This document shows positions 1 through 64,000 of a DNA stretch of 64,000 nt, one piece after another. The DNA is taken from IMG/VR virus record IMGVR_UViG_3300017917_001123, positions 1 to 64,000 of that record. One strand, written 5' to 3'. How positions within the stretch are numbered: position 1 is the stretch's first letter; each line of letters starts with the position of its first letter. A program made the position numbers and the translations under genes. Below the pieces are notes generated by a model. That model made no database searches, was not told where the DNA came from, and was given only the letters and a program-made list of their open reading frames with translations.

Positions 1-212
1 AATCTCAGTGTACACCTGGGAAATGCACAGTCAATGGGTCCTCTGTCTAGCTAGCACGGCCAATACTGTTGATGTCAGGAGGTTATGGGTCATGCCTGTG
101 ACTTCCGTAACGAAAGTAGAATAAGCTGTGGCCACAGCCTCTATATAAGTTGACACGTTAAAAGCAAACGGCAATAGGGTTATTGTTGTCCATAACGAAA
201 CGATACAACTAA
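1..212 (+). ncRNA. ORF-free structured RNA upstream of tRNA-Gly (5' end probably cut by window edge)
   Basis: Hairpins with G-U pairs: GGAGGTTATGGGT/GCCTGTGACTTCC, GCTGTGGCCACAGC, ACGGCAATA/TATTGTTGT; no credible ORF. Confidence 0.5.
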
Positions 213-220
213 AAGAATAT

Positions 221-294
221 GCGGGGTTCGTATAGTGGTAATACCTCAGCCTTCCAAGCTGATGCGGAGAGTTCGATTCTCTTACCCCGCTCCA
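221..294 (+). tRNA. tRNA-Gly (TCC)
   Basis: Cloverleaf; anticodon arm TCAGC-CT-TCC-AA-GCTGA; T loop TTCGATT; encoded CCA. Confidence 0.96.
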
Positions 295-384
295 GAGCAT
301 TCTCGGGCAGGCTAGTCCTGTGGGAATCAAGGCCGGCCAGGGGGCGCGGCGCCAAGCACGAAAAAGGCCTTGGCCAACATGCTC
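295..384 (+). ncRNA. GC-rich ~90-nt structured RNA between tRNAs
   Basis: Terminal stem GAGCAT/ATGCTC, hairpin GCAGG/CCTGT, stem CAAGGCC/GGCCTTG. Confidence 0.55.
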
Positions 385-396
385 CCTACGATTTAT

Positions 397-473
397 TGGC
401 TAGTAGCTCAGTTGGTAGTAGCATTTGACTGTTAATCAAAGGGTCGCTGGTTCGAGCCCAGCCTAGCCAGCCA
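397..473 (+). tRNA. tRNA-Asn (GTT)
   Basis: Acceptor TGGCTAG/CTAGCCA; anticodon TTTGA-CT-GTT-AA-TCAAA; T loop TTCGAGC; CCA. Confidence 0.96.
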
Positions 474-505
474 ATTTCAACAATTTTTTAAGTGGGTAGA
501 TAAAT

Positions 506-964
506 ATGAGTATGCTAAAGTTTATCACAGATATTACTGATCCACTGTTGAAATTCATTAAGGATGATCCAGTGCGTCCTGAAATTCCTGTAGACTTTAG
601 AGTTAGCCCTAACCGCTTTGTTAGCGGCCTAATCGAAGGTGAAGATCCGCAAGCTATGGTATGTGTTAGCTTGTGCGACAATGTCCCAAGTTCAGTAACA
701 GAGCTTGCTCAAGAAGCAATGGCTCCTACTACTGCTATTTTTTACACTATCTGGAGTTATGCTCCTGGCGCAGGCCGCGAGCTTCTAGAAGAAACTGTAA
801 AAGAAATCCAGGCAAAGTTTCCTAACGTAACTCGTTTTGTTACACTCAGTCCTAAAACTGAAATGGCACGCCGCTTTCATTTGAAGAACGGTGCTGTTGT
901 TTTCCGTGAAAATGACGAAAGTGTGAACTACGAATACGAAGTATTAAAGACTGACGCCGCTTAA
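506..964 (+). CDS. GNAT-fold protein resembling malonyl-CoA decarboxylase C-terminal domain
   Basis: TAIFYTIWS...GAGRELL...FVTLSP resembles MCD motifs; TAAATA directly before ATG. Confidence 0.55.
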   Translation: MSMLKFITDITDPLLKFIKDDPVRPEIPVDFRVSPNRFVSGLIEGEDPQAMVCVSLCDNVPSSVTELAQEAMAPTTAIFYTIWSYAPGAGRELLEETVKEIQAKFPNVTRFVTLSPKTEMARRFHLKNGAVVFRENDESVNYEYEVLKTDAA

Positions 965-1582
965 ACTTTCCTTGTGCCCAATAAATCCACGTAGCATTAC
1001 GTTAAAACTCAGTGAGACTCGATTGTTTTCACTCTTGTTTTCACGGACTTCGTGACTCATAGGACTTAGCCACATCATAAGTTCCGAAGGGCCAGGATTA
1101 ACAAATACGGAGTTACGACTAATCATACCCATCGGGTGTTGCTTAGAATCGTCGGTGTTAGGAACAAATTGGAACTCGTAGGGATTATGAAAAACAATCG
1201 GGCTCTTCTCTGTTCCAAAAGGATAGTAGGTGCCCGATATGATTGAGTTTCGATGACTATGAATATGGTGGATCATTCCGGGAGGAGTTACATTGATCCA
1301 ACTTTGTAGCAACTCGCATTCTACATCAACATAGCAAAGAACTTCTTTAGCATAGTAATTGATATTTTCAAGTAACTGCTTTTTAAGATCTGCTAGTTCA
1401 GGACGTTCTAGAATTTCAATAGAGTTATGAATCAAGTTACCTTGGTTTGTTCTCAGTGGTTCTGTTTCAACAATTTTTAAGATAGCCTGATTAGACTGGT
1501 CGGTGTTATCTAGTTTGTGGCGGAATAATGGCCAAGCAAACAACGGAAAAATTCCAATATCTTGTGTATTCATAGTAGACAT
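944..1582 (-). CDS. 2OG-Fe(II) oxygenase-like protein
   Basis: SWIN..HxH..S.ISG.YY, later H and R.SLSFN motifs. Confidence 0.8.
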   Translation of the reverse strand: MSTMNTQDIGIFPLFAWPLFRHKLDNTDQSNQAILKIVETEPLRTNQGNLIHNSIEILERPELADLKKQLLENINYYAKEVLCYVDVECELLQSWINVTPPGMIHHIHSHRNSIISGTYYPFGTEKSPIVFHNPYEFQFVPNTDDSKQHPMGMISRNSVFVNPGPSELMMWLSPMSHEVRENKSENNRVSLSFNVMLRGFIGHKESLSGVSL

Positions 1583-1626
1583 ATTTAAGTATGTATGTTA
1601 TACTAGATAAAAAATTAGGAGAGCAG

Positions 1627-2511
1627 ATGATTATTGTAACAGGCGCAGGCGGTTTTATTGGTAGTGTCATGGTTGGTTATCTCAACAGCATTGGCATTAC
1701 TGATATTATTGCCGTTGACGATATGCCACATCCGGAACAATATAAGAACTTAGTTGGAAAGAAGTTTCAACTAATTTCTACAAGCGAAATGGAATCGTTG
1801 CTGTCGTACCAACCTGGAAAGATCCAAGGAGTAATCCATCTGGGAGCCAACAGTAATACATTAGCTAATGATTGGGCCAGTGTGTATAAGACTAATGTTC
1901 TAAGTACTCGACAGTGGGCAAACTTGGCAAGACGTGACCATATTCCTTTTGTGTTTGCAAGTTCTGCGGCTATCTACGGAAATGGAAACGGGCCTCTGAA
2001 TCAGTATGCGTTTAGTAAACAAGTAAGCGAAAGCGAACTAGATTGGGGTGTTGTAAATCTACGCTTCTTCAACGTATATGGTCCTAACGAATATCATAAA
2101 GGTCGAATGGCAAGTACTATCTATAACTGGCATAGCCAAATATTAGAAACAGGTAGTATTAAGATCTTTAAAGACAGTGACCAATACTATAGAGATTTTA
2201 TCTACGTTGAAGATGTGTGTCGTGCTTGCTGGCATTTCATTGAAAACTTCCAGCCCGGTACATACGATTTAGGCACAGGACGAAGTGAAAGTTTTGAGCG
2301 TGTTGCTCGTGAGTTGGTAAAACACTATGACGAAGAAGTCTACTTTGACTATATTCCAATGCCGGGAGATTTAGCCAAACAGTATCAAACAGATACAAAA
2401 GCAGACATAAAAGCATTGACAAAAGCAGGCTTTGACACTACAATATGTAGAACAGTTAGCGAAGGAATAGAAGATTACGTTCCCTTCCTAAAAGAAGGAC
2501 GGCGTCTTTGA
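1627..2511 (+). CDS. gmhD: ADP-L-glycero-D-manno-heptose 6-epimerase-like NAD-dependent epimerase
   Basis: MIIVTGAGGFIGS, ASSAAIYG, YAFSK, LRFFNVYGPNEYHKGRMAS; AGGAG RBS before ATG 1627. Confidence 0.88.
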   Translation: MIIVTGAGGFIGSVMVGYLNSIGITDIIAVDDMPHPEQYKNLVGKKFQLISTSEMESLLSYQPGKIQGVIHLGANSNTLANDWASVYKTNVLSTRQWANLARRDHIPFVFASSAAIYGNGNGPLNQYAFSKQVSESELDWGVVNLRFFNVYGPNEYHKGRMASTIYNWHSQILETGSIKIFKDSDQYYRDFIYVEDVCRACWHFIENFQPGTYDLGTGRSESFERVARELVKHYDEEVYFDYIPMPGDLAKQYQTDTKADIKALTKAGFDTTICRTVSEGIEDYVPFLKEGRRL

Positions 2512-2716
2512 ACAACCCGGGATCCCATACCCGTTAGGAAATGGGGGTGTAGGCGGCTACCAAAATCCGCCGGGTACGCTAGGACTCGACCTTCATTCCC
2601 TGTTGGGGGAGCGTGAAAACAGCCTAGGGTGAGGAACACTACCTTTCCAGAAGAATAAATGTGTGGACGGAGTAACTGCCCAGTCTAGGGCTTCTGTGGT
2701 GGAAGTAGCTAGACAC
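2512..2716 (+). ncRNA. Structured RNA module A (multi-hairpin, possible kissing loop)
   Basis: ACCCGG/CCGGGT, CTAGG/CCTAG, GTCTAG/CTAGAC stems; loop CACTA complementary to loop TGGTG. Confidence 0.55.
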
Positions 2717-2717
2717 T

Positions 2718-2824
2718 TTTAACGAGCAGATTGACGAGATTTTAACGCCACGGCAAGGGCAACATTATCAAGTCGGTTTGCCGACCGAGGGGCTCTATAA
2801 TTTCCCTTCAGTCTGCTCATTAAA
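2718..2824 (+). ncRNA. Structured RNA module B (~105-nt closed rod)
   Basis: GAGCAGATTGA(2724-34)/TCAGTCTGCTC(2808-18), internal GTCGG-TTTG-CCGAC. Confidence 0.6.
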
Positions 2825-2940
2825 GGTCTTTGAAGTTTGACTACACTGGAGAACGCGAGTTAGGTACTAAGTCGACTAACTACCGAAAGCGCCAGGAAGA
2901 TACGGAGTCAGACAGTTTGGTTCGAGTCCAACTAAGACCC
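2825..2940 (+). ncRNA. tRNA-mimic RNA (acceptor stem + T arm, no D arm, large insert)
   Basis: GGTCTT/AAGACC termini; TTGG-TTCGAGT-CCAA T arm; GTTTGACT/AGTCAGAC helix. Confidence 0.65.
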
Positions 2941-2948
2941 TCGATTTT

Positions 2949-2972
2949 GAAAACTTGTTTCGGCAAGTTTTC
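2949..2972 (+). other. 10-bp UUCG tetraloop hairpin separating RNA modules
   Basis: GAAAACTTGT-TTCG-GCAAGTTTTC. Confidence 0.75.
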
Positions 2973-3214
2973 CGGTAGGGTAGCGGAGATGAGGAATAGC
3001 ACACAAGTAATCGTCTTGAAAACGAATACTTGACTAAATGGCTTGATTAGCCTCCGTAACTCAGTGCTCCGGGACTATTAGCATAATAGCGTGTTCATTG
3101 TTCCCCGGCAATATTGAGTTCTCTGTTTGTTGTAGGTTGTAAGCAAAAGTTTAATCGCTGGAGCACTTGTATCTTGCATTTTGTCCAGCTATTCGCTTGC
3201 TGTCTATCTTACCG
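2973..3214 (+). ncRNA. Structured RNA module D (~240 nt, ends paired)
   Basis: CGGTAGGGTAG/CTATCTTACCG and GAATAGC/GCTATTC closing stems followed by TTTTT. Confidence 0.6.
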
Positions 3215-3273
3215 TTTTTATTTGAAATATAGGCAAAAGACTGTATAATTGTTTTTGAAAAGGAAAAGGCAAA

Positions 3274-3843
3274 ATGAAAGTAACTCTCCGCAAAGCATCC
3301 GCTCTCCAGAACGCAATCCAGGAAGCAATCCGCAACATTGAAGTTAAGCTGGCAATTCAGCTTAACGAATTCGAAGACCCTGCTGTGGTCCTCGACAAAG
3401 CAACCTCAGAGGCTGTCATCAACGACCAACGTCGTGCTAGCTTGACTGCTTGCTTGTACGACATCCGTAGTTTGGTCGGAACTGCCAATGCCGCAAGTGG
3501 CATTAACGACCGCTTGGCAAAGGCCGCTTACATCGATAAGCGTTTGGGACAATTGGCCGGAATGGTCAAGGACGAAGTTCTCCGTGAGAACGTTTCCGTC
3601 ATCCAAGGCAAGCTAGAAAAGCTTCGTACCGCAGAGCCAAAGACTCGCATCTACGGATACGGCGACACAGTAGCTTCCGGCGTTCTTGTTGCCGAGCATG
3701 TTGCCAAGTATAAGGCAGATGTGCTTGAACTTAAGAAGGCCAAGCAAAAGCTCAACGACGAGATTCTTGAGCTTAACGTTCGGACAGAAATCGATCTCCC
3801 AACAGAGGTTGAAATGGTCCTGAACCAAGAAGGCCTAGTGTAA
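3274..3843 (+). CDS. Hypothetical alpha-helical/coiled-coil protein
   Basis: 189-aa ORF, AAGG RBS, TATAAT at 3244. Confidence 0.8.
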   Translation: MKVTLRKASALQNAIQEAIRNIEVKLAIQLNEFEDPAVVLDKATSEAVINDQRRASLTACLYDIRSLVGTANAASGINDRLAKAAYIDKRLGQLAGMVKDEVLRENVSVIQGKLEKLRTAEPKTRIYGYGDTVASGVLVAEHVAKYKADVLELKKAKQKLNDEILELNVRTEIDLPTEVEMVLNQEGLV

Positions 3844-3857
3844 AAACTAGGGCATTT

Positions 3858-3891
3858 AAATACAAGGGAGCATCAGGCTCCCTTTATTTTT
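3858..3891 (+). terminator. Intrinsic terminator-like hairpin
   Basis: AAGGGAGC-ATCAG-GCTCCCTT + T-rich tail. Confidence 0.6.
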
Positions 3892-4488
3892 ATGTTAGAC
3901 AAAATATACGTTATCGACGATGTAATATCCAAAGGTTATCAAGACATGCTAGAGCATGAACTTCTTAACCAAAATGCTCCTTGGCATTTCCAGCGTGACA
4001 TTGCTTTAGATGTCAACGATCCAAAAGCTCAAAAGAATATTAACGGAATGACTCCGGGCTTTAGCCATATCTTTTTTGATGTTGATAGCGGAGGTATTCG
4101 TAGTCCACTGTACTACCTAACTCTGCCTCTGATGTTTGAAGCGTTTGGAAAAATTGGTGTTACTCCTAAAATGATTGTACAAGGACGCAGTTTTATGCAT
4201 GTTCCTTTAGCAAACAAAAAAGAGTACGATAACATCCACGTAGACTACGGGCGAGATCATTTAGTATGCCTGTACTATGTAAACGACACAGACGGTGACA
4301 CTTTTATATTTGACAAGACATTCCGAGATGTCCGCCCGGACGCAGACTTTAGTAAAGTTCAGTGGAATGTTAAACAACGTATTAGTCCTAAGAAGGGCCG
4401 TGTTGTTTTATTCAATGGTAATCAATACCATTCAAGTTCTGGTCCAACTAAAGACATACGTTGTATTATTAACTACGATGTGTTATGA
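3892..4488 (+). CDS. 2OG-Fe(II) oxygenase
   Basis: HVD...LYYVNDTDGDT...PKKGRVVLF.G..YHSS...R.IIN. Confidence 0.85.
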   Translation: MLDKIYVIDDVISKGYQDMLEHELLNQNAPWHFQRDIALDVNDPKAQKNINGMTPGFSHIFFDVDSGGIRSPLYYLTLPLMFEAFGKIGVTPKMIVQGRSFMHVPLANKKEYDNIHVDYGRDHLVCLYYVNDTDGDTFIFDKTFRDVRPDADFSKVQWNVKQRISPKKGRVVLFNGNQYHSSSGPTKDIRCIINYDVL

Positions 4489-4658
4489 CAGAACAGAAAA
4501 AATCTAAAAACCCTTTTATCAATGCCGCATTGGCCGCAAAGGCCGCCGCAAGTGCTGGAGTGCCAAATTCTAGGACAGCACCGGTACAGCAGGCAAAATT
4601 TAAGAATCAAGTAAGCGGAAATAAGCCAGCCCAGAGATCAGCTGGCCGCGGACGTTAA
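4485..4658 (+). CDS. Small basic protein (57 aa, ends AGRGR)
   Basis: ATG overlaps upstream stop; hand-translated MTEQKKSKNPFINAALAAK... Confidence 0.6.
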   Translation: MTEQKKSKNPFINAALAAKAAASAGVPNSRTAPVQQAKFKNQVSGNKPAQRSAGRGR

Positions 4659-4659
4659 T

Positions 4660-4733
4660 GCTCCTGTAGTATAAAGGCAGTACACTTCCTTGGTAAGGAT
4701 GAGACGCTGGATCGTTACCAGCCTGGAGCACCA
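4660..4733 (+). tRNA. tRNA-Thr (GGT)
   Basis: Acceptor GCTCCTG/CTGGAGC, anticodon loop TT-GGT-AA, atypical T loop ATCGTTA, ACCA. Confidence 0.88.
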
Positions 4734-5354
4734 TTATAGCTTTTTAATAGCGATTATAATATCGTCTTCTCTACCTTCAGCAATCCGCTTGCCGTAATAG
4801 GTATCGATCTCAAATTTCTCACCAAGCCCGTGTAAATGATTTTCTAAATGCGGAATGAAGTTCTCGGCTGTTTGAGTATTCACTACGTCTTCAATAAAGT
4901 AGACGCCACCCCTGGCTAAACGTGGCCAGTAGTTTTGAAAGGTCTGCCATTGGCTATTTGCCCTATGGTCGCCATCGTCAATAATGAAGTCCATTGTTTC
5001 TTCGCCAAACTGTGCTGCCAATGCTGGATCAAAAGCACTACAATTCCAATATAAACTAATTCGCTGGTCTTGCTCAATTTCCTCTTGGAAAGGTCTTCTC
5101 ACGGCGTAACCTCCAGCAATATCAAAACTGTAGTAATCAAAATCAGTAAAGTACTTGCTCCAAAGATATGCGCTACCGCCAATGCTAATTCCAATTTCTA
5201 ACATACGAATTTCTTCTGTACGCTTTGGTTCGAAATATTTTTCATAGAATGGCAAATAGCTGTGTCCAGAATCTGCGCTCTTGTCGGTAAAATCTAAACT
5301 GGTTTCACCGTATTGTGCTTTAAGTTCTTCGTTGATTTCGTGTAATGTCTTCAT
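4734..5354 (-). CDS. Class I SAM-dependent methyltransferase
   Basis: LEIGISIGGS, DFIIDDGDH, GGVYFIED; start moved to ATG 5354 (TAAATA upstream; longer ORF overlaps a tRNA). Confidence 0.85.
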   Translation of the reverse strand: MKTLHEINEELKAQYGETSLDFTDKSADSGHSYLPFYEKYFEPKRTEEIRMLEIGISIGGSAYLWSKYFTDFDYYSFDIAGGYAVRRPFQEEIEQDQRISLYWNCSAFDPALAAQFGEETMDFIIDDGDHRANSQWQTFQNYWPRLARGGVYFIEDVVNTQTAENFIPHLENHLHGLGEKFEIDTYYGKRIAEGREDDIIIAIKKL

Positions 5355-5381
5355 GCGAATATTTACTGGAGAGTCTAATAC

Positions 5382-5410
5382 TTGATCTTTTTCTTGAGTT
5401 TTCGTATAAT
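5382..5410 (+). promoter_or_regulatory. sigma70-type promoter for aberrant tRNA
   Basis: TTGATC-17-TATAAT, 7 nt before tRNA. Confidence 0.65.
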
Positions 5411-5417
5411 TAACTAT

Positions 5418-5518
5418 GCGGCTGTGAGCAAATAGGCAAAGCTCTCCACCCTTTGGGTCGAGGTCGGACACTGACTTAGTCAACGTCTTTGGAGGTTCAA
5501 GCCCTCCCAGCCGTACCA
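5418..5518 (+). tRNA. Non-canonical type II (Leu-like body) tRNA, collapsed TTT anticodon loop
   Basis: GCGGCTG/CAGCCGT-A-CCA; Leu-like D loop; T arm GGAGG-TTCAAGC-CCTCC; loop CC-TTT-GG; ~30-nt variable arm. Confidence 0.75.
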
Positions 5519-5561
5519 AATTCTTGATTTATAGATTTTTATATCTGTAAATATCCGAGAC

Positions 5562-5637
5562 GCCCTAGTAGCTCAGTTGGTAGAGCAACTGATTTGTAAT
5601 CAGTAGGTCCGCGGTTCGAGTCCGTGCTGGGGCACCA
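5562..5637 (+). tRNA. tRNA-Thr (TGT)
   Basis: Canonical cloverleaf, ACTGA-TT-TGT-AA-TCAGT, ACCA. Confidence 0.96.
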
Positions 5638-5651
5638 AATTACGAGGTTAC

Positions 5652-6224
5652 ATGTTTAATTCTATTGAACAGGTTCGAGCCCATGTCGAACATCTAAAAA
5701 TAGCACCACCGTGGGAAATTAATGAACACCTAGCAACACTAGCAAGACTAGCCGGCGAATGCGAAACAATCTGCGAGTTTGGAGTAGCAACTGGTACTAG
5801 CACATGGGCATTTATGTCTACAGAACCTAAGTGGATGCGAAGCTATGATATTGCTCAATACCCAGAACTTCAGCTACTGATCGATACCGCAAAGAATCTA
5901 AACTGGGATTGGTCACTAACAATTCAAGATACTACGGACCCCGACTTTTATATTCCAGAATGTGACTTACTTTTTATTGATGCTATGCACAATGCCGACG
6001 CAGTTGGTAAAGAGCTTAAAAACGCACCGCGGGTTAAAAAGTACATTGTCTTCCATGATACTGAAAAGTACGGCGAACACGGCGGCGACGAAATGGCCGA
6101 AGTTCGTGAGCACATTCCTGGTATTATGGTAGCCATTCGTGCGTTCTTAGCAGAAAACACAAACTGGCGAATTAAAGAACAATACCAAAACAATCACGGT
6201 TTACTAGTAATTGAAAGATGCTAA
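5652..6224 (+). CDS. Class I SAM-dependent methyltransferase
   Basis: EFGVATGTST, DLLFIDAMH, YIVFHD. Confidence 0.82.
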   Translation: MFNSIEQVRAHVEHLKIAPPWEINEHLATLARLAGECETICEFGVATGTSTWAFMSTEPKWMRSYDIAQYPELQLLIDTAKNLNWDWSLTIQDTTDPDFYIPECDLLFIDAMHNADAVGKELKNAPRVKKYIVFHDTEKYGEHGGDEMAEVREHIPGIMVAIRAFLAENTNWRIKEQYQNNHGLLVIERC

Positions 6225-7075
6225 AAGATCTAACTATTGTAATCATTGATTCTCTAAATTACAATGCTACAAAGATTGCGCTAGATCAGACTCGTAAGAT
6301 ATTTCCTGATGCCAAGGTTTTAGTTATTAGCGATCAAAAGTTCTGCGACTGCGATACATTTGTTCAAGTAGAAAAATTTAACTCAATTGAGCACAGCAGA
6401 ATATGTCTACAAGAAGTTGCTAAACACGTAGATACTAATTGGACCTTGTTTGTTCAGTACGACGGTTTCCCAACTAATCCAGAACTATGGACTGACGAGT
6501 TTTTAGAATACGATTATATTGGATCACCTTTTAGAAAGCACGATAAATGGGTAGTAGGTAACGGCGGATTTAGTTTTAGAAGCAAACGCTTGTTAGAACT
6601 AACACACGACTGCCCGCAAATCGATGACGGTGATGTAGGAATGCTAGAAGACCAAGTTATCTCTTTTAGCAGTAGAGAATGGCTAGAATCGCAGGGAATA
6701 AAGTACGCACCGGTTGAATTAGCTAGAAGATTTTCTACTGGAGAAGAACTAGACGCTATTCCTTCTTTTGGGTTCCATGGTCATCACTTAGTTCCAAAAT
6801 ATCTGGGCAAAGATCTTACATACCAATGGATTGATTATGTTGATCTAGACTACTTGCTTTACTACAAAAACATCTACACATTTCCTTACTACATTTGGAA
6901 ATGGGGCGATGAAGTTAAACTTAGAGAATGGTTTATCCATGCTCACAAAGTAAACTACGGTTGGAATAAAAAATGCTTCAGCGAATGTACTTGGAGAATT
7001 CCGTTGCTGTTTCCGGAGCAGGACCTCTACGAGCTACAGAAAATGATTACAATTTACGGCTACACCGGGAATTAA
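6218..7075 (+). CDS. Glycosyltransferase-like protein (DUF5672-like)
   Basis: QYDG..YDYIG.P..VGNGGFSFRS..ED..FGFHG. Confidence 0.75.
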   Translation: MLKDLTIVIIDSLNYNATKIALDQTRKIFPDAKVLVISDQKFCDCDTFVQVEKFNSIEHSRICLQEVAKHVDTNWTLFVQYDGFPTNPELWTDEFLEYDYIGSPFRKHDKWVVGNGGFSFRSKRLLELTHDCPQIDDGDVGMLEDQVISFSSREWLESQGIKYAPVELARRFSTGEELDAIPSFGFHGHHLVPKYLGKDLTYQWIDYVDLDYLLYYKNIYTFPYYIWKWGDEVKLREWFIHAHKVNYGWNKKCFSECTWRIPLLFPEQDLYELQKMITIYGYTGN

Positions 7076-7149
7076 TCTTGTAATACAATACGCAAGGATT
7101 TATAATATATAAATACATTGTTAATGGTGCCAACAGGGCTGTTAACAAA

Positions 7150-7166
7150 CTTGCTTAATAAGGAGA
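7150..7166 (+). promoter_or_regulatory. ROSE-like RNA thermometer hairpin over dnaK SD
   Basis: CTTGCTT-AAT-AAGGAG, bulged G opposite SD. Confidence 0.55.
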
Positions 7167-7171
7167 AAAAT

Positions 7172-9082
7172 ATGTCAAAAATTATAGGTATTGACCTAGG
7201 TACAACAAACTCTTGCGTGGCTATCATCGATGGCCCAAATGCTAAAGTTATCGAAAACTCAGAAGGCGCAAGAACAACCCCTTCAATTATTGCTTACACT
7301 AACGAAGAAGTGCTCGTTGGCGCAACTGCCAAACGACAAGCAGTAACAAATCCAAAAAATACATTGTACGCCGTTAAGCGTCTTATTGGACGTAAGTTCA
7401 GTGAGAAAGAAGTACAAAAAGACATCGACTTGATGCCTTACAAAATTATTCAAGCAGACAACGGTGATGCTTGGGTAGAAGCAAACGGTCAAAAACTTGC
7501 TCCGCCACAAATTAGTGCTGAGGTTCTTCGCAAGATGAAAAAGACCGCAGAGGATTTTTTAGGTGAAGAAGTTACAAAAGCAGTTATTACAGTTCCAGCA
7601 TACTTTAACGACTCACAAAGACAGGCTACAAAGGACGCTGGTAAGATCGCCGGCTTGGAAGTACTCCGTATTATTAACGAGCCTACTGCGGCAGCTCTTG
7701 CTTATGGTGTTGATAAAGCTGATGGTAAAGACAGGAAAGTTGCTGTTTACGATCTTGGTGGTGGTACATTCGACATTAGCATCATTGAAATCGCGAATGT
7801 CGACGGTGATAAGCAGATTGAAGTTCTAAGCACCAACGGTGACACGTTCTTAGGCGGTGAAGACTTTGACCAACGCATCATGGACTATCTAGTAGCAGAG
7901 TTCAAAAAGGACAACGGCGTTGACCTAAAGAGTGATGTTCTTGCTCTTCAGCGTCTAAAAGAAGCCGCAGAAAAGGCAAAGATCGAATTGTCTAGCTCTG
8001 CTAGCACAGATGTTAACTTGCCTTACATTACTGCCGACGCAAGTGGTCCTAAGCACATGAACGTTAAGATCACTCGTGCTAAGTTTGAAAGTTTAGTTGA
8101 GGATCTAGTAGAACGCAGTCTAGAGCCATGCCGCATTGCACTAAAAGACGCAGGTCTAAGTGCCAGCGACATCGACGAAGTTATCCTAGTCGGTGGCCAG
8201 ACTCGTATGCCTAAGGTACAAGAAGCAGTTGAGAAGTTGTTTGGCAAGGCACCACGTAAGGATGTTAACCCAGACGAAGCAGTTGCTGTCGGCGCCGCAG
8301 TTCAAGGGCAAGTGTTAGGCGGTGGACGCACTGACGTTCTATTGCTTGACGTTACTCCATTGAGTCTTGGTATCGAGACGCAAGGTGGTGTTATGACTAA
8401 GATGATTAAGAAGAATACTACTATTCCGACTAAGCATAGTCAAACATACAGTACTGCCGAAGACAATCAGCCAGCAGTTACAATTAAAGTCTATCAAGGT
8501 GAACGTGACCTAGTTGCTTATAATAAACTATTGGGCGAGTTTAACTTAGAAGGCATTGATCCTGCTCCACGCGGTATGCCTCAAATTGAAGTTACATTCG
8601 ATATCGACGCAAACGGCATTCTTGACGTCCATGCTAAGGATAAGAAAACTGGCAAGGAAAAGAAAATTACTATCAAAGCAAGTTCTGGTCTAAGTGACGC
8701 AGAAATTGAAAAGATGGTACAGGAAGCCGAAGCCAATGCCGAAGCAGATAAAGAGGCAGTTGCCCTAATTAATCTTCGAAACGAAACCGACGTTCTAATC
8801 CACATGACTGAAAAGTTAATGAAGGAATTGGGCGAAAGCGGTGTTTCGCTAGACGAAGAAGATCAGGCAAAAGAGTCAATCGAAAAAGCCAAAGAAGCTC
8901 TAAAAGGCAACAACAAGTCAACTATTGAAAAAGCTCAAGACGAAGTTAAGGAATGGCACAAGAAGTTCCTACAAAAGTCTCAAGAGCAAAATGAGGCCAA
9001 CAAGCAAGAGTCCGAAATTGACAAGGGACAAAAGCCGGGCTACGAAAATGTAGTTGATGCCGAGTTTACGGAGAAATCTTGA
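7172..9082 (+). CDS. dnaK: Hsp70 chaperone DnaK
   Basis: [26 protein letters not shown]-terminal VDAEF; AAGGAG RBS. Confidence 0.97.
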
Positions 9083-9507
9083 AACAAAAGCTAGTCGAGG
9101 CTTATATGGACACGGCTGAGAGATTTGCCGAGCTCAGCCATGCCCGCAGACTACATGTTGGTGCGATCGTCGTAAAAGATGATCGCATCATCTCAATCGG
9201 TTACAACGGTATGCCTGCCGGTTGGGACAACAACTGTGAATTTCCAATTCAACATTCTGACGATACGGTAGAACTAAAAACACGGCCCGAAGTTTTACAT
9301 GCCGAAACTAATGCCATTTCTAAATTAGCAAAAAGCACAGAGTCTGGAAATGGTGCTACTATGTTTGTAACACATAGCCCGTGCTTAGATTGTGCCAAGC
9401 TGATTTACCAATCTGGTATCAATACAGTATATTATCGAAATTCTTACCGAAGCGAAGACGGTATAAAATTTCTGGAAAAATCTGGTGTAACAGTAGAAAA
9501 GGTTTAA
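9079..9507 (+). CDS. dCMP deaminase
   Basis: GYNG, HAE.NA, PCxxC. Confidence 0.92.
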
Positions 9508-9511
9508 CCTA

Positions 9512-9670
9512 ATGCGTAAGGCTTGGCGGTTATGGGCAAAGGCAATTGGGGAAAAGTCCGGTAGGACTGTACAAGAAGCCGATACTGTTGCTATAATTAG
9601 AACAGTAATTTTGCTCACGTACCTAATTACTAATGGTTTTATTATAGCGGGTGTTATTCGACATTGGTAG
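9512..9670 (+). CDS. Small membrane protein (52 aa)
   Basis: Hand-translated MRKAWRLWAKAIGEK...IIAGVIRHW; hydrophobic C-terminus. Confidence 0.6.
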   Translation: MRKAWRLWAKAIGEKSGRTVQEADTVAIIRTVILLTYLITNGFIIAGVIRHW

Positions 9671-9741
9671 CCATTATGTAGGTACATAATGATATTTTGC
9701 GTACTTGAGTAAATACATAAGCAAACGCCGTGGAGACTAAC

Positions 9742-10470
9742 GTGGCAAACGCAAAAGAAATCAACTGGTCGGAACTAACAAGAGAAAACCTCTATTCTTA
9801 TTTTAACTCACTAGGCAAAGACGTAGTGGGCCAAAGCCTGACTGCTGATCAAATACAAAAGAAGATCAGCAAGCACATTAAAAAATCCATTCCAATTAGA
9901 ATTGCTAAAGCAGTAGACCCTAGCATCAAACAAACTTTCATATACATCGGCGGATGGTATTATAGTGGACGTGATAAAGAAGGTAAATCTGCTATTACTA
10001 TCGAATTCAGTTATCACCCGTTTGACGAAAAATATAAAATAACACCCTATCGTTGGAGACGCATGGCTCTAACTTTTTCCGATGTTTTACTTCACGAAAT
10101 TGTACACATGAGACAATTCCGTGCTAGAAACTTTAAATCAATTCCCGGATATCAAAGTACAGCTGAACGAGCCAAAGATCGTAAAAACCAAGAGTACTAC
10201 GGTGACCGAGATGAAATGGGTGCGTATGCTTTTAACATTGCCTGTGAAATGATTGATCGTTTTAGCTACGATCCAAAATTGATCAAGGAATATTTAGATA
10301 GCGACAACGCAAGACGCCATAAGAATAGTTCTTGGTTTAGATATCTTAAAGCATTTAACTTCGACCACAATCATGCTATCATCCGTAGAATGAAGAAAAA
10401 AGTTCTACATCAACTAGATAACGCCTATTATGGCAAGCCTTTTAAAACACCAGATTGGTTAACTTACTAA
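9742..10470 (+). CDS. HExxH zincin-like metalloprotein
   Basis: LLHEIVHMRQ and downstream E..AY; GGAG before GTG 9742. Confidence 0.6.
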   Translation: MANAKEINWSELTRENLYSYFNSLGKDVVGQSLTADQIQKKISKHIKKSIPIRIAKAVDPSIKQTFIYIGGWYYSGRDKEGKSAITIEFSYHPFDEKYKITPYRWRRMALTFSDVLLHEIVHMRQFRARNFKSIPGYQSTAERAKDRKNQEYYGDRDEMGAYAFNIACEMIDRFSYDPKLIKEYLDSDNARRHKNSSWFRYLKAFNFDHNHAIIRRMKKKVLHQLDNAYYGKPFKTPDWLTY

Positions 10471-10480
10471 TCATTAAGGC

Positions 10481-10509
10481 TTGACCTTACCCAAATTCCA
10501 TAGTATAAT
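10481..10509 (+). promoter_or_regulatory. sigma70 promoter (leaderless mRNA)
   Basis: TTGACC-17-TATAAT-6-ATG. Confidence 0.7.
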
Positions 10510-10515
10510 AGAACT

Positions 10516-10752
10516 ATGGATATCTTTATAAACACTCATAAAAGCCAAGTCCGTAAGGTAAAACCTGGAGATAAACATTTCCGGATTAATGACGGAATAA
10601 TGATGGCTGATCGAGCATATATCGAAATCACAAATCAGTGTCCAACAAATATTGCTAACCTTATTTTGGAAGCGTATAGTTGTGGTTGGATTAAACCGGT
10701 CGCAAACATGACCGAAAGAGAAATGATGTTTTTAGGCCTTACTCAAGAATGA
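10516..10752 (+). CDS. Hypothetical protein
   Basis: ORF directly after promoter. Confidence 0.7.
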   Translation: MDIFINTHKSQVRKVKPGDKHFRINDGIMMADRAYIEITNQCPTNIANLILEAYSCGWIKPVANMTEREMMFLGLTQE

Positions 10753-10988
10753 AAAGAATTATACTTCTAGCCCTGTTGATTACTCTAACTGCTTGCTCAG
10801 AAAATACCCGCAAGCCTTTATATCCTACAACTGGTGTTTCTGTAAAAACTCTCAGTGGATACTTTGATGGTAAGATTTCTGTTCTATGTATCGACGGTAT
10901 AAAATATATTGCTACTGAACAGGGCGGTATTACTGTTAAATTCCAATCGTGGAGTGATACAGACCCGACAGTAGAGGAATGCGAATGA
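10749..10988 (+). CDS. Small lipoprotein
   Basis: Signal peptide with lipobox LTAC. Confidence 0.7.
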   Translation: MKRIILLALLITLTACSENTRKPLYPTTGVSVKTLSGYFDGKISVLCIDGIKYIATEQGGITVKFQSWSDTDPTVEECE

Positions 10989-11123
10989 ACACAGGCACAC
11001 AACGCTCTAACTTGCCGTTTGAAGATATTTTTTCTGATAATTACACTACAGACGGCCCTACACTCCTGAGCCGACAACAGTCCAAAAAGACAAGCGAACA
11101 ATTACTACGTAAAAAGGTAAAGA

Positions 11124-11867
11124 ATGAAAAAGAAACTAAACATTAATGTCAAGCCACAAGTTCCACAGCAACCGGCTCCTCAAGTACAAAAGCAAGCGGC
11201 GGCTCCTGCTCCGCAAGCTCAAGCACAATCAGGTGAGAAAAAGAATCCATCAGTTATGATTCTAGTTCCAGCAATGGAAATGGTTAACGCAGAATTTGCC
11301 CAGCACTTGGCTATGGCTTCGGCTAATATGGTTGCTCACGGTATTAAAATTAACTGTGCGTTCAACATTGGATCGGTCATTACTATTGCTCGACGCAATC
11401 TAACTGACATTTTCTTAAAGAGCGATTTTGACTATGCCTGGTGGATCGATAGCGACATGAAGTTTCCAATCGACGCACCTATTAAATTATTGAAGCGTGG
11501 TGTTCCACTTGTTGGGGCGAACTATCGCAGACGTCGTTTCCCAAATCCAGGATTTACTGGCATGATGGGAACTGCTGGAAAGTATTCCGAACTTGTTACA
11601 GACGACAACAGTCCAGCAATGCAGAAAGTCGATGTTCTACCGCATGGATGCGTTATGGTACATCGCTCAGTATATGAGAAGATTCCCCAGCCGCACTATC
11701 TACAAGATTACATTCCAGAAATTAATTTGGAAATTGGCGAGGACATTTATTTCTGCGACAAAGCAAAACAAGCAGGATTTGATGTGTGGTGTGATCACGA
11801 ATTGAGCAGAGAAATTTCTCATATCGGTATCTTCCACTTTAACTACAACTTATCAGTACCGCAATAA
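11124..11867 (+). CDS. GT-A fold glycosyltransferase-like protein
   Basis: ARR..., WIDSDM, GEDIYFC...DHELS. Confidence 0.75.
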   Translation: MKKKLNINVKPQVPQQPAPQVQKQAAAPAPQAQAQSGEKKNPSVMILVPAMEMVNAEFAQHLAMASANMVAHGIKINCAFNIGSVITIARRNLTDIFLKSDFDYAWWIDSDMKFPIDAPIKLLKRGVPLVGANYRRRRFPNPGFTGMMGTAGKYSELVTDDNSPAMQKVDVLPHGCVMVHRSVYEKIPQPHYLQDYIPEINLEIGEDIYFCDKAKQAGFDVWCDHELSREISHIGIFHFNYNLSVPQ

Positions 11868-11885
11868 CACAGAGAAGGAGGTCCT

Positions 11886-12047
11886 ATGGACTTTGAAGCA
11901 ATCGAGCTACGAAAAGTAAAAAACGGTGTAATTGTTCTAATTAGAACAGACGAAGAAGATGCTGAATATATCTTCGATACTAATCGTAAAGCTCTAAAAT
12001 TTGTCAAGGACCTATTAGAAGGTAAAGGCCAAGTAAATGCTGAATGA
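11886..12047 (+). CDS. Small hypothetical protein (53 aa)
   Basis: Strong AAGGAGG RBS; hand-translated MDFEAIELRKVKNG... Confidence 0.7.
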   Translation: MDFEAIELRKVKNGVIVLIRTDEEDAEYIFDTNRKALKFVKDLLEGKGQVNAE

Positions 12048-12414
12048 AGTTTTTCTTTTTCTCATCCTACTTCAAATTAAACATTGGTATATTGATTTTG
12101 TAAACCAAAGTGAAGCTGAAGTAGTAGGTAAAGGAATTTACGGAAACCAGGAGGGAATTAATCATTCTCTCAAGCAGGCATTAGGAACGTTTCTTGCTGT
12201 TCTTATTATCACAGGGTTTCCTTATATTGTTTGGGCGGGTATTTTAGCGTTTATTGATTTCTTTCTTCATTACCATATCGATTGGGCTAAAATCAATATC
12301 AACAAAAAATACAACTATACGGTCAAAGACAAACAGTTTTGGGCGTGGCTTGGTGCTGACCAACTAGCTCACCAACTTACATACATTGGCCTAGCTTGGA
12401 TGATGTTTGGATGA
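12037..12414 (+). CDS. DUF3307-like membrane protein
   Basis: KH..DF..Q, H..H, HYHIDW, DQLAH. Confidence 0.75.
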   Translation: MLNEVFLFLILLQIKHWYIDFVNQSEAEVVGKGIYGNQEGINHSLKQALGTFLAVLIITGFPYIVWAGILAFIDFFLHYHIDWAKININKKYNYTVKDKQFWAWLGADQLAHQLTYIGLAWMMFG

Positions 12415-12764
12415 AAAAGGTAAAGAAAGAATATAAGGTCGGTGACGATGCCTGGGTTTACGGTGTAAGCTCAGGCGCCGGCTTTAATAAACCTGTCAAA
12501 GGTAAAGTAGTACACACAATGGAAATTGATGGTTTTTCGGGTGTACACTATGTAATTGCCATTGACACAGAAATCGAAGCTCTTTTAGAAGTAAGGACTT
12601 GGGAAACTATTAGTCAAGACTCTAAAGGGCCAATTGGTAGTTTTAGAGAAGCACTTACAAAGTATTCCCCAGCAAGAAAACTTCTGTCACGTACAGGGTT
12701 AATTTTGCCGGTTGACGATATCTATGACGAAGAACCAAATGAAGATAACAATCCGGAATCCTGA
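12411..12764 (+). CDS. Hypothetical protein
   Basis: Translationally coupled ORF. Confidence 0.65.
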   Translation: MKKVKKEYKVGDDAWVYGVSSGAGFNKPVKGKVVHTMEIDGFSGVHYVIAIDTEIEALLEVRTWETISQDSKGPIGSFREALTKYSPARKLLSRTGLILPVDDIYDEEPNEDNNPES

Positions 12765-12927
12765 AATAGCTAGTCTTGCCGGCGACTGGTGTAATCAACA
12801 GTTTGGGGAAGAGGGCTGGGATCTTTGGACTCAAGATATTTTCTCAAAAAGCCCAACATATAAATTTGAGTTCTTTAAAGAAAAAGATTTAGTCCTGTTT
12901 AGTTTAAGATGGAGCGAATACGTATAA
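12739..12927 (+). CDS. Small hypothetical protein (F.LRWS family)
   Basis: Ends LFSLRWSEYV. Confidence 0.6.
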   Translation: MKITIRNPEIASLAGDWCNQQFGEEGWDLWTQDIFSKSPTYKFEFFKEKDLVLFSLRWSEYV

Positions 12928-13208
12928 ACTTTCATGATCATGGACAAGGGACTGAGATTTACAACAATCTTCAGCAAGCTCACATGAAAGAATTCGGACA
13001 ACCAGCAGATTTCTATTCAGGATATTATGAGAAGAAAACAGAATGGCGATCACAACTTACGGAATGGATTTCCAAACAAGGGTACCCTTGCCAAGCATGG
13101 TGTCAGAGGACGAAGCCCAATGGAGAACAAATTTTGGAAAAATACTTGCCAGTGGGCATAGAACTCGAAAGCCCTGGCAGTACCTTGTTCTTGATGAGGT
13201 GGTCGTGA
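12909..13208 (+). CDS. Small hypothetical protein (F.LRWS family)
   Basis: Ends LFLMRWS. Confidence 0.6.
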   Translation: MERIRINFHDHGQGTEIYNNLQQAHMKEFGQPADFYSGYYEKKTEWRSQLTEWISKQGYPCQAWCQRTKPNGEQILEKYLPVGIELESPGSTLFLMRWS

Positions 13209-13474
13209 CTACTAAAGAAATTGTTGTTCATACATTTCAAATGGGTGATGTAGATGATCCAGATTTGTATGCGGCAGAGCCACTATACCAGTGGCAACAG
13301 AGCGATCAAGGTAAGTGGGTTATGGAACGTGCTATTGAGGTGCCGGTGTGGCACAGAATGGCAGACCCCGCAAACTTTGGTCACAAGTACTTGATAACAG
13401 CAACGTTTCAAGAAAAACATATTACAGAATTTTATTTGAGGTTTGGAAATGCCTATAAGGGAATATCAATGTGA
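13205..13474 (+). CDS. Small hypothetical protein (F.LRWS family)
   Basis: GTG after GAGG; GDVDDPDLYAA...EFYLRFG. Confidence 0.6.
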   Translation: MTTKEIVVHTFQMGDVDDPDLYAAEPLYQWQQSDQGKWVMERAIEVPVWHRMADPANFGHKYLITATFQEKHITEFYLRFGNAYKGISM

Positions 13475-13622
13475 AGAATGTGGTTCAGAGTGGGAAGAAC
13501 TTCGCCGTGATCAAACGGACCCAGAAGAATGTCCTAATTGTGGAGAGAAGGATTGCGTCCATCGAAAACTCGCCGCAGGATCCTTCCAATTTAAAACAAA
13601 AGGGTTCTCTGGTACAACTTAA
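13449..13622 (+). CDS. FmdB-like zinc-ribbon protein (57 aa)
   Basis: Hand-translated MPIREYQCEECG...CPNCG...FQFKTKGF. Confidence 0.75.
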   Translation: MPIREYQCEECGSEWEELRRDQTDPEECPNCGEKDCVHRKLAAGSFQFKTKGFSGTT

Positions 13623-13650
13623 ACCAAAGAAATGATGTTATAATAGTCGT

Positions 13651-14592
13651 ATGACATTAAAGCCCGTTAACGCACACTTAGACGCTGTAACAATTACAGA
13701 CATCGAAAATCACAAGCAGATTACAACTGCTGAACTCTGTCGCGATCTAGATAACCTGAACAAGTTTGAAGCATTGGAAAATGCTAATAACTTTTCTGGA
13801 AATCCTTTTCTATATCACTTTCAATTTAAGAACTTGCTAAAATGTCGCAGACAAGATGGTAAGACTATCTACGACATTTGGAATGACAAGGCAGAGTGGG
13901 ATAAGTTAATCGAAAACACAAAGGTACGTAACAGAGGCGGCCGTACTGCCGCAGGTAACATATTTGAATGTTTTAGAATCAACTTAGGTAGTGTTGTTAT
14001 GTTTAAGGCAACAACTGCCAAATATCTTTATAAAAAGTACAAAGCAAAAAGCGTACTAGATCCCACAGCAGGGTGGGGAGGTCGTATGTTAGGTGCTTGG
14101 TCGTTAGGAATTAACTATACCGGTATTGACACTAACGTAGAAATGATTCCTGCGTATAACGACATGATAGCATTTTTAGATGCCCAGACTGGATTCGATA
14201 ATAGCCTATTCGAAGTAGAAAAAGACTTTAATCTTAAAATGATTTGGCAAAGTTGTTTAGATGTAGACTTTAGCCAGATTGACTACGATTTTGTCTTAAC
14301 TAGTCCGCCATATATTAATTTGGAAATATATGAACACATGGAACTGTGGGACTCTGATACAGCGTTTTATAAAGAGTTCTTTATTCCACTTTGGCAAAAG
14401 TGTGTCGACAATATCAAACCAGGCGGGCATGTATGCTTTAACATTAGTCCAAAAATGTATGAAGACGCAGTTAAAAATGGATTACCCGTTTGTCACGCAG
14501 AAGAAGACTTAAAACAACAAATGGGTCAAAAACATGACTCGCTCAAAAAAGGTAAAAAGAAACAGGACAAAATATACATTTGGAACTGTTGA
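13651..14592 (+). CDS. DNA amino-methyltransferase (m6A/m4C)
   Basis: Motif I DPTAGWGGR and motif IV TSPPY. Confidence 0.82.
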   Translation: MTLKPVNAHLDAVTITDIENHKQITTAELCRDLDNLNKFEALENANNFSGNPFLYHFQFKNLLKCRRQDGKTIYDIWNDKAEWDKLIENTKVRNRGGRTAAGNIFECFRINLGSVVMFKATTAKYLYKKYKAKSVLDPTAGWGGRMLGAWSLGINYTGIDTNVEMIPAYNDMIAFLDAQTGFDNSLFEVEKDFNLKMIWQSCLDVDFSQIDYDFVLTSPPYINLEIYEHMELWDSDTAFYKEFFIPLWQKCVDNIKPGGHVCFNISPKMYEDAVKNGLPVCHAEEDLKQQMGQKHDSLKKGKKKQDKIYIWNC

Positions 14593-14623
14593 CAAAACCT
14601 ACGAGCGATGTTATACTATTAGT

Positions 14624-15160
14624 ATGAAATTAACATGTCTTGATCTTGAATTTAATCAGCCTTCTGGAAAAATAGTCCAAATTGGCGCTGTTGTGGGCGA
14701 CACAAATAACGGCGAAGTTACACATCGTCTGCGTATCTACGTAGATCCAGGTGAGCCCATTGCTCCTTATATTACCGAACTTTGCGGTATTAGTCAGGAT
14801 CAAATTGATAAGCAAGGTGTACCTCTTAAGGACGCTTATCTAGAACTTAAAGACTTCCACAGAAAGTATTCAACTTTTATCAATCCGATTACCTGGGGAG
14901 GTGGCGATAGTCAGGCTGTGTTTGACAAGCTCGACGAAGACACTAGGGCAGATTGGTGTTTTGGACGTCGATGGATTGATGCCAAAACTCTACATGTAAG
15001 CAAAATGATTTCTGAAGGCCGAGTACTCTCAGGAGGACTAAGTACGAGCATGAAGCATTACGGTTTGAAGTTCCAAGGACGCAAACACGATGCTCTCGAC
15101 GATGCTGAAAACACTTTCAGGATCTATTATGAAATGTTAGTAAGGATGAGGAATAGGTAA
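14624..15160 (+). CDS. DEDDh 3'-5' exonuclease
   Basis: DLE, QIGAV, HDALDDA; TTGACA-17-TATACT-6-ATG. Confidence 0.88.
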   Translation: MKLTCLDLEFNQPSGKIVQIGAVVGDTNNGEVTHRLRIYVDPGEPIAPYITELCGISQDQIDKQGVPLKDAYLELKDFHRKYSTFINPITWGGGDSQAVFDKLDEDTRADWCFGRRWIDAKTLHVSKMISEGRVLSGGLSTSMKHYGLKFQGRKHDALDDAENTFRIYYEMLVRMRNR

Positions 15161-15468
15161 TGGGAGCCGCAAGAGAACCAGATCAGGCAGATTTTGATTT
15201 GGAAAGATTTGTTGACTTGTTTGACGAATGTATGACATCAACCAATCCTTCTGTACAAAAGGCATTTAAGAACTTACTATTAGTAGCAAGTATCGCAAAC
15301 AGTGATACAAGAAATGTTCCAGTAACAAAAGGGCCACTACGCAGGCTAGTGGATGATGTTTATAACTTAAATCGGCGATTAAGCAGATTAGAAGATGAAT
15401 TAAGGACTGAGCAAGGTTCTACAAAATTTGTGCCTACACTAGGACACACATTGTCAAATTTAAAATAA
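15160..15468 (+). CDS. Hypothetical protein
   Basis: Coupled ORF. Confidence 0.7.
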   Translation: MGAAREPDQADFDLERFVDLFDECMTSTNPSVQKAFKNLLLVASIANSDTRNVPVTKGPLRRLVDDVYNLNRRLSRLEDELRTEQGSTKFVPTLGHTLSNLK

Positions 15469-15477
15469 AGGAAAAAC

Positions 15478-15849
15478 ATGACAAACCCGTTTCGCGATCA
15501 AGAGAAATTTATGCGAGCCTGCGACCAATCTGTGGGCGAATACAATGAAGCACAATACAAACTCTATCTTGACCTAATGGAAGAAGAATGGAAAGAACTT
15601 CGAGTAGCGTTGGATAGTGGTGATCGTGTTGAACAACTGGATGCGCTGTTGGACTTTATTGTTGTTACAACAGGTGCTATCCATTCAGCAGGCTTTAACG
15701 GCGAAGGTGGATGGAAAGAAGTTATGAGTACAAACTTTGCCAAGATTGATAAAGAAACTGGCAAGGTGCGTAAGCGTGAAGATGGCAAGGTGCTAAAACC
15801 CGTAGGTTGGGTCGCACCTGATTTGAAACCTTTTATTACTAAGGAGTAA
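15478..15849 (+). CDS. MazG-like NTP pyrophosphatase
   Basis: EE.KEL, E.LDALLD, N.AK...REDGKVLKP. Confidence 0.85.
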   Translation: MTNPFRDQEKFMRACDQSVGEYNEAQYKLYLDLMEEEWKELRVALDSGDRVEQLDALLDFIVVTTGAIHSAGFNGEGGWKEVMSTNFAKIDKETGKVRKREDGKVLKPVGWVAPDLKPFITKE

Positions 15850-15851
15850 GT

Positions 15852-16523
15852 ATGTACACAAGTGTTTATCGTTCAGCAGGCGAGATTAATACTGCTATGG
15901 CACGTGTCTATGGACACATGGGACTGGCAGTTATTACTTCAATGATTGTTAGTTTCTTTGTTGGCAATAGTGCCGCATTGATGGAGTTTTTCTTTTCTGG
16001 GGCAATGAAGTGGGTAGTTATTTTTGCTCCGCTGGTCGCAATCCTAGGTGTTAGTGTTGCTATGGAAAAAATGAGCAAAAGTGCTCTAACAATTTTCCTA
16101 CACGGTTTTGCCGCATTGATGGGCTTGAGTTTTGCTACAATTTTTGTAGTCTATAACCTAGGTAGCATTGTATCGGCATTCATGGCCGCCGCAGTATTGT
16201 TTGGCACTATGAGCTTCTATGGTTACTTTACTAAAAAGAATCTAGACTCAATTGGCTCATTCTTGCTTGTTGGTCTAATTGCGATCATCATTGCTAGTAT
16301 TATCAACATTTTTATTGGTAGCACAGTATTCCAAATGGTTATTAGTGCGATTGCTGTACTTGTGTTCTTGGGGCTAACTGCCTATGACACACAAAAAATT
16401 CGTGAGTTGGTCAGTGTCGACAGCGACGGTAAAGCAGAGATTATGGGTGCTCTTAGCCTATACCTAGACTTTATTAACTTGTTCTTGTCACTGCTTCAAC
16501 TGTTTGGTGGACGTAAGGATTAA
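15852..16523 (+). CDS. Bax inhibitor-1/YccA family membrane protein
   Basis: 7 TM; AYDTQKI, ALSLYLDFINLF. Confidence 0.92.
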   Translation: MYTSVYRSAGEINTAMARVYGHMGLAVITSMIVSFFVGNSAALMEFFFSGAMKWVVIFAPLVAILGVSVAMEKMSKSALTIFLHGFAALMGLSFATIFVVYNLGSIVSAFMAAAVLFGTMSFYGYFTKKNLDSIGSFLLVGLIAIIIASIINIFIGSTVFQMVISAIAVLVFLGLTAYDTQKIRELVSVDSDGKAEIMGALSLYLDFINLFLSLLQLFGGRKD

Positions 16524-16525
16524 TA

Positions 16526-17356
16526 ATGCGTAACTATTGGACATGTACAAAATTTGCCGACTGGCTTCGTGGTACTACAAAAGGTGGTGCTAAGACAGCC
16601 GAAGGTTGGGATGAATGGGAGGCCCGTGCTAAGGCCGCTTACCCTATTCGTTGGTGGCTGGCCGAAGAAGGGCTAGACTACATCCAGCGGTTTGTTATGT
16701 ACATTCCTGACAAAATTTACGCCGTTAAGTATTACATCAACAATCGTTTCATTACCAAAACACATGCCCTAACCGCACATCCTCGTGATATTAAACCAGG
16801 TCAGTGGCATGATGTTGGTAATCGTTTTCTCCCTTGTTTGTTTAACGAGCTTGTTGATTTTGTCGAAGTAGAACTAGCATGGTGGCATCTTGCCTGGAAC
16901 GGCGAAGAAAGAGCCAAGTACAAAGCACCATGGTGGAGATTTGGATGGTGGAACATTAGACTCTGGCGCTGTCCACAAGCAGGACTAGATAATCTTGAAT
17001 GGCAACGTAACCTTCGTTGGACTGAAGATGAAGTAGGTCCAGACTCACCAAATCTCGGCAAACTCACACCGCAAGCAGTCAAAGCACAAGAAATCCTAGA
17101 CTTGTACAAGTGGTGGACTGAAGTATATCACAACAGACCAGACCCACATGAAGCAAGTGGGTGGAGTGCTTACTGTGAAGCAAGTCGTTTAGCTAACGGT
17201 GGCAAACTAAGTTGGAGCAGTGACAAGAGTCCTGAACTTAAAAAGATGAGCACCAAGGCGCATAAACTACTACGCAAGATTGAAGCAGACTATGAGAAAG
17301 AAGACGAACAAATGATGATTCGTTTAATCAAAGTTCGCCACGGACTATGGACATGA
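16526..17356 (+). CDS. Hypothetical Trp-rich phage protein
   Basis: 276-aa ORF in operon. Confidence 0.75.
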   Translation: MRNYWTCTKFADWLRGTTKGGAKTAEGWDEWEARAKAAYPIRWWLAEEGLDYIQRFVMYIPDKIYAVKYYINNRFITKTHALTAHPRDIKPGQWHDVGNRFLPCLFNELVDFVEVELAWWHLAWNGEERAKYKAPWWRFGWWNIRLWRCPQAGLDNLEWQRNLRWTEDEVGPDSPNLGKLTPQAVKAQEILDLYKWWTEVYHNRPDPHEASGWSAYCEASRLANGGKLSWSSDKSPELKKMSTKAHKLLRKIEADYEKEDEQMMIRLIKVRHGLWT

Positions 17357-18129
17357 ATGATACATTAAAAATTGGTTGGACACCATTTGTCCACAACGAA
17401 GGAAAACCTAGTGATAGTTTTGGATACTTTTCAGAATGGCAACACGTTGCTATTCAGCCCCCAGAAGTAGCCTATAAGAGCATTGCCGCAGATCGTCCGG
17501 GCAGTGATATTTTGCCCTGTCCGGGAATTACTGGGTACTTCAAAAACACCTTTCTTGTTCGTAGTCCAATTGATTTAACTATTACCGTCAAGCCAGATGT
17601 TAAAACTGTTAGCATTGAAGGGTTTGATCAAAAGTTCTACAACGAGTGGGTCATTCGCAGACCGAACGATTTTATTAATCCAGAAAAGCCAATTGTAACA
17701 CTAGGACCTAAATTAGTATTTGTAGCAGACGAAGATGTCATGCTTGAATCACTACCTGCGATGATGCACGATAGCCCTGCGCTTCGTAAGATTCGTGTAA
17801 TTCCAGGAACTTACAATATTCATCGATGGGTTCGCCCGGTAGATTTTACATTTGAAGTCCTTGACTCTAGTGAACCGATTGTGTTTAAAAGAGGCGATCC
17901 GTTATTTTATCTACGCTTTATTGATCCACAGGATCGTAAAGTTGAGTTGGAAAGAATTCCCCAAAATGACGAACTTCTTAAAACAATGTACGGAATGGTA
18001 GTTTTAAAGAACTACGTAAAGAATGTAAAATTAAATAAGTTATACGACATGGCACACGACTGGATTAAAGATAAGAAGTGGTTGCCAGGGTCAAAGAAAA
18101 AACGTTGTCCTTTTCATTGGGGAAAATAA
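17347..18129 (+). CDS. Hypothetical protein (possible dUTPase-like beta fold)
   Basis: CPG...F.V.SP.D...PG......W.RP...KRGDPL; C-terminal CPFH. Confidence 0.6.
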   Translation: MDMNDTLKIGWTPFVHNEGKPSDSFGYFSEWQHVAIQPPEVAYKSIAADRPGSDILPCPGITGYFKNTFLVRSPIDLTITVKPDVKTVSIEGFDQKFYNEWVIRRPNDFINPEKPIVTLGPKLVFVADEDVMLESLPAMMHDSPALRKIRVIPGTYNIHRWVRPVDFTFEVLDSSEPIVFKRGDPLFYLRFIDPQDRKVELERIPQNDELLKTMYGMVVLKNYVKNVKLNKLYDMAHDWIKDKKWLPGSKKKRCPFHWGK

Positions 18130-18486
18130 ATGATTGATATTCTTATTTGGGCTTTTATTTTTTGGGGTATGCTCCAATTGTTCAGAGCGATCATTGGTAC
18201 AATGGCTCTAAAAGAAGTTCAAGTTAAAGTCAAAGAGCACCTTGACAAAATTATCCACGAAGTTAAAGTGGAAAAACACCACGACACAGAGTACTGGTTC
18301 GATAAAGAAACTGATCAATTTTTGGGCCAGGGTAAAACTATAGAAGAAATAACAGCACACATCAAGTCCAGATTTCCAGACCACATTTTTGTACTACCAC
18401 CAAAAGGCGTACTATGTGCTCCAAAATGGCAGTTTGTAGATCGACTTGACGCTACAGAAAGAGCCGAACACTATGCCAATAAGTGA
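18130..18486 (+). CDS. Hypothetical membrane-anchored protein
   Basis: N-terminal TM; FLGQG motif. Confidence 0.7.
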   Translation: MIDILIWAFIFWGMLQLFRAIIGTMALKEVQVKVKEHLDKIIHEVKVEKHHDTEYWFDKETDQFLGQGKTIEEITAHIKSRFPDHIFVLPPKGVLCAPKWQFVDRLDATERAEHYANK

Positions 18487-18670
18487 AAAAGAAATGTTTC
18501 AACGTTTAGAGATTGCGTTGAAAGTATATTATGATGAATTTAAATTAGATCAGGGTAGCCAAATACAGCTTGACCTTTTTATCAACTGGCTGTATAATCA
18601 ATACGGACTAGTTAGAAAAGGGGTTGGTAATGAAAAGCAATTGGACACCGTTCCGAAAGTGGGTTCATGA
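18473..18670 (+). CDS. Hypothetical protein
   Basis: Coupled ORF. Confidence 0.55.
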   Translation: MPISEKEMFQRLEIALKVYYDEFKLDQGSQIQLDLFINWLYNQYGLVRKGVGNEKQLDTVPKVGS

Positions 18671-18806
18671 TCTTTGGTTAGAAAACTGCGAGGAGCATCG
18701 CCAATACGGCGAAAACCTCTTTCTAGAAAAAGAATATTTCCAGCGTTACAAATTTTGGCTCAAGCGTGAATACAAGCATCAAATGAAGGCACAACATGGC
18801 AACTAA
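18630..18806 (+). CDS. Hypothetical protein
   Basis: Coupled ORF. Confidence 0.55.
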   Translation: MKSNWTPFRKWVHDLWLENCEEHRQYGENLFLEKEYFQRYKFWLKREYKHQMKAQHGN

Positions 18807-19059
18807 AAAGAAACTTGAAGATCTGACTTCCGAAGAAGTTAAAGAACTCAAAATCGAGTTCGCCCCTGGTTGCTTCGACAACTTCGAAGGAAGTCAAGAA
18901 GAACTCGACGAACTGATCGGCGAAATCACTCGTATGATTCAATCCGGTGAGTTCATGGAAAAGTCTAAGCCACTTGATCCAGACGACCTTAGCGACGAAG
19001 AATTGGAAATTTTGGCTCGTGCCTTTGACGCAGAAACTAAGCCACGGAATCTACAATGA
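18796..19059 (+). CDS. Small acidic protein
   Basis: 87 aa, D/E-rich. Confidence 0.7.
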   Translation: MATKKKLEDLTSEEVKELKIEFAPGCFDNFEGSQEELDELIGEITRMIQSGEFMEKSKPLDPDDLSDEELEILARAFDAETKPRNLQ

Positions 19060-19484
19060 AAGCAGAAAAGCCCGCAGAAGGAATTTTGAAAACCCACGAT
19101 TGGGGACACTCAAAGTGGTATCATGTTATCTGCGGCTGTGGTCAGCCCGATCATAGTCTTACAGTTGAAGTAGAAGCAGAGGATACAGGTGTTAACATCA
19201 ATACCTACGCAACTATTAAGACTGACTACTGGACTGAAACAGTTAAGCCAAATGTTGGCATGGATAACGAATGGCTAGAAGAATTTGATTGGGCATGGAA
19301 ATCTATCTTTAATAGCATCATTCGTAAAGTTAAATTAACTTGGCAACTGTGGACCAAAGGTTATATCCAGGCCGAAACAACTATCGCAATGAGCGAGCAA
19401 CAAGCTCTTAATTTTGCTGAAACTTTAAAGTCTGCTATTAAAGATGCCAACCAACTCCGAGAAGAACGTATCAAAAAGCCCTGA
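19056..19484 (+). CDS. Hypothetical protein
   Basis: Coupled ORF with CxC..H motif. Confidence 0.7.
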   Translation: MKAEKPAEGILKTHDWGHSKWYHVICGCGQPDHSLTVEVEAEDTGVNINTYATIKTDYWTETVKPNVGMDNEWLEEFDWAWKSIFNSIIRKVKLTWQLWTKGYIQAETTIAMSEQQALNFAETLKSAIKDANQLREERIKKP

Positions 19485-20013
19485 GCGACACACTTTCCAA
19501 AGAGAAGGTTACGTAAAACGCCAGGCAGAAAAGGGCGAACCTGTCAATGAGGCATACGTCGACATGTTCGATAAAATCCTTGAACAGGAAGAACACAAGT
19601 TCGACGAACCAGAATCACGCAAAGACAACCTAGAATGGGATTTGCGTTCTACTGAATGGATCCTTGAAAAGGCTCGTGCTAAAGAGTCGTATGCCCAAAA
19701 TATCTATGCGGCATTGTGTAATACCGAATGGCAACGTTTGGATGTTATGCCCATTTTAAAGGACCAACGTTGGTCTTGCTCCTGGCGCTATGCTGGAGGT
19801 ATTGTGGCAGATATGCGACAAGAGGGCGACTACATTGATTGGTACTGCTCTGGAATGGGCGGGCTCAACATGGAATACGACGGCAAAGAAACTAACGAGC
19901 AATGGCAAAAGCGAACTGGCTACGTTCCAGAAAGCGTAGTTACTGACGAAATTCGGGCAGATTTCCAAAAGCTAGGTTGGATTTTGGTTGAATCCGACGA
20001 CGATTCTGCTTGA
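19444..20013 (+). CDS. Hypothetical phage protein
   Basis: YAQNIYAALCN...WSCSWR...YIDWYCSG. Confidence 0.75.
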   Translation: MPTNSEKNVSKSPERHTFQREGYVKRQAEKGEPVNEAYVDMFDKILEQEEHKFDEPESRKDNLEWDLRSTEWILEKARAKESYAQNIYAALCNTEWQRLDVMPILKDQRWSCSWRYAGGIVADMRQEGDYIDWYCSGMGGLNMEYDGKETNEQWQKRTGYVPESVVTDEIRADFQKLGWILVESDDDSA

Positions 20014-20038
20014 CAAATACCAAAACATCTCTTATAAT
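20010..20038 (+). promoter_or_regulatory. sigma70 promoter
   Basis: TTGACA-17-TATAAT. Confidence 0.8.
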
Positions 20039-20090
20039 ATAATTGTTAGCTTGATTAAGCGACCCGAGAAATCGGTTTTTTAACTTTGAA

Positions 20091-21110
20091 ATGGAGATGT
20101 CCAAAATGGCTAAAACTGCCGCTAGCACTACCTTGAACCCTTACGTGACTTCTAAGTCCGCTGTGGTCCCACTAGTTTCTGTAGCAACCACGCTCGCAAA
20201 GAAACTAAAATTTAATCCCCAAAAATTTGAGAAAAATAAATTCAACAAGTTTGCTTGGGTTGATCCTAACCTTATCGATGTGAATTTTGGTTCTCAGCGT
20301 TGGCCCGACGAACCCCATATCGGAAAACTTGTAAAGAAGTTTAATCCTTACAAATGTACTCCCCTAGTTTGTGTTTACAGAACTGACCTTGGTCGTTATC
20401 GAGTTTGTGATGGTCTTCAACACGGATCTGGCATGATTGTCACATTCTTTGGTTGCCTTAACAACGGGCTCGAAGTTCCAATCTGGTACGTCGAAGCCGA
20501 CGACGAGTTTGTTGAACACGATATCTTCCTTGCTCTTAACCGCGATAACTTGCCTATGGCCAAGTACTTTATCCATGACCAAGAAGTTAAGATGAAGGTT
20601 CCTAAGGCTGTAGAAATTGAACGTCTTGTTAAACGAGCAGGCGCATTTACTGCCTATAATAGTCGCAAGCCCGGTGCTATTACTCACATTAGCGACTTGT
20701 ACACTGGTCATAAAGTTTTGGGCAAGGACTGCCTACAAAAAGCTATCGAATGCCTGCGTGACTATTTCCCGGACGACAAAATTCATACTGCGTCGATGCT
20801 AGGTATTGGTAAGGTCTTCCTTCTTCTTAAAGAGCAAGGTTTGCTTACTGACGAAATTATTAGCGAAGTTGGTGGCGCATTGTTTGCTAATTTTGAAGAC
20901 AGTGATCGACTTCACCTTGATATCAAAGACGAATTCCAAAAAACTTATCCGTCAAACTACAAAGGTATGAACGCAATGGAGAAAGTTGCGTCCGGTGTGA
21001 TTGATGTCTACGAGCAGTATTACGGCAAACCGATTGGTATTGACAAGCCTTTTGACATTACTATGCCTATTTTGGCTACTGTTAAAGATGAGGATTTAGT
21101 AAATGCCTAA
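20091..21110 (+). CDS. ParB/Srx-like domain protein
   Basis: SQR...Y.VCDGLQH...F..LN pattern. Confidence 0.6.
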   Translation: MEMSKMAKTAASTTLNPYVTSKSAVVPLVSVATTLAKKLKFNPQKFEKNKFNKFAWVDPNLIDVNFGSQRWPDEPHIGKLVKKFNPYKCTPLVCVYRTDLGRYRVCDGLQHGSGMIVTFFGCLNNGLEVPIWYVEADDEFVEHDIFLALNRDNLPMAKYFIHDQEVKMKVPKAVEIERLVKRAGAFTAYNSRKPGAITHISDLYTGHKVLGKDCLQKAIECLRDYFPDDKIHTASMLGIGKVFLLLKEQGLLTDEIISEVGGALFANFEDSDRLHLDIKDEFQKTYPSNYKGMNAMEKVASGVIDVYEQYYGKPIGIDKPFDITMPILATVKDEDLVNA

Positions 21111-21522
21111 CTTGTATCCTAAGTACGATCCTGCTACTTACGTTACAAGAGACTTATTCCGCAAGGTTGTAGAAACTAAAGATCTTCGCTACGTCTGGGC
21201 ATATAAAAATGCCCAGAAGTGGGGAGTAGATTACGAACAGTTTCGCAATCTTTGCGGAACTCACTGTGCGTGTTGCGGCAGTGAGTTAGACTACGGTCTT
21301 GGAAAAAATAACGTAAACAAGTCAGATATAAACACACCGAGTACTGATCATAAAATTCCTCGCAGTTTGGACGAATCTAAAACTAACGATATTAGTAATC
21401 TTTGGATTATTTGTAACAGATGTAATACTTTAAAATCATCTGCTACTCAAGACGACATCCATAGATACAAAAAAATTGTCGAAGCCTTAGAGTCTTTCAG
21501 TATTGACAAAACCAAAACATGA
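21103..21522 (+). CDS. HNH endonuclease
   Basis: CACC...STDHKIPRS...NLWIICNRCN.LK. Confidence 0.85.
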   Translation: MPNLYPKYDPATYVTRDLFRKVVETKDLRYVWAYKNAQKWGVDYEQFRNLCGTHCACCGSELDYGLGKNNVNKSDINTPSTDHKIPRSLDESKTNDISNLWIICNRCNTLKSSATQDDIHRYKKIVEALESFSIDKTKT

Positions 21523-21531
21523 TGCTACAAT
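21503..21531 (+). promoter_or_regulatory. sigma70 promoter (leaderless mRNA)
   Basis: TTGACA-17-TACAAT-6-ATG. Confidence 0.7.
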
Positions 21532-21537
21532 TATATC

Positions 21538-21966
21538 ATGACTAAGAAACTTGACCGCAAAACTGTAGAAATTGGTAAGAAGCGTATTCCGCTTCGCAAG
21601 CTTCTACATGGCAAAGAAATCCGCGAAGCCGCAAAAGCTCTCGAAGATTTCCGTTTAGGACTAAATGAGCAAGAGCTCCTTTATGGAGCCAAGCTCACTG
21701 TTAAAATGGACAGTTACGGAGAAGCGGTATTGTATGCTCATCGTTTGGAGACAGACAAAGAGTATGCTGATCGGATTGAAAAGGCTCGAATTGCGGCCGA
21801 ACAAAAAGCCGAACGTGAACGTAAACGTAAGCTAATGGAGGTAGAACGAGCTGAACGAGCTAAGGAAATTCAAAAGCAAAAAGCTCTTGAAAGCATCCTA
21901 TCTATCGCAAAAGCAAACGGTTTGGGCAATGAAGAATTGGAAAAATTGCTCAAAGCATCCAATTGA
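21538..21966 (+). CDS. Hypothetical coiled-coil protein
   Basis: 142-aa ORF. Confidence 0.75.
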   Translation: MTKKLDRKTVEIGKKRIPLRKLLHGKEIREAAKALEDFRLGLNEQELLYGAKLTVKMDSYGEAVLYAHRLETDKEYADRIEKARIAAEQKAERERKRKLMEVERAERAKEIQKQKALESILSIAKANGLGNEELEKLLKASN

Positions 21967-21991
21967 CAAAGTGGTAAAAAGGTTGTATAAT
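21963..21991 (+). promoter_or_regulatory. sigma70 promoter
   Basis: TTGACA-17-TATAAT. Confidence 0.8.
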
Positions 21992-22025
21992 ATATACATA
22001 CAGTTAAACAACGGAGTAAACAAAT

Positions 22026-23234
22026 ATGGCAACTAAAGCACCAGCAGTTAAAAAGACTCGAGTTACTAAGGCTCAAGTTCAGGCACATCGTGCTAACGCA
22101 AAACGAGATATGAGCCCAAAATGGGATGATGTAGAGAATCTTTCTGCTGATGATTTTGCCCGAAAGTTCCGGCAAGCAATGGATTGGTATCGTTTGGAAA
22201 CTACTGCCAAAGATCTCAAGCCTAATGTTATTAACTGGATGAGCCGTAACGATTATTCTAAGGCAGATATCCAAGCATTTAAAAAGACCAAAGACAACCG
22301 CTGTTCCGGTACTATGGGTGCCATTGCTTCTTGTTTGCTCAAAGGTATGCCAGCACAACGCAAGGACTTTAACGAAGGCCGAGATACTGCTGAATGGCTT
22401 AAGGATGCTATTGCTAAGGTTATTTCGGAAGGCAAAGACGATATTGATGAGGACGAGGACGCACCTAAGGTCGAAAAGCCTGTAGTCTATGTTCCTAGCA
22501 TCCAAGAACGTCTGCGTGATGCGGCCGGTCAAATGAGCGAAGAAATTGACTATGCCATTGACGAGTGGGTTGTTGATCCTGATAAGTTTGATCCAAAGGC
22601 ATTTAAGATTGTTAGCCTGCTCCGCGGTAAAGGTGTCAAGGCCGCACATGCTCGTATTATTAAAAGTTTTTACGAGCGTAGCCTTGCCGATTTCGAAGAA
22701 CTTCAGCAAAAAGGTTGTGATGAGCAACTAGTAGAAGCATACGAACACGTTAGCAAGAAGAACATTAAAAAGATGTACGAGTTCTTGCTCGGTGTTATGT
22801 CGGCTTGCGATCAAATTGTAGGCGAAGCTAAGTTGAACAAGAAGCCTCGTGCTAAGAAAGTTAAGCCCGCAGAAGAACTGGTTAAGAAGCTCAAGTTCAA
22901 AGCAACTGACGACAAGCTAGGTGTTACTTCTGTTCCGCCTGCTCAGCTAGTTGGTGCTCAGGGTGCCGTTGTGTATAACACCAAGACTCGAAAGCTGGGT
23001 ATCTACATTTCAATGAATAGCTCAGGACTTGAAGTTAAGGGAACTAGCATCGGTAACTTTACTGCTAAGTCTACTCAAAAGACTTTGCGTAAGCCCGAGC
23101 TACAACTTCGAGAGTTCAAAGACCAAAATACTCAGAAGCGTGTAACCGATTGGTTTGCTAAGATCAAGGCTACTGAAATTGCTCTCAATGGTCGCCTTAA
23201 CGCAGAAACTATGATCCTAAAGGTGTTTAAATGA
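22026..23234 (+). CDS. Hypothetical phage protein (402 aa, Lys-rich)
   Basis: GGAG RBS, long ORF. Confidence 0.85.
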   Translation: MATKAPAVKKTRVTKAQVQAHRANAKRDMSPKWDDVENLSADDFARKFRQAMDWYRLETTAKDLKPNVINWMSRNDYSKADIQAFKKTKDNRCSGTMGAIASCLLKGMPAQRKDFNEGRDTAEWLKDAIAKVISEGKDDIDEDEDAPKVEKPVVYVPSIQERLRDAAGQMSEEIDYAIDEWVVDPDKFDPKAFKIVSLLRGKGVKAAHARIIKSFYERSLADFEELQQKGCDEQLVEAYEHVSKKNIKKMYEFLLGVMSACDQIVGEAKLNKKPRAKKVKPAEELVKKLKFKATDDKLGVTSVPPAQLVGAQGAVVYNTKTRKLGIYISMNSSGLEVKGTSIGNFTAKSTQKTLRKPELQLREFKDQNTQKRVTDWFAKIKATEIALNGRLNAETMILKVFK

Positions 23235-23398
23235 AAGCATTGATGGTATTTGTATTCCTAGCTATCGGTAACATTGTGTATCAGTTCTTTTATCCTGAAC
23301 CAAATTTTGCTGTAGCATTTGAACGTACATATTTTCAAGGAAGTGCCTTATTGACGTACTATCTTCTAGATAAGTTCGTTTGGAGAAGTACAGTATGA
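23231..23398 (+). CDS. Small membrane protein (55 aa)
   Basis: Hand-translated MKALMVFVFLAIGNIVYQFF... Confidence 0.55.
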   Translation: MKALMVFVFLAIGNIVYQFFYPEPNFAVAFERTYFQGSALLTYYLLDKFVWRSTV

Positions 23399-23688
23399 TT
23401 AACCTGCGATTTAGTATTACCAATCCTTGGTGGGACAGGTTTGAAAACATTAAGTGTTGGGCCGGTGGAACACCTTTCAAGCATAAGTTCTGGGAAGTAC
23501 AGATTATGAAGAGTGACGACATTGTTGCTTTTGATTTGCGTACTACTACACAAACAGATCACGCAGGCATTGACTTGTGGGTAGGCCTGTTAGGTTATTC
23601 TATTAACGCACAGCTCTACGACAATCGACATTGGAACTTTAAAGAAAATCGCTGGATGGTTTATACAGAAGACGAGGGATACCATTGA
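23395..23688 (+). CDS. Hypothetical protein
   Basis: GGAG before ATG 23395. Confidence 0.65.
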   Translation: MINLRFSITNPWWDRFENIKCWAGGTPFKHKFWEVQIMKSDDIVAFDLRTTTQTDHAGIDLWVGLLGYSINAQLYDNRHWNFKENRWMVYTEDEGYH

Positions 23689-23888
23689 AATTTATTCAGA
23701 TCGGATTACTTGTACTGTTTGCCTTATTCCTTTGGAGTGTTATGTTTGGCTTGATTTACTTAGGTAATACTATTGCTGGAAACGCAGGTAAAGTGTATAA
23801 TTGTAGTATTGCGGAAATCAGTCCGGACTTTACACCAAAGATGCGACAGGAATGTCGTCGTCTTAACTCACAGACTTACAACAAATGA
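23685..23888 (+). CDS. Small membrane protein
   Basis: N-terminal TM; YNCSIAEISPD...CR. Confidence 0.65.
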   Translation: MKFIQIGLLVLFALFLWSVMFGLIYLGNTIAGNAGKVYNCSIAEISPDFTPKMRQECRRLNSQTYNK

Positions 23889-24352
23889 AGAAATTGTTTT
23901 ACATTAAAGAAGGTCGAAAGTATGTACCCGTTAGCGAGTACGACAGCGACTTGATAGATGCTTTTACTAAAGGAACGCATCTAGTTATGGTCTATCCAGG
24001 TGGCTCAAGTCGCAAGTATAATGTCGACCCTAACTATGCCGCAATGATTGCCGCAGGGCGTGTGGCCGAAGATGCTATCAGCAAGACCATTATGGAAAAG
24101 AGTGCCCTGCGTGTTCCGGAAAAATATCATCCGCTTACAGAAGAGCAATTGGCAGCGTGGAAGCATCTTGCCGAGACATTTGGACAAGAACGTTTTGCTC
24201 TTGAATGGTGTTCATATCGCGAAGCCGCAGAAGCAGGCGTCAAGGCAATGATGGCAGAAGCAGAGAAGCTTATGGAGCACGAAAGTGTTCGTAAGGCATA
24301 TGAGCATTTTATGTTGGTATGTAAATTGGTGAAAGAAAATGACGCTACCTGA
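23885..24352 (+). CDS. Hypothetical phage protein
   Basis: Coupled ORF. Confidence 0.75.
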   Translation: MKKLFYIKEGRKYVPVSEYDSDLIDAFTKGTHLVMVYPGGSSRKYNVDPNYAAMIAAGRVAEDAISKTIMEKSALRVPEKYHPLTEEQLAAWKHLAETFGQERFALEWCSYREAAEAGVKAMMAEAEKLMEHESVRKAYEHFMLVCKLVKENDAT

Positions 24353-24599
24353 CGAACGCTATCGTGCTATTAAATGGGCAGAACAGCTTTGTCGAGATCT
24401 CATGGATCCTAGCAAAACTCCTAGAGTGCCGAAAACTATTCGGCAACGGGCTTACAGCGTTCTGCGGCATTTTCCCGAAGAATACTATTTGGCAATGTTA
24501 GCAGAAGCAAGGCCAGATATTATAGAACGAAGAGGTAAACCATTTGATCCTCTGTACAAAATGGTTAAAGATTACGAATTTAAAAAGGAAGAAAAATGA
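24339..24599 (+). CDS. Hypothetical phage protein
   Basis: [10 protein letters not shown]...LRHFP. Confidence 0.75.
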
Positions 24600-25216
24600 A
24601 CCTAGTACCAATGGTAGTTGAAAAGACCAGTCAAGGCGAACGTGCTTATGACATTTACAGCCGCTTACTCAAAGAGCGCATTGTTTTCCTAAACGGCCCT
24701 GTAGATGATCACAGCGCAAACTTGATCGTAGCACAGATGCTGTTCTTGGAAAGCGAAGATCCTACTAAGGACATTAACTTCTACATTAATAGCCCAGGTG
24801 GACTGGTTACTGCTGGTTTGAGCATTTATGACGTTATGCAGTTCGTTAAATGCGATGTAGCAACCTATGTTATGGGTCAAGCGTGTTCAATGGGTTCGTT
24901 CCTGGCACAGGCAGGTGCCAAAGGCAAGCGTTATGTGTTGCCCGAATCACGCACAATGATTCACCGTGTTAGCTCAGGTACTCCAGGTACCAAAGGTAGT
25001 GTTCACGTTCAAGAACTACAATTTGAAGACGCTAAACGCACTTTTGAAGAAAGCCAGCGCATTAATAAGCGTCTAACTGAACTGTATGTGCGCCACAATA
25101 CCGCAGGTAAGACCTACGAAGAAATGTTCGAAGCGATGAAATTTGATACATTTTTGGGCTCCGAAGAAGCGGTTGCTTGGGGTCTAGCAGACCACGTTAT
25201 CAGCAAGCACGAATAA
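24596..25216 (+). CDS. clpP: ATP-dependent Clp protease proteolytic subunit
   Basis: [19 protein letters not shown], catalytic SMG and MIH. Confidence 0.95.
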
Positions 25217-25221
25217 ACTAC

Positions 25222-25283
25222 AGCGTATTCCGCTAAATAGTAGGTATAGCCCAAACGGGCCTTATCTACTATTGGAATACGCT
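25222..25283 (+). promoter_or_regulatory. Long hairpin containing TAAATA late-promoter motif and masking translation start region
   Basis: AGCGTATTCC/GGAATACGCT and AATAGTAGGTA/TATCTACTATT; TAAATA at 25234. Confidence 0.65.
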
Positions 25284-25284
25284 A

Positions 25285-26190
25285 ATGTCTATAAATGATG
25301 TTTTAACCCTAGAAAACGGCAAATTAGTCGCACGTAGCGACCTAAATATCTACGGTGTTTTGACCGCAAATAAGGTCGTAACACACGAGCTTGTAGCACA
25401 CCAACGCTATGATGCTACATACTTTGAATTTTCAAAGAACACTGAATCCGGCACAAACGCAGGCCGCGGATTCCTATGGCCAAATAACGATTACAATCGT
25501 ATGCTTATTTGGCGTGATGATCCTAGTCGTTTTTGGTTATCTGACAGCGTTGACTTAGCACCAGACCGTTCTTATCACGTTAACGGTACTCAAGTACTCA
25601 GCCTAAATACTCTAGGCGGTAGTGTAGTAAATTCCAATTTACAAAAGGTAGGTAACTTAAAAGACCTAACAGTAGTAGGTAATGTAAACTTTGCTGATCA
25701 ACTTTTCTTTAACGCAACTAGTGGTCGTTTAAGTGTTGGCGGAGAAGGTGGATCAGGTATTCTAACAGTCTACGATCGTAACAACGATGTTGAAGTTGTA
25801 ATCACAGGCGGTGAAGACGGTCGTGCTAAAATTGGTGCTATCCAAACTCGTTCAGTAGACATTATTACAGATAGTCAAACAAGACTAAGCGTAGAATACA
25901 ACGGCGATTTCACAGTAGGTCATGAAACTAATCGCGAAACAGTTAGCAGAATTTACGGCAAAGTAGGCATAAACGTAAAGACTCCTAAAGAAGATTTAGA
26001 AGTTGCTGGTAATATTCGTTTCGCCAACAAGTTAATGGCAGCAGGTGCCGGAGCCCCGTCTGTAGGATATCACAATAAAGGTGATATGATTTGGAACAGC
26101 AATCCAAAAGAAAACGACTACATTGGGTGGATCTGTATTCAATCAGGCACCCCAGGCGAATGGCGTCCATTTGGTTTAATCGGCAATTAA
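25285..26190 (+). CDS. Putative virion/tail fibre-like beta protein
   Basis: SNLQKVGNLKDLTV, KVGIN...LEVAGNI, KGD..WN..P...GW.C..SGTPGEW. Confidence 0.6.
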   Translation: MSINDVLTLENGKLVARSDLNIYGVLTANKVVTHELVAHQRYDATYFEFSKNTESGTNAGRGFLWPNNDYNRMLIWRDDPSRFWLSDSVDLAPDRSYHVNGTQVLSLNTLGGSVVNSNLQKVGNLKDLTVVGNVNFADQLFFNATSGRLSVGGEGGSGILTVYDRNNDVEVVITGGEDGRAKIGAIQTRSVDIITDSQTRLSVEYNGDFTVGHETNRETVSRIYGKVGINVKTPKEDLEVAGNIRFANKLMAAGAGAPSVGYHNKGDMIWNSNPKENDYIGWICIQSGTPGEWRPFGLIGN

Positions 26191-26289
26191 AAACTGCTGA
26201 CAAAATCCCAGTAGAAACACTGATAAGTACTAGAGTCATAACAATGACTTTAGGCAAATCAGCATAGGCAAACTATAGGGAGAAAAATT

Positions 26290-26610
26290 ATGGACGCAAG
26301 GCTTAAAAAACATTTAGATAAACTTCACGCATTTGACAACGAACGAAAGGGTTGGTTAATCCTTAGCTCATTCGTTGTGGCAACAGTCCTTGGAATTATT
26401 TTTGAATGGGATCATATTGTTGCTAGTAGGTACCTTTGGCTAATCGGTAGCGCAGGACTAGTGTTATCAGTCTGTTGGTGGTACTGGGCAATGAGATTAG
26501 TCCGACATCTTTTAGAATCCAAAAACGACGAATACCAATTACTAAGCGACATTGTCGATATGGTAAAAGCGGTAAAGCACGACGTTAAAAAATTAGACGA
26601 CAAGTCTTGA
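26290..26610 (+). CDS. Two-TM membrane protein
   Basis: Two hydrophobic segments; GGAG RBS. Confidence 0.7.
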   Translation: MDARLKKHLDKLHAFDNERKGWLILSSFVVATVLGIIFEWDHIVASRYLWLIGSAGLVLSVCWWYWAMRLVRHLLESKNDEYQLLSDIVDMVKAVKHDVKKLDDKS

Positions 26611-26680
26611 CCTATTAAATAAGACCGTATATAATTACATTATGCGGTCTCAGGCATTCATCCCGCAATATAAATTCTGC
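26607..26680 (+). promoter_or_regulatory. sigma70 promoter followed by preQ1-I-like leader
   Basis: TTGACC-17-TATAAT; TGCGG/CCGCA stem + A-rich tail. Confidence 0.55.
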
Positions 26681-26711
26681 GTGTCATCAAACTTACTGAA
26701 AAGGGCAAGAG

Positions 26712-27263
26712 ATGACTTGGATCATTGATAAAACATTTGAATTCTGCTATGGTCACAGAGTTCACACACAAACATTAAACGGCGAATATGCCGCTGACCT
26801 AAAATGCGCTTGTCGCCATCTTCATGGACACGAAGGCAAGATGCAGGTATTCCTTACAGCACCGCAACTAGATAAAACTGGTATGGTTACTGACTTTAGA
26901 CACCTAGAATGGCTAAAGAAATGGATCAATACATATATTGATCATCAGTTTGTTATTGATAGGAACGATCCACTTTATGATAAAATTATTGGCAATCGTG
27001 GGCTTGTGCCTGTACATATTCCTGATACTGATCATGTCGCCGGATGGCATTTGGACCTCACTGGATTGGAGTCAAACTCTCCGGAGTATGAATATTACGA
27101 AGGGTTCATGGTAGTAGACTTTGTTCCAACTTCCGAAAAGCTCAGTGCTTGGATGGCTGAACTTGTAGAAGCCAAAATGAAGAAGCTCGGAGTAACTGTA
27201 CATCACATCGATTGGTGGGAAACTCCAAAATCTCGCTCTGTATTTTACCGAGACGGCTTGTAA
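26712..27263 (+). CDS. queD: 6-carboxytetrahydropterin synthase QueD-like
   Basis: GHR...CRHLHGH, GMVTDF, DH, PTSE, WET. Confidence 0.9.
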   Translation: MTWIIDKTFEFCYGHRVHTQTLNGEYAADLKCACRHLHGHEGKMQVFLTAPQLDKTGMVTDFRHLEWLKKWINTYIDHQFVIDRNDPLYDKIIGNRGLVPVHIPDTDHVAGWHLDLTGLESNSPEYEYYEGFMVVDFVPTSEKLSAWMAELVEAKMKKLGVTVHHIDWWETPKSRSVFYRDGL

Positions 27264-27292
27264 TGTTCCAGAAATCGTGTTATAATAGTAAC

Positions 27293-27466
27293 ATGATTTC
27301 ATATACTGTAACACTCGAAGAAGACCCCGCAACTGGCGAATTAATCATGCCATTTCCTCCCGACCTGCTTAACCAAATGGGTTGGGATTTTGGAGACACA
27401 ATTATTTGGCATGATAACCAGGACGGGTCTTTTTCTTTGACTAAGAAAGAGCAAGATGACAACTAA
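27293..27466 (+). CDS. AbrB/MazE-like small DNA-binding protein
   Basis: LIMPFPPDLL.QMGW..GD.I.W; leaderless after TATAAT. Confidence 0.65.
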   Translation: MISYTVTLEEDPATGELIMPFPPDLLNQMGWDFGDTIIWHDNQDGSFSLTKKEQDDN

Positions 27467-28487
27467 GCGAATTGGCTTTGCCTGTAAGTGGATCGACCAT
27501 GCCGGGCAAGTTGATGGCATCAAGCCCAAAGACGAATGTAAGATCTATAACACAGGAAGCACTACTGTGGCTTGGCTCAATCGTCAAACTAAGTCTGCGG
27601 CCGAAGAAAAGCTGTGGGATTTGATGAAAGGTAACATCGAATCTATTCGTAAACTAGTAACCAAAGTAGGAGAACAAGATGAGCACCTTAGAATGGTTCG
27701 CATTTCAAGCGATATTTTGCCTGTCTACACTGAGTCTAGTTGGCGGTATTTTTGGCAGTTACCTGACGTTCGACAATATGCGGAACGGCATTTTGCCGAA
27801 GTCGGTCGCATCGCACGTGATCGCAATGTGCGCCTTAGTTTCCATCCTGGGCAGTTTACCGTTCTTGCTAGCGATAATCCTGATATCGTAGAACGCAGTA
27901 TTGAAGAATTTGAGTATCACGTTGATATGGCTCGTTGGATGGGCTATGGACAAAAGTTTCAGGACATGAAAATCAACGTACATATCGCCGGTCGACAAGG
28001 TCCAGACGGCATCCGAAAAGTGTTAGGTCGACTAACACCCGAAGCACGTAACACACTGACAATCGAAAATGAAGAAATTACACACAATCTTGACACCTGC
28101 TTGGAACTTGCGGACGTGGTTCCAATCGTTCTTGACATCCACCACCATTGGATCAACTCTGGTGAATATATTCAACCTACTGATGACCGTGTTAAAAAGG
28201 TGGTTGATTCTTGGCGCGGCGTTCGCCCTACTTTACATTATTCTGTATCACGGGAAGAGCATCTTACTGACCATCCCGCAACCGTATCACCCTGTCTTAG
28301 TACGCTGATCGAAAGCGGGCACAAAAAAGCAAAGCTCAGAGCACATTCTAATTTCTACTGGAATACAGCAGTTAATGAATGGGCACTGAGCTTCTTGGAA
28401 ACGCACGATATCATGTGCGAATCTAAGGCTAAGAACCTTGCTAGCTTTGCGTTAGCCAGCGAGGCTGTTAAACTTAAACTGATTTAG
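27456..28487 (+). CDS. uvsE: UV-damage endonuclease (UvsE/UvdE)
   Basis: RISS, RLSFHPGQF, IEN, DIHHH, HYS, RAHS, E.KAK. Confidence 0.92.
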   Translation: MTTKRIGFACKWIDHAGQVDGIKPKDECKIYNTGSTTVAWLNRQTKSAAEEKLWDLMKGNIESIRKLVTKVGEQDEHLRMVRISSDILPVYTESSWRYFWQLPDVRQYAERHFAEVGRIARDRNVRLSFHPGQFTVLASDNPDIVERSIEEFEYHVDMARWMGYGQKFQDMKINVHIAGRQGPDGIRKVLGRLTPEARNTLTIENEEITHNLDTCLELADVVPIVLDIHHHWINSGEYIQPTDDRVKKVVDSWRGVRPTLHYSVSREEHLTDHPATVSPCLSTLIESGHKKAKLRAHSNFYWNTAVNEWALSFLETHDIMCESKAKNLASFALASEAVKLKLI

Positions 28488-28752
28488 TAGTTTTTTTGCT
28501 ACGTGTAGTTTTTGCCTTAACAGCAGGTTTCTTAGCTTCTGCTTTAGGTTTACGGCCAGCTGTCTTTTTAGCGGCTGGCTTTTTCTTTGGCTCTGCCGCA
28601 GGTGCTGGTTCAGCAACAGGTGCTGGTTCAGCAACAGGTGTTTCAACCTTGTATGGTGCTGGAGCTTCAGCAGGTGTTTCTACTTTCTTCGCAGGACGGA
28701 AAAGTAGATAACCAGCAATAACAACAACAACAAGAATAACAATAATTTCCAT
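28474..28752 (-). CDS. Membrane-anchored Pro/Ala/Lys-rich protein
   Basis: N-terminal TM, PVAEPA tandem repeat, basic tail. Confidence 0.7.
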   Translation of the reverse strand: MEIIVILVVVVIAGYLLFRPAKKVETPAEAPAPYKVETPVAEPAPVAEPAPAAEPKKKPAAKKTAGRKPKAEAKKPAVKAKTTRSKKTTKSV

Positions 28753-28867
28753 AATAGGGGTTTCCTTTAAAAAGTATGTGTTTTATTTACACCTATAAAT
28801 ATCAGAGAAGAAGAAAAATCTGATGCGTGACTTGCTTTGCTAACTAATAACATAGTATAATAACAGT

Positions 28868-29602
28868 ATGCTGAAAATAAAAAATCTAACCGCAGTAGCA
28901 CACGAACAACAAGTACTAACTGACATCAACTTACAAGTCGAAGAAGACGAAGTCCATGCGATCATTGGCCCAGAAAAAGCTGGAAAAACAGCCCTAATGT
29001 ACGCACTTGTTGGGTTACCTTATATAGAGGTAGCTGAAGGAACTATACACTATAAACGTAAAAAAATAAACGCTATGCCTATGCATGAGCGTAGTTTGAG
29101 CGGCATTGTTGGTGTATTTCAAGAAATGATCGAAGTGCCTAATTTAACAAATTGGGAGCTCTTAGAAGCTGTTTTAAAATATCGCAAAGATCCAAGAAAC
29201 ATAGACGATCTAAAAGAACTATATGTAACTCATTGCTTAATGCTAGGGCTAGATCCAATCCACGGTGATTTAGAAGCATCAAGCGACACAATGGACTATG
29301 AGCAAGCAGTTAAAAACGAACTGCTGATAATGTTCATGCTAAACCCTAAACTAGCACTAATTGATAACTTTGATGAAAAGTTAGACGAAGAAAATAAAAA
29401 GTTGCTAGCCGAAAGCATTGCTGATATGGCACACGCCGGTGGCCGAGCAACTATTGTATTTTCAAAAAACAAAGCAGTATTAGAAACAATCAATCCTACT
29501 CATGTACACGTTATGGTTGATGGAAAGCTAGTACTATCTGGTGGAAAAGAATTATTACAAAGGATAGAAGAAGATGGGTATTCAGAGCTTTCTGCAAGCT
29601 GA
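28868..29602 (+). CDS. SufC-like ABC ATPase (degenerate motifs)
   Basis: EVHAIIGPEKAGKT, PTHVHVMVDGKLVLSGG.EL...E..GY; Walker B DN, no signature or His. Confidence 0.75.
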   Translation: MLKIKNLTAVAHEQQVLTDINLQVEEDEVHAIIGPEKAGKTALMYALVGLPYIEVAEGTIHYKRKKINAMPMHERSLSGIVGVFQEMIEVPNLTNWELLEAVLKYRKDPRNIDDLKELYVTHCLMLGLDPIHGDLEASSDTMDYEQAVKNELLIMFMLNPKLALIDNFDEKLDEENKKLLAESIADMAHAGGRATIVFSKNKAVLETINPTHVHVMVDGKLVLSGGKELLQRIEEDGYSELSAS

Positions 29603-30404
29603 AAAGGGTGATCCGGATTGGCTGTTTAGTCCAGATGAATATTTTGGAAAACAATTTAAACTATCGGACGCAAATACTATAGAGCTAAAGGACGGAAGGA
29701 CCGATAGCATTACTCTACGCCTAAGTCCTAACGAATCAGGAATGCTAGCCAAGCATCTTCGTATTGATGTTAGGGAAGAAGCAACTCTCGACTTAATTGT
29801 TATTAACGAATCTAGTCCCAAAACACAGCAGGTCTTTATCTACGATATTAAAATTCGTGAAGGCGGCCTTTTAAACCTAGGGATCTTTGCCAAGGGCGGA
29901 AAGTTTAACAAACATATATTTCAAGTAAGCATTGAAGACGGTGGAAATTTTGCCAGCTATGGTTACATTAGCAACAACGACGGCGGCGATACTGAGGTCA
30001 TTACCAAAGTCTTTCAACAGGGCGTACATTCATTGTGTACGCAGTTAATTGGAGCCCAGGCCGGAAAAGACAGTCAAACAGTCTATCAAGGAATGGTTCG
30101 AATTGACGGTGAAGCAGAACTTGCTGAAGCTGGCTTAGAAAGCGTTAACATTGTTACAGGAGATAACGGTCGTTGCTGGAGTAGACCAGAAGTGTTGAGC
30201 GAAACAATTACAGCAAAGACCCGATACGGAAGCCAGACAACTTGTTTAGATAGCAACATTACCTATTATCTAGCAAGTAAGGGGTTGCCACCAGAAGTAT
30301 CTCAAAAGGTTGTACTTAACAGCTTTCAAACTCCAATCTTTAACCTTGTTAAACAGGAAGATATTCGAGAAGAAGTAGAACAGTTATTCAATACGCAAGA
30401 ATAA
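29574..30404 (+). CDS. SufD/SufB-like beta-helix protein
   Basis: YQG.VRI..A..A, SRPE, YYLASKGL. Confidence 0.7.
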   Translation: MGIQSFLQAEKGDPDWLFSPDEYFGKQFKLSDANTIELKDGRTDSITLRLSPNESGMLAKHLRIDVREEATLDLIVINESSPKTQQVFIYDIKIREGGLLNLGIFAKGGKFNKHIFQVSIEDGGNFASYGYISNNDGGDTEVITKVFQQGVHSLCTQLIGAQAGKDSQTVYQGMVRIDGEAELAEAGLESVNIVTGDNGRCWSRPEVLSETITAKTRYGSQTTCLDSNITYYLASKGLPPEVSQKVVLNSFQTPIFNLVKQEDIREEVEQLFNTQE

Positions 30405-30482
30405 CTAAATACCCTATAATACGATAAACCTCGAGTTTGGGGCTGTTGCGGCCCCAATAAATATAGTATCGTAGGGGATAAA

Positions 30483-33400
30483 ATGGCAACTACTTCATCA
30501 AATAGACTAATAATTAACCTTGGTTCGCAAGCAAACGATGGTACAGGTGACGCAATTAGAGCGGCATTTGACAAGGTTAATCAAAACTTTGAGACAATTT
30601 TCAACGTAGCAGGTATCGGTTCGGGCCTGTTATTCACTAAACTAGCAGATGCTCCAAGATTGCTGTCGGCCAACAAAATGTTGGTTACAGACGCAACAGG
30701 TTTAACTGTAACACAAATGTCTATAGTTGGTGCCCAGGGCATCCAAGTAACTGTAGACCAAGGCCAAAAGCGTGTTTTAATTGACGCAACAGTAACAAAC
30801 TTAGTTAACGATCCTAACCCAGTTCTTTCTAATAACTTGAGCGGCGGTGTTGTTAATCGCGGTATAAATTTTGCTGATCCAGTTGATGATCAAGACATCG
30901 CAACAAAGAAATGGATCTACGATAACTTCCTAAATCGCGATTCTAACTACCAATACATTTCAAGTACAAACCCAATCACAGGTGCCAATGTTACATCTAC
31001 GATCGTAGAAGGTAGCACACTACGCCACAATATCCAAATTCAGCCTACAGGTGTAAACACAGCATCTAACGCAGGAAAGGTTATTACACTATTTGACAGC
31101 GACGGTGTTAGCCTAAAAGACTTTGATGTGTCAGTAGGTGCTTGGAGACCAAGCCACGTAACTCGTAAAGATTATGTTGATACAAAGATTTCTTTACAGG
31201 GTATCGACACCATTGATCCAGAGACAGGACAAATTAATCCTAGCTTTGGTCAGATGACCGGACCTCTATACCTATCGAGAGATCCGCGAGAACAAGACCC
31301 AGGCAACGTAGCCGCAACAAAGGCCTATGTCGACTCTGTAGGTTTTCCAAGCCGTCAAAACTTTTATGTAAGTTTGAATGGTAGTGATGCTCGTTATGAT
31401 ATTCCAGCATACAAGCGAGGACGTTCTTTTGCTTGGGCTTTCCGTACAGTTAACAAAGCCGCTCAGGCCGCATTACAGTATTCCAAAGCATCTGAAATTA
31501 AGCTAGGTGTTTACCAGCGTGTTATTACTTCTAACAACTACAAAACTCCTGTTGAGATTTTAAGTATTGGTCCAGGAACAATTTCTGGAACATATAAAAT
31601 TAGTGTAACCTACACAGGCGGAAACGGTACTGATCCTTTCATTGAAAGAAGTATTCGTCCAGGACAGTTCTTACAAGGTATTAGTACAAACGCAATTGGT
31701 GAAATTCTAAACGTTGCTTTAGAGCCAGCAAGTAACGTCGAAGAATACTATGAAGTCCGTTTAGTCGACTACGCAGATACATTCGAATCACCTATTACTC
31801 CTAGCGACCTAGCAGGTGAAGTAACATTTACTCTGTTTGAGCCAAACTTAATTGAGATTCCAGATTTCTGGATCGGTTATAAGTTTGTAGTCGATAGTGT
31901 AGCAGGCGGCGGTGTCGGTGAAATTATTGGATTCGATTTATACTACCACCCTAACGGTAACATTTATAACCAAGTTATTGTTAGAATGAGCGAGCCATTA
32001 AGTAGCACAAACATTATTAGTGGTGACAACTGGCACGTTTATTCTGGTTACTTCAGCGTTGGCGAATCTTTACGCTACGGTCAAAAGTATAACAAACTAG
32101 AAATTTCTATTCTTGTTGAGTCTGGCGAATTTAACGAACAGCTACCGATTAGAATTGGCGACAACATTTCTGTTAAAGGTGATGAATTCCGTCGTACAAT
32201 GATCAAGCCAGCCTACGTTAGAGGTACAGCACGTTGCGGTATTTCTACAAGTAAGTGGGCTAACATTTGGTTCCGCAGAGACACGCAGATTGACGGTATT
32301 ATTGTTACACAATTAAACACATCAACTGATTATGCGGCTCTAACTACAGCAACTCCAGATGGTGTAACAAACGATGCTTCAACAGAAGTAATCACATTTA
32401 CACTAGGCTCAGGTACTGCTGATCCAGACTGGATTAAGAAAGTCTTTATTGGAGCAGGTGGCCGAGGTGAAATTAAAGCAGTTCTAGGTAATACATTCAC
32501 GGTTGACATTGCTGAAAACGACAACGGTATTAGAAGAATCGATAGTGCGGCACCTATTGCCGCAGGTGATTGGAGCATTTATGAACCATACAACTTTGGT
32601 TACCATTACCTAAGAGATGCTAGCCGTCCATTAAACTTCTTAGCAGGTCCTAACCCAGGTGGTTACAACTTCGCTTCAAAGATTCTATTAGACAACATCG
32701 AGTTTATTAAGTCCGAAGTAATTGGTTGGATCGACCAAACATACAGTGGCGGATTTACATATAACGTAGCTGACTTCCAACGCAACACTGGATTGTTAGT
32801 CGATGCGGTTGCTCAAGATTTATTATTCAGCGGAACAAGCCAAGCAACATTTGCGGGCTTGTTAAATTGGAATCGAAACGGCGTACAATCTGCCTTTGCT
32901 GGCGGTGTAACTATTGCTTCAAATGCTGTAACATACATTAAAGAATTAGCACAGAAAGTTGTCCAGAAAGATTTAACAGGTACAAGATACCAAAGTGCTG
33001 TAACTCAAACAACATCTGGCATTGGAGCGGCAACTCCAGCAGAAGCATCTACAATCGCTGCCGACATAGATGTTATTCTAAATATTTTCTTGAACGGAAC
33101 AGCTGATGTTCAAGATACAATTATTCCAAACGGATTAACTAAGAGTTCAGATCCTGATGTACAGAATGCTCACGATTTGTTACAAGCAAACAAGCTCTAC
33201 ATCCAAGCAGAAGCTATTGCCTTTGTTGAAGCAACCAAAGCTAATGGATTTACATACGATCAAAACAAATACACTCAAAATTTTGGATTTATTGTTGACG
33301 CAGTAAGTACAGACCTTCTATACGGTGGTAATAAACAATCTGTCCAACTTGGAACATATTACTGGAACTTTGATGGCAGTTCATCAGCAATTGCAAACGA

Positions 33401-36400
33401 ACTTTCACAAACAGTTGCGGCTTATAACTACATCAAATCAATTCTGCCAGATATCATCCAAGGTACCGCTCTAGCAGTAACACAACAAAATACTGTTCCT
33501 CAAGTTATTATTGGCTACGGTCCAGGAGATGCTTCTGCTGTAACACAAGCACAGGCTAAGATTGATGTTGTTACTAACATTACTTCTAACGGTCCAAGTG
33601 TGGCTAGTGCTCAAAGCACATTACCGTTAACAAGAAGCACTGATCCAGATATTATCAACGGAGCAATTTTACTATCAGCAAACAGAACATTTATTATTGC
33701 TGAAACTATTGCGTTTGTTAATAATTCTTTCTTAACAGGATTTGTTTACGATAGAGAAACTTGCCGTAGAGACATTGGCTTAATTGTCGATGCGTTAGCA
33801 TTTGACTTAAAGAACGGTGATATTAACTCATCAATTAACGCGGCTGATAGCTATTACGCAGGCAATGTTCAACAAGTTCTTCAAAACGAACTAGCACAAA
33901 CTGTGGGCGCAATCGGTTATATTAATACTCTAGCGCAACAACTATTTGATCAAACTCCTATTACAACACTATACGGTTTTGTTCCACAGAGAATAGACAC
34001 TATTATTGGTGAAGTAGGGGCAAAGGCTCAAGTTACCAACCTAACTACAGCAATGCAGGGTATCTTAAACAACGATCCTGCGTTCAACCCACCTAAGTAT
34101 AACGACGAAATGGACATCTTCTTAATGAACGATGCGACCATGTTACGTTACTTAGGCGGTAACGGTCACGGTGGCTTTATGAAGGTACTTGACCCAGAAG
34201 GACAAATTAAATCTAAGTCACCATATACTCAGACATGTTCATCATTCTCACAGAGTATTGGCCGACACAGATTTGCTGGTGGTTTCTTTGTTGACGGATT
34301 CTGCGGTAACTTGCCATTAGTTACAGCAGCCGGTACAGCAAGTCCAGATACAAACGGTAACTTAATTTACATTCCAGTAACTGGCGTGAGACGTTTACCT
34401 GTATTCCCAACTTACTTTATTCACGAAGGTGTTAAGTACGAAGCGGACTACATGCAGAATTATGACCCAGTTAACCAAACTGGTACTCTTGTTCTAAACC
34501 CAAACAACCCAGGTGGTATTAGTTCCGTAAGTGTTAACAGCGGAAATACACAAAACGAATTTAAACCGAACGTTGCTCAACTACCAGTAACATTTAGTTC
34601 TCCAGGCACACCTGGTGGTGCTACTGCTCGTGGTTATGCTGTAACTAACGCATCTGGTAATATACAAACCATTGTTATCACATTCCCAGGTGTAGGATAT
34701 GTAACAGAACCAAGTGTTAGCCTAGGCGGTGCTACGTTTAACTTTATTATCGACGGCGGTGCTATTACATCAATGTCTGTCAACTACGGCGGTATTGGTT
34801 ATACAACAGGTACACAAATTAATATTGCAAGTCCAGGCGGTGCCGGGTTAACTGCTACCGCAACAATTACAGGTGTTGACGGACTTGGCGCAATTACTTC
34901 TATCAATTTAGTATCAGGCGGTACAGGATACACTAGTGTTCCAACTGTTACATTTGGTCGTCAAGTATTCAGCGCAAACTTAGTAAACGGCTTTATTGGC
35001 AATTTACCATCAAAACTAGAACTAATTACTGCTGGTAACCGTTCTATGTTAGCCAACGACTTTACACAGTTAAACGATTTAGGCTATGGTATTTTTGCTA
35101 CCAACGGTGGATTCATCGAAAACGTTTCGATGTTCACTTACTACTGCTATACCTCATACTACGCACTGAACGGTGCTATTCTAAGAACTATTACAGGTTC
35201 TACAGCTTACGGTACTTACGGTCTAGTCGCAGAAGGTTCAAACCCATTAGAGGTACCAACTGCGGTTACAATGTCAGACGAATTAACACAGATTGCTACT
35301 GTTTATAATCAGGCTCCGTACATTAACGCCAAAGGCGGTGCTGACATTTATGTAACACTAGACAGCACCTACGGTTACCCTCCATACTCTAATGGGGAAA
35401 TTGAGATCAATCACAACGGTATTAGAAAGACATATTCTCTAAGATCTGCTAAACAGATTTCTGGAAACTTATATGCTCTATCAATTGATTCAACCGGTGG
35501 TGGATTATACGCTATTGTTCCGAACGGCGAGCCGTTGACAATTCGTGTTAAGTTTATTTGGAGACTAGGCGGCTTAAATGCTAAGACATTAACTCGTCCA
35601 AGTACAGTTTTAACACTGGCGGAAAACTCAATTTACAACTACCGTATTCTAGAGTACACAGACTTAGGTAGTGACTATGCGTTAGCTGAAGCTGATCAGT
35701 CATATGACTACATTCAACTAACTCCATACAGTCAGAGTAACCTATATCGCCAAGGTGTTGGTCGCCCAACTATCAGCGTTGCTGGTAGTGGTTACACTTC
35801 GACAACTACACAGTATGGTGTAACATTTGACAGTCCTCCATCAAAGACTGCGGTAGTTAACGGTGTTCAGGGAACTGTTGATAGTCCAGTAACACAGTTA
35901 TCGATCGCAAGTTCTAGCGGAGCAATTCACCCTGGTATGAGAATTACTGGTGCTGGCGCTATTGCTAACCAGTACGTAACTTGGGTGAGCTTGGATAGAT
36001 CTATTATTCAAACAAGCCAGGCACAGGTTTGGTCGACTGCAAGTGCTACACTAACATTTGTTGGTACTACCGCAACTGGTTATGCCAAGGCCAACGGAAC
36101 AAGCATTACTGGAATCACAATTACTGATCCCGGTACTGGTTACGACACAGCGCCAGGTGTTACAATCGTACCCGGAAGTGGTGTACAAGCTCAGGCAACT
36201 GTTTCCTTAAGCGGTACAAGCGGAACTAACATTGTTAAGGTTCTTCCTTTAAATGGACAAGATACTGCTCGTATTAACATTGGACTAACAAGCCCAACTC
36301 CATACTATTACGTATTTGGTTACGAAGGTCAGACTTATAAGATTACAGATTATAAGACTCCTGTTCAAACAGGTCAAGCATGGGGCGAAATTCAAATTTC

Positions 36401-38849
36401 TGGTTACAATAACGCATTGGCTACTCTAACAAGAGAAATGATGCTAGATCCATTGTATGCCGGTGTAACTAAAAACACTCCAGGATCTGTTACTGTTCAA
36501 ATTTCAACATTACGTGCTACAGCTCACGATATGATTGACGTCGGTACTGGCGGTTACGCAACTTCCAAGATACCGAACGACTTATACGGACCTCCAACAA
36601 TTACTCCAAACCCTGCTCAAGAAGTTCTTGAGAAAGGTAAAGGTCGTGTTTACTATGTAACAACAGACCAGGACGGTAACTTCCGCGTTGGTAAGTATTT
36701 TGCCGTTGACCAAGGCCGCGGTACTGTTACAATTAGTGCTCCAATTAGCTTAACTGGTATTAGTAAGTTGAGTTTCAAGAAGGGCGTCGAAGTTGACGAG
36801 TTCTCTAAAGACGACACCATGGCAACCGGTAGCCTAAGCAAGGTACCTGTAGAAACAGCTATTATCGGTTACATTGATAAACGTCTAGGTATTGATAAAT
36901 CTGGCTCTGTAGCAACTGGTATTATTGGCCCAGCTGTTATGGCGCTAAACGGTGTTAATGCTATGACTGGTTCCTTAAACATGGGTTCCAACAAGATCAT
37001 TAACCTACAAGTTCCGACAAGTTCAAGTGACGGCGCAACTAAAGGTTACGTTGACGGCAAGATAAGCCTAGACGGTATGGATGAAAACACAAATGATGGC
37101 GGTCAAGATGCCGGCATCATGAATGGTCCATTACGTCTAAATGCTGATCCGGGTATAATTACCGCTGTAACAACAGCAACAGTAAACATCGGTAACACAG
37201 TTGTTTACTTAAACTCAACAGCCGGTTTGTATAAAGGCATGCAGTTGAATACTAGCGGTTTTGCTCCTGGCGCATTTATTTCGCAGATTAATAATAGTAC
37301 TGCTATTACCGTGAGCGCGGCCGCAGTAGGTCAGGTATTAAACGGCGTAACTGTTACATTTGATCCAGTTCGCCAGGGCGCAACAAAACGTTATGTCGAT
37401 CGTTCAGCACAAATTACTAAACTACGTGACGTTGTTTTAACAAGTGCGGCAGATACTGACTTATTAATGTTTGGTGGTTTACTAAGTGCTAACAGCAATA
37501 CTTCGACTCCGCTGTACGAAGCAAGTCGTAGCGTTATTAACGTAACAAATAATACTTCGGCAATTACTAATACAGCATCATCAAGTGGCGGTGGTAGTGA
37601 TATTACAGTATCTCGTTCAAACAATCAAGTAACATTCAAGTTAGTCGGTGGACAAGGTGCGGCAAACCCAATTACTAACTATCACGTTAACGACAATGCG
37701 GCAATTGCCCAAAGCAAGTTAAACATGCAGGCCGCAGGTGTAACACCAAGTTCAGCAGGCGTTGTTCAAGCAAGTCGTGGTCTAGCAGTATTTGATCAAT
37801 ATGTGTTTACAGCAACTAACGGTTGGATTAGCTTAGTCGATTCTGCTACTACTACCGACGGTGTTGCTCCAAGCAAACTACGTCAAGTAGGCGCAGGTGG
37901 TGCATTAATTGGTAACACAAACTTAGCCGCAGGCGGAGCAATGAGCTACTTGTCTAGCTCTACTGTCCGTGCTTGGTTAGGTGTTATTGATTCTGCGTCA
38001 GGCGGTACATTTAACGGTGACCTAAACGTTAATAATATATTTGCCAATGCGGCTGGTACATACGACATTGGATCTTCAGGAACTCGATTTAGAGCAATCT
38101 ATGGCGGAACTGGTAGCTTTAGCGGCAACGTAACTGATAACGGTAACCGTGTACTAACAAGCGTAACATTAAGCGCAGGTGACAACATTGGTGTAGCAAG
38201 TTCTAAGACTGGCGCAGACTATGCTCTATCTGTAACTAACTTAGGTGTACGTACTATTGCTGGTACTGCTAACCAAGTGTTTGTTGGTGGTGGATCGGCA
38301 ACTGCCGCAACAACTGGTACTGTAACACTAAGTTTACCACAAAACATTCATACTGCGGCAGATGTTCAGTTTAACAAGGCAAGCCTAAAATACCTAACAG
38401 CGGTAGATGCTGGTAGTGGTTGGGCCGTTGTTCAAGGAACATGGAAACTAGACACAAATGCTAGCTTCCAAGCAACATACGCTGACTTGGCAGAACGTTA
38501 CACCAGCGATGTTCAATACGAGCCAGGAACAGTTCTAGTGTTCGGCGGTGAAAAAGAAGTTACAATCAGTTCTGTTGCTAACGATCGTCGAGTAGCAGGT
38601 GTTGTTTCTACAAATCCTGCTTACAACATGAACACATCAATTGAAGGTGTTGATATTGCTCTACAAGGCCGTGTACCATGTAAAGTAGTAGGATACATTA
38701 AGAAAGGTGACCTAATGGTAACTAGTTCGATTCCAGGCGTTGCGACAAGCAATGATGATCCTAAGACAGGTACTATTATTGGTAAGGCATTGGAAGATTA
38801 TAACAGCAATGATGTTGGCATAATCGAAGTAGCAGTAGGAAGACTATAA
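30483..38849 (+). CDS. Giant tail fibre/baseplate structural protein with C-terminal intramolecular-chaperone-like domain
   Basis: ANDGTGDAIRAAFDKVN N-terminus, ATK.YVD repeats, G.GYT..P repeats, YADLAERY...ALQGRVPCKV...IIGKALE. Confidence 0.85.
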   Translation: MATTSSNRLIINLGSQANDGTGDAIRAAFDKVNQNFETIFNVAGIGSGLLFTKLADAPRLLSANKMLVTDATGLTVTQMSIVGAQGIQVTVDQGQKRVLIDATVTNLVNDPNPVLSNNLSGGVVNRGINFADPVDDQDIATKKWIYDNFLNRDSNYQYISSTNPITGANVTSTIVEGSTLRHNIQIQPTGVNTASNAGKVITLFDSDGVSLKDFDVSVGAWRPSHVTRKDYVDTKISLQGIDTIDPETGQINPSFGQMTGPLYLSRDPREQDPGNVAATKAYVDSVGFPSRQNFYVSLNGSDARYDIPAYKRGRSFAWAFRTVNKAAQAALQYSKASEIKLGVYQRVITSNNYKTPVEILSIGPGTISGTYKISVTYTGGNGTDPFIERSIRPGQFLQGISTNAIGEILNVALEPASNVEEYYEVRLVDYADTFESPITPSDLAGEVTFTLFEPNLIEIPDFWIGYKFVVDSVAGGGVGEIIGFDLYYHPNGNIYNQVIVRMSEPLSSTNIISGDNWHVYSGYFSVGESLRYGQKYNKLEISILVESGEFNEQLPIRIGDNISVKGDEFRRTMIKPAYVRGTARCGISTSKWANIWFRRDTQIDGIIVTQLNTSTDYAALTTATPDGVTNDASTEVITFTLGSGTADPDWIKKVFIGAGGRGEIKAVLGNTFTVDIAENDNGIRRIDSAAPIAAGDWSIYEPYNFGYHYLRDASRPLNFLAGPNPGGYNFASKILLDNIEFIKSEVIGWIDQTYSGGFTYNVADFQRNTGLLVDAVAQDLLFSGTSQATFAGLLNWNRNGVQSAFAGGVTIASNAVTYIKELAQKVVQKDLTGTRYQSAVTQTTSGIGAATPAEASTIAADIDVILNIFLNGTADVQDTIIPNGLTKSSDPDVQNAHDLLQANKLYIQAEAIAFVEATKANGFTYDQNKYTQNFGFIVDAVSTDLLYGGNKQSVQLGTYYWNFDGSSSAIANELSQTVAAYNYIKSILPDIIQGTALAVTQQNTVPQVIIGYGPGDASAVTQAQAKIDVVTNITSNGPSVASAQSTLPLTRSTDPDIINGAILLSANRTFIIAETIAFVNNSFLTGFVYDRETCRRDIGLIVDALAFDLKNGDINSSINAADSYYAGNVQQVLQNELAQTVGAIGYINTLAQQLFDQTPITTLYGFVPQRIDTIIGEVGAKAQVTNLTTAMQGILNNDPAFNPPKYNDEMDIFLMNDATMLRYLGGNGHGGFMKVLDPEGQIKSKSPYTQTCSSFSQSIGRHRFAGGFFVDGFCGNLPLVTAAGTASPDTNGNLIYIPVTGVRRLPVFPTYFIHEGVKYEADYMQNYDPVNQTGTLVLNPNNPGGISSVSVNSGNTQNEFKPNVAQLPVTFSSPGTPGGATARGYAVTNASGNIQTIVITFPGVGYVTEPSVSLGGATFNFIIDGGAITSMSVNYGGIGYTTGTQINIASPGGAGLTATATITGVDGLGAITSINLVSGGTGYTSVPTVTFGRQVFSANLVNGFIGNLPSKLELITAGNRSMLANDFTQLNDLGYGIFATNGGFIENVSMFTYYCYTSYYALNGAILRTITGSTAYGTYGLVAEGSNPLEVPTAVTMSDELTQIATVYNQAPYINAKGGADIYVTLDSTYGYPPYSNGEIEINHNGIRKTYSLRSAKQISGNLYALSIDSTGGGLYAIVPNGEPLTIRVKFIWRLGGLNAKTLTRPSTVLTLAENSIYNYRILEYTDLGSDYALAEADQSYDYIQLTPYSQSNLYRQGVGRPTISVAGSGYTSTTTQYGVTFDSPPSKTAVVNGVQGTVDSPVTQLSIASSSGAIHPGMRITGAGAIANQYVTWVSLDRSIIQTSQAQVWSTASATLTFVGTTATGYAKANGTSITGITITDPGTGYDTAPGVTIVPGSGVQAQATVSLSGTSGTNIVKVLPLNGQDTARINIGLTSPTPYYYVFGYEGQTYKITDYKTPVQTGQAWGEIQISGYNNALATLTREMMLDPLYAGVTKNTPGSVTVQISTLRATAHDMIDVGTGGYATSKIPNDLYGPPTITPNPAQEVLEKGKGRVYYVTTDQDGNFRVGKYFAVDQGRGTVTISAPISLTGISKLSFKKGVEVDEFSKDDTMATGSLSKVPVETAIIGYIDKRLGIDKSGSVATGIIGPAVMALNGVNAMTGSLNMGSNKIINLQVPTSSSDGATKGYVDGKISLDGMDENTNDGGQDAGIMNGPLRLNADPGIITAVTTATVNIGNTVVYLNSTAGLYKGMQLNTSGFAPGAFISQINNSTAITVSAAAVGQVLNGVTVTFDPVRQGATKRYVDRSAQITKLRDVVLTSAADTDLLMFGGLLSANSNTSTPLYEASRSVINVTNNTSAITNTASSSGGGSDITVSRSNNQVTFKLVGGQGAANPITNYHVNDNAAIAQSKLNMQAAGVTPSSAGVVQASRGLAVFDQYVFTATNGWISLVDSATTTDGVAPSKLRQVGAGGALIGNTNLAAGGAMSYLSSSTVRAWLGVIDSASGGTFNGDLNVNNIFANAAGTYDIGSSGTRFRAIYGGTGSFSGNVTDNGNRVLTSVTLSAGDNIGVASSKTGADYALSVTNLGVRTIAGTANQVFVGGGSATAATTGTVTLSLPQNIHTAADVQFNKASLKYLTAVDAGSGWAVVQGTWKLDTNASFQATYADLAERYTSDVQYEPGTVLVFGGEKEVTISSVANDRRVAGVVSTNPAYNMNTSIEGVDIALQGRVPCKVVGYIKKGDLMVTSSIPGVATSNDDPKTGTIIGKALEDYNSNDVGIIEVAVGRL

Positions 38850-41560
38850 TGACAGCACCAGTATGGGTAACACCAGCAGGTGATTTAGGAACCATTGAGC
38901 AAGTCAGGGCTTGTAACATAAGTTTACAAGCCTCTGGTTCCAACATCACATATTCGTTAATCAGCGGAGAAATTCCTAAAGGTCTACAGATAAACACAAC
39001 AACTGGAAGCCTTTACGGAACACCATTTTACGTTGGTAATAATATTGACTACGAATTTGTTATCCGTGCTAAAAATTCTAGTGGTGCTTCGGATAGAACA
39101 TTTACACTAACTGTGGCCGGTCCAGTGGATCCATTATGGGATACGCCAGCTGGTTACTTACAAGTCGGTCCTAACTTAGAACCTTATGCCTTAAACAAAA
39201 ATCGTGTTGACTTTAGATTACAGGCAACCGTAGCAGGCTTGCCTCAAGGCCAAAGCCTAAGATACTATATTGCCGAAAATGACGGCCAGCTTCCTCCCGG
39301 ACTATCTCTAAACGAATCTACAGGATTAATCAACGGGTATGTTAATGATCAGCTGACTATTGATTATCTTGCTAGTAAGAGTGGCGGATACGATGCTGAG
39401 TACTACGACGTATATCCATATGATCATGCGTTAATTATTAATAACGTTGTAGAAGGTAAGCTAGTAAGTATCACAAAAATTTATCAGTTTTACATAACAG
39501 TAACTGACGGTGTTAGTGCGTCTAGAAGAAAATTCCAAATTAGAATCGAAGACCCTAATACTTTTAGAGCAGATACAACACAGATCACTGATGATACAAC
39601 CAACTACCTAGCAAACATTGGATATCTAATTCCTCCAATTTGGTTAGGTACCGATAATAGCATTTTACCTAACCCAAGTAATTTAGGTACACTCCGTGCT
39701 AACAATAATCAGGTAATAGATTTAAACGCATACGATCCATATCCTTTTGTAGGTCCTATTAGTTTTGATTGGGAAACTATTCAAGTTAATCCCGAAATTA
39801 GAATGTTGTCCAACTCAGAGACAAACATTACAGGTGCGCCAACTTCAAACTTAGCAGGACAAAGTTTTTTAATTGTTAGTAAGGCAGTCGGTGTTCCGAC
39901 TGCTGGAATGTACTTACAGTTATTCACTTACCTTCCGAACGCAACACAAACAATTTACAGAATTAATTCAGTAGAAAAATACGGTAGTGATGGCTATAAA
40001 CTAGGTATTGGTATTGTAACAAAGTATAAGGGGGAAATTAACACAGTTAACAATTTCCCTTTATCAAATACCGCGGGGGATATGTACAAGGTACTGGCTG
40101 ATAATCGGTATTACGTGTGTACTGGAGTTCCGTCTACATTTATTGATGTAGGAGCAAATGCGCCTGGGTACATTGATTATTACTTAGAAAATACAATTAC
40201 AGATCTTACCACAGTATTTGTTGGAAGTTTAAGTAAGCAACCGCCAGGCTTGGAATTAGATATTGAATCTGGATTACTATACGGACGTATTCCTTATCAA
40301 CCTGCTTACAGTCAAAACTACAGATTTACTGTAAGAATTACAAAAACTGATCAAGAAAATGGCCAGTCAGTTTCCGATAATCATATCTTTAATCTAACAC
40401 TTAAAGGCGATATCGAAACTACTATTGCCTTTACCAGCGGAACAGTTCTAGGCGACCTAAGACCAGGACATGTTAGCGAGTTATCAGTTGAAGCAATTCA
40501 TACTGCCGCAAATTTAGATATCACTTATAGCTTAACTGGAGGTAAGCTACCACCGGGATTAACTTTAACACCGACTGGAAATATTACAGGTGTAATCCCT
40601 ACAAATATTCAAACTAACTTTGATGTTGGAGCAACTGGGTTTAACACAACAACCTTTGACGGCGGAACTACAACATTCGACAGAACATATACATTTAATA
40701 TCACTGCTAGAGATAGTTACTTGTTCTCAGCCGTAAGTAAAGATTTTACAATTAACATTGTCGAAAACACAGTCACACCTTACACAAATATCTACGTTAA
40801 ACCATTATTAAAGAAAGAACAACGAGCATACATTAGAAGTCTTGTAGAAGATCTCAATATTTTTGATCCAAAGCTAATGTACAGACTCGACGACCCAAAC
40901 TTCGGTGTTCAACGAGAAGTTAAGATGACACTCGAATACGGTGTTCAAAAAATTGACCTAGACAAGTATGTCCCGGCCCTCACAACTTACTTTAAAAGAA
41001 GAAGATATTTCTTTGGCGATTTGAAAACAGCCATTGCTGTTGATAGCAAGGGCAACCATTTATATGACGTAGTCTACTTAGATATTGTCGATGACCAGAT
41101 GCTTGGAAATACCATCAGTGTAGCAAAGAGCTTTACTCAGGAAGTTAACGGACAAATAGTCACATACTATCCCGACAGCGTTTTAAACGAGCAATTTGCC
41201 ATAAGTTCAATTACCATTGATGCGAACCATCCAATATCTATTAACGATGAGTATAGACCTAGATTTATGCAGACTCTACAAGCCGATACTGGCGTTCCAT
41301 TGGGGTTTGTTAAGGCACACGTCTTATGCTACACGTTACCTAACGAAAGCAGTAAAATTGTAAGCAGTATTAAAAGATCTGGTTTTGATTTTAAATTAAT
41401 CGACTTCGATATTGATAGAATTGTCATCGAAGATACACTAGATTTTGAAGGTAAAAAATATCTAGTGTTTGGAGCAAGCAGTACAGATACTGGCTTCTAT
41501 CTAAGCACCGAAGACGATGAGGATATCTTAACTGAGGATGAGGTAGCTTTATCAATATAA
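38849..41560 (+). CDS. Virion structural protein with Ig-like repeats
   Basis: Repeated LPPGL.L....G.I.G.P..Y.F motifs. Confidence 0.75.
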   Translation: MTAPVWVTPAGDLGTIEQVRACNISLQASGSNITYSLISGEIPKGLQINTTTGSLYGTPFYVGNNIDYEFVIRAKNSSGASDRTFTLTVAGPVDPLWDTPAGYLQVGPNLEPYALNKNRVDFRLQATVAGLPQGQSLRYYIAENDGQLPPGLSLNESTGLINGYVNDQLTIDYLASKSGGYDAEYYDVYPYDHALIINNVVEGKLVSITKIYQFYITVTDGVSASRRKFQIRIEDPNTFRADTTQITDDTTNYLANIGYLIPPIWLGTDNSILPNPSNLGTLRANNNQVIDLNAYDPYPFVGPISFDWETIQVNPEIRMLSNSETNITGAPTSNLAGQSFLIVSKAVGVPTAGMYLQLFTYLPNATQTIYRINSVEKYGSDGYKLGIGIVTKYKGEINTVNNFPLSNTAGDMYKVLADNRYYVCTGVPSTFIDVGANAPGYIDYYLENTITDLTTVFVGSLSKQPPGLELDIESGLLYGRIPYQPAYSQNYRFTVRITKTDQENGQSVSDNHIFNLTLKGDIETTIAFTSGTVLGDLRPGHVSELSVEAIHTAANLDITYSLTGGKLPPGLTLTPTGNITGVIPTNIQTNFDVGATGFNTTTFDGGTTTFDRTYTFNITARDSYLFSAVSKDFTINIVENTVTPYTNIYVKPLLKKEQRAYIRSLVEDLNIFDPKLMYRLDDPNFGVQREVKMTLEYGVQKIDLDKYVPALTTYFKRRRYFFGDLKTAIAVDSKGNHLYDVVYLDIVDDQMLGNTISVAKSFTQEVNGQIVTYYPDSVLNEQFAISSITIDANHPISINDEYRPRFMQTLQADTGVPLGFVKAHVLCYTLPNESSKIVSSIKRSGFDFKLIDFDIDRIVIEDTLDFEGKKYLVFGASSTDTGFYLSTEDDEDILTEDEVALSI

Positions 41561-41584
41561 ATATAGAACAAATGAGGACTTAAC

Positions 41585-42196
41585 ATGGCTAGTACAGCAA
41601 CTACATACATTTCAGCAGTTAATACAGCATTTCCTGTAGCAGGTGTTGACAACGATACACAAGGTTTTAGAGATAATTATGCTAACATTAAAAACGGCAT
41701 GACTTCTCTAGCCAATGAAATTAGCGCAATTCAATCAGAAGGTGTGTTTACTACACAAACTAATGATTTTCAACAAGCTATTGTTCAAAACGCACAACTC
41801 CAATCAACAGGTTATGTAGTTGCCCAAAAGAAAGTTGGCGAAATTGGCGGTAATCAGACTTTAGATTATTCCGAAGCAAACTACCAAATTTGGAAAATTA
41901 CTAGCGCAACCAATTTTAGCTTTGCTAACTTTCCAGACAATGTTAATACATACAGTCCTTTACAGCTCGAGCTTTACAGAGATCCAGCAACAACATCAAC
42001 TGTAGCAGTTACATTTGTTGGCGCATCACCAGAGGATATTTTGTTAGACTACAATCCAAATGCTCAAACATCAAATCCTATTTCTCTAACTACTTCTAGT
42101 TCTGTTTTATACGAAATTGCTAGAACATTTAATTCGTCAAGTACTGCGTTTACTGCCTATAGAATTAGATTCCTCGGCGGTCCTTTTAAGCCTTAA
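41585..42196 (+). CDS. Putative virion structural protein
   Basis: FPVAGVDNDTQGFRDN; TATAAATA upstream. Confidence 0.65.
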   Translation: MASTATTYISAVNTAFPVAGVDNDTQGFRDNYANIKNGMTSLANEISAIQSEGVFTTQTNDFQQAIVQNAQLQSTGYVVAQKKVGEIGGNQTLDYSEANYQIWKITSATNFSFANFPDNVNTYSPLQLELYRDPATTSTVAVTFVGASPEDILLDYNPNAQTSNPISLTTSSSVLYEIARTFNSSSTAFTAYRIRFLGGPFKP

Positions 42197-42199
42197 TCT

Positions 42200-42436
42200 A
42201 TGTTTAATCCCCTGATGCCTGATCTTAGAGAAGTTAAAGATCAGGAACTTGAAAACAAATTACACGAGTTAACCAAAAAATATTGGATAGCGGCTCGTGG
42301 CGGTAACGGCGGACTTGCTCAACAAATTCTAGTTGCTTTAGAAAGCTACAAAGATGAAATGCGTAGAAGGCAAGTTGAGCAACAGCGTTCATTAATGGAA
42401 AAACAAAACAAGGATCTTGACGATCTTATCAAATAA
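42200..42436 (+). CDS. Hypothetical protein
   Basis: 78-aa ORF. Confidence 0.7.
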   Translation: MFNPLMPDLREVKDQELENKLHELTKKYWIAARGGNGGLAQQILVALESYKDEMRRRQVEQQRSLMEKQNKDLDDLIK

Positions 42437-42471
42437 TTGACATAGTACAAATAACGTGCTATAATGTCAAT

Positions 42472-43005
42472 ATGAAAATCAACGAATTCGGACAAGTAAT
42501 TTTAAACGGACAAGAAGTCTTTGACGGCTTGTATTCCGGTAAAATTACCGATCTTAAGGAGTTGAATATTGACGACAATAAGACTGTTGAGCAATTCAAC
42601 AAAGCACGTCAAGAAAACGCAGATCCTTTTCCATTAATACAAGTATTTGAACAAACCGTAGACAATATCAAAGAGTTTGACCATAAAAACCAAGATAATT
42701 GGTTTATGGGAGACTATTACAAAGAAATGGATATTGCTAAATGGTTAGTAGAACGCTGTACCACCCAAGAAGAACTAGATCGAGTAGGACAAGAACTTAT
42801 CCTATTTGTCCAACATGACATGCTAGACGTTCTTAAATATCTTAAATACTTGGTTGATACTATGCGCTACCACAATGTTTTATGGGGCGTAGGTAGAGGA
42901 TCTAGTGTAGCCAGTTATTGCTTATTCTTAATTGGGGTACATAAGATAAACAGTATCAAGTACAACCTTGATATTAATGAATTCCTAAAAGGAGAGGTAC
43001 AATGA
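42472..43005 (+). CDS. DNA polymerase III alpha (DnaE)-like stand-alone fragment
   Basis: R..QEL...YL..LVD.MR...WGVGRGSSVASY.LFLIG; TTGACA-17-TATAAT-6-ATG. Confidence 0.8.
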   Translation: MKINEFGQVILNGQEVFDGLYSGKITDLKELNIDDNKTVEQFNKARQENADPFPLIQVFEQTVDNIKEFDHKNQDNWFMGDYYKEMDIAKWLVERCTTQEELDRVGQELILFVQHDMLDVLKYLKYLVDTMRYHNVLWGVGRGSSVASYCLFLIGVHKINSIKYNLDINEFLKGEVQ

Positions 43006-43205
43006 CAAGACGTGTTTACAGAACAATGCAGGGTAAAGAAGTTGATATGGATCAGTTGCTACAGCGCAACGAAACCATTCCAGCAGTAGGGAACGTTCGA
43101 ATGAATGCTCGCGGTGACGAGTTAGGACAAGGTGGTAAAGTTGTTCGCACTCGCGAAGAAATTGTTAGTCAGTATTACAAGGACAAACAAGAAGGCGAGG
43201 AATAA
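43002..43205 (+). CDS. Hypothetical phage protein
   Basis: AVGN.RMNARGDELG; GGAG RBS. Confidence 0.75.
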   Translation: MTRRVYRTMQGKEVDMDQLLQRNETIPAVGNVRMNARGDELGQGGKVVRTREEIVSQYYKDKQEGEE

Positions 43206-43586
43206 ATGGCTGTCACAGGCAAAATTACACCACTTAAAGACAAAGTAATCATTTCCGATATGAACTTTGGCGAGGACTTTACACAGTCCGGAATCGTTTT
43301 ACCAAGCGACAACGCAAAAGGTAGCGGAGTACGCCCACGCTGGGCAAGAGTTTGGGCAGTAGGTCCAGAACAGATAGATGTCAAAGTAGGTGAATGGGTA
43401 CTAATGGAACACGGACGTTGGAGCCGTGCTATTAAGTACACTGAAGAAGACGGTACTGAAAGAGAAATCTTCTTAGCAGACATAAAAGGAATGATGTTAA
43501 CTGCGGATGAAAAGCCTAGCGATGTGATGAGGAACATTACACACGGAGCAGGTTCAAACGTGAACTTTAACATCCCAGGAGCATAA
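43206..43586 (+). CDS. GroES-like co-chaperonin
   Basis: PLKDKVII, T.SGIVLP, V.AVGP, VKVGE.V. Confidence 0.85.
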   Translation: MAVTGKITPLKDKVIISDMNFGEDFTQSGIVLPSDNAKGSGVRPRWARVWAVGPEQIDVKVGEWVLMEHGRWSRAIKYTEEDGTEREIFLADIKGMMLTADEKPSDVMRNITHGAGSNVNFNIPGA

Positions 43587-43783
43587 TGAAGCAATACCAG
43601 CATCAAGAGTTTAAGTTCGAATCAAAGAACGAAGTTGACCGCATAGCGGTATTAGAAGAACAAGTACAAAAATTAACCAATGAGGTTCGACAACTTAAAC
43701 AAATGAATGATTTCTTGCTACGGCAAGATCAACGTAACCGAAGTAGCTTTGACCAAATATCAAGGCGGACAACTTCAAAATAA
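43586..43783 (+). CDS. Small coiled-coil protein
   Basis: 65-aa heptad-rich ORF. Confidence 0.65.
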   Translation: MKQYQHQEFKFESKNEVDRIAVLEEQVQKLTNEVRQLKQMNDFLLRQDQRNRSSFDQISRRTTSK

Positions 43784-43786
43784 AAC

Positions 43787-43824
43787 TACAGGGCTTGACA
43801 TAGCCCTGTATTTTTTTGTATAAT
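43787..43824 (+). terminator. Intrinsic terminator overlapping sigma70 promoter
   Basis: TACAGGGCT-TGACAT-AGCCCTGTA-T7; TTGACA 43795, TATAAT 43819. Confidence 0.7.
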
Positions 43825-43830
43825 AGCAGT

Positions 43831-44310
43831 ATGATTTTCAATCACGTAAAAGAACTAAAACAACAAGGCAAAAAGATTGGAATAACCTTTTCCACTTTTG
43901 ATATGCTACACGCCGGGCATATCGCAATGCTAGCCGAAGCAAAGAATCACTGCGACTATCTTATCGCAGGACTACAGACTGATCCAACTATAGATCGCCC
44001 AACTGAAAAGAATAGACCAGTTCAAAGTATTGTCGAACGCCAAATTCAACTTGCGGCTTGCCGTTATGTTGACGAAGTGGTAGTATATCAAACAGAGCAA
44101 GATCTAATCGACCTGTTGCTTATTCTGCCCGTCGATGTTAGAATACTAGGTGTCGAGTACGAACAAAAGAATTTCACAGGGCGAAGCGAATGTGCTGAAA
44201 AAGGCATCGAACTAGTGTTTAACAGTCGAGACCATTCTTTTAGCTCTAGCAGTTTGCGTAAGCGAGTAGCACAAGCAGAAACTAATAAAATTTTAAAGGA
44301 AGAACAATGA
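43831..44310 (+). CDS. Cytidylyltransferase (TagD/RfaE-like)
   Basis: TFDMLHAGH, R.H.FSSS.LR. Confidence 0.88.
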   Translation: MIFNHVKELKQQGKKIGITFSTFDMLHAGHIAMLAEAKNHCDYLIAGLQTDPTIDRPTEKNRPVQSIVERQIQLAACRYVDEVVVYQTEQDLIDLLLILPVDVRILGVEYEQKNFTGRSECAEKGIELVFNSRDHSFSSSSLRKRVAQAETNKILKEEQ

Positions 44311-45227
44311 AAGAATTGTGGGTAGAAAAATATCGTCCTAAACGTATTGCTCAATATGTGTTTAGAGATGACCATCAGCGTAAGCAAGTTGAGTCATGGG
44401 TTAAGGAAGGATCAATTCCACATCTTTTGTTAAGCGGATCTGCTGGTATTGGTAAAACTACCCTTGCTAAAGTTCTATGTCACGAGTTAGGGATTGAAGA
44501 ATACGACATTCTAGAAATCAACGCTTCACGTGATAACAACGTTGAAACTGTTCGTGATAAAATTATCAACTTTGTACAAATGATTCCTTTCGGTCCGTTT
44601 AAGGTCGTGCTACTTGACGAGGCTGATTATCTAACTCCAAACGCACAGGCTATCTTACGTGGTGTTATGGAAACATACTCAAGCACAAGTCGATTCATTC
44701 TAACTTGTAACTATCCTAATCGTATTATTCCTGCGATCCATAGTCGCTGTCAAGGCTTCCATGTTGAGAAAACTGATCAGACAGAATTTACTGCTCGTGT
44801 AGCAACTATTTTAGTCGAAGAAAATGTTGAGTTCGACTTAGACACACTTGACACGTATGTTAAGGTAACTTATCCAGACTTGCGTAAGTGTATTAACATG
44901 GTACAGCAACATGTTAATGATAACAAGTTGGCAATGCCAGATCGTGGAGATGAAGGCGAAGCAGACTACAAGTTTGAAATGGTTGAATTGTTTAAGAAAG
45001 GGCAAATCCAAGCCGCACGTAAATTAGTTTGTGCTAGTGCTCGTCCGGAAGAAATGGAAGATGTATATCGCTGGATGTACGATAACTTGGATTTATTTGG
45101 CAAGGACGAAGAAACAAAAGATGCGGCTTTGTTGATTATTAAACAAGGTCTAGTAGATCATACAATTATTGCCGATCCAGAAATTAATCTTGCCGCAACG
45201 CTTGTTAAGTTAGCAAGACTTCAATAA
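44307..45227 (+). CDS. Clamp loader ATPase subunit (RFC/gp44-like)
   Basis: WVEKYRP, GSAGIGKTT, LDEAD, SRC. Confidence 0.93.
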   Translation: MKELWVEKYRPKRIAQYVFRDDHQRKQVESWVKEGSIPHLLLSGSAGIGKTTLAKVLCHELGIEEYDILEINASRDNNVETVRDKIINFVQMIPFGPFKVVLLDEADYLTPNAQAILRGVMETYSSTSRFILTCNYPNRIIPAIHSRCQGFHVEKTDQTEFTARVATILVEENVEFDLDTLDTYVKVTYPDLRKCINMVQQHVNDNKLAMPDRGDEGEADYKFEMVELFKKGQIQAARKLVCASARPEEMEDVYRWMYDNLDLFGKDEETKDAALLIIKQGLVDHTIIADPEINLAATLVKLARLQ

Positions 45228-45228
45228 C

Positions 45229-45283
45229 AAAAAACCGCGTAATCCAAACTGTGCAGGTCTTTAGGATTTACGCGGTTTCTTTT
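45229..45283. terminator. Bidirectional terminator between convergent genes
   Basis: AAACCGCGTAA.../...TTACGCGGTTT with A/T tracts on both sides. Confidence 0.75.
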
Positions 45284-45302
45284 GAATACTTTCAGGGGTT
45301 AT

Positions 45303-46055
45303 TTAATCATCCAGCTCCTTGTAGATTGACAGGACTTCACGCACAACAGGGTGACGTTCAATGTCCTTAGTTTCAAATTTAGCAACGGCTACCATTCTGT
45401 GCTCGCTCACCTCCTCATATCTCTCTAAAAAGTCGAGTAAGCCGTTTTCCTTTGGTCTATCTGCTTGTTGTAAGTCGCCAGTTACTACCATACGACTTCC
45501 TTCGCCTAAGCGAGTTAAAAGCATCTTCATCTGACTCTGTGTAGCATTTTGCATTTCATCCGCTACAATAAACGCATTTTTAAATGTGCGTCCACGCATA
45601 TAAGCGAGCGGACTAATTTCAATGGTACCTTCCTCTAGCATATCTGCTATCTGACGAGTATGATAATACTCCTGGAATACATCCATAATTGGCTTTGTCC
45701 AAGGTTCCATTTTTTGATTTAGCGTTCCTGGTAGGAATCCGTGTTCCTCATCAACGCTAACAGCGGGTCTAGTTACGACGATTTTATCAATCACCCCCTC
45801 TTTTAATTGTTTGATAGCCCACTGTACCCCAAGCATAGTCTTACCGGTGCCCGCAGGCCCGATGGCAAAAACTATATACTTTTTGGGATTTTTAAGCAGT
45901 TCTAAATACGATTCCTGGCTCGTATTGCGAGGAATGATCTGAACCTGCTGTTTCTTTTTGAAATACTGCTGTATTTCTATAGTGTTTTGAAAATCATTAG
46001 GACGCACATTGCGAGGATCGCTTTGTGTACGTCGTTTAGCACTATTTCTTGACAA
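45303..46055 (-). CDS. phoH: PhoH-like ATPase
   Basis: GPAGTGKT, GFLPG, YMRGRTF, DEMQN, GD..Q.D, RHP.V; probable TTG start after GGAGG. Confidence 0.93.
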   Translation of the reverse strand: MSRNSAKRRTQSDPRNVRPNDFQNTIEIQQYFKKKQQVQIIPRNTSQESYLELLKNPKKYIVFAIGPAGTGKTMLGVQWAIKQLKEGVIDKIVVTRPAVSVDEEHGFLPGTLNQKMEPWTKPIMDVFQEYYHTRQIADMLEEGTIEISPLAYMRGRTFKNAFIVADEMQNATQSQMKMLLTRLGEGSRMVVTGDLQQADRPKENGLLDFLERYEEVSEHRMVAVAKFETKDIERHPVVREVLSIYKELDD

Positions 46056-46169
46056 ATTATGTCCCTCCATTCAGGAGACCTGCAGAGATATTTACATAGG
46101 ACTTCAAAAAACTATATCAAATGGGGTTATTTTAAAAACGCTAAATATTATCGTTATCAGGGAACCCTT

Positions 46170-46724
46170 ATGCACGATATCGTAGACGTTATTAAAAATA
46201 TTCAAACATTGGCCGCAGATGATAGCGCATTTAGAATTCTAAAGGATTTTGAGCGTGTGCTAGACGAGTTAGATCTATATGTATTTGACAACTGGGAGGA
46301 CGGCGAGTTGCTTGCTGGCCCAGAAGTTAGCAGATACTTCGTAAGCTGTAAATTTATGTGGCCTAGAGATGAGATGCCCGACCCAAGAGGCGGAGAGCGT
46401 CTATTAGACTACGGTTGTAAAGTTAGCTATCAAAAGACTAACATTTTAGTTCCTCGCAAAGTTTATAAGCCTAGCGATTTCCGCCCAGGCACAAAGAAGG
46501 GCAAAATTGACCCACATCCAATTTGGATTGTAGAAATTCAAATGCCTAAAAAATTAATGCATGATATCTTTACAGGCAAAGAACTTAAAGACAACATGAA
46601 GTACGCAGACAGTATGCGTAGAAATACAACAGACAATCTTACTTCAACAGGTGAAGCTGAAATGGAAGGCGCACCACTAGAGCAAGAACCAACAACTGAG
46701 ACATCAAGCAATGCCACAATCTAA
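46170..46724 (+). CDS. Conserved-looking hypothetical phage protein
   Basis: DFERVLDELDLYVF.NW..GEL..GP; TAAATA upstream. Confidence 0.75.
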   Translation: MHDIVDVIKNIQTLAADDSAFRILKDFERVLDELDLYVFDNWEDGELLAGPEVSRYFVSCKFMWPRDEMPDPRGGERLLDYGCKVSYQKTNILVPRKVYKPSDFRPGTKKGKIDPHPIWIVEIQMPKKLMHDIFTGKELKDNMKYADSMRRNTTDNLTSTGEAEMEGAPLEQEPTTETSSNATI

Positions 46725-47457
46725 ACTATTCGAAGGCCTTCGCAAAGGCGATCTTGTAAACTGTGTCGAGCATGTGTTTACAGTTGACCAATTTACTAGC
46801 AAAATGGGCAACGATCGAGACGTTGCTGTTTTACGTTTTAGAGTTAAAGATAAATTCCCAGCAATTGATATGATGGAATTTATTGAAAAAGGTTACCCAT
46901 TTGTCCTTGATGCTGATATTAGCTCAGGCGAAGAGAAAGACGGAAAGTACAGCGTGTTTGTTGAGTTAGAAAGAACAAAGCAATTACCTCAACACATTAA
47001 TAGTATTATTGAAGGACTTTCTTCATTGACAAACATTTCAGACTGGCGTTTCCGTTTTTACAAAGATGTTACTAGTCAAGACTACTCAACAGAATCAATT
47101 ACAGAAAATGTTCCGTTAACTCCTGCTGATTATGACGTAAGTTTAAATGAAGCAAGAAAAACAGAAGTATCAGAATTCTTTGACCAAGGAACTGCTGATA
47201 TTGAAATTGATGAAAGTCTAAATGTAACATTTAAGAAAGCATTCTGGGAAAGCATAACATTAAAACTAGTTTGCTTAGGTGATTACAATCAAGTTAAAGA
47301 TAGTGTACAAGGAGCAGTACGAGTCGACGAAGCTTCCGCTAGCCAAACATTATTTTTAAACAAGTATCTAGGCAATTACGAAATTCACAAAATTGGAGAA
47401 CAATTTTTAATTCGTAATGGCAATAAGGCTGCGGTAGTAGAATTTAACAAAGGATAA
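46711..47457 (+). CDS. Hypothetical phage protein
   Basis: 248-aa coupled ORF. Confidence 0.75.
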   Translation: MPQSKLFEGLRKGDLVNCVEHVFTVDQFTSKMGNDRDVAVLRFRVKDKFPAIDMMEFIEKGYPFVLDADISSGEEKDGKYSVFVELERTKQLPQHINSIIEGLSSLTNISDWRFRFYKDVTSQDYSTESITENVPLTPADYDVSLNEARKTEVSEFFDQGTADIEIDESLNVTFKKAFWESITLKLVCLGDYNQVKDSVQGAVRVDEASASQTLFLNKYLGNYEIHKIGEQFLIRNGNKAAVVEFNKG

Positions 47458-47461
47458 AAAT

Positions 47462-48097
47462 ATGAGTAACGGATTTGATTTTGAGTTTACATTAGCAAAA
47501 TTTAAAGAGTGTGTTGGTAATCCTCCACATGCCGAACATTGGTTCGAAGCAATCTGTCAAATTTTGCCAGACTACGATATTAATACCCCAAGTCGTTTAG
47601 CGGCTTTCCTAGCACAGACAGCACATGAATCGGGCGGCTATCGTGCTATCAAAGAGAACCTAAACTACAGAGCAGTGACATTACGTAAAGTATTCCCAAA
47701 GTATTTTCCAACAGACGAGTTAGCCGCACAGTACGCTAACAAGCCCGAGAAGATTGCTAATCGTGTCTATGGCGGACGTATGGGCAATGGTCCAGAAGAA
47801 TCTGGCGATGGATATCGTTATTGCGGTCGTGGTCTTATTCAGTTAACTGGTAAGGACAACTATACACGCTACGCACAGAGTCTTGAGATTAGTGTAGAAG
47901 AAGCACAAGAACACTTAACAACTTTCGAAGGTTGCGTACAATCAGCCGCATGGTTCTGGGAAGCTAATAACTTGAACCAATGGGCAGATAAAGGCGACAT
48001 CCTAACATTGACCAAACGTATCAACGGTGGTACCATTGGACTAGAGGATCGTATCAAGCATTACAATCACGCACTACACGTATTAGGAGCACACTAA
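47462..48097 (+). CDS. GH19 endolysin
   Basis: AAFLAQTAHESG, ENLNY, GRGLIQLTG..NY, TKRINGG..GL.DR. Confidence 0.92.
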   Translation: MSNGFDFEFTLAKFKECVGNPPHAEHWFEAICQILPDYDINTPSRLAAFLAQTAHESGGYRAIKENLNYRAVTLRKVFPKYFPTDELAAQYANKPEKIANRVYGGRMGNGPEESGDGYRYCGRGLIQLTGKDNYTRYAQSLEISVEEAQEHLTTFEGCVQSAAWFWEANNLNQWADKGDILTLTKRINGGTIGLEDRIKHYNHALHVLGAH

Positions 48098-48098
48098 T

Positions 48099-48560
48099 AT
48101 GTGGATGCTTTGGTGGGTGCCCGATAGTTTGTTACAATGGATAGTTCATGGTATCCTAGTAGCAGGTGCTATCGGTACATTCTTAAGTTTCTTTTTACTT
48201 CATAGAATTGTACGTTGGTTTCCTGCCTTAGCACCGTGGCATTTACTAATTCAAATTGTTAGTATTGTTTTATTAGTAGGCGGTGTTTATTTTAAAGGCG
48301 GTGTTGATACTGAAACTGCCTGGAGAGCAAAAGTTGAGGAAGCAAAGGCCAAAGTTGCTGAAGCAGAAAAGGCTAGCGATGAACTGAACAAGAAGCTCGA
48401 AGAAGAAAAGAAAAAGAAAGAAAAGGTTCGTGTTGAATACTACGCAACAGTAAAAACACAAATCAAAGAAGTTGAAAAACAAATTAACGCAGATTGTAAA
48501 TTAGATCCTAAAGTAAATGAACTAATTAACAAAGCCGCTAAAAATCCGGAGGCAAAATAA
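48099..48560 (+). CDS. Putative inner-membrane spanin (Rz-like)
   Basis: TM segments then coiled coil with Cys, after endolysin. Confidence 0.7.
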   Translation: MWMLWWVPDSLLQWIVHGILVAGAIGTFLSFFLLHRIVRWFPALAPWHLLIQIVSIVLLVGGVYFKGGVDTETAWRAKVEEAKAKVAEAEKASDELNKKLEEEKKKKEKVRVEYYATVKTQIKEVEKQINADCKLDPKVNELINKAAKNPEAK

Positions 48561-48829
48561 TGAAACGTTTAGCATTATTACTTCCAGCGTTTTTATTAAC
48601 CGGATGTTTAGCAACTGCTCCAGTAGTACCTAAATGGCCAGAGGTACCTGCTGAATTGTTAGTAGCATGTCCTGACTTAAAACAAGTGGACCCTAGTAAC
48701 ACACAACTAAGCACAGTAATCGAAGTTGTAACAGACAACTACAAAGAGTACTACGATTGTAAAGCAAAAGTCGATGACTGGATTACTTGGTACAAAGGCC
48801 AACAAAAAATCTGGGAAACATTAAAATGA
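48560..48829 (+). CDS. Putative outer-membrane spanin lipoprotein (Rz1-like)
   Basis: Lipobox LTGC, Pro-rich, CP.L...NY..Y..C. Confidence 0.75.
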   Translation: MKRLALLLPAFLLTGCLATAPVVPKWPEVPAELLVACPDLKQVDPSNTQLSTVIEVVTDNYKEYYDCKAKVDDWITWYKGQQKIWETLK

Positions 48830-49227
48830 AACGCATCGTACTAGTAAGCATGTTAACATTACTAAGCGGATGTACATTGTTAGATGCTTACCTAATGAAG
48901 TACGATCCCAACGAATATCAAATGATTGCCGATATTCGCACTACAGCAAATATTTCTAAAACACAATGCGATAATCCATTACTAAGTGTCAGTAACGCAA
49001 CTGTAATGGCAAACAAAACTCTAGCATTTGTACAGTTCGCACAATACGTACCGCGCAACGACAAAGTTAAAGCCGCAAGCATTGAATTAGATAAAATTGC
49101 TCAAGGTTTAAAAGACCAATACGAAAAAAGCAGTAAAGTAAGCCCTGTATTTTGTAAACTTAAATTTAGCAGTATTGAAAGTTCTGCTGAAACTATTCAA
49201 CGAGTCGTAGGAGATAAACCAAGATGA
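48826..49227 (+). CDS. Lipoprotein in lysis module
   Basis: Lipobox LSGC. Confidence 0.7.
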   Translation: MKRIVLVSMLTLLSGCTLLDAYLMKYDPNEYQMIADIRTTANISKTQCDNPLLSVSNATVMANKTLAFVQFAQYVPRNDKVKAASIELDKIAQGLKDQYEKSSKVSPVFCKLKFSSIESSAETIQRVVGDKPR

Positions 49228-49478
49228 GCATCGAATACAATCAAAGTCTACTGGCTAGTATCAGCAGTTCAAATCCAAATATTAGTGCCGCCGCACAACA
49301 AGTTAACGAGTTAACTGAAATGTGTAAACGCGGAGAAATAAGTCAAGAAGAATACGCTGAATTAATTTTAGACGTACAACGCCAAGTAAACATTGAAGCA
49401 AACATGGCCGAATTAGAAGCTATGGAAAGGTTAAATACTGCTATCAATGGACTTGTCAGTATAGCCAAGTTAGTCTAA
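49224..49478 (+). CDS. Hypothetical protein
   Basis: GEISQEEY SHOCT-like segment. Confidence 0.65.
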   Translation: MSIEYNQSLLASISSSNPNISAAAQQVNELTEMCKRGEISQEEYAELILDVQRQVNIEANMAELEAMERLNTAINGLVSIAKLV

Positions 49479-49495
49479 CACTTTAAGGAGCGTCA

Positions 49496-49777
49496 ATGGA
49501 AGACAAAAAGTTACTCAAGTGGCTGTTAATACTATTAATTGCGCCGCTTGCTGGAGCCTATTTTAGCGACGGGGAGCGTTTCCGCTACCCTTGCCAAAAC
49601 CCAGATAACTGGGACAAAGCAATATGTAAGATGCCAGCATGTGATGTTACTCGTACATGCCCTGAGCACATTTTTAAGGGCCAGCGTGACCCAAGACTAG
49701 GACCGCCAACAGAAAGCACACCTGCTAAACCTGTTGCAGCATCAACACCAACACCACAAGGAGCAATTTGTAAATGA
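49496..49777 (+). CDS. Exported Cys-rich small protein
   Basis: Signal/TM then RYPCQ.P.NW....C..P.C....CP. Confidence 0.7.
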   Translation: MEDKKLLKWLLILLIAPLAGAYFSDGERFRYPCQNPDNWDKAICKMPACDVTRTCPEHIFKGQRDPRLGPPTESTPAKPVAASTPTPQGAICK

Positions 49778-50355
49778 GCTGGATAAAAGATTATTTTGAA
49801 GCAAAGGCCAACGCACAGGCCAACAAACCGGAGACTATTGTTTATACAGAAGAGCAGTTAATGGCTCGTTTGAAGTTCTTCATTGGTATTTGCTTATCAC
49901 TAACACTATTTGGTATTGTGTTTGTTGTTCTATATTCGTTAATCTTCGTAACACAACCACTAAACGCAATTAGCCCTATCGATCAAAAGTTCTTTGAACT
50001 TATTATTCCTATTGCTACATTCTTAACAGGTACACTATCTGGAATTATGTTAGCAAGCCCGGGAGATAAAGAAGCACAGAAGCAGGCATTAACTGCCGCA
50101 AACAAAGGTTGGGATCGACCACCTACACCTGTAGCACCTGCTCCATCAACACCACCATCTAGTGGTTTTGGCGGCGGGTTTGGTTCAGCATCAGTAGCTC
50201 CAGCAGTGGGCGGATTTGGCGCACCAGCAGGAGGCGGTTTTAGTGCTCCAGCAGTAAGTAGTTTCGGAGCCCCGGCAGCAACATTTGGCGGACCAATTGC
50301 TACAACAGCAAGCGGTAAAAAGATTGTTCCTGAAGAACCACAACCAGAACTATAA
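49774..50355 (+). CDS. Two-TM membrane protein with FG-rich tail
   Basis: Two TM helices, GGFG repeats, ends PQPEL. Confidence 0.75.
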   Translation: MSWIKDYFEAKANAQANKPETIVYTEEQLMARLKFFIGICLSLTLFGIVFVVLYSLIFVTQPLNAISPIDQKFFELIIPIATFLTGTLSGIMLASPGDKEAQKQALTAANKGWDRPPTPVAPAPSTPPSSGFGGGFGSASVAPAVGGFGAPAGGGFSAPAVSSFGAPAATFGGPIATTASGKKIVPEEPQPEL

Positions 50356-50367
50356 TCGGAAAAAGCA

Positions 50368-50820
50368 ATGAGCGAGCTTCTAGCATCTGAAAAGAAAAAA
50401 GAAGATTGGATGAACAGTAAATGGCGTCCAATGATGGGCTGGATGTACATGGTTGTATGTATGGCAGACTTTGTTGTATTTCCGATTCTATGGAGTATTA
50501 TACAAGTTGTCGGCGACGGTAAAGTTGAAACACAATGGTCGCCGATTACACTACAAGGCGCAGGATTGTTCCATATGGCAATGGGAGCAGTACTTGGTGT
50601 AGCCGCATTTGGCCGCACACAAGAAAAATTAGCAGGAGCAAACGTTGGCGGATTATCTACACCACCAAGCGGGGTTACAACATCTGGCGTATCTACGTCA
50701 AACGGATTCGGTTCGACGACCCCCGCAAGTAGCTTTGGCGGAGGCGGGTTTGGAGGCTCACTTACAACAACAGCGAGCGGAAAACCAATTGTCCCAGTCG
50801 GACCACAACCAGAACTTTAA
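50368..50820 (+). CDS. Holin-like membrane protein
   Basis: W...WRP.MGW.Y, GAVLG.AAFGRT.EK; ends PQPEL. Confidence 0.7.
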   Translation: MSELLASEKKKEDWMNSKWRPMMGWMYMVVCMADFVVFPILWSIIQVVGDGKVETQWSPITLQGAGLFHMAMGAVLGVAAFGRTQEKLAGANVGGLSTPPSGVTTSGVSTSNGFGSTTPASSFGGGGFGGSLTTTASGKPIVPVGPQPEL

Positions 50821-50831
50821 AGGAAAATAAA

Positions 50832-51032
50832 ATGAAAAAGGTATTAGCATTATTAGCAATCGCATTTGCCAGTACAGCATTTGCCGGCGGCGAAATGAAA
50901 GAAGTTTGCGAAGTCCAAAAGGACAAAGCAGGTAAAGTAGTTAAGAACAAAGATGGTTCTGACAAGCAAGTTTGTAAGAAAATCAAGGTTCATAAGAAAG
51001 TTGAAGGTACAAAAGTTCCAGAAAAGAAATAA
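50832..51032 (+). CDS. Small secreted basic protein
   Basis: Signal peptide (AFA cleavage), two Cys. Confidence 0.7.
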   Translation: MKKVLALLAIAFASTAFAGGEMKEVCEVQKDKAGKVVKNKDGSDKQVCKKIKVHKKVEGTKVPEKK

Positions 51033-51041
51033 TTCTGGTTT

Positions 51042-51090
51042 TTGACATAGCAAGGCTATGAGTGTATAATTACACTTATACCTTGCTTTT
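51042..51090 (+). terminator. Terminator hairpin overlapping sigma70 promoter
   Basis: AGCAAGG..TATGAGTGTA/TACACTTATA..CCTTGCT-TTTT; TTGACA 51042, TATAAT 51065. Confidence 0.7.
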
Positions 51091-51105
51091 TATTTGGCGG
51101 AAAAT

Positions 51106-51912
51106 ATGGATTACTATGAAACATTAGGCGTGCCTAAAGGGGCGTCAGAAGAAGAAATTAAAAAAGCCTATCGCAAATTGGCTATGAAGCATCATCCCGA
51201 CCGAGGTGGGGATGCTTCTAAATTTAAAGAAATTGAAGAAGCGTACAGAATACTAGGCGACCCAAATGCTAGAGCAGAGTACGATCAACCAAAACAATAC
51301 TCGTCTAGAGCAGACGGATTCGGAGTCCCTCCAGGCTTTGAAGGATTCTTCCATCACTTTGGAGGAAACTTTAGCGACTTGTTTCGTCCACAACGACCCC
51401 GAAATAGAGATTTAAATTTCCACACTCGTATTACACTAGAAGATGCGTTCTACGGTAAAGAGCTTGTGGTTAATTTCTTTAAAGCAAACGGTCAAGAAAA
51501 AATCCTTAATGTAAAAATTCCACAGGGCATTCAAAACGGAATGACTCTGCGCTTACAAGGTGTAGGCGATGATAGTTTACCGCAAGCACAGGTTGGAGAT
51601 GTACTAATTACGGTCGAAGTAGTACAAAATAGAGAATTCAAACGTCAAGGGGATGATTTAATCAAAGAGGTTGAAATTAACTGTATCGATGCTATGCTTG
51701 GTAAAGAGATACTAATTACAACTATTGATGGAAAAACACTAACAGGTCGTGTTCCTCCGGGATCGCAACCAGATAGTATCCTAAACATTCCCGGACAAGG
51801 AATGCCCAACATGAATAACCCAAACAGTCGTGGTAGATTGTTGCTACACATAAGAATGACTGTTCCGCAGTTAACTGAAGATCAAAAAGAACAACTTAAG
51901 AAGATATTTTAA
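51106..51912 (+). CDS. dnaJ: DnaJ-class co-chaperone (no zinc finger)
   Basis: [13 protein letters not shown]-terminal GDLI..I..AMLG domain. Confidence 0.9.
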
Positions 51913-52422
51913 ATGCTAGATATAGTTAAATTCCCAAATCCAATTTTAAGACAGAAGATGCCGGACTTCGACTTTTCAAATCCAGTTATGGACCCAAAAG
52001 AACTGGAGAAAGAAATGATCGAAACAATGTTAAAGAACTACGGAATGGGTCTGGCCGCCAATCAAGTAGGAATAGCTACACGGGTGTTTACTATGGGACA
52101 CCCAACAATGCCAGAAAATGCCAAAGCGTTTTTTAATCCAGAAATTGTAGCAAACACAGAATCTGTCAAAGATTTGGAAGAAGGATGCTTGAGTTTTCCC
52201 GGAATTTATGTTAATATTAAACGTCCTACAGCCATAAAGGCTCGTTGGCAAAATAGTTCCGGTGAATGGGAGGAGGGAGAGTTTGAAGGATACGAATGTA
52301 AATGCTTCTTACATGAATTCGATCATTTGGAAGGAATTGTTTTTTCAGATCGAGTCAGTCAGTTAAAATGGGCTATGGCAATTAAAAAACTTAAATCTAA
52401 TAAGAGGAAACACAATGCTTGA
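51913..52422 (+). CDS. def: Peptide deformylase
   Basis: GMGLAANQVG, EGCLS, HEFDH. Confidence 0.95.
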   Translation: MLDIVKFPNPILRQKMPDFDFSNPVMDPKELEKEMIETMLKNYGMGLAANQVGIATRVFTMGHPTMPENAKAFFNPEIVANTESVKDLEEGCLSFPGIYVNIKRPTAIKARWQNSSGEWEEGEFEGYECKCFLHEFDHLEGIVFSDRVSQLKWAMAIKKLKSNKRKHNA

Positions 52423-54691
52423 ACCAAGCCAAGACCTAGAGAAAATTTTTGAACGTGCTATTAAGCTCGCAATGAGCCATAAGCACGAATACATTACACT
52501 AGAGCATTTCTTATACGGTCTTCTCATAGATCCTAAGTTTGAAAAAACTCTTACAAACTTTGGAACAAATGTTTCCGACCTAGTAAAAGATATCGAGCTA
52601 TATGTAAGCTCAGAGCTTAACGATATCAAAATTGAAGAGGAAATTAAACCAAAGAAAACACACAGCATGGAACGTATGCTGAATCGTGCTTTCACGCAAG
52701 TATTGTTCAGCGGTCGCTCTACTATTGAGCCCGTTGATTGTTTTATTAGTTTGTTCAGCGAAAAGAAATCATTTGCTGTCTATAGCCTACGCAAGGCAAA
52801 GATCGATAAAGACAAGTTTATTGAATATATTAATCAAGAAGCGATCGAAGAAGAAGCAACAGAAGGCGAAGGTACTCCAAGCCCGCAACTCGAACGTCTG
52901 CTTGTTCAGTATTGCCAGAACCTTACTAAGAAGGCAAAAGAGAAAAAGATCGATCCAGTTATTGGCCGCGAAAAAGAAATTGAGGAAATGCAACTTATCC
53001 TTGCTCGCCGTACTAAGTCTAATGTTATGCTTATCGGTGATCCAGGCGTAGGTAAGACTGCTATCGCAGAAGGCCTTGCTAAGAAGATTGTCGAAGGCAA
53101 TGTTCCTAAGTACATTCAAGATCACACAGTTTACAACCTAGACATTAGCTCTATGCTTGCGGGCAGTAAGTATCGCGGTGATTTTGAAGAACGTCTCAAG
53201 ATGGTCATCACTGCCCTTGAGAAGAAAAAGAAATGTATTCTGTTTATTGACGAGGCACACATGATGAGTGGTGCTGGCGCAGTAAGCGGTGGTTCAAACG
53301 ACATGGCTAATATGCTCAAGCCAGCACTTGGCAAGGGCACTATTAAAGTTATCGCAAGCACAACGTGGGAAGAATTCCGCAAGCACTTTGAAAAGGATCG
53401 TGCGCTGATGCGTCGATTCCAGCGTGTTGTTGTAGACGAGCCTAATGAAGCAACTGCTATTAAGATCCTTAAAGGTCTTAAGAAGTATTACGAAAAGCAC
53501 CACAACGTTAAAATTACTAATCAAGCAATTATCGATGCTGTTAAGTATAGCGTCAAGTATATTAGTGATCGTCATTTGCCCGATAAAGCAATTGACTTGA
53601 TTGATTGTGCCTGTGCTCGCTTTAAGGTCAAAGACGAAGAAGGCGGTATTGTTGACCATGACGAGATTGTGTTCGAAGTGGCTAAGATTGCTAACTTGCC
53701 GTTAGATCAAATTGCCGCTAAGGAAAACAAGAACCTTAAGGACATGGATAAAAACATGCGAGGTAAGGTGTTTGGTCAAGAAAAAGCAATCGATGCTCTA
53801 CTTGACAAGATTTATATCGCACAAGCAGGTTTGAAATCTATTAACAAACCAGTTGGTAACTTCTTATTCGTTGGACCTACGGGTTGCGGTAAGACTGAAA
53901 CTGCTAAAGTATTAGCAGAGTCTATGGGTGTTCAATTGGTTCGCTTTGATATGAGCGAATTCCAAGAACAACATTCTGTAGCAAAGTTCATTGGTGCGCC
54001 TCCGGGATATGTTGGATTTGAGGACAATGCCGGCCAACTTATTACTAAACTACAAGAACATCCTAACTGTATTCTATTGCTTGACGAAATCGAAAAAGCA
54101 CACCCAAGCGTAAGCCAAGTACTGCTAGGATTGATGGATAACGGATTTGTAACTGGTTCTAATGGTAAGAAGGCAGATGGTCGTAACGCAATCATCATTC
54201 TTACTTCTAACCTAGGCGCATCAGATGCTGAAAAGAACGCTGTTGGTTTCGGTAAGATGGAACGTGATTACGATAACAAAGATGCTGTTAATCGTTTCTT
54301 TGCTCCAGAATTCCGCAATCGTTTAGACGGCATTATCCAGTTCAACAAACTCGGTCAAGATACAATGATTAAGATTGTTAAGAAGTTTATCGACGAACTT
54401 AATGCTCTTATTAAAGATAAGAATATTCATGTTAAACCAGACATGGCAGCTCTTGAGTATCTTGTTAAGAAAGGCTTTAATCCTAAAATGGGTGCTCGTC
54501 CGTTGGCTCGGGTTATCGATGAAGAAATTAAAAAGCCTCTATCACGAGAAATCCTGTTTGGCAAATTGTCAAACGGTGGAGTCGTAAACTTGACGTTTAA
54601 AGACGACAAGTTTGTGTTTGAGCTAGTTGAAGTATTGTCAATCGACAAAGCAGTAACGTCAGAAGAGGCAGATGAAGAAACTGTTGACTAA
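52415..54691 (+). CDS. clpA: ClpA-type AAA+ unfoldase
   Basis: HEYITLEH N-domain, two Walker A motifs, VGF ClpP-docking loop, no M domain. Confidence 0.92.
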   Translation: MLEPSQDLEKIFERAIKLAMSHKHEYITLEHFLYGLLIDPKFEKTLTNFGTNVSDLVKDIELYVSSELNDIKIEEEIKPKKTHSMERMLNRAFTQVLFSGRSTIEPVDCFISLFSEKKSFAVYSLRKAKIDKDKFIEYINQEAIEEEATEGEGTPSPQLERLLVQYCQNLTKKAKEKKIDPVIGREKEIEEMQLILARRTKSNVMLIGDPGVGKTAIAEGLAKKIVEGNVPKYIQDHTVYNLDISSMLAGSKYRGDFEERLKMVITALEKKKKCILFIDEAHMMSGAGAVSGGSNDMANMLKPALGKGTIKVIASTTWEEFRKHFEKDRALMRRFQRVVVDEPNEATAIKILKGLKKYYEKHHNVKITNQAIIDAVKYSVKYISDRHLPDKAIDLIDCACARFKVKDEEGGIVDHDEIVFEVAKIANLPLDQIAAKENKNLKDMDKNMRGKVFGQEKAIDALLDKIYIAQAGLKSINKPVGNFLFVGPTGCGKTETAKVLAESMGVQLVRFDMSEFQEQHSVAKFIGAPPGYVGFEDNAGQLITKLQEHPNCILLLDEIEKAHPSVSQVLLGLMDNGFVTGSNGKKADGRNAIIILTSNLGASDAEKNAVGFGKMERDYDNKDAVNRFFAPEFRNRLDGIIQFNKLGQDTMIKIVKKFIDELNALIKDKNIHVKPDMAALEYLVKKGFNPKMGARPLARVIDEEIKKPLSREILFGKLSNGGVVNLTFKDDKFVFELVEVLSIDKAVTSEEADEETVD

Positions 54692-55352
54692 AAAACTGTT
54701 CTATAGAAAGTACCCTTACAAAGTAGAATTAAAATGTGAGGGTGCTAACTATATTAGATACAGAGGCATCGATGCCGTTATCAGAGGGTGCGAAAAGGAC
54801 GAAAAGTTTGAAGGTCGCACCTACTGGGGACGTTTGACTAAAGAAGTTGATACTGTTAAACTCCATAAATTTGCTAAGATTATTAAGCCGTTTTTATCCA
54901 AAGGCTTAAAAGTCAGAAGCGAAGGCAGTCGCTATAATTTCTTTTTAGAAGATAAAGCTACTACAGATTTCCTTGTTAAAAAGTTTGAGGAATTTGTAGT
55001 TTCTGTTTCCGAGCCTGCTAGTGAAGAAGAGCTCGAGTTTTTAACTGATAATAATCGAAAGGTTATTGTTGACGAGCTCCCTTACGGTAAGTTTAAACAT
55101 AAAATTGTCTTTAAGAATAACTGGTCTATAGTAAAGGGTCAGAACTTTCTAAACTGGATAAAAAAGTACCCAGAAGAAGACTACAAAATCTCTAGATCAA
55201 GTTACGAGTACTTGTCGGCCCAATCTAGATACTGTCAAGACCCGTTTATGTACATTACAGAAGCTAAAATGCTTACAATGTTACAGCTTTTTGCTGGAGA
55301 TAACATCAAATATGTGGAAGAATTTGTGCCACGGTCTACCTTACTCCTGTAA
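54672..55352 (+). CDS. Hypothetical phage protein
   Basis: 226-aa coupled ORF. Confidence 0.75.
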   Translation: MKKLLTKKLFYRKYPYKVELKCEGANYIRYRGIDAVIRGCEKDEKFEGRTYWGRLTKEVDTVKLHKFAKIIKPFLSKGLKVRSEGSRYNFFLEDKATTDFLVKKFEEFVVSVSEPASEEELEFLTDNNRKVIVDELPYGKFKHKIVFKNNWSIVKGQNFLNWIKKYPEEDYKISRSSYEYLSAQSRYCQDPFMYITEAKMLTMLQLFAGDNIKYVEEFVPRSTLLL

Positions 55353-55377
55353 TAAATACAGGGCGTAAGGAAAAAAC

Positions 55378-55821
55378 ATGCCGGCACTGAGTAAAACACT
55401 AAACTTCTATACAGATATCTATACAACAGGCACTACTGTAGTAATGACTACTACTAGTCAACTCAGCATGCCTGCTTATTACAAAACCCATAGCACCAGC
55501 AATCCTCCCTGGAATAAGCTAACATTTGCTAGCAATCCAGAAAAAGGCACAGGCTACTATGGTCTTTCTGGCGGATTACATACTGTAACATATTCAGTAA
55601 GTAACACCTTTGCCGGAACTGTTACAATGCAAGCTACTTTAGCCGCAACACCAGCGGAATCTGACTGGTTTGACGTAGACGGCACTAAGATGACTAGAGT
55701 TTATCAAAACACAAACTCAACATCTACAGTAGCAACAACATTCACAGGGAACTTTACTTGGGTTAGAGCCGTTGCCGAACTAGGGCAAGGTACGCTATTA
55801 AACATCAAGTACAATTACTAA
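55378..55821 (+). CDS. Putative virion protein (Thr-rich beta)
   Basis: TAAATA upstream; G.GYYG..GLHTV...FTGNF.WVRA. Confidence 0.6.
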   Translation: MPALSKTLNFYTDIYTTGTTVVMTTTSQLSMPAYYKTHSTSNPPWNKLTFASNPEKGTGYYGLSGGLHTVTYSVSNTFAGTVTMQATLAATPAESDWFDVDGTKMTRVYQNTNSTSTVATTFTGNFTWVRAVAELGQGTLLNIKYNY

Positions 55822-55822
55822 T

Positions 55823-56206
55823 ATGAAACTATACGAATTTTTTGGAACATGGCAAGCGAAGAACCCAATGGATGTTGATAATCCAATGGATAAGAACGGC
55901 GACGGTAATGTTACCCGAGAAGAAAAAGAACAATTCAAAAACGATCTTTTCTTTTATATTTTAGACAACGACGATATTCACAAGAAACAGTTCTACGAAG
56001 TAACAGAACAAATTTACGCAGACAAGAAGGTAGGCGAAAATGTTTGGATGCCGATGGTTAACAGAGGCTGTATGGAATATTACAAAGAACGCCACCTTCA
56101 AGACGATCCATCAGATTTGTTTACAAAGGAATTTAGAGAAGACCTTTGTAAAATGTTAGATGACCACTTCCGCAAAGACGTCTTAAAAGGCGAATACAAG
56201 TATTAA
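55823..56206 (+). CDS. Hypothetical protein with EF-hand-like loop
   Basis: DKNGDGNVTREE; N-terminus MKLYEFF. Confidence 0.65.
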   Translation: MKLYEFFGTWQAKNPMDVDNPMDKNGDGNVTREEKEQFKNDLFFYILDNDDIHKKQFYEVTEQIYADKKVGENVWMPMVNRGCMEYYKERHLQDDPSDLFTKEFREDLCKMLDDHFRKDVLKGEYKY

Positions 56207-56214
56207 GGACTGAA

Positions 56215-59091
56215 ATGCTTTTAACTGAATTTTTTAAGATTGTCAATGAAGGCGGAAACCTTGCTGTAGGTGGGCAAGAGGCTGAACAAATTAATTTAAA
56301 GGTTACTAACAGAAGTTATATTGTTCCTATCCTAAACGACCTTCTTTCAGGCATCAATAGTGCGTTCAATAAAAAATACAAGAAGCCCCTATGGAATCCT
56401 GAACTAATTCAAAATCAAAGATTCCTAAGCGGAAGTTCTCTACACTTTTTTAACGTAAGAGGAATTCCGGACGAGGTATTTGTACAAAAGAAACCAAAGG
56501 TTGGCGACATTGACACAATGGTTCCTAGAGAACTAGAAGCAGAACTAGAACAGTTCTTAGCAAGTATTCAAGGAAAGCAAATCGGTAGCGCAAAGTTTAT
56601 TGGCTTCCAGCGTGGTAACGAACAGTTCAGCAGTCTTTGGGAATTACAAGAACCTCCTATTAAAATTCAAATTGATTTAGAGTTTGTTGAATACCAGCAA
56701 GGTAATCCAACAGACTGGGCAAGATTTAGTCACAGCTCAAGCTGGGACGATATGAGCGAAGGTGTTAAGGGCGTTTTCCACAAGTGGATGATTAACGCAT
56801 TAACAAGTCTAACATCTCAAGACTTCTTACTTCGAAAGATGGTAGGCCGAGGCAACGCAAGAGCAGAACAGAATGTTCCTACAACAGACAACATGATTTC
56901 TTTTGCTGTTAGTAGTAAAGAGGGCGGTGGCCTACGTGCCAAGTACGAGCCAGTCCTAGATGCCAGCGGTCAGCCGCTAGTAGTAGACGGGTTGCCTGTT
57001 ATGAAGAGATTACCTACAACAGGCTACGAACAAGATCTAGGAAAGATATTTCAAGCAATATTAGGCCATAGAGTAAATGAAAAAGGTCTACAACAAGCGT
57101 TACCAAAAACTTGGTCATTTGTCGGATTGCTAGACTTAGCCAATTCTATCTTTACACAAGAAGAAAAACAAAATCTTGTTCAAAGTATGATCAACAAATG
57201 CTACGGACAAGGCGCACAGGGTTTATATAAAAACGATCCTGAAAGAGATTCTGCTGAAAAAGATGCGGCACTTAATTTAATGTTCAAGAAATTAGGAGTT
57301 CAACCTCCGGCAGACTTTAAGCAGATAAAAGCAGACTACGTAGCAAACTATCGTCGTGTAAGCGAAAGCCGTTTATTTGAAGAAGAGCCACAGGTAAAGG
57401 CACAGTTCCGCAAAGGCATGCCGCACTTACGCAACCTTAAGCCTGCGGACTTAATTGACTTCTTGGAAGAACTACACGAAAAGAACGGTGCTTTCAAATT
57501 AGCAAACATTCCGCTAAATGTTAAAGTTGACGGCTTTGGCGGACGGTTTGGAAAGAACAGCGAAGGTAAGCCTTTTATGGCAACTAGCAGAACAGAGCCT
57601 CGCTACGAAGCAGGCTTTGTTAAGTATCATCAACAAAAAGGCACAACAGATCCAGAGATCCTACAACGTGCTGGATTATTTGATCAGCTATTCAACGAAA
57701 TGATGAAGGCTGTTAAACTTGTCGACAGCAAGTTAGGACCAGACTTCTTAGTAAACAAACAAGTTACTTGTGAAGTTTTATTCTTGCCATTTGCTACACG
57801 TACAGAAAGCGGTCGACTAAAGTTTGTAGGAATAGAATACGACGAACTACCCAAGGGTGTTGACCTAGCCCTAGTCCCATTCCGTGTAACTGATGCCACA
57901 ACAGGAGATGATCTTCCAGATGGAGATCAGATTGTTGAAAAATTAACCACCTTAGGACAACAAGGTAGTGTTATGTTTATTAACAATAGTCTAACACAGG
58001 ACGAGGCATTAGATGTTACTGCTATTGTTCCGCCTATGGAGAACCTACAACAGTTCAAGGCTATGTTAGCAAGTCGTAAGCGTGATCAAGTTGCCGCAGT
58101 AAAGGCCGCAATGGAACCAGTTGGACTTGCTTTAGAGAAAGCAATCGGTGAGGATCCTAATATTGTAGGCAAAGACATCCTCGGTAAAGATTACGAAGGC
58201 ATTGTTATTAACACACGCATGGGTCCTGTTAAAGTAACTAGCCCAGAACAAAAACAAATTATTGCTAACAAGCAGGCCGCAAAAGCAACTGCTCGTCAAG
58301 AACAACCCCGAGACAATCAAAAGAAGGTAGCTGTAGTTGCTATCGGTAGTGCTATTGGGCACATGGGGCATCAACAACTATTTGATTTTGCTGTTAAGAA
58401 AGCAGATGAAACCGGTGGGGATCCGTATTTCTTTATCGGTAATGCTGAAGGTAAGGATGATCCTATTCCTGTACCCGATAAAGTTAAAACGTGGCATCTA
58501 CTCTATCCGCAGTATGCTAAGAACATTAGTGCAGTTACTATGGAGGGAGGGTCATTACTCCAAAAAGTTAAACACGAGCTAATTAATCCGTTGCCCAACA
58601 AACTTCCTAGATATACTACTATCTATATAGTTGTAGGTAAGGACAGAGAAATGATGGCAAATCAAATGGCTAGTGCTTTAATGAAAGCAGTTAATAAGTT
58701 TCCAGGATACGAAAACGTTAAAGCGATTCCATATGTAACAAGCAGAAGCGAAGACGAAGGCGGAACAGGAGTGAGTGGTACTGCCCTGCGCACAGCCATT
58801 AAAACAAAAACTCCGGAAGAAGCATTTGCAATATGGGACAAAGCATTTAATGGTGGTAACTTTGGTGCTGAAAAAATTCCGGCCGAATGGATTAAGCATT
58901 TAATGAGTGTAGCAAAACAGAATATGAATATTCAAAAGCCTGCTCCTGCTCAATTACCTAAGCAGGCAAAGCCACAGGTAAAACTACCACAACAACCTGC
59001 TCCACAACCAAAACGAGGCCAAGTTAATGTCGGCGAAGCGTGGGAAGTAGAAATTGCCAAAGCTATTTCTTTACTAGAAGGTAAGAAATGA
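56215..59091 (+). CDS. Multidomain nucleotidyltransferase (Pol-beta NTase + ligase-like KxDG + HxGH domain)
   Basis: GSS...GDID...QID; VKVDG...EGIVI...VKV; GHMGH...VGKDR...SGTALR. Confidence 0.7.
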   Translation: MLLTEFFKIVNEGGNLAVGGQEAEQINLKVTNRSYIVPILNDLLSGINSAFNKKYKKPLWNPELIQNQRFLSGSSLHFFNVRGIPDEVFVQKKPKVGDIDTMVPRELEAELEQFLASIQGKQIGSAKFIGFQRGNEQFSSLWELQEPPIKIQIDLEFVEYQQGNPTDWARFSHSSSWDDMSEGVKGVFHKWMINALTSLTSQDFLLRKMVGRGNARAEQNVPTTDNMISFAVSSKEGGGLRAKYEPVLDASGQPLVVDGLPVMKRLPTTGYEQDLGKIFQAILGHRVNEKGLQQALPKTWSFVGLLDLANSIFTQEEKQNLVQSMINKCYGQGAQGLYKNDPERDSAEKDAALNLMFKKLGVQPPADFKQIKADYVANYRRVSESRLFEEEPQVKAQFRKGMPHLRNLKPADLIDFLEELHEKNGAFKLANIPLNVKVDGFGGRFGKNSEGKPFMATSRTEPRYEAGFVKYHQQKGTTDPEILQRAGLFDQLFNEMMKAVKLVDSKLGPDFLVNKQVTCEVLFLPFATRTESGRLKFVGIEYDELPKGVDLALVPFRVTDATTGDDLPDGDQIVEKLTTLGQQGSVMFINNSLTQDEALDVTAIVPPMENLQQFKAMLASRKRDQVAAVKAAMEPVGLALEKAIGEDPNIVGKDILGKDYEGIVINTRMGPVKVTSPEQKQIIANKQAAKATARQEQPRDNQKKVAVVAIGSAIGHMGHQQLFDFAVKKADETGGDPYFFIGNAEGKDDPIPVPDKVKTWHLLYPQYAKNISAVTMEGGSLLQKVKHELINPLPNKLPRYTTIYIVVGKDREMMANQMASALMKAVNKFPGYENVKAIPYVTSRSEDEGGTGVSGTALRTAIKTKTPEEAFAIWDKAFNGGNFGAEKIPAEWIKHLMSVAKQNMNIQKPAPAQLPKQAKPQVKLPQQPAPQPKRGQVNVGEAWEVEIAKAISLLEGKK

Positions 59092-59381
59092 AACAGTATA
59101 AAATAACCAGCGAACATTTAAATACTGACAGTCCAGATGATTGCCAGCTAGATCCAAACGATCCAATTCACGAGCTAAAGGTTGTTCAATATTTGGCAGG
59201 GCTAGGTGCCCAACAACGTTTAGCAGAGTACAGAAATAGTTTAAATCAAGGTAGCAATATTACATTGACAGCCGCAGAAAATGCACGTATAATGCGTGAA
59301 CAAAACATTAAACCAGGAACACCAGAATGGTTTAAGTTATGGTTCAGCTTACCGTACTTTACAGGCGAGAAGAAAACATGA
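59088..59381 (+). CDS. Hypothetical phage protein
   Basis: IKPGTPEWFKLWF. Confidence 0.7.
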   Translation: MKQYKITSEHLNTDSPDDCQLDPNDPIHELKVVQYLAGLGAQQRLAEYRNSLNQGSNITLTAAENARIMREQNIKPGTPEWFKLWFSLPYFTGEKKT

Positions 59382-59686
59382 GAGCTGAACAATTTTTAAA
59401 CAAACAATGGTTGACTGAGGATTGGCAAAAGGTCAACAAGAAAGACAAAACAGACGGAATGAGCGACAAGGCTGTTAAAGCATATCGTCGTGAAAATCCA
59501 GGTAGCAAATTAAAAACTGCTGTAACCAAAGACCCAAGTAAAATTAAAAAGGGATCTAGTGATGACAAGCGCCGTTCGAGCTTCTGTGCTAGAATGAGCG
59601 GAATGAAGAAGGCACATGCCTCAGCAAAAACAAAACGAGATCCCGATAGCCCAATTAACAAAGCACTAAGACGTTGGAACTGTTAA
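59378..59686 (+). CDS. Small basic phage protein
   Basis: RRSSFCARM.GMK...INKALRRWNC. Confidence 0.75.
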   Translation: MRAEQFLNKQWLTEDWQKVNKKDKTDGMSDKAVKAYRRENPGSKLKTAVTKDPSKIKKGSSDDKRRSSFCARMSGMKKAHASAKTKRDPDSPINKALRRWNC

Positions 59687-59687
59687 C

Positions 59688-60521
59688 ATGAAGAAACCAG
59701 AAGTGTATCTAGATATGGACGGAGTATTGGCGGACTTCTTTACGGAGTACGCTAAACTTGCCGGAATTAAAAGCGGAAACTATAGAGACATTCCGCCTGC
59801 TAAGACTGATCCTACATTACAAAAAATGGTAGGTACAGATTTTTTTGCTCGTTTGCCTAAGTTTCCATCAGCAGACGACTTAGTGTCTATGGTTGTAAAG
59901 ATGTATGGACATTATCATATTTGCTCGAGCCCTTTGCGTGGAGATCACGAAAACTCAGAAGCACAAAAGAAAGTGTGGATTGAAAAACATCTAAATCCAC
60001 AACCTGTTGATATTGTTATTACTCCGAATAAAGCAAAATGGGCAGTTCAAAAAGACGGTACTCCTAACATTCTTATTGATGACAGAGGTAGCAATATTTC
60101 TGCTTGGGAGGCCGCAGGCGGTATTGGTATCAAATATCAAGCCGACGAGGACAGTTTACAAACCGTTGTTCAAGGATTAAGTCGTGCTAATAAAATCCTA
60201 AAAGGAGAAGAAAAGCACGAGCCACAAAAATTAGTAAGCAAAGATCGCAGTTTGCCAGTAGCAACACACGACAAACCAAATAGCGCATCAGATTTAACAA
60301 CTGTTAAAGAATACGTAAGTTCTTCAGCAGTAACCGGAGTAGCGGCAGTGGGCGGATCAAGTGCCAGCGTTGGTCATCAACTACAACGTAGAGCATTTAA
60401 TAAGTCTTATACAGGAAGCCCTACTACAGGAACAGGTAAAAAATCACCTAAACAACCAAAGCCTAAAATGCAAAAGCCAGGCACAAACGCATTAGATAGC
60501 AAAGGACCATTAGTAACATGA
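59688..60521 (+). CDS. HAD 5'(3')-deoxyribonucleotidase (NT5C-like) with basic tail
   Basis: YLDMDGVLADF, K..W, ILIDD. Confidence 0.85.
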   Translation: MKKPEVYLDMDGVLADFFTEYAKLAGIKSGNYRDIPPAKTDPTLQKMVGTDFFARLPKFPSADDLVSMVVKMYGHYHICSSPLRGDHENSEAQKKVWIEKHLNPQPVDIVITPNKAKWAVQKDGTPNILIDDRGSNISAWEAAGGIGIKYQADEDSLQTVVQGLSRANKILKGEEKHEPQKLVSKDRSLPVATHDKPNSASDLTTVKEYVSSSAVTGVAAVGGSSASVGHQLQRRAFNKSYTGSPTTGTGKKSPKQPKPKMQKPGTNALDSKGPLVT

Positions 60522-62002
60522 ACGAGAATAAAAAAGGCGTAAGAGCCAAAAAACATAAAGTAGCTCATATCGAGCCAAGCAAGCCTCGCAACTTTGTTGC
60601 TAAGAATGCTATTCAGGGCGGAGCAGGTGCTCACAAGGATAAAAAGAAAGCAATGAAGCAAGGTGATACTAAGCACAAGAAAAGTTATGCCGAACATCTT
60701 GACGTTATGTTAAAAAATGCGTTAACAGAAACTAGACAACTTAACGAAACAGGCCTAGACCCAATTCGCCGAATGAAGGCTATTCAATTCATTTGTAACA
60801 AGACAGGTTGGGAAAAGAATTACTTAGAACTAGCCAGCGACGAAGAATTAATGGATCTATACGTAAAAATTAAAAAAGGCGAACCAGTAGGCGAAGGTGG
60901 CGGAATCAGTAAAGATAAAGAAACCAAATTCCATGCTAAGTTAGACAAACTAGTTCACAACACATTTGGTAAAAGAAAAGACGAAAGCGTAAATCCAGAA
61001 TACGACGACGAAGCCGGTATGGCCGACAATAACTTAGAAACACTAGAACGTGCTGTTCAAGGTATTGACGACTTAATCAACAAAGGCGACAATTTGCCCG
61101 AGTGGTGCCAAGAAAAGATTGCTGTTGCTAAATCAATGTTAGTTACAGTTTGGGACTACATGAAGTCTGAAGAAGAAAAAGGCGTATCAGAAGGCGATGA
61201 CCAAAATGTATATAATGTCGACTGGATTGAAAAAGTTCGAGCTGAAGTGGAATCCGGAAGAGATTTAGACGATGCGTTAGATGATCTTCGATACGAATTA
61301 GAAAACGAATATGATGCTGACGAAAATACCGTAGCAAATATTTTAGCTAAAGTTGAGATTAACCTTTCAGACTTACGCTACGGCCTGGGAGAGCAACTAC
61401 AAAAAGTTTCAGAAGGTTCTAAAGTCGACCGCCAAGCAATGCACATTACTAAAAGCATGATGAAACGTCATGGTATGAGCCGCGACGAAGCCGAGGCTGC
61501 GGCCTGGGCACATATCAAGCATCCTAAAAAGAAAAAAGCTCGCAAGGAAAGCGTAGCGGAAGGCGCAATGGATGAACTTTACGCAGATTTATCTGATGCG
61601 TATAATAAACTTGCTCCAAGTATTGAAAAATACAAAGACAAAAAGGGTGCTGAAAATCTATATCAGACTTTAGCGGCAATCGCTAAACAATACGGTGCTG
61701 TTTCAGAATTTAAACGAATGTTAAATGGTGCTCAAAATCGTGCCCATTTAGATTACGATACTAACCCGGGCGGGTTTGAAAACTGGTTCTGGTACTTACC
61801 GTTTGCTGACGATCAAGTAGATGAAGCTTGCTGGAAAAATTACAAACAAATTGGTATGAAAAAGAAAGGTGGACGTACAGTTCCTAATTGCGTACCTAAA
61901 GAAGGTTGGACACACGACAGCTTGGCCGCACAATTATTTGAGCAAGAGTTAACCTACGAAGACAAGCTAAATAACATGTTAGCAAAGAAGATTCAAAAAT
62001 GA
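60518..62002 (+). CDS. Modular polyprotein-like head protein
   Basis: Short modules separated by [LVI]xE motifs; CWKNY..GMKKK...VPNCV module. Confidence 0.65.
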   Translation: MNENKKGVRAKKHKVAHIEPSKPRNFVAKNAIQGGAGAHKDKKKAMKQGDTKHKKSYAEHLDVMLKNALTETRQLNETGLDPIRRMKAIQFICNKTGWEKNYLELASDEELMDLYVKIKKGEPVGEGGGISKDKETKFHAKLDKLVHNTFGKRKDESVNPEYDDEAGMADNNLETLERAVQGIDDLINKGDNLPEWCQEKIAVAKSMLVTVWDYMKSEEEKGVSEGDDQNVYNVDWIEKVRAEVESGRDLDDALDDLRYELENEYDADENTVANILAKVEINLSDLRYGLGEQLQKVSEGSKVDRQAMHITKSMMKRHGMSRDEAEAAAWAHIKHPKKKKARKESVAEGAMDELYADLSDAYNKLAPSIEKYKDKKGAENLYQTLAAIAKQYGAVSEFKRMLNGAQNRAHLDYDTNPGGFENWFWYLPFADDQVDEACWKNYKQIGMKKKGGRTVPNCVPKEGWTHDSLAAQLFEQELTYEDKLNNMLAKKIQK

Positions 62003-62433
62003 GTGATTTAACTAAAGCCGCAAAAATAGCATTCGCAAGTGAATTTGCTTTTTACTTAAAAGCACAGAACTTCCATTGGAACGTCGAAGGTCCATTGTTC
62101 CTTCAGTTCCACGATTTATTTGGTAAAATTTACGGCGAAGTTTATGATAGTATCGACGCATTCGCTGAGCAAATTCGTGCCTTAGGTTCTTATGCTCCTG
62201 CGGCATTTAGCAAGCTCAGTATGCTAAGTCAAATAGACGATGAAGCAGATGTTTTGCCAGCAGACCAAATGCTTCAAGAACTTCTTGCTGATAATGAAAA
62301 AATGATTAAAATCCTAAAAATGGTTTTTGATCTTTCTGAACAACAAGGTACAAACGGTTTTAGTGATTTCATCGCCGGACGCATGGATGCTCATGCTAAA
62401 CACGGCTGGATGTTACGTTCTTCACTAAAATGA
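61999..62433 (+). CDS. dps: Dps/ferritin-like DNA protection protein
   Basis: FHWNVEG..F..FH..F, D..AE.IR, H.KH.WML. Confidence 0.93.
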   Translation: MSDLTKAAKIAFASEFAFYLKAQNFHWNVEGPLFLQFHDLFGKIYGEVYDSIDAFAEQIRALGSYAPAAFSKLSMLSQIDDEADVLPADQMLQELLADNEKMIKILKMVFDLSEQQGTNGFSDFIAGRMDAHAKHGWMLRSSLK

Positions 62434-62624
62434 AAATCAACCAACTACTAGAAAATTTCGCCGATGGTAAAAAGCCAGGCCGCAAAGGCTTGGCAAAACG
62501 TTCTGGAGTAAACTGTAAAGCATCAGTTTCAACTCTACGCAAGGTAGCTAAAAATAGCTCAGGCGAAAAACAACGTATGGCACACTGGTGTGCTAATATG
62601 AAATCTGGTAAATCTAAAAAATAA
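62430..62624 (+). CDS. Small basic protein
   Basis: MKINQLLENFADGK...HW..NMK. Confidence 0.7.
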   Translation: MKINQLLENFADGKKPGRKGLAKRSGVNCKASVSTLRKVAKNSSGEKQRMAHWCANMKSGKSKK

Positions 62625-62731
62625 GTGCGACCCCAATTTGCCCTGACGAATGCCAATTCGTTGATGCCGTACGAAGAAAAGTGGAAAATTCGTACATCTA
62701 GGATCCTCGGAAGCCACTTTAACAGTCGCAC
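62625..62731 (+). ncRNA. Structured ~107-nt RNA with pseudoknot
   Basis: GTGCGAC/GTCGCAC closing stem, two hairpins, AAAGTGG/CCACTTT. Confidence 0.55.
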
Positions 62732-62751
62732 AAAATATTTAACATCAAGAC

Positions 62752-62781
62752 TTGACTTTTATCTTAGCAGTAAAGTATAAT
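62752..62781 (+). promoter_or_regulatory. sigma70 promoter
   Basis: TTGACT-18-TATAAT. Confidence 0.65.
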
Positions 62782-62805
62782 TAAACACATAGGAGAACAA
62801 CACAC

Positions 62806-63108
62806 ATGAGCAAAATTTTTGGCGCACCAGAACAAGCAAAAATTAAACAACTAATTTCAGAAGGCGTTACTGTACTTCAAGAGATCGAGGATCTTAATGA
62901 AGGTCTCAACGATACTATTAAAGCAGTCGCAGAAGAGCTAGAAGTAAAACCGAGCATTATTAAAAAAGCAATTAAAATCGCACAAAAGGGCGACTGGGAA
63001 CGTGTATTCAATGAGTTCGATGATCTAGAAACTATTGTCGACATCAGCGGTCATGCTATTCGTCAAGACGACTACGATGCCCAAAACCCAAACCGTAGCG
63101 AGGACTAA
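62806..63108 (+). CDS. T4 DsbA-like dsDNA-binding protein
   Basis: I.E......I......D.IKAVAEELEV.P..IKK pattern; AGGAG RBS. Confidence 0.65.
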   Translation: MSKIFGAPEQAKIKQLISEGVTVLQEIEDLNEGLNDTIKAVAEELEVKPSIIKKAIKIAQKGDWERVFNEFDDLETIVDISGHAIRQDDYDAQNPNRSED

Positions 63109-63407
63109 TGGATCATATTAGTAATGTCATTGTTGACATTTATAAGTGGGCGGAGAGGGACTATCGCGAATGGCCTTTTAGGTTTGTTATCGAAGTCCTT
63201 GCCTGGGCTATTAGCATTGGCTGTAGTATTACTATGGCCTTTACTGTGCCTACTCCTCCTCTACTTATTCTATATCCCATCTGGATCTTAGGATGTGCGA
63301 TGTACGGTTGGGCCGCGTGGACTCGCGGTAGTTTTGGAATGGTAGCTAACTATATTCTGCTAACCACAATAGATACTATTGGGTTAGTGAACATGTTAGT
63401 TAAATAA
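63108..63407 (+). CDS. Three-TM membrane protein
   Basis: Hydrophobic segments. Confidence 0.7.
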   Translation: MDHISNVIVDIYKWAERDYREWPFRFVIEVLAWAISIGCSITMAFTVPTPPLLILYPIWILGCAMYGWAAWTRGSFGMVANYILLTTIDTIGLVNMLVK

Positions 63408-63415
63408 TAACGAGA

Positions 63416-63469
63416 AAGGTTTAGCGAGCCATAAGTCGCTGTTTAGAAGGTTAGCCGGCCATAAGCGGT
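63416..63469 (+). promoter_or_regulatory. Tandem hairpin operator upstream of DNA polymerase
   Basis: Two units AAGGTT(T)A + stem + GCCATAAG loop. Confidence 0.65.
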
Positions 63470-63479
63470 AGGAGAAAAA

Positions 63480-64000
63480 ATGAGTTACATCGATGCCATC
63501 TGGGATCGTGACAACGACGTTGTACGTGTCGCTGAACGTGATCCTAAAAAGGGTAGAATCTTCGTAGATTATCCAGCCCGTTATCAATTTTATTACCCCG
63601 ACAATAAAGGAAAGTACAAATCCATTTACGGGGAAAGTCTATCAAAAGTCACTTGTAAAACATTCAAAGACTTTATCAAAGAACAAAAAATCCACTCAAG
63701 TCACAAGCTATACGAAAGCGACATTAACGCTGTGTTTCGTGTGCTTGAAGAAAACTATCTAGGAAAAGATGCTCCGAAACTAAATGTAGCATTTTTCGAT
63801 ATTGAGGTGGACTTCGATCCAGAACGCGGTTACGCATCTCCAGACGATGCGTTCATGCCAATTACTGCGATTGCTGTTCACCTACAATGGTTAGATACAC
63901 TGGTCTGTCTTGCTATTCCTCCAAAGACACTTACAATGGAGCAGGCACAAGAGTTAGTTAAAGATTTTCCTAACACACATCTCTTTGAAAGCGAAGCAGA
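63480..64000 (+). CDS. Family B DNA polymerase, N-terminal/3'-5' exonuclease part (truncated by window)
   Basis: Open frame to edge: MSYIDA...YESD....R.L...AFFDIEVDFD...PITAI; AGGAG RBS. Confidence 0.85.
   Translation, partial: MSYIDAIWDRDNDVVRVAERDPKKGRIFVDYPARYQFYYPDNKGKYKSIYGESLSKVTCKTFKDFIKEQKIHSSHKLYESDINAVFRVLEENYLGKDAPKLNVAFFDIEVDFDPERGYASPDDAFMPITAIAVHLQWLDTLVCLAIPPKTLTMEQAQELVKDFPNTHLFESEA

Follow-up and report, generated by a model that had tools for sequence, protein, structure and literature searches.

Non-tRNA structured RNAs are known residents of phage tRNA clusters. In phage T4, the small stable RNAs rnaC (species 1, 139 nt) and rnaD (species 2, 119 nt), whose functions have remained unknown for decades, directly abut tRNA-Arg at the end of the tRNA cluster, with spacers of 1–6 nt. 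rnaC folds with paired 5' and 3' ends, a canonical T-arm (GGUUCGAAUCC) and long hairpins in place of the D and anticodon arms. The much larger, ornate GOLLD (RF02032) and ROOL RNAs (about 580–800 nt), also of unknown function and recently shown to form RNA cages, are found in phages or prophages, often near tRNA islands or inside them (bioRxiv 10.1101/2024.12.08.627333). HDV-like theta ribozymes lie adjacent to viral tRNAs (PMC10879173 and its preprint), and Y RNAs have been described in phages (PMC4201824). Here, we analyzed a window of 64,000 nt, positions 1 to 64,000 of the 331-kb IMG/VR virus record IMGVR_UViG_3300017917_001123. The original prediction was that about 700 nt of this window (2512–3214) lack a credible ORF and resolve into four abutting structured RNA modules with a UUCG hairpin between the last two. 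This observation holds: the region contains four separate, conserved, folded RNA genes (A–D), which match no curated RNA family and recur, in shuffled order, among the tRNA clusters of a group of very large uncultured phages.

The longest ORF within 2512–3273 is 67 aa with a TTG start. All six frames carry 9–17 stops of all three kinds and the longest open run is 69 codons, so that no single stop reassignment would rescue coding. The module borders are set by their independent occurrence in other phage contigs, and profile searches with nhmmer recovered the predicted modules almost base for base: A at 2516–2716, B at 2719–2823, C at 2827–2937 and D at 2982–3201. The envelopes of the covariance models are 2504–2728 for A (with flanks), 2824–2942 for C and 2971–3216 for D. 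No paralogues of the modules were found inside the 64-kb window, and a megablast search of positions 1–6000 against 50,697 phage records returned only tRNA-Thr matches. The Logan contig SRR5831666_287111 carries window positions from about 2664 on. The predicted pairing of 5' and 3' ends is correct for B (a 17-bp closing stem), C (an 8-bp acceptor-like stem) and D (a 20-bp bulged closing stem). The predicted abundance of G-U pairs is also borne out, as several pairs are G-U in nearly every sequence, for example pairs 23:261, 114:167 and 116:165 of D and pair 242:259 of A, the latter in 105 of 105 sequences, which fixes the + strand as the RNA strand.

To test whether pairing and covariation exceed chance, a point on which the original prediction could have failed, we compared each alignment with 500 shuffles, none of which reached the observed value for any module. 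For D, 98.3% of cells are paired compared to 80.8% in shuffled controls, with a covariation of 0.478 against 0.186; for A, the values are 94.6% against 79.4% and 0.463 against 0.183. In C, 98.1% of cells are paired against 87.5%, and in B 97.3% against 90.8%, although the latter comparison rests on only 5 sequences. Controls in which the helices were slid pair only 29–51% of cells. On thermodynamic grounds alone the picture is less uniform: the window copy of B has an MFE z-score of −4.5, whereas A and C on their own show no excess over shuffles (z of +0.3 and −0.2, respectively).

Module A (2516–2716, + strand) is an RNA of about 200 nt with four tandem H-type pseudoknots, e.g. PK1 with stems 2518–2521/2530–2533 and 2524–2528/2541–2545, followed by two 3' hairpins with a near-invariant core (GGAC...GUCUAGGGC...GCUAGACAC). 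The covariance model gave 105 hits, and 24 of 33 pairs show compensatory changes. When cognate and non-cognate duplexes were compared, all 12 helices, including the pseudoknot stems, favored the cognate partners, with 12–46 distinct duplexes each. The 3' motif occurs in more than 120 viral contigs. Among 135 unique copies, A is preceded within 40 nt by the gene for a 189-aa protein in 54 cases and by a tRNA in 49 cases; in those 54 copies it starts 4–9 nt after the stop codon of the gene, and in the window and in relative L004 (L numbers denote the sequences compared) it starts after the stop of an epimerase gene. A promoter-like site (TTGACA-17-TACAAT, 11/12) was identified by a consensus scan at 2416–2444 (+), about 70 nt before A and inside the 3' end of the epimerase gene. 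Although TTGACA is kept in L002 and L004, the −10 box differs there and the site lies in coding sequence.

Module B (2718–2824, +) is a three-way-junction RNA of about 105 nt, with 37 pairs, 8 of them compensatory. B rests on few sequences, with 6 members found by nhmmer, and 10 of the 136 distinct 160-nt stretches downstream of A fall in the B cluster. Module C (2825–2940, +) is tRNA-like. It has the 8-bp acceptor-like stem and a T-arm with a UUCGAnU loop and a one-base bulge, both with compensatory changes, but about 80 nt of long irregular arm replace the D and anticodon arms, and no CCA is encoded. It has 15 members, with 13 of 27 pairs compensatory. After itself, the next-best hits of the C covariance model include genuine tRNAs, namely T4 tRNA-Thr at E = 0.04 and tRNA-Gly and tRNA-Thr of the window, whereas neither ARAGORN nor the Rfam tRNA model (RF00005) calls C a tRNA.

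Module D (2943–3221, +) is an RNA of about 270 nt with a GAUUUUG lead, a hairpin P0 with a UUCG loop (2949–2972), the long bulged closing stem P1 (about 2973–3000 with about 3185–3214), hairpins P2 and P3, nested helices P4/P5 and a closing U-run (3215–3223). The UUCG hairpin of the original prediction is P0 and therefore not a separate spacer, as it is present and covaries upstream of D in all 37 distinct upstream sequences inspected. P2 and P3 fold in 43 distinct sequences, with mean z-scores of −3.7 and −2.4, while a further helix, P6, is present in the main clade but could not be placed in the sub-clade of the window. The covariance model gave 50 hits, with 29 of 38 pairs compensatory, and the D pattern occurs in 102 viral contigs; A and D thus each occur in more than 100 IMG/VR contigs. 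Among 185,579 bacterial and archaeal genomes it gave 3 hits, all of which were rejected by the covariance model, have no tRNAs nearby and are chance matches. Within D, YUG triplets recur at exact 7-nt spacing between 3091 and 3183 in three clusters, at 3091 and 3098; at 3123, 3130 and 3137 (and 3144 in most relatives); and at 3174 and 3181. YUG is present in 43 of 43 distinct D sequences at 3098, 3123, 3130, 3137, 3174 and 3181 and in 36 of 43 at 3144, and NUG is present in 42 of 43 at 3091, suggesting a multivalent binding RNA.

The near-constant downstream partner of D is the gene at 3274–3843 (+), which encodes the 189-aa protein of unknown function. It lies downstream of D on the same strand in 86 of 93 evaluable unique D copies, at a distance of 33–91 or 242–303 nt, whereas seven copies lack it within 1.5 kb. 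We found 71 loci at 35–65% identity. No Pfam, PHROG or PDB-sequence family was identified, and the AlphaFold2 model (pLDDT 89.8) is all-helical, with no recognizable RNA-binding fold. Its structural relatives are only uncharacterized proteins of jumbo phages and giant viruses, and a Foldseek search of the PDB returned nothing at E ≤ 0.001, only helical bundles and BAR domains at E ≥ 0.05. A tblastn search found two distant hits in Brevundimonas jumbo phages with no D and no tRNAs nearby; the homologue in Brevundimonas phage Bambus has no room for D upstream and no tRNAs within the 5.6 kb examined. In about 30 of 37 relatives D has its own TATAAT/TTGACA promoter; otherwise it is placed directly after a tRNA or a C-like module. 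In the window, a promoter-like site (TTGAAA-16-TATAAT, 11/12) lies between D and the gene at 3222–3249 (+), and L051 and L005, in which D also lacks its own promoter, likewise have a TTGAC..TATAAT site here.

The original prediction also placed similar modules at 1–212 and 295–384. The former is a fifth conserved structured-RNA family, module E (1–212, +; homology over 5–212), with full-length homologues in L162, L222, L259 and L261. These show 28 more conserved bases upstream and compensatory changes such as CUCAG/CUGGG against GUCUG/CAGGC, indicating that the contig start cuts off about 28 nt or more of its 5' end. In contrast, the latter is unsupported, as the spacer 295–396 has no homologue, is unique in IMG/VR and has no fold signal (z = −0.9). 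The flanking genes are tRNA-Gly(UCC) at 221–294 (+) and tRNA-Asn(GUU) at 397–473 (+), both called by ARAGORN and scoring 57.5 and 62.5 bits, respectively, with the Rfam tRNA model.

Comparison with known families did not assign any of the four modules. Searches against Rfam 15 at gathering score and at E ≤ 10 over positions 1–6000 returned only four tRNAs outside the island, and searches of 12 relatives returned only tRNAs and, elsewhere, GOLLD. On smaller search spaces (306 and 241 nt), D of L024 alone gave no hit at E ≤ 10 and A of L062 alone gave only noise at 9–15 bits, including a 9-bit fragment match to RNase P RNA at its edge; there was no RNase P RNA hit (RF00010/RF00011) in the window. 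A–D give no GOLLD or ROOL score at all, while the GOLLD model (gathering score 150 bits, conserved 3' domain) scores 202–229 bits in the arrays of L024, L005 and L062, at places distinct from A and D; where both occur, the modules lie 1.7 kb or more from GOLLD, and they are much smaller (105–270 nt). ARAGORN finds no tmRNA or additional tRNA in the island but does call a permuted, two-piece tmRNA in L056. Module A, a run of H-type pseudoknots often followed by the tRNA-like C, recalls tmRNA and the plant-virus 3' tRNA-like structures with upstream pseudoknot domains, but there is no tag reading frame, C has U3:A70 rather than G3:U70, and A and C are separable units that often occur without each other. 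C shares with T4 rnaC both the layout and the architecture, but not detectable homology: with filters off and E ≤ 10, rnaC (L277:1909–2047, minus strand) is not among the hits of the C model, and nothing in the T4 tRNA region is homologous to D. Furthermore, T4 has two such RNAs, whereas this clade has many families, some of 200–270 nt with pseudoknots. Some of these RNAs may already be listed in a mass catalogue of 8,495 IMG/VR candidate structured RNAs (PMC10690425).

The original interpretation, a polycistronic ncRNA cassette processed like tRNAs and possibly an undescribed phage RNA system, is only partly supported. These are structured RNAs rather than coding sequence, they match no Rfam family, they covary strongly, and they sit in a phage tRNA region on the tRNA strand at tRNA-like spacing (0–8 nt), with the promoter-like site upstream of A and a terminator-like closing stem plus U-run at the end of D. 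However, they do not form one system or a fixed cassette, because A, B, C and D are independent families that appear in different combinations and orders in relatives. There, they lie inside arrays of up to 35 tRNAs per 12 kb (3,482 tRNAs in 351 sequences), and the usual order is tRNA, D, the 189-aa gene, A, then B or C or others, then tRNA-Met, of which the window is a rearranged case. Given its own promoter in most relatives and its position upstream of the 189-aa gene, D is a stand-alone RNA or a leader tied to that gene, not simply a tRNA-like cistron.

We consider it more likely than not that the island is a string of four separate genes for structured non-coding RNAs, all read from the + strand, which belong to the non-tRNA cargo of the very large tRNA arrays carried by a clade of uncultured, mostly large phages. 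The modules behave like tRNA genes in layout, with the same strand, short spacers and free reshuffling between genomes. In this view, the four would most likely be transcribed together, either from the promoter-like site at 2416–2444 or by read-through from the epimerase gene, and transcription would end at the closing stem and U-run of D. Host tRNA and stable-RNA processing enzymes would then cut the units apart, with C offering a putative RNase P/3'-end processing site immediately before D, just as a real tRNA would in some relatives. D would be functionally tied to the 189-aa gene, either as its long leader or as its RNA partner, and its seven YUG triplets, together with a UUG in the P3 loop of most copies, suggest that it binds several copies of one protein or a multimeric protein; its closing stem carries an invariant bulged motif. 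A is a compact four-pseudoknot RNA that always starts 4–9 nt after an ORF stop or a tRNA 3' end. The analysis itself establishes that the units exist, are conserved, fold as judged by covariation, lie on the + strand, are modular and confined to phages, and that D is linked to the gene, whereas co-transcription, processing, protein binding and any biological role are inferred from sequence alone.

An alternative that remains possible, though less likely, is that D and A are cis-acting untranslated regions rather than free RNAs. D would then be a long regulatory leader, possibly autoregulated by the 189-aa protein through the YUG repeats as in TRAP, HutP or T4 gp32-type control, and A a 3' structure that protects an upstream message or insulates it from downstream tRNA processing. 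In about half of the relatives D ends only 33–47 nt before the start codon, and with a promoter upstream of D and none in between, D must be part of that mRNA; the position of A directly after ORF stops points in the same direction. Conversely, in the window, L051 and L005 a strong promoter separates D from the gene and D follows a tRNA or tRNA-like module, 49 copies of A follow a tRNA, and the closing stem of D joins its own ends and is followed by a U-run, which is the shape of a self-contained RNA rather than of an expression platform. The resemblance to multivalent protein-binding RNAs (trp leader/TRAP, hut leader/HutP, CsrB-type sponges) lies in short invariant triplets at a fixed short spacing in single-stranded stretches and loops next to a conserved gene, but the triplet and the 7-nt spacing do not match the known sites of those systems, and the resemblance is a lead only. 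It is very unlikely that C is merely a decaying tRNA gene with an insertion and no function of its own, despite its tRNA-type acceptor and T arms and the weak hits of its model to real tRNAs. Its members span sub-clades in which the flanking 189-aa protein is only about 50% identical, yet the non-tRNA arm keeps invariant blocks (ACUACAC, GUCGAC, CAGGAAGAU) and compensatory changes, a related 34-member variant family keeps the same acceptor stem, and T4 rnaC, a stable RNA, shows the same design.

Very unlikely is the possibility that the modules are diverged or fragmented copies of GOLLD, tmRNA, RNase P RNA, Y RNA/YrlA or theta ribozymes, which is prompted by the GOLLD and tmRNA carried by the clade, the pseudoknots of A and its position right after tRNAs, but is opposed by the absence of family matches described above. 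For an HDV-like fold, which requires a nested double pseudoknot with P1, P2, P3/L3, P1.1 and P4 and cleavage at its own 5' end just downstream of a tRNA, only one base lies between the two strands of PK1 in A where P3/L3 would have to be, and no HDV-family Rfam hit appears. The closing stem of D (GGU, a 3-nt AGA bulge, UGAG, opposite CUUGACC) resembles the Ro-binding bulged helix of Y RNAs, the 3' strand resembling the vertebrate motif, and tRNA-like modules lie nearby. The GGUCCGA motif is quoted in PMC4201824; the 5' strand of D fits neither this nor GNCGAA, and the likeness is an unproven resemblance. Moreover, D is about 270 nt compared to 80–130 nt for Y RNAs, gives no Rfam Y_RNA or YrlA hit, neighbors a predicted helical protein rather than Ro, and no TROVE/Ro or RtcB gene was found in positions 1–57 kb of the window. 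Similarly improbable is that the modules are small mobile or recombining DNA elements (MITE-like, with terminal inverted repeats) or protein-binding DNA sites. The modules are reshuffled between genomes, many families (B, D and others downstream of A) begin and end with inverted repeats, and the YUG/TTG repeats could in principle be protein sites on DNA. Yet internal helices covary and not only the termini, the near-invariant G-U pairs would be A-C mismatches on the other strand, all copies share the orientation of the tRNAs, a 7-nt repeat does not fit the DNA helical repeat, and there are no target-site duplications and no transposase.

A more speculative reading, which we regard as unlikely, is that D and the 189-aa protein form a previously unknown phage ribonucleoprotein, in which a multimeric protein would read seven or more YUG triplets set 7 nt apart. 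As YUG is also the pair of glutamine anticodons and 7 nt is the size of an anticodon loop, a decoy or sponge for an anticodon-directed host factor is conceivable. A and the tRNA-like C family would then be translation- or tRNA-machinery mimics, and together they would form a new toolkit of phage tRNA-island RNAs alongside GOLLD and ROOL.

While enigmatic RNAs in phage tRNA islands were already known, this locus shows that one phage clade carries a whole repertoire of further conserved structured RNAs in the same niche, with at least five families in this window and several more in relatives, all absent from Rfam. Two of them offer experimental handles that GOLLD and ROOL lack, as D has a near-obligate protein-gene neighbor and a simple repeated motif that can be mutated, and C is a minimal tRNA mimic, by its predicted structure, amenable to tests with RNase P, the CCA-adding enzyme and synthetases. 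Understanding these RNAs could explain what phages gain from the non-tRNA part of their tRNA arrays, be it processing, translation takeover or counter-defence.

The 331,570-bp uncultured phage contig IMGVR_UViG_3300017917_001123, of which the first 64 kb were analyzed, has no close cultured relative, as megablast of positions 1-6000 returned only tRNA-Thr matches. The first 6 kb hold tRNA-Gly, tRNA-Asn, tRNA-Thr(GGU) and tRNA-Thr(UGU), together with a small MCD-like protein, a 2OG-Fe(II) oxygenase, an NAD-dependent epimerase (1627-2511), a 189-aa protein (3274-3843, + strand) and a further protein that weakly resembles a 2OG-Fe(II) oxygenase, below the Pfam cut-off. In addition, ARAGORN calls an odd 101-nt tRNA-Pro(GGG) at 5418-5518 (+ strand) that the Rfam tRNA model does not call. 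This element folds with a 7-bp acceptor stem, a canonical T-arm (GGAGG UUCAAGC CCUCC), a long extra arm and an encoded ACCA end, follows a promoter-like TTGATC-17-TATAAT site at 5382-5410 and overlaps the called start of the minus-strand methyltransferase gene (4734-5471); it may be another tRNA-like or type-II tRNA gene. Further along (7172-9082, 43206-43586, 51106-51912, 51913-52422, 52415-54691 and 24596-25216), the phage encodes its own chaperone and proteostasis set, comprising a DnaK-like HSP70, Cpn10, DnaJ, peptide deformylase, a ClpB-like AAA+ protein and ClpP, as well as a 2,788-aa protein with no Pfam family at 30483-38849.

The original prediction of an ORF-free island made of structured RNA modules holds. 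Between the epimerase stop (2511) and the start of the 189-aa gene (3274), the longest ORF is 67 aa with a TTG start, and each of the six frames carries 9-17 stops of all three kinds. Rfam 15 gave no match in this interval, either at gathering score or at E<=10. To ask whether the predicted modules are evolutionary units, we collected 151 loci through the two flanking proteins and later about 200 more through DNA patterns (related loci are designated here by L numbers). Blastn and iterated nhmmer recovered each of the four modules separately, in different contigs and combinations, with borders at 2516-2716 (module A), 2719-2823 (B), 2827-2937 (C) and 2982-3201 (D), within a few bases of the predicted 2512-2716, 2718-2824, 2825-2940 and 2973-3214. 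Nucleotide identity is 70-89%, while the flanking 189-aa protein is only about 50% identical, and the window holds a single copy of each module.

For module D, a covariance model found 50 copies in 67 sources. On that alignment, 98.3% of cells form standard pairs compared to 80.8% after shuffling, 29 of 38 pairs show changes on both sides, and the covariation score is 0.478 compared to 0.186, with 0 of 500 shuffles reaching the observed value; sliding the partners by 1-3 columns drops pairing to 33-45%. The core is a long closing stem (P1) with an almost invariant bulged segment (GGU, a 3-nt bulge, UGAG, opposite CUUGACC), inside which lie two hairpins (P2 and P3) and a nested P4/P5 pair. The UUCG hairpin (2949-2972), which had been placed as a separate element between the last two modules, is the first helix of D: each of the 37 distinct upstream sequences inspected has a covarying hairpin at that position, and most have a GUUUUG-type lead (GAUUUUG in the window) before it. 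In about 30 of those 37, a TATAAT box, often with TTGACA 17 nt upstream, sits just before the lead, indicating that D usually has its own promoter. In the window and in the related loci L002, L004 and L015 it follows a C-type module instead, and in L051, L005 and L047 it follows a tRNA. At its 3' end, D terminates in ACCG followed by a U-run in the window and several relatives. The D pattern occurs in 102 IMG/VR contigs, whereas in 185,579 species genomes it gave three hits, all rejected by the covariance model and none with tRNAs nearby.

Of 95 unique full-length D copies, 86 of the 93 evaluable ones have the 189-aa gene downstream on the same strand, at 33-91 nt or at 242-303 nt; in examples of the longer spacing (L037 and L062) an ATG-initiated reading frame begins shortly after D. 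D also carries YUG triplets at exact 7-nt spacing, which are invariant in 43/43 distinct sequences at window positions 3098, 3123, 3130, 3137, 3174 and 3181 and present in 36/43 at 3144, with NUG present in 42/43 at 3091; a further UUG sits in the P3 loop of most copies. YUG, as found at 3123-3139 and 3174-3183, is also the pair of glutamine anticodons, and the 7-nt spacing equals the size of an anticodon loop, but the other loop positions (U33, purine 37) are not kept, so this may be coincidence.

The 189-aa protein itself is real, as it is found at 71 loci with a conserved length. It has no Pfam or PHROG family, its AlphaFold2 model is confident (pLDDT 89.8) and all-helical, and PDB searches gave nothing informative. 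A search of BFVD identified confident structural relatives among uncharacterized proteins of Caulobacter phage CcrColossus, Vibrio phage Vp_R1, the Erwinia phage pEa_SNUABM_47 and two giant viruses (Catovirus and Yasminevirus). A distant homologue in Brevundimonas phage Bambus has only 62 nt upstream and no tRNA within the 5.6 kb examined; the link to D is therefore specific to this clade.

For module A, a second covariance model found 105 copies in 100 sources, with 94.6% of cells paired compared to 79.4% after shuffling, 24 of 33 pairs compensatory and a covariation score of 0.463 compared to 0.183 (0 of 500 shuffles). Reading the alignments suggested four successive H-type pseudoknots followed by two 3' hairpins. 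To test this without relying on alignment, we compared duplex formation between each sequence's own strand windows with that between strands from different sequences. On this test of our own, rather than on R-scape, all 12 helices favor the cognate partner, e.g. 6.4 bp compared to 4.8 bp for stem 2 of the first pseudoknot (PK1), with 39 distinct duplexes and never fewer than 5 bp, and 7.3 bp compared to 4.0 bp for the inner 3' hairpin. A begins 4-9 nt after an ORF stop or a tRNA 3' end; among 135 unique copies, the feature within 40 nt upstream is the 189-aa gene in 54 and a tRNA in 49, whereas in the window and in L004 it is the epimerase stop. The 3' motif of A is found in more than 120 viral contigs, which is a lower bound.

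Module B has few members, 6 by nhmmer and 10 distinct copies in a cluster downstream of A. It is a three-way junction closed by a 17-bp stem, with 8 of 37 pairs compensatory and 97.3% paired, and the window copy folds with z = -4.5. Module C has 15 members, plus a 34-member variant family with the same acceptor stem. It has an 8-bp acceptor-like stem, a T-arm with a UUCGAnU loop and a conserved one-base bulge, and about 80 nt of irregular arm where the D and anticodon arms should be; 13 of 27 pairs are compensatory and 98.1% are paired. A covariance model of C gives genuine tRNAs among its next-best hits after itself (T4 tRNA-Thr at E=0.04, and tRNA-Gly and tRNA-Thr of the window), so the tRNA resemblance is measurable, yet tRNA finders reject C.

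The related loci are enormous tRNA arrays, with up to 35 tRNAs in 12 kb and 3,482 tRNAs in 351 collected sequences, all on the strand of the modules. Of the 12 relatives searched, three carry GOLLD RNA at 202-229 bits (L024:3570-4027, L005:2123-2583 and L062:1418-1880), each with a tRNA-Asn embedded, in the same arrays as D and A but well away from them; the 64-kb window has none. One relative carries a permuted (two-piece) tmRNA (L056:7243-7688), whose tag ends in YALAA and which lies about 700 nt downstream of the homologue of the 189-aa gene. The usual order in relatives is tRNA(Thr/Asn), D, the 189-aa gene, A, then B, C or another module, and tRNA-Met, whereas the window has the epimerase, A, B, C, D, a promoter and the 189-aa gene. 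Clustering the 160 nt downstream of A gave many further families, each with paired ends, the largest clusters having 34, 15, 11 and 10 members. At least six such small module families, each with paired 5'/3' ends and A/U-rich spacers, follow A in different contigs (e.g. L002:5572-5727, L156 on the minus strand just below 8101, L036 from about 1782 and L006 from about 6783), and the largest, with 34 members, is the variant of C with the same acceptor stem.

Of the two additional modules proposed at 1-212 and 295-384, one is borne out. Positions 5-212 (+ strand) belong to a fifth conserved structured-RNA family, E, with four full-length homologues at L162:6452-6656 (+ strand), L222:8655-8859 (- strand), L259:7129-7331 (- strand) and L261:6353-6555 (+ strand). 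The contig begins inside E and truncates it, so the assembly probably broke within the tRNA array. By contrast, a module at 295-396 is unsupported: this G+C-rich 102-nt spacer between tRNA-Gly and tRNA-Asn has no homologue in any collected locus, its 23-mer is unique in IMG/VR, and its fold is no better than shuffles.

In line with the original prediction, which named GOLLD, ROOL, tmRNA, RNase P and Y RNA but could match the modules to none of them, there is no match to these RNAs, YrlA or any ribozyme family in Rfam, although prior listing of the modules in the IMG/VR catalogue of candidate RNAs (PMC10690425) remains possible. An HDV-like fold of A is rejected by inspection of PK1, which has only a single base where P3/L3 would have to be. 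The closing stem of D recalls the Ro-binding helix of Y RNAs (PMC4201824), a comparison that also draws on vertebrate Y RNA sequences, but the 5' strand does not fit, D is twice too long, and no TROVE or RtcB gene lies in the 57 kb examined. DNA-level elements are unlikely, because pairs that are G-U in almost every sequence would be A-C on the other strand and because internal helices covary. The reading of D as a leader and A as a 3' element, both acting in cis, remains a serious rival for those relatives in which D and the gene share a promoter. The nearest precedent in layout and, for C, in architecture is T4 rnaC/rnaD, which abut tRNA-Arg and of which rnaC has paired ends and a canonical T-arm, but there is no detectable homology. 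GOLLD and ROOL share the niche and the unknown function.

The interpretation of the island as a polycistronic cassette of non-coding RNAs processed like tRNAs is partly supported. The analysis establishes five independent families of + strand structured RNAs, found only in phage contigs and arranged like tRNA genes, although B rests on few sequences, and a tight link between D and its gene. Transcription, processing and protein binding, in contrast, are inferred from sequence alone. In this view, the island would be transcribed as one unit, either from 2416-2444, a TTGACA-17-TACAAT match whose conservation is ambiguous because it is coding, or by read-through, and transcription would end at the stem plus U-run of D. 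The transcript would then be cut at the short A/U-rich spacers and at the tRNA-like C by the stable-RNA processing enzymes, and D would bind several copies of one factor through its YUG heptads, for which the adjacent 189-aa protein is the obvious candidate.

Follow-up and report, generated by a model that had tools for sequence, protein, structure and literature searches.

A conserved tRNA-like RNA of giant phages with an apical loop predicted to pair with a second copy of itself

The tRNA islands of phages harbor several enigmatic RNAs whose functions have resisted decades of work. In bacteriophage T4, species 1 RNA (rnaC) and species 2 RNA (rnaD) are stable small RNAs encoded inside the tRNA cluster, on the tRNA strand and just after a tRNA (T4 record AF158101). 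GOLLD and ROOL RNAs are encoded in phages and prophages, often near tRNA islands; like OLE, they form homo-oligomers, and their assemblies use symmetric kissing loops, for which palindrome switching within a loop (GGCC to GAUC or AGCU) was used as evolutionary evidence of intermolecular pairing (PMC12286853). Mimicry of tRNA is known from other small RNAs. Bacterial Y RNAs of the YrlA type have D-arm and T-arm mimics with D/T tertiary pairs, an acceptor-like stem closed by a loop, and ends that form a Ro60-binding stem carrying the motif GNCGAAN0-1G near the 5′ end, and their genes lie next to rsr, the gene of the Ro60 (TROVE) protein, on the same strand; YrlA of M. smegmatis is cut by RNase P and receives CCA, which shows that such mimics can be handled by tRNA enzymes (PMC4201824). 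The tRNA-like domain of tmRNA, finally, combines an acceptor stem and a T arm without a D stem with the G3:U70 pair, CCA, an SmpB partner, pseudoknots, and a tag ORF.

A tRNA mimic of another layout is encoded at positions 2825–2940 (plus strand) of the window, that is, the 64,000-nt stretch analyzed here (positions 1–64,000 of IMG/VR record IMGVR_UViG_3300017917_001123). The original prediction, made from the sequence alone, described a tRNA mimic with acceptor stem and T arm but no D arm, and a branched domain in place of the anticodon. The observation holds: GGTCTT (2825–2830) pairs with AAGACC (2934–2939), the T loop TTCGAGT is at 2921–2927, an 8-bp helix is formed by GTTTGACT (2835–2842) and AGTCAGAC (2906–2913), CTGG (2846–2849) pairs with CCAG (2892–2895), ACCGAAAG is at 2882–2889, and there is neither an encoded CCA (the tail reads CTCG) nor a tag ORF. 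The drawing needs correction in three respects, however. The terminal stem is 8 bp long, which leaves a linker of 2 nt, not 4; the stem AGTTAG/CTAACT can be drawn in this copy but is not conserved; and the stems are nested, so that the domain is one arm with internal loops and is not branched.

Thermodynamically the fold is unremarkable (minimum free energy −28 kcal/mol, z = −0.22), and neither ARAGORN, in default, intron, and low-threshold modes, nor Rfam finds a tRNA at 2825–2940; the intron, low-threshold, mitochondrial, and tmRNA modes of ARAGORN gave only implausible low-score calls, one of them a “tRNA-Val with a 161-nt intron” that reuses the T arm. Comparative data show that the fold is real. 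In IMG/VR phage contigs 85 homologs were found, 64 of them distinct, and a covariance model finds the copy in the window at E = 2e-25. On 60 distinct homologs, 95.6% of 1731 pair cells are standard pairs, against 34–45% when the 3′ partners are slid by 1–3 columns, and 27 of 31 pairs show compensatory changes; the alignment used for these counts was fitted to the model, which inflates the percentage paired. G:U pairs are frequent (20, 23, 27, and 13 sequences at four pairs) and would be A:C on the other strand, which makes the fold strand-specific.

The 5′ strand of the terminal, acceptor-like stem, GGTCTTTG (2825–2832), pairs with CTAAGACC (2932–2939); all 8 pairs show compensatory changes in the family and 99.6% of cells are paired, the T:T mismatch at 2831/2933 being the only one and unique to this copy. 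A 2-nt linker, AA (2833–2834), takes the position of tRNA nucleotides 8–9 and is 1–2 nt long (AA, A, TA, AG) in 60 members. It is followed by helix H2 (2835–2842 with 2906–2913), in which 5 of 8 pairs have changes on both sides and 98.9% of cells are paired, although the helix is only 5 bp long in the commoner of two subfamilies. An unpaired ACA (2843–2845), invariant in 60 of 60 members, leads into H3 (CTGG 2846–2849 with CCAG 2892–2895; 100% paired, 3 of 4 pairs covarying), a bulge AGAA (2850–2853), and H3b (CGC 2854–2856 with GCG 2889–2891; 95% paired, 3 of 3 pairs covarying). The apical hairpin (2863–2884) consists of the stem GGTA (2863–2866) with TACC (2881–2884), in which all 4 pairs covary and which replaces AGTTAG/CTAACT, and a 14-nt loop, CTAAGTCGACTAAC (2867–2880). 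On the 3′ side of the conserved internal loop, GAAGATACGG (2896–2905), GAAGA is found in 60 of 60 members. The T-arm-like hairpin (2917–2931; stem TTGG with CCAA, a T stem of 4–5 bp) runs without a linker into the 3′ strand of the terminal stem; all 4 stem pairs covary and the loop is TTCRA in 55 of 60 members, but in the commoner subfamily the closing pair is replaced by A:G, which leaves a weakened stem of 2–3 Watson–Crick pairs plus A:G. One of two models of the family, R1, matches genuine tRNAs at 18–32 bits, and only through the acceptor and T arm. The flanks of the element pair and covary as well (72% paired), the outermost pair switching from U-A to A-U in 29 versus 21 members, so that the 8-bp core is lengthened in most members to a helix of about 16 bp with a conserved mismatch. 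TATAAA motifs in these flanks were considered as promoters, but their position would start transcription inside the stem, they pair and covary instead, and a promoter and terminator scan found no site at the element.

A feature absent from the original prediction is the palindrome at the center of the apical loop, which in the window is AGTCGACT (2870–2877, core GTCGAC 2871–2876). The loop is 13–17 nt long in the family, and a central palindrome of 6–8 nt is present in 59 of 60 members, in at least 12 different sequences (GTCGAC, TCTAGA, CTGCAG, CCGCGG, ACTAGT, ACCGGT, and others). In the arm, 62 of 64 sequences carry a strict 6-nt palindrome, against a mean of 24.9 and a maximum of 37 in 1000 shuffles, and no second copy of each palindrome that could serve as a different partner was found within the loci. 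This pattern is the signature of a symmetric kissing-loop homodimer; the same argument, palindrome switching inside a loop, was validated by cryo-EM for OLE and GOLLD (PMC12286853).

The homologs are placed like tRNA genes, always within or at the head of phage tRNA arrays and usually 5–15 nt from neighboring tRNAs; in 43 of 61 loci a tRNA starts within 40 nt downstream (median 14 nt), in 24 a tRNA ends within 15 nt upstream, and all 966 neighboring tRNAs lie on the strand of the element. Of these tRNAs, 949 of 966 (98%) end in an encoded CCA, whereas only 1 of 60 elements has ACCA. The copy in the window is atypical: it has the T:T mismatch, an insertion replaces its 5′ flank, and the nearest tRNAs are 2.3 kb upstream and 1.7 kb downstream. 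It could be a copy on its way out, although it still scores 146 bits with R1 and 119.7 bits with the second model, R2. Upstream of it lies module A (2512–2719, plus strand), a separate conserved structured RNA of about 210 nt (56 near-full-length distinct homologs, no Rfam match), which directly precedes the element (C) in many relatives and abuts it in, for example, loci L034, L051, L077, and L078. Between the two, module B (2720–2824, plus strand), bounded by the inverted repeat TAACGAGCAGA/TCTGCTCATTA, is an insertion specific to this genome and absent from all relatives in which A and C abut; a contig from an RNA library joins 2719 to 2827. Short contigs from freshwater RNA libraries also cover the element and give a hint of expression: in one set (X18) a 151-nt contig spans 2827–2937 with 2 differences, and two others (X19 and X20) cover it too, but these contigs are from relatives, are shallow (depth about 2), and could be DNA carry-over. 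The neighboring gene encodes a helical phage-only protein of 189 aa with no informative family or solved relative.

The family, conserved in the tRNA gene clusters of many uncultured giant freshwater phages, is uncatalogued. Gathering and permissive searches of Rfam 15 (E up to 10) with the window region and with a relative gave nothing but a chance snoRNA hit, an exact 21-mer search of IMG/VR and blastn against 50,697 GenBank phages found no match, and R2 does not hit Brevundimonas phage Bambus. A pattern scan of bacterial genomes gave 37 hits, of which only two are real, a 183-kb contig binned with Haliscomenobacter (L284) and a 4.9-kb contig (L290), both probably phage contigs; the conspicuous hits in Hyphomonadaceae are the cspA 5′ UTR with its Shine-Dalgarno sequence. 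Literature searches found no prior description. Because of local resemblances (ACCCGGCUUAC, CUAGAUAGAA, GGACUCGAC), module A or A plus C was considered as a diverged or permuted RNase P RNA or a tmRNA piece, but no Rfam support appeared at E up to 10 and the order of the motifs was wrong.

The explanation that is more likely right than not is that the element is a gene for a small stable non-coding RNA, of a family found in the tRNA arrays of uncultured aquatic jumbo phages. The RNA is a three-way junction of a terminal helix, a T-arm hairpin with a classical T loop stacked coaxially on it, which together reproduce the acceptor/T “top half” of a tRNA, and a single long arm in place of the D arm, anticodon arm, and variable region. 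In this view it is transcribed with the neighboring tRNAs and set free by the cuts that mature them, RNase P at the 5′ end of the next tRNA and trimming at the 3′ end of the previous one; RNase P may also cut at its own acceptor-like stem, although the extended flank pairing means that this end may stay buried in a longer helix, which would weaken the analogy to RNase P substrates. It would not be aminoacylated, because it has no CCA and no anticodon. Two copies would pair tip to tip through the palindrome, and the homodimer would display two tRNA-like heads and two copies of the invariant ACA/GAAGA internal loop. While the fold, the family, its context, the absence of CCA, and the switching palindrome rest on the computation itself, processing, dimerization in vivo, and any function, protein binding included, are inferred from them. 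The best guess for a role is a bivalent tRNA mimic, acting as decoy or scaffold for a putative tRNA-binding protein of host or phage; the alternative is a small self-assembling RNA of the kind now known from phage tRNA islands. More speculatively, and doubtful on present evidence, this may be a new class of phage RNA, a minimal tRNA-shaped monomer dimerizing tail to tail, whose dimer presents two tRNA top halves at a fixed spacing and could be a bivalent decoy or clamp for a dimeric tRNA-binding enzyme or a tRNA-targeting defense nuclease, or else the smallest member of the self-assembling RNAs of tRNA islands; the free switching of the palindrome would then also keep the RNAs of different co-infecting phages from cross-pairing. 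As the family is small (about 115 nt), abundant in public viromes, and easy to synthesize, and as its palindromic loop gives a clean prediction that can be tested by mutation, it could be a tractable entry point into the questions of why phages place self-associating RNAs among their tRNAs and how tRNA mimicry is used during infection; it also adds to RNA annotation a family that current tRNA finders and Rfam miss.

Among other scenarios, it is possible, though unlikely, that the element is only the 3′ domain of a larger RNA of about 340 nt (A plus C), which would assemble into a higher-order RNA-only particle as a small cousin of GOLLD and ROOL, the tRNA-like part being a structural module and not a mimic. 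A abuts C directly in about a dozen distinct loci, the last hairpin of A is followed at once by the extended terminal helix of C, contigs from RNA libraries bridge the two (for example, record 14 of X20 at depth 39.9), and A is itself highly structured, with 4-nt palindromes (GUAC or UGCA) in its central loop. On the other hand, C is flanked by tRNAs at 2–15 nt with no A in 24 loci, A occurs without C in many loci, the two are separated by 105 nt in the window, no covariation between A and C was found, and no Rfam model of GOLLD or ROOL matches.

Slightly less likely is a cis-acting processing element of the array transcript, whose long terminal helix and tRNA-like fold would only guide cuts by RNase III, RNase P, or RNase E, or stabilize the precursor, the excised piece having no function of its own. 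The constant association with tRNA arrays and the flank pairing, which resembles a processing stem in its conserved mismatch, speak for it. However, such a signal does not need an invariant ACA/GAAGA internal loop, a 35-nt covarying arm, or a palindrome kept palindromic through at least 11 changes, and the phage kept the element although it has almost no tRNA array left (7 tRNA genes, one of them doubtful, plus a tmRNA in 331 kb).

The interpretation originally offered, a circularly permuted Y RNA or a tmRNA-like domain, is supported only in part, namely for the tRNA mimicry with an acceptor-like stem, a genuine T arm, no D arm, and no anticodon. The permuted Y RNA, which would bind a Ro60/Rsr protein through the CGAA segment and tether it to an effector, is not supported and very unlikely. 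Absence of Ro60 from phage and host together with lack of conservation of the CGAA segment had been named beforehand as grounds for rejection; no TROVE/Ro60 gene was found in this 93%-complete genome, and of 5 related large contigs only one has it, a 359.5-kb phage encoding a TROVE protein of 535 aa (118 bits), where the gene lies 20 kb from the element. The motif GNCGAAN0-1G occurs in 3 of 60 members and the CGAA occupies non-homologous places in the two subfamilies; in the window, ACCGAAAG lies in mid-molecule and is half apical-stem strand (TACC, which covaries to CACC, CAGT, and GGGT) and half internal loop. There is no D-arm mimic, and the RNA ends lie at the acceptor end and not at a Ro-binding stem.

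A decaying tRNA pseudogene, or a palindromic site acting at the DNA level such as a protein operator or recombination site, might be suggested by the position among tRNA genes and by the restriction-site-like palindromes, but is excluded, unless the alignment proves to be an artifact, by the covariation, by the non-tRNA motifs invariant across 60 diverged copies, by the strand-specific G:U pairs, and by the free change of the palindrome, which a sequence-specific DNA-binding protein would not tolerate. The genome carries a bona fide two-piece tmRNA (tag ANDEVYALAA) at 320035–320428; no SmpB is encoded by the phage, a partner that the host would supply. Least likely of all is that the element itself is a tmRNA-like domain for ribosome rescue or a chargeable tRNA-like molecule, as there is no G3:U70 (the third pair is U-A in 51 of 60), no CCA, no resume codon or tag in the tmRNA mode of ARAGORN, and no Rfam tmRNA match, and as the phage already has this genuine tmRNA, despite the shared acceptor stem and T arm without a D stem.

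The closest analogs are T4 species 1 RNA and the self-assembling GOLLD and ROOL RNAs of phage tRNA islands. T4 rnaC (139 nt) ends in a canonical T arm, CCGGGTTCGAATCCCGG, followed by an acceptor-like 3′ strand that pairs imperfectly with its 5′ end, and rnaD is followed by rnaC just as module A is followed by C; however, R1 and R2 give no hit in the T4 genome, and rnaC has two further arms and no loop palindrome of the kind seen here, its GAACGUUC lying in a predicted stem. GOLLD and ROOL share the location in phage tRNA islands and the palindrome covariation in support of symmetric kissing loops, here an inferred pairing, but those RNAs are 580–800+ nt long, lack a tRNA-like terminal domain, and form 8- to 14-mer cages, while an RNA of about 115 nt with one palindromic loop would on its own give only a dimer. 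The loop itself resembles the dimerization initiation site (DIS) of HIV-1, where a 6-nt palindrome is likewise centered in a hairpin loop and flanked by unpaired, mostly A residues, and where different natural variants carry different palindromes; the DIS, however, is part of a viral genomic RNA and serves genome dimerization and packaging, whereas here the loop sits on a small tRNA-like RNA.

The genome studied is a 331,570-bp IMG/VR virus record, estimated to be 93% complete, of which the window is the first 64 kb; it behaves as a tailed jumbo phage using the standard genetic code, as ORFs of at least 150 aa cover 89% of the genome under table 11 and TAG ends 15 of the 252. A tRNA with a CUA anticodon (amber suppressor type) is present at 329801-329875, outside the window, but the genome shows no sign of recoding. 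ARAGORN finds eight RNA genes in the genome: five tRNAs in the window, a tRNA-Met, the tRNA with the CUA anticodon and a genuine two-piece (circularly permuted) tmRNA at 320035-320428, with a G:U at the third acceptor pair and the tag ANDEVYALAA. One of the calls in the window, a 101-nt tRNA-Pro(GGG) at 5418-5518, is probably false, as it is not seen by Rfam and overlaps a methyltransferase-like ORF on the opposite strand (4734-5519). The element lies in a 760-nt gap between a gene for an NAD-dependent epimerase (1591-2511) and a phage-specific gene encoding 189 aa (3274-3843). Further along the window, a full-length Hsp70/DnaK homolog (7118-9082; 654 aa, Pfam E = 6e-258) is surrounded by sugar-modifying and 2OG-Fe(II) oxygenase genes.

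The original observation held, in that all the complementarities listed in it are present in the sequence at the stated coordinates. On its own the fold is not special (MFE -28 kcal/mol, z = -0.22), and it is recognized neither by ARAGORN in any mode nor by Rfam 15 at permissive thresholds. Related loci were collected through the two flanking proteins, and blastn comparison showed that the gap is a mosaic of four blocks, namely A (2512-2719), B (2720-2824), C (the element, about 2819-2945) and D (2967-3225); in relatives, C recurs directly after A, without B. A degenerate pattern built from the two most conserved strings retrieved 120 more IMG/VR stretches, and a profile search then gave 85 copies of C, of which 64 are distinct. 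They fall into two subfamilies; the window copy belongs to the rarer one, which has an 8-bp helix H2 and a canonical GGTTCGAnTCC T arm, while the commoner one has a 5-bp H2 and GGATTCAAGCGCC.

The blocks around the element have features of their own. Module A is a second conserved structured RNA of about 210 nt, with 56 near-full-length distinct homologs and no match in Rfam; it opens with an H-type pseudoknot (CGGG..CCCG with CCCAT/ATGGG, covarying), carries 4-nt palindromes (GUAC or UGCA) in its central hairpin loop, and ends in the hairpin GTCTAGGGCTTC...GAAGTAGCTAGAC. Module B is a 105-nt insertion specific to this genome, located exactly at the junction of A and C and bounded by the inverted repeat TAACGAGCAGA / TCTGCTCATTA. 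A different insertion of about 110 nt sits at the same junction in the related locus L036 (1787-1890) and in the second A copy of another relative, L051, which suggests a hot spot for small mobile inserts; in L051 that second copy of A is followed directly by a tmRNA coding piece (about 9010 onward). Module D is a conserved noncoding block of about 250 nt upstream of the 189-aa gene, shared with many relatives and followed by a sigma-70-like promoter (TTGAAA-16-TATAAT) at 3222-3249.

A covariance model (R1) was built from 20 sequences with a hand-drawn structure, and 60 distinct members were realigned to it. On that alignment 95.6% of 1731 pair cells are standard pairs and 27 of 31 pairs change on both sides; no shuffle reaches the observed values, and sliding the partners by 1-3 columns drops pairing to 34-45%. 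As the alignment is fitted to the model, the percentage is somewhat flattering, but the number of pair types per position, up to five, cannot be produced that way. Frequent G:U pairs make the fold specific to the strand that also carries the tRNAs. The consensus comprises an 8-bp terminal stem; a 1-2-nt linker; helix H2, followed by the invariant ACA, helix H3, a 4-5-nt A-rich bulge and the 3-bp H3b; an asymmetric internal loop and a 4-5-bp apical stem with a 13-17-nt loop; the invariant GAAGA on the return strand; and, after 0-4 nt, a T-arm hairpin that runs straight into the 3′ strand of the terminal stem. The AGTTAG/CTAACT pairing of the original prediction is specific to a few copies; the conserved stem is GGTA/TACC (2863-2866 with 2881-2884), which covaries to GGTG/CACC, ACTG/CAGT, TTGC/GCAA, CGGT/ACCG and others, and the arm is therefore unbranched.

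R1 also picks up ordinary tRNAs at 18-32 bits, aligning only their acceptor and T arms and skipping the 63-79 model positions of the arm; the top half is thus quantitatively tRNA-like, and nothing else is. Only 1 of 60 members has ACCA after the stem, while 949 of 966 neighboring tRNAs encode CCA. All 966 tRNAs predicted by ARAGORN in the 64 loci lie on the strand of the element. In 43 of 61 loci a tRNA, most often tRNA-Gly(UCC) or tRNA-Met(CAU), begins within 40 nt downstream (median 14 nt), in 24 loci a tRNA ends within 15 nt upstream, and in about a dozen loci the 210-218 nt upstream are filled by module A; the element therefore occupies a tRNA-gene slot. The 7-8 nt on either side pair with each other in most members (72% of cells, against 23-58% when slid), the outermost pair switching from U-A to A-U in 29 versus 21 members and one position being mismatched in 58 of 60, so that the terminal helix is often about 16 bp long. 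The RNA could be released simply by the cuts that mature its neighbors. It is possible that RNase P also cuts at the base of the 8-bp core; as a precedent, RNase P does cut the closed acceptor-like stem of M. smegmatis YrlA (PMC4201824).

In 59 of 60 aligned members the center of the apical loop is a 6- or 8-nt palindrome, the sequence of which differs between members. The 8-nt forms seen are AGTCGACT, TTCTAGAA and TCTGCAGA, the 6-nt forms are GTCGAC, ATCGAT, CCGCGG, ACTAGT, ACCGGT, AACGTT, GCCGGC, TCTAGA and TCCGGA, and one member has ATCGGT, which is self-complementary with G:U; the four sequences outside that alignment carry GTCGAC, TCATGA, GCCGGC or CCGG. Across the arm, 62 of 64 sequences have a strict hexamer palindrome, against a mean of 24.9 and a maximum of 37 in 1000 shuffles. 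Adjacent bases of one loop cannot pair with each other, so a palindrome maintained through at least 11 changes of sequence points to pairing between two copies; the same reasoning was confirmed by cryo-EM for OLE L9.3 and GOLLD L21a (PMC12286853). No second copy of each palindrome that could serve as a different partner was found nearby. A kissing-loop homodimer is therefore inferred from sequence.

The family is single-copy in this genome. It is absent from GenBank phages at the level of blastn, and from Brevundimonas phage Bambus and T4 by covariance model search; Bambus and its sister phage Marchewka are the only named phages that share the 189-aa gene, at 27% identity. It is present in only two MAG contigs, which look like phage DNA. 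The search pattern also hits the 5′ untranslated region, Shine-Dalgarno sequence and start of cspA in eleven Hyphomonadaceae species (loci L279, L281, L286, L289 and others); these are false positives, although that untranslated region is itself strongly conserved. The source is a pond metagenome, and related sequences occur in freshwater, estuary and wastewater runs. Contigs from four freshwater or river RNA libraries (X18-X21), compared with positions 2400-3400, cover the 3′ part of A at high depth (a 116-nt contig at depth 168 in X18), the most deeply covered piece in these libraries, and the element at low depth (in X18 a 151-nt contig over 2827-2937 with 2 differences, depth 2.1; in X19 and X20 partial coverage). 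One contig joins A directly to C, and one from X21 covers module D. As these contigs are from relatives and have no direction, and as carry-over of DNA is possible, this is only a hint of expression.

The copy in the window keeps every invariant and scores 146 bits with R1, but it is the only member with a mismatch in the terminal stem (T2831:T2933), its 5′ flank has been replaced by block B, and it has no adjacent tRNA; the genome has lost most of the array that relatives carry. Its interior is almost identical to that of the copy in locus L245, while its terminal stem differs from that of L245 by compensated changes, which argues for continued selection.

The element is a real, conserved and uncatalogued phage RNA family. 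The family, its fold and its placement among tRNA genes rest on the comparative analysis itself, whereas the mode of release, dimerization and any function are inferred; the switching palindrome adds a prediction of dimerization that can be tested. Of the possible roles, a bivalent tRNA mimic acting as decoy or scaffold is ranked first, a part of a larger self-assembling A-C RNA second, and a purely cis-acting processing element third. The interpretation in the original prediction is only partly supported: its anatomical insight, the top half of a tRNA without a D arm, is right, but the reading as a Y RNA or a tmRNA-like domain is not supported. No TROVE domain (Ro60) is encoded in this genome. 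Among five large related contigs one, a complete 359.5-kb phage (L275, IMGVR_UViG_3300015606_001334), encodes a 535-aa TROVE/Ro60-like protein (880-2487, - strand; 118 bits), but it lies 20 kb from that phage's copy of the element and no Y RNA recognizable by Rfam lies beside it. The motif that defines YrlA, GNCGAAN0-1G near the 5′ end (PMC4201824), occurs in 3 of 60 members, and the string ACCGAAA lies 3′ of the apical hairpin in one subfamily and 5′ of it in the other, so it is not a homologous element. Against the tmRNA reading, the third stem pair is U-A instead of the G3:U70 pair, there is no tag, and a real tmRNA lies elsewhere in the genome; the phage encodes no SmpB, which the host would supply, and a CCA-adding enzyme and RtcB are lacking from the phage as well.

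The nearest analog in kind is the species 1 RNA of T4 (rnaC), with species 2 (rnaD) beside it; these are stable RNAs encoded after tRNA-Arg in the T4 tRNA cluster, and rnaC has a canonical T arm and an imperfect acceptor stem, but there is no detectable homology to the element. In its inferred behavior the element resembles the homo-oligomeric GOLLD and ROOL RNAs of phage tRNA islands (PMC12286853), but at one-fifth to one-seventh of their size and with a tRNA-like head, while its loop resembles the DIS of HIV-1.

What the first reader, a model, noticed from the sequence alone, without database searches (positions are those of the whole stretch)
5418..5518. Leu-bodied tRNA with a zipped-shut TTT anticodon loop and oversized variable arm, under its own promoter
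Seen: intact acceptor stem, A73, CCA, Leu-like D loop and T arm, but positions 32-38 read CC-TTT-GG (C33 instead of invariant U33; C32-G38 and C33-G37 can pair), a C-C mismatch in the stem and a ~30-nt variable arm. A TTGATC-17-TATAAT promoter lies just upstream. Known: bacterial LeuRS largely ignores the anticodon. Inference: a chargeable but non-decoding tRNA (Leu donor for non-ribosomal transferases, or decoy for tRNA-Lys anticodon nucleases), or a Lys-to-Leu mistranslator. Preservation of everything except the decoding arm argues against simple decay.
Basis: partly seen in the sequence, partly recalled or inferred. Interest (0 to 1): 0.78.

Follow-up and report, generated by a model that had tools for sequence, protein, structure and literature searches.

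The report
Phage tRNA-Leu mimic without an anticodon
This is a real, conserved phage gene for an RNA that keeps the amino-acid-accepting half of a leucine tRNA but has its codon-reading loop replaced by a closed hairpin, so it cannot read codons and must do some other, still unknown, job.

Summary
Window 5418-5518 (+) folds as a class-II tRNA-Leu body: 7-bp acceptor stem, A73, CCA, Leu-type D arm, canonical T arm. The anticodon arm is zipped into a 7-bp stem with a UUU triloop, the extra arm is a 23-nt hairpin, and a sigma70-type promoter ends 7 nt before G1.

It is not a one-off. I found 31 distinct homologues in uncultured phage contigs. Of 26 modelled pairs, 95% of cells pair and 18 pairs show compensatory changes. 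U8, A73 and the T-loop core are invariant.

In every member the anticodon position holds a closed helix of 14-35 nt. Loops are 3-4 nt in 26 of 31 and their sequence is not conserved; UUU is confined to a subclade. The Lys-anticodon readings (mistranslator, PrrC/RloC decoy) therefore fail.

A promoter with its -10 box ending 5-8 nt before the 5' end occurs in 29 of 30 mimics but only 11 of 372 ordinary tRNAs in the same loci. Encoded CCA is lost in 8 of 31 mimics against 6 of 374 ordinary tRNAs.

Best reading: a non-decoding tRNA-Leu mimic with a 5'-triphosphate end that acts off the ribosome. LeuRS is the most likely partner, but this is unproven. Rivals are a Ro60/Y-RNA-like role and a cis-acting 5' module. 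No Rfam family or cultured-phage match exists.

The parts
5382..5387 (+). -35 hexamer TTGATC
   Evidence: Promoter scan. An equivalent TTGNNN/TTGACA box lies 16-17 nt upstream of the -10 box in the 22 homologues printed; promoter scores for all 30 testable homologues are.
5405..5410 (+). -10 hexamer TATAAT, ending 7 nt before G1, so transcription should start at or next to the mature 5' end
   Evidence: 29 of 30 mimics, but only 11 of 372 ordinary tRNAs in the same loci, match the sigma70 consensus at 9 or more of 12 positions with the -10 box ending 5-8 nt before the 5' end.
5418..5518 (+). The whole tRNA-Leu mimic (101 nt including the encoded CCA)
   Evidence: Covariance model R1 scores it 105.7 bits, while ordinary tRNA-Leu score 52 bits or less.
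5418..5424 (+). Acceptor stem, 5' strand; pairs with 5508-5514
   Evidence: 100% of cells paired, and 6 of 7 pairs show compensatory changes across 31 sequences.
5427..5443 (+). Leu-type D arm: 3-bp stem and 11-nt loop with A14, A15, G18, G19, A21
   Evidence: U8, A10 and G11 are invariant; conserved positions in the D loop are shown in the alignment. The layout matches phage tRNA-Leu(UAA).
5444..5462 (+). Hairpin 1, at the anticodon-arm position: 7 bp plus a C.C mismatch (5447/5459) and a UUU triloop (5452-5454). There is no 7-nt anticodon loop and no U33.
   Evidence: Fold. The family survey gives closed helices of 14-35 nt, with loops of 3 nt in 9 members, 4 nt in 17, and 5-9 nt in 5; loop sequence is not conserved.
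5466..5488 (+). Hairpin 2, at the variable-arm position: 4-bp outer stem, 2x2 AC/AC internal loop, 4-bp inner stem, UUA triloop (5476-5478)
   Evidence: All four inner pairs and 3 of 4 outer pairs show compensatory changes. Every member has a triloop (UUA, AUA, AUU or CUA).
5491..5507 (+). T arm: GGAGG, UUCAAGC, CCUCC
   Evidence: 100% of cells paired; 3 of 5 pairs show compensatory changes; the T-loop core is invariant in the alignment.
5508..5518 (+). Acceptor stem 3' strand (5508-5514), discriminator A73 (5515), encoded CCA (5516-5518)
   Evidence: A73 is A in 31 of 31 members. CCA is encoded in 23 of 31, against 368 of 374 ordinary tRNAs in the same loci.
5562..5637 (+). tRNA-Thr(UGU), 43 nt downstream on the same strand with no terminator-like site between; probably co-transcribed
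   Evidence: The same order (mimic, then tRNA-Thr(UGU)) is seen in L003, L077, L180, L181, L188 and L183.
4734..5354 (-). Divergently oriented methyltransferase gene. It is context only, but it shows that the long minus-strand ORF 4734-5519 overlapping the RNA is an artefact of an upstream TTG codon.
   Evidence: ORF list. Pfam Methyltransf_24 and phrog_21658 hits. The homologue in L003 starts at the equivalent ATG.

Best explanation
This is a stand-alone gene for a non-decoding tRNA-Leu mimic.

Shown:
- It belongs to a conserved phage RNA family that keeps the tRNA L-shape core, a 7-bp acceptor stem, the A73 discriminator and a long extra arm.
- The anticodon arm is always replaced by a closed helix, so the RNA cannot pair with a codon.
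- A host-type sigma70 promoter is placed so that transcription should begin at the mature 5' end.

Inferred:
- The RNA is made early and in quantity with a 5'-triphosphate, and needs no RNase P step.
- It folds like the top half of tRNA-Leu.
- It works off the ribosome by being bound, and probably processed or charged, by proteins that read only that half of tRNA-Leu.
- LeuRS is the prime candidate, because bacterial LeuRS uses A73 plus the U8-A14, G18-U55 and G19-C56 core and ignores the anticodon arm.

Open: whether the output is a Leu-charged donor, a sink that titrates LeuRS or another tRNA-binding factor, or an uncharged scaffold.
For: - Family and structure: 31 distinct homologues; 95% of 801 cells paired; 18 of 26 pairs with compensatory change; 0 of 500 shuffles reach these values; slid controls give 30-46% paired.
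- Invariant positions include U8, A73 and the T-loop core.
- Origin from tRNA-Leu: ordinary tRNA-Leu share the acceptor sequence and D-arm layout.
- No anticodon loop in any member.
- The promoter placement is specific to this gene: 29 of 30 mimics against 11 of 372 ordinary tRNAs; individual promoters are listed.
- Encoded CCA in 23 of 31 members, against 1 in 64 expected by chance.
- LeuRS rules come from the literature. A73 and the tertiary core are critical and the anticodon arm is dispensable for aminoacylation (PMC2377443). E. coli Leu identity rests essentially on A73 and A14 (PMC9976931).
- These phages also carry normal tRNA-Leu, so the mimic is an extra gene and not a replacement.
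Against: - No expression or charging data could be obtained; RNA runs covered only the neighbouring tRNA-Thr.
- CCA was lost in 8 of 31 mimics, representing at least four lineages, while 368 of 374 ordinary tRNAs in the same loci keep it. The acceptor end is thus under weaker constraint than in real tRNAs.
- G18 is replaced by A in the L077/L180/L181/L188 subgroup.
- The conserved shape of hairpin 2 (internal loop plus N-U-W triloop) is not explained by LeuRS and points to another partner.
- No tRNA-dependent transferase, LeuRS or ClpS/Aat gene was found in the 64-kb window.
Confidence: 0.45

Rival explanations
1. Y-RNA-like role. The mimic would be a tRNA-shaped partner of the phage's Ro60 protein (like bacterial YrlA), tethering Ro60 to a nuclease or another effector in an RNA repair and quality-control island.
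For: - Relatives of this phage encode a Ro60 homologue. The DUF2828+DUF7788 / phrog_850 protein was modelled, and its 13 best PDB matches are all Ro60/TROVE structures, E-values 3e-7 to 1.6e-3.
- The mimic lies within 6 kb of that gene on the same strand in 9 of the 20 loci that have at least 5 kb on both sides.
- Polynucleotide-kinase-like and phosphoesterase genes are nearby.
- YrlA RNAs also keep D, T, acceptor-like and V arms and carry a helix where the anticodon arm would be (PMC4201824).
- The 3' strand of hairpin 1 reads GGGUCGAGG, with the C mismatched. This resembles the Ro-binding GNCGAAN0-1G / GGUCCGA motifs and the GGUCGAAGGAC found in a candidate Y RNA of related phages.
Against: - No Ro60 gene lies in the 64-kb window.
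- The distance to Ro60 varies from -5.2 to +3.9 kb. It is explained by both genes lying in or beside the tRNA island.
- A different, roughly 200-nt structured RNA sits directly upstream of Ro60 in 44 loci and is the more obvious Y RNA.
- The CGA-type motif occurs in only some mimics.
- The RNA ends lie at the acceptor stem, not in the putative Ro-binding helix.
- Invariance of A73 is not explained.
Confidence: 0.15
2. Cis-acting 5' module. The tRNA-shaped start of the transcript would serve as a base-paired, triphosphorylated 5' cap that blocks 5'-end-dependent decay. It could also act as a punctuation signal where RNase Z or RNase E releases the downstream tRNAs or mRNA.
For: - The mimic is almost always (29 of 30) the first element of a transcription unit, with the start site at its first paired base.
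- It is followed within 6-45 nt by same-strand tRNAs or by an ORF with a ribosome-binding site.
- In seven loci from divergent lineages a homologous small secreted HExxH protein gene starts 24-30 nt after it.
- CCA is dispensable in several lineages while A73 is kept.
Against: - A simple hairpin would do for 5' protection. Invariance of the D-loop/T-loop tertiary core, the long extra arm and A73 is far more than RNase Z or 5' protection needs.
- Downstream genes differ between lineages.
- Downstream tRNAs are excised by RNase P anyway and gain nothing from the module.
Confidence: 0.15
3. Decoy or sponge for a host anti-phage factor that attacks tRNAs through the acceptor end or elbow (for example nucleotidyltransferase, pyrophosphokinase or acetyltransferase toxins), or, for a tRNA-Lys anticodon nuclease.
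For: - The host-type promoter suggests early, strong expression.
- The tRNA top half is conserved.
- The gene sits in a tRNA and RNA-repair island typical of counter-defence (PMC7824862).
Against: - The anticodon-nuclease version fails. There is no anticodon loop, and UUU is not conserved.
- A general acceptor-end decoy would have to compete with the whole tRNA pool.
- Loss of CCA in 8 of 31 members argues against CCA-targeting toxins as the universal target.
- No toxin partner is known.
Confidence: 0.1
4. A decoding tRNA after all: tRNA-Pro(GGG) as ARAGORN calls it, a Lys(UUU)-reading Leu mistranslator, or a tRNA whose real anticodon lies in hairpin 2 (CUUAG resembles C32-G36 of tRNA-Leu(UAG)).
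For: - The ARAGORN call.
- GACUUAGUC was identical in the first 13 homologues found.
Against: - ARAGORN gives no plus-strand call for the element in the homologues scanned.
- Hairpin 1 varies from 14 to 35 nt, with 3- or 4-nt loops in 26 of 31 members.
- The CUUAG invariance was produced by my own search patterns. Members found with the covariance model have AUA, AUU or CUA triloops.
- Hairpin 2 is 7-10 bp long with a triloop, which is incompatible with an anticodon arm.
Confidence: 0.02
5. A decaying tRNA-Leu pseudogene or an attachment-site remnant.
For: Weak Rfam score (30.4 bits) and an aberrant anticodon arm.
Against: Compensatory changes in every helix, invariant tertiary-core positions, a conserved dedicated promoter, and presence across divergent phage lineages.
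Confidence: 0.02

Closest known systems
Canonical bacterial or phage class-II tRNA-Leu
   Same: - 7/5 acceptor/T architecture and the A73 discriminator.
- U8, A14, A15...U48, G18, G19 and the T-loop UUCRA.
- A 3-bp D stem with an 11-nt loop, and a long extra arm in the same topological position.
- The acceptor sequence GCGGCUG is shared with many cellular tRNA-Leu.
   Different: - No 7-nt anticodon loop and no U33; the anticodon arm is a closed helix of variable length.
- The extra arm is longer (21-27 nt), with an internal loop and a triloop.
- It is transcribed without a 5' leader.
- CCA is lost in a quarter of members.
YrlA-class bacterial and phage Y RNAs (tRNA-mimicking partners of Ro60; Chen et al. 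2014, PMC4201824)
   Same: - A tRNA-derived mimic that keeps the D/T elbow, an acceptor-like helix and a V arm.
- A helix instead of an anticodon loop.
- Occurs in phages.
- Relatives carry a Ro60 gene in the same region and on the same strand.
   Different: - In YrlA the chain ends lie in the Ro-binding stem and the acceptor-like helix is closed. Here the ends are at the acceptor stem with A73 (and usually CCA), and the 'anticodon' helix is closed.
- There is no exact GNCGAA motif.
- There is no Ro60 gene in the window.
- A separate RNA lies next to Ro60.
tRNA-like domain of tmRNA
   Same: A chargeable tRNA top half that has no anticodon and is used outside normal decoding. Related phages also encode tmRNA.
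   Different: - tmRNA has Ala identity (G3.U70), a reduced D arm, pseudoknots and a tag reading frame, and it needs SmpB.
- None of these is present here. ARAGORN finds no tmRNA at this site.
Non-translational or aberrant tRNA species: Staphylococcus tRNA-Gly used for cell-wall synthesis and Bacillus cereus 'tRNA-Other' (both recalled from memory, not tested here)
   Same: Extra tRNA-like genes diverted from ribosomal decoding to another use.
   Different: As far as I recall, those keep a normal-sized anticodon loop and are ordinary processed tRNAs. This family has lost the loop and has a leaderless promoter.
Leu-accepting tRNAs with non-Leu anticodons (nematode nev-tRNAs, PMC3333845; human/yeast mistranslating tRNA-Leu variants, PMC11028032)
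   Same: They exploit the fact that LeuRS does not read the anticodon.
   Different: They retain a working anticodon loop and decode on the ribosome; this RNA cannot.

Membership tests
Decoding (elongator) tRNA, Rfam RF00005 | Cloverleaf that reaches the family's score threshold | tested here: inconclusive
   Not reported at gathering threshold with default filters. Scores 30.4 bits against a 29-bit cut-off with permissive filters, with 26 nt treated as an insertion.
Decoding (elongator) tRNA, Rfam RF00005 | 5-bp anticodon stem closed by a 7-nt loop with U33 and an accessible triplet | tested here: not met
   The window has C32-G38 and C33-G37 pairs and a UUU triloop. In the family, 26 of 31 members have 3- or 4-nt loops and the helix is 14-35 nt long.
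LeuRS substrate (bacterial tRNA-Leu identity set) | Discriminator A73 | tested here: met
   A at this position in 31 of 31 members. The rule is taken from PMC2377443 and PMC9976931.
LeuRS substrate (bacterial tRNA-Leu identity set) | Tertiary core U8-A14, G18-U55, G19-C56 (and A15-U48) | tested here: met
   All the nucleotides are present in the window. U8 and the T-loop core are invariant. G18 is A in the L077 subgroup. Presence of the bases is shown; formation of the tertiary pairs is inferred.
LeuRS substrate (bacterial tRNA-Leu identity set) | 3'-terminal CCA available for aminoacylation | tested here: inconclusive
   Encoded in the window and in 23 of 31 members, absent in 8. It could be added after transcription, which was not testable.
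LeuRS substrate (bacterial tRNA-Leu identity set) | Actual leucylation by LeuRS | not testable with these tools
   Needs an enzyme assay.
YrlA / Y RNA (Ro60 partner) | Encoded within about 4 kb of a Ro60 (TROVE) gene on the same strand | tested here: not met
   No Ro60 homologue lies in the 64-kb window (tblastn). In relatives, 9 of 20 fully flanked Ro60 loci have the mimic within 6 kb on the same strand.
YrlA / Y RNA (Ro60 partner) | Ro-binding motif GNCGAAN0-1G in the terminal stem formed by the 5' and 3' ends | tested here: not met
   The window has GUCGAGG in the 3' strand of an internal, loop-closed helix. The motif varies in the family. The RNA ends are at the acceptor stem.
tmRNA | Ala-type acceptor (G3.U70) plus a tag reading frame and pseudoknots | tested here: not met
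   Pair 3-70 is G-C or A-U. The RNA is 101 nt with no reading frame, and ARAGORN makes no tmRNA call.
tRNA-Sec / allo-tRNA (8/4 or 9/3 acceptor/T branch) | 12-bp acceptor/T branch split 8/4 or 9/3 | tested here: not met
   The split is 7 bp acceptor plus 5 bp T stem in all members.
tRNA pseudogene | Substitutions that ignore base pairing and hit all arms alike | tested here: not met
   95% of cells paired, 121 doubly changed cells, 0 of 500 shuffles as high.

The most novel reading that the evidence does not exclude
A previously undescribed class of phage small RNA: a leaderless, 5'-triphosphorylated tRNA-Leu mimic without an anticodon. Either LeuRS charges it and it carries leucine to a non-ribosomal acceptor, or it is a circularly permuted, acceptor-open counterpart of YrlA that links the phage's Ro60/RNA-repair island to the tRNA machinery. 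In both cases a virus would be diverting tRNA identity away from decoding.
Probability: 0.3. Interest if true: 0.85.

Novelty: new variant of a known kind. Interest (0 to 1): 0.7.

Why it matters
Phage tRNA genes are usually explained by codon usage or by replacing tRNAs that host defences cleave. This tRNA gene has been rebuilt so that it cannot decode. Yet its enzyme-facing half is kept unchanged across a large, diverse clade of uncultured aquatic phages, and it has its own consensus promoter.

That makes a concrete, testable case for a non-translational use of tRNA identity by viruses. The sequence can be transcribed and offered to LeuRS, EF-Tu, RNase Z, the CCA-adding enzyme and phage Ro60.

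It also matters for annotation. ARAGORN either calls it 'tRNA-Pro(GGG)' or misses it, so tRNA counts and inferred codon supplementation for these phages will be wrong. A covariance model separates the family cleanly from ordinary tRNA-Leu: all but one member score 54 bits or more (one scores 50.8), while ordinary tRNA-Leu reach 52 bits at most.

Tried and rejected
- **Cultured relatives.** blastn of the element and two divergent homologues against 50,697 phage records found nothing. Megablast of 12 kb of context matched only tRNA-Thr.
- **Expression.** RNA runs that share words with the region cover only the conserved tRNA-Thr, and depth over 5380-5559 is zero. This says nothing either way, because the runs come from other environments.
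- **Intron or bulge-helix-bulge reading.** The symmetric internal loop of hairpin 2 is not a BHB motif. No excision restores a 5-bp/7-nt anticodon arm in the window or in L003 (hand analysis).
- **Hairpin 2 as the true anticodon arm.** CUUAG equals C32-G36 of tRNA-Leu(UAG) and looked invariant in the first 13 homologues. That came from my search patterns, which contained CTTAG. Members found with the covariance model have other triloops.
- **ARAGORN's Pro(GGG) register.** It is not reproduced in the homologues scanned.
- **N-end-rule idea** (Leu donor for an L/F-transferase feeding ClpAP). The window has a ClpA-sized AAA+ protein, and some relatives have ClpP about 400 nt downstream of the mimic. 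The gene next to the ClpA-like gene is peptide deformylase, not ClpS, and no transferase was found.
- **Ro60 in this phage.** I tried to reach the other end of the 331-kb contig through the window's first 30 bases. This retrieved only a second 42-kb contig holding six more tRNAs.
- **Genome scan.** Searching 185,579 species' genomes for the hairpin-2/T-arm pattern gave only chance matches and two tRNA-like fragments.
- **Neighbour analysis.** All element-bearing loci belong to one broad syntenic phage clade, so shared neighbours do not single out a partner.

Full report
**What is at the site.** Window 5418-5518 (+) was read directly.

- The element has a 7-bp acceptor stem whose first pair is G1.U72, followed by U8-G9.
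- Its D arm has a 3-bp stem and an 11-nt loop carrying A14, A15, G18, G19 and A21.
- Hairpin 1 occupies the anticodon-arm position (5444-5462).
- A 3-nt linker leads to a 23-nt hairpin 2 in the variable-arm position (5466-5488).
- After UU comes a canonical T arm (GGAGG/UUCAAGC/CCUCC), then the acceptor 3' strand, A73 and CCA.

The minimum-free-energy fold gives exactly this picture. It closes standard positions 32-38 (CC-UUU-GG) into two C-G pairs around a UUU triloop and leaves a C.C mismatch in the stem.

ARAGORN reports a 101-nt 'tRNA-Pro(ggg)' in another register. Rfam's tRNA model misses the element at default settings and gives 30.4 bits with permissive filters; no other Rfam family matches.

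The promoter TTGATC-17-TATAAT (5382-5410) is the best sigma70-like site in the surrounding 1.5 kb and ends 7 nt before G1.

**Context.** The window is the first 64 kb of a 331,570-bp IMG/VR contig from a pond metagenome. It is a phage with bacterial-type promoters.

- It encodes DnaK, DnaJ, peptide deformylase, a ClpA-sized AAA+ protein, SufC/SufBD, PhoH, 2OG-Fe(II) oxygenases and methyltransferases.
- The element lies between a divergent methyltransferase gene (4734-5354, minus strand) and tRNA-Thr(UGU) at 5562-5637, with no terminator-like site between them.
- The covariance model finds only this one copy in the window.

**Homologues.**

- A neighbour-protein search found a related contig (76% amino-acid identity) with the same gene order and a 97-nt homologue.
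- Pattern scans of metagenome and viral contigs added more. The same metagenome scan showed that many ordinary bacterial tRNA-Leu share the GCGGCUG/CAGCCGC acceptor stem, A73 and the D-arm layout, so the body derives from tRNA-Leu.
- A covariance model built from 12 sequences then found divergent members that my patterns could not.

The total is 31 distinct sequences. All but one score 54-109 bits (one scores 50.8), against 52 bits or less for ordinary tRNA-Leu. No cultured phage has the element.

**Structure is under selection.** On the 31-sequence alignment:

- 95% of 801 cells form standard pairs.
- 18 of 26 pairs show compensatory changes, spread over 121 cells.
- None of 500 shuffles reaches these values, and sliding the 3' partners drops pairing to 30-46%.
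- Six of seven acceptor pairs, three of five T-stem pairs and seven of eight hairpin-2 pairs show compensatory changes.
- Invariant positions include U8, A73 and the T-loop core.

This rules out a decaying pseudogene.

**The decoding arm.** Hairpin 1 is a closed helix in every member, 14-35 nt long.

- Loop lengths are 4 nt in 17 members, 3 nt in 9, and 5, 6, 7 or 9 nt in the other five.
- Loop sequences are unrelated. They include the stable tetraloops GGGA, GUGA, GAAA and UUCG.
- UUU or UUUG occurs only in the window's subclade.

No conserved anticodon of any kind exists, so the RNA cannot be a Lys-to-Leu mistranslator or a tRNA-Lys anticodon-nuclease decoy.

I first thought hairpin 2 carried an invariant CUUAG, which matches C32-G36 of tRNA-Leu(UAG). 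That invariance came from my own search patterns. Members found with the covariance model have AUA, AUU or CUA triloops. What hairpin 2 does conserve is its shape: 7-10 bp (6 bp in one member), usually with an internal loop or bulge, closed by an N-U-W triloop.

**The promoter.** Twenty-nine of 30 testable members match the sigma70 consensus at 9-12 of 12 positions, many as TTGACA-17-TATAAT, with the -10 box ending 5-8 nt before the first nucleotide of the acceptor stem. Only 11 of 372 ordinary tRNAs in the same loci do so.

The RNA is thus the first product of its transcription unit. It should carry a 5'-triphosphate and need no RNase P step. This is inferred from sequence and has not been measured.

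Downstream, within 6-45 nt and on the same strand, lie tRNAs or an ORF with a ribosome-binding site. In seven loci from divergent lineages that ORF is a homologous small secreted protein with a GHExxHCFQGxWH motif.

**The 3' end.** A73 is invariant, and CCA is encoded in 23 of 31 members. Ordinary tRNAs in the same loci encode CCA in 368 of 374 cases. The eight CCA-less mimics belong to at least four lineages whose other tRNAs all, or nearly all, keep CCA. The acceptor end therefore matters, but less strictly than in real tRNAs.

**Mechanism.** Bacterial LeuRS relies on A73 and the tertiary core (U8-A14, G18-U55, G19-C56) and on the orientation of the extra arm. The anticodon arm is dispensable for charging (PMC2377443; PMC9976931). 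The family conserves these features and discards the rest.

The best-supported reading is a tRNA-Leu mimic that cannot decode and acts off the ribosome through proteins that read the top half of tRNA-Leu. LeuRS is the leading candidate. I put this at about 0.45, with actual leucylation at no better than even odds because of the CCA losses and the unexplained conservation of hairpin-2 shape.

**Rivals.**

- *Y-RNA-like partner of Ro60.* Relatives encode a DUF2828/DUF7788 protein whose model matches only Ro60 structures at the top of the list. The mimic lies within 6 kb on the same strand in 9 of 20 fully flanked Ro60 loci. Hairpin 1's 3' strand (GGGUCGAGG, with the C mismatched) recalls Ro-binding motifs. 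Against this, the window has no Ro60 and the linkage is explained by both genes lying beside the tRNA island. A separate structured RNA of about 200 nt sits directly upstream of Ro60 in 44 loci and is the likelier Y RNA.
- *Cis-acting 5' module for transcript protection or punctuation.* This fits the leaderless design and the CCA losses. It does not explain the invariant tertiary core.
- *Sponge for acceptor-end toxins.* Possible, but nothing supports it directly.

**Novelty.** No Rfam family matches the element or the ten related loci scanned, and no cultured-phage sequence matches it. I found no description of such an RNA in the papers searched. It is a new family within the known kind 'tRNA mimics'. 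Its closest relatives are YrlA in concept and tRNA-Leu in sequence.

Noticed in passing
L251:5701-5905 (+), and the equivalent position about 100-300 nt upstream of the Ro60 gene in 43 other loci (e.g. L322:5701-5906, L289:5714-5905): A conserved structured non-coding RNA of about 200 nt lies directly upstream of the phage Ro60 gene. RNAalifold predicts 41 pairs, 22 of them with compensatory changes. Some copies contain GGUCGAAGGAC, which fits the Ro-binding GNCGAA motif. It is a likely phage Y RNA and has no Rfam match.
   Followed up: partly
L227:2491-3903 (-), L181:30-1433 (+), L247:11358-12782 (-); more than 565 viral contigs: The phage protein annotated only as DUF2828+DUF7788 / phrog_850 'RNA-binding protein' is a Ro60 (TROVE+vWA) homologue. 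Its AlphaFold model's 13 best PDB matches are all Ro60/TROVE structures, including the Thermus phage phiLo protein. It is highly conserved, at 81-100% identity among the 80 best loci.
   Followed up: yes
L203, L204, L208, L210, L211, L216-L218, L221, L224, L226 and others; L331:663-739: Many phage contigs carry 77-nt tRNA-Leu(UAG) or tRNA-Leu(GAG) genes with a Leu-type D arm and A73 but only a 4-nt variable loop. These are type-I-shaped tRNA-Leu, like those reported in Streptomyces (PMC6614811).
   Followed up: no
L207:11414-11859, L223:13045-13489, L242:12402-12787, L234:3622-4067: Related phages encode permuted (two-piece type) tmRNA genes, with tags ending in ...YALAA, a few kb downstream of the mimic.
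   Followed up: no
L207:8593-8940, L223:9954-10292, L242:7668-7997, L179:9133-9444, L322:11380-11721, L292:4904-5233, L314:4557-4898: A small protein of 103-115 aa has a predicted signal peptide, conserved cysteines and a C-terminal GHExxHCFQGxWH (zinc-protease-like) motif. Its gene starts 24-30 nt after the mimic in divergent lineages. It has no Pfam family and is not found in the window.
   Followed up: partly
L180:1061-3154, L242:6469-7496, L207:7937-8407, L204:1166-2594: A cassette of RNA-repair type genes lies beside the tRNA island and, in some contigs, immediately upstream of the mimic's promoter. It comprises a metallophosphoesterase (phrog_547), a dual-specificity-phosphatase-like protein and an AAA_33 polynucleotide-kinase-like protein.
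   Followed up: partly
window 7118-9082, 51094-51912, 51913-52422, 52415-54691, 28868-30404, 15852-16523: The phage carries a proteostasis and translation set: DnaK, DnaJ, peptide deformylase, a 758-aa ClpA/ClpB-type AAA+ protein and SufC/SufBD. It also encodes a Bax1-inhibitor-family membrane protein.
   Followed up: no
L331 (contig IMGVR_UViG_3300017917_002134), 1-1037: A second contig from the same sample shares the first 30 bases of the window and continues with six more tRNA genes (Glu, Arg, Arg, Leu, Ile, Thr). It is either the missing junction of this genome or a close strain.
   Followed up: partly
L077:3292-3383 (-) and L138:4377-4468 (+): ARAGORN calls a spurious 92-nt 'tRNA-Arg(tcg)' on the strand opposite the mimic, and elsewhere misses the mimic altogether. 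Automatic tRNA counts for these phages are unreliable at this gene.
   Followed up: no
L190:349-462, L198:1-40 (bacterial MAG contigs): These are tRNA-like fragments with a 5-bp stem and an ACUUAGU loop (C at position 33) but no matching acceptor strand. Their origin is unclear, and they are probably unrelated to the family.
   Followed up: no
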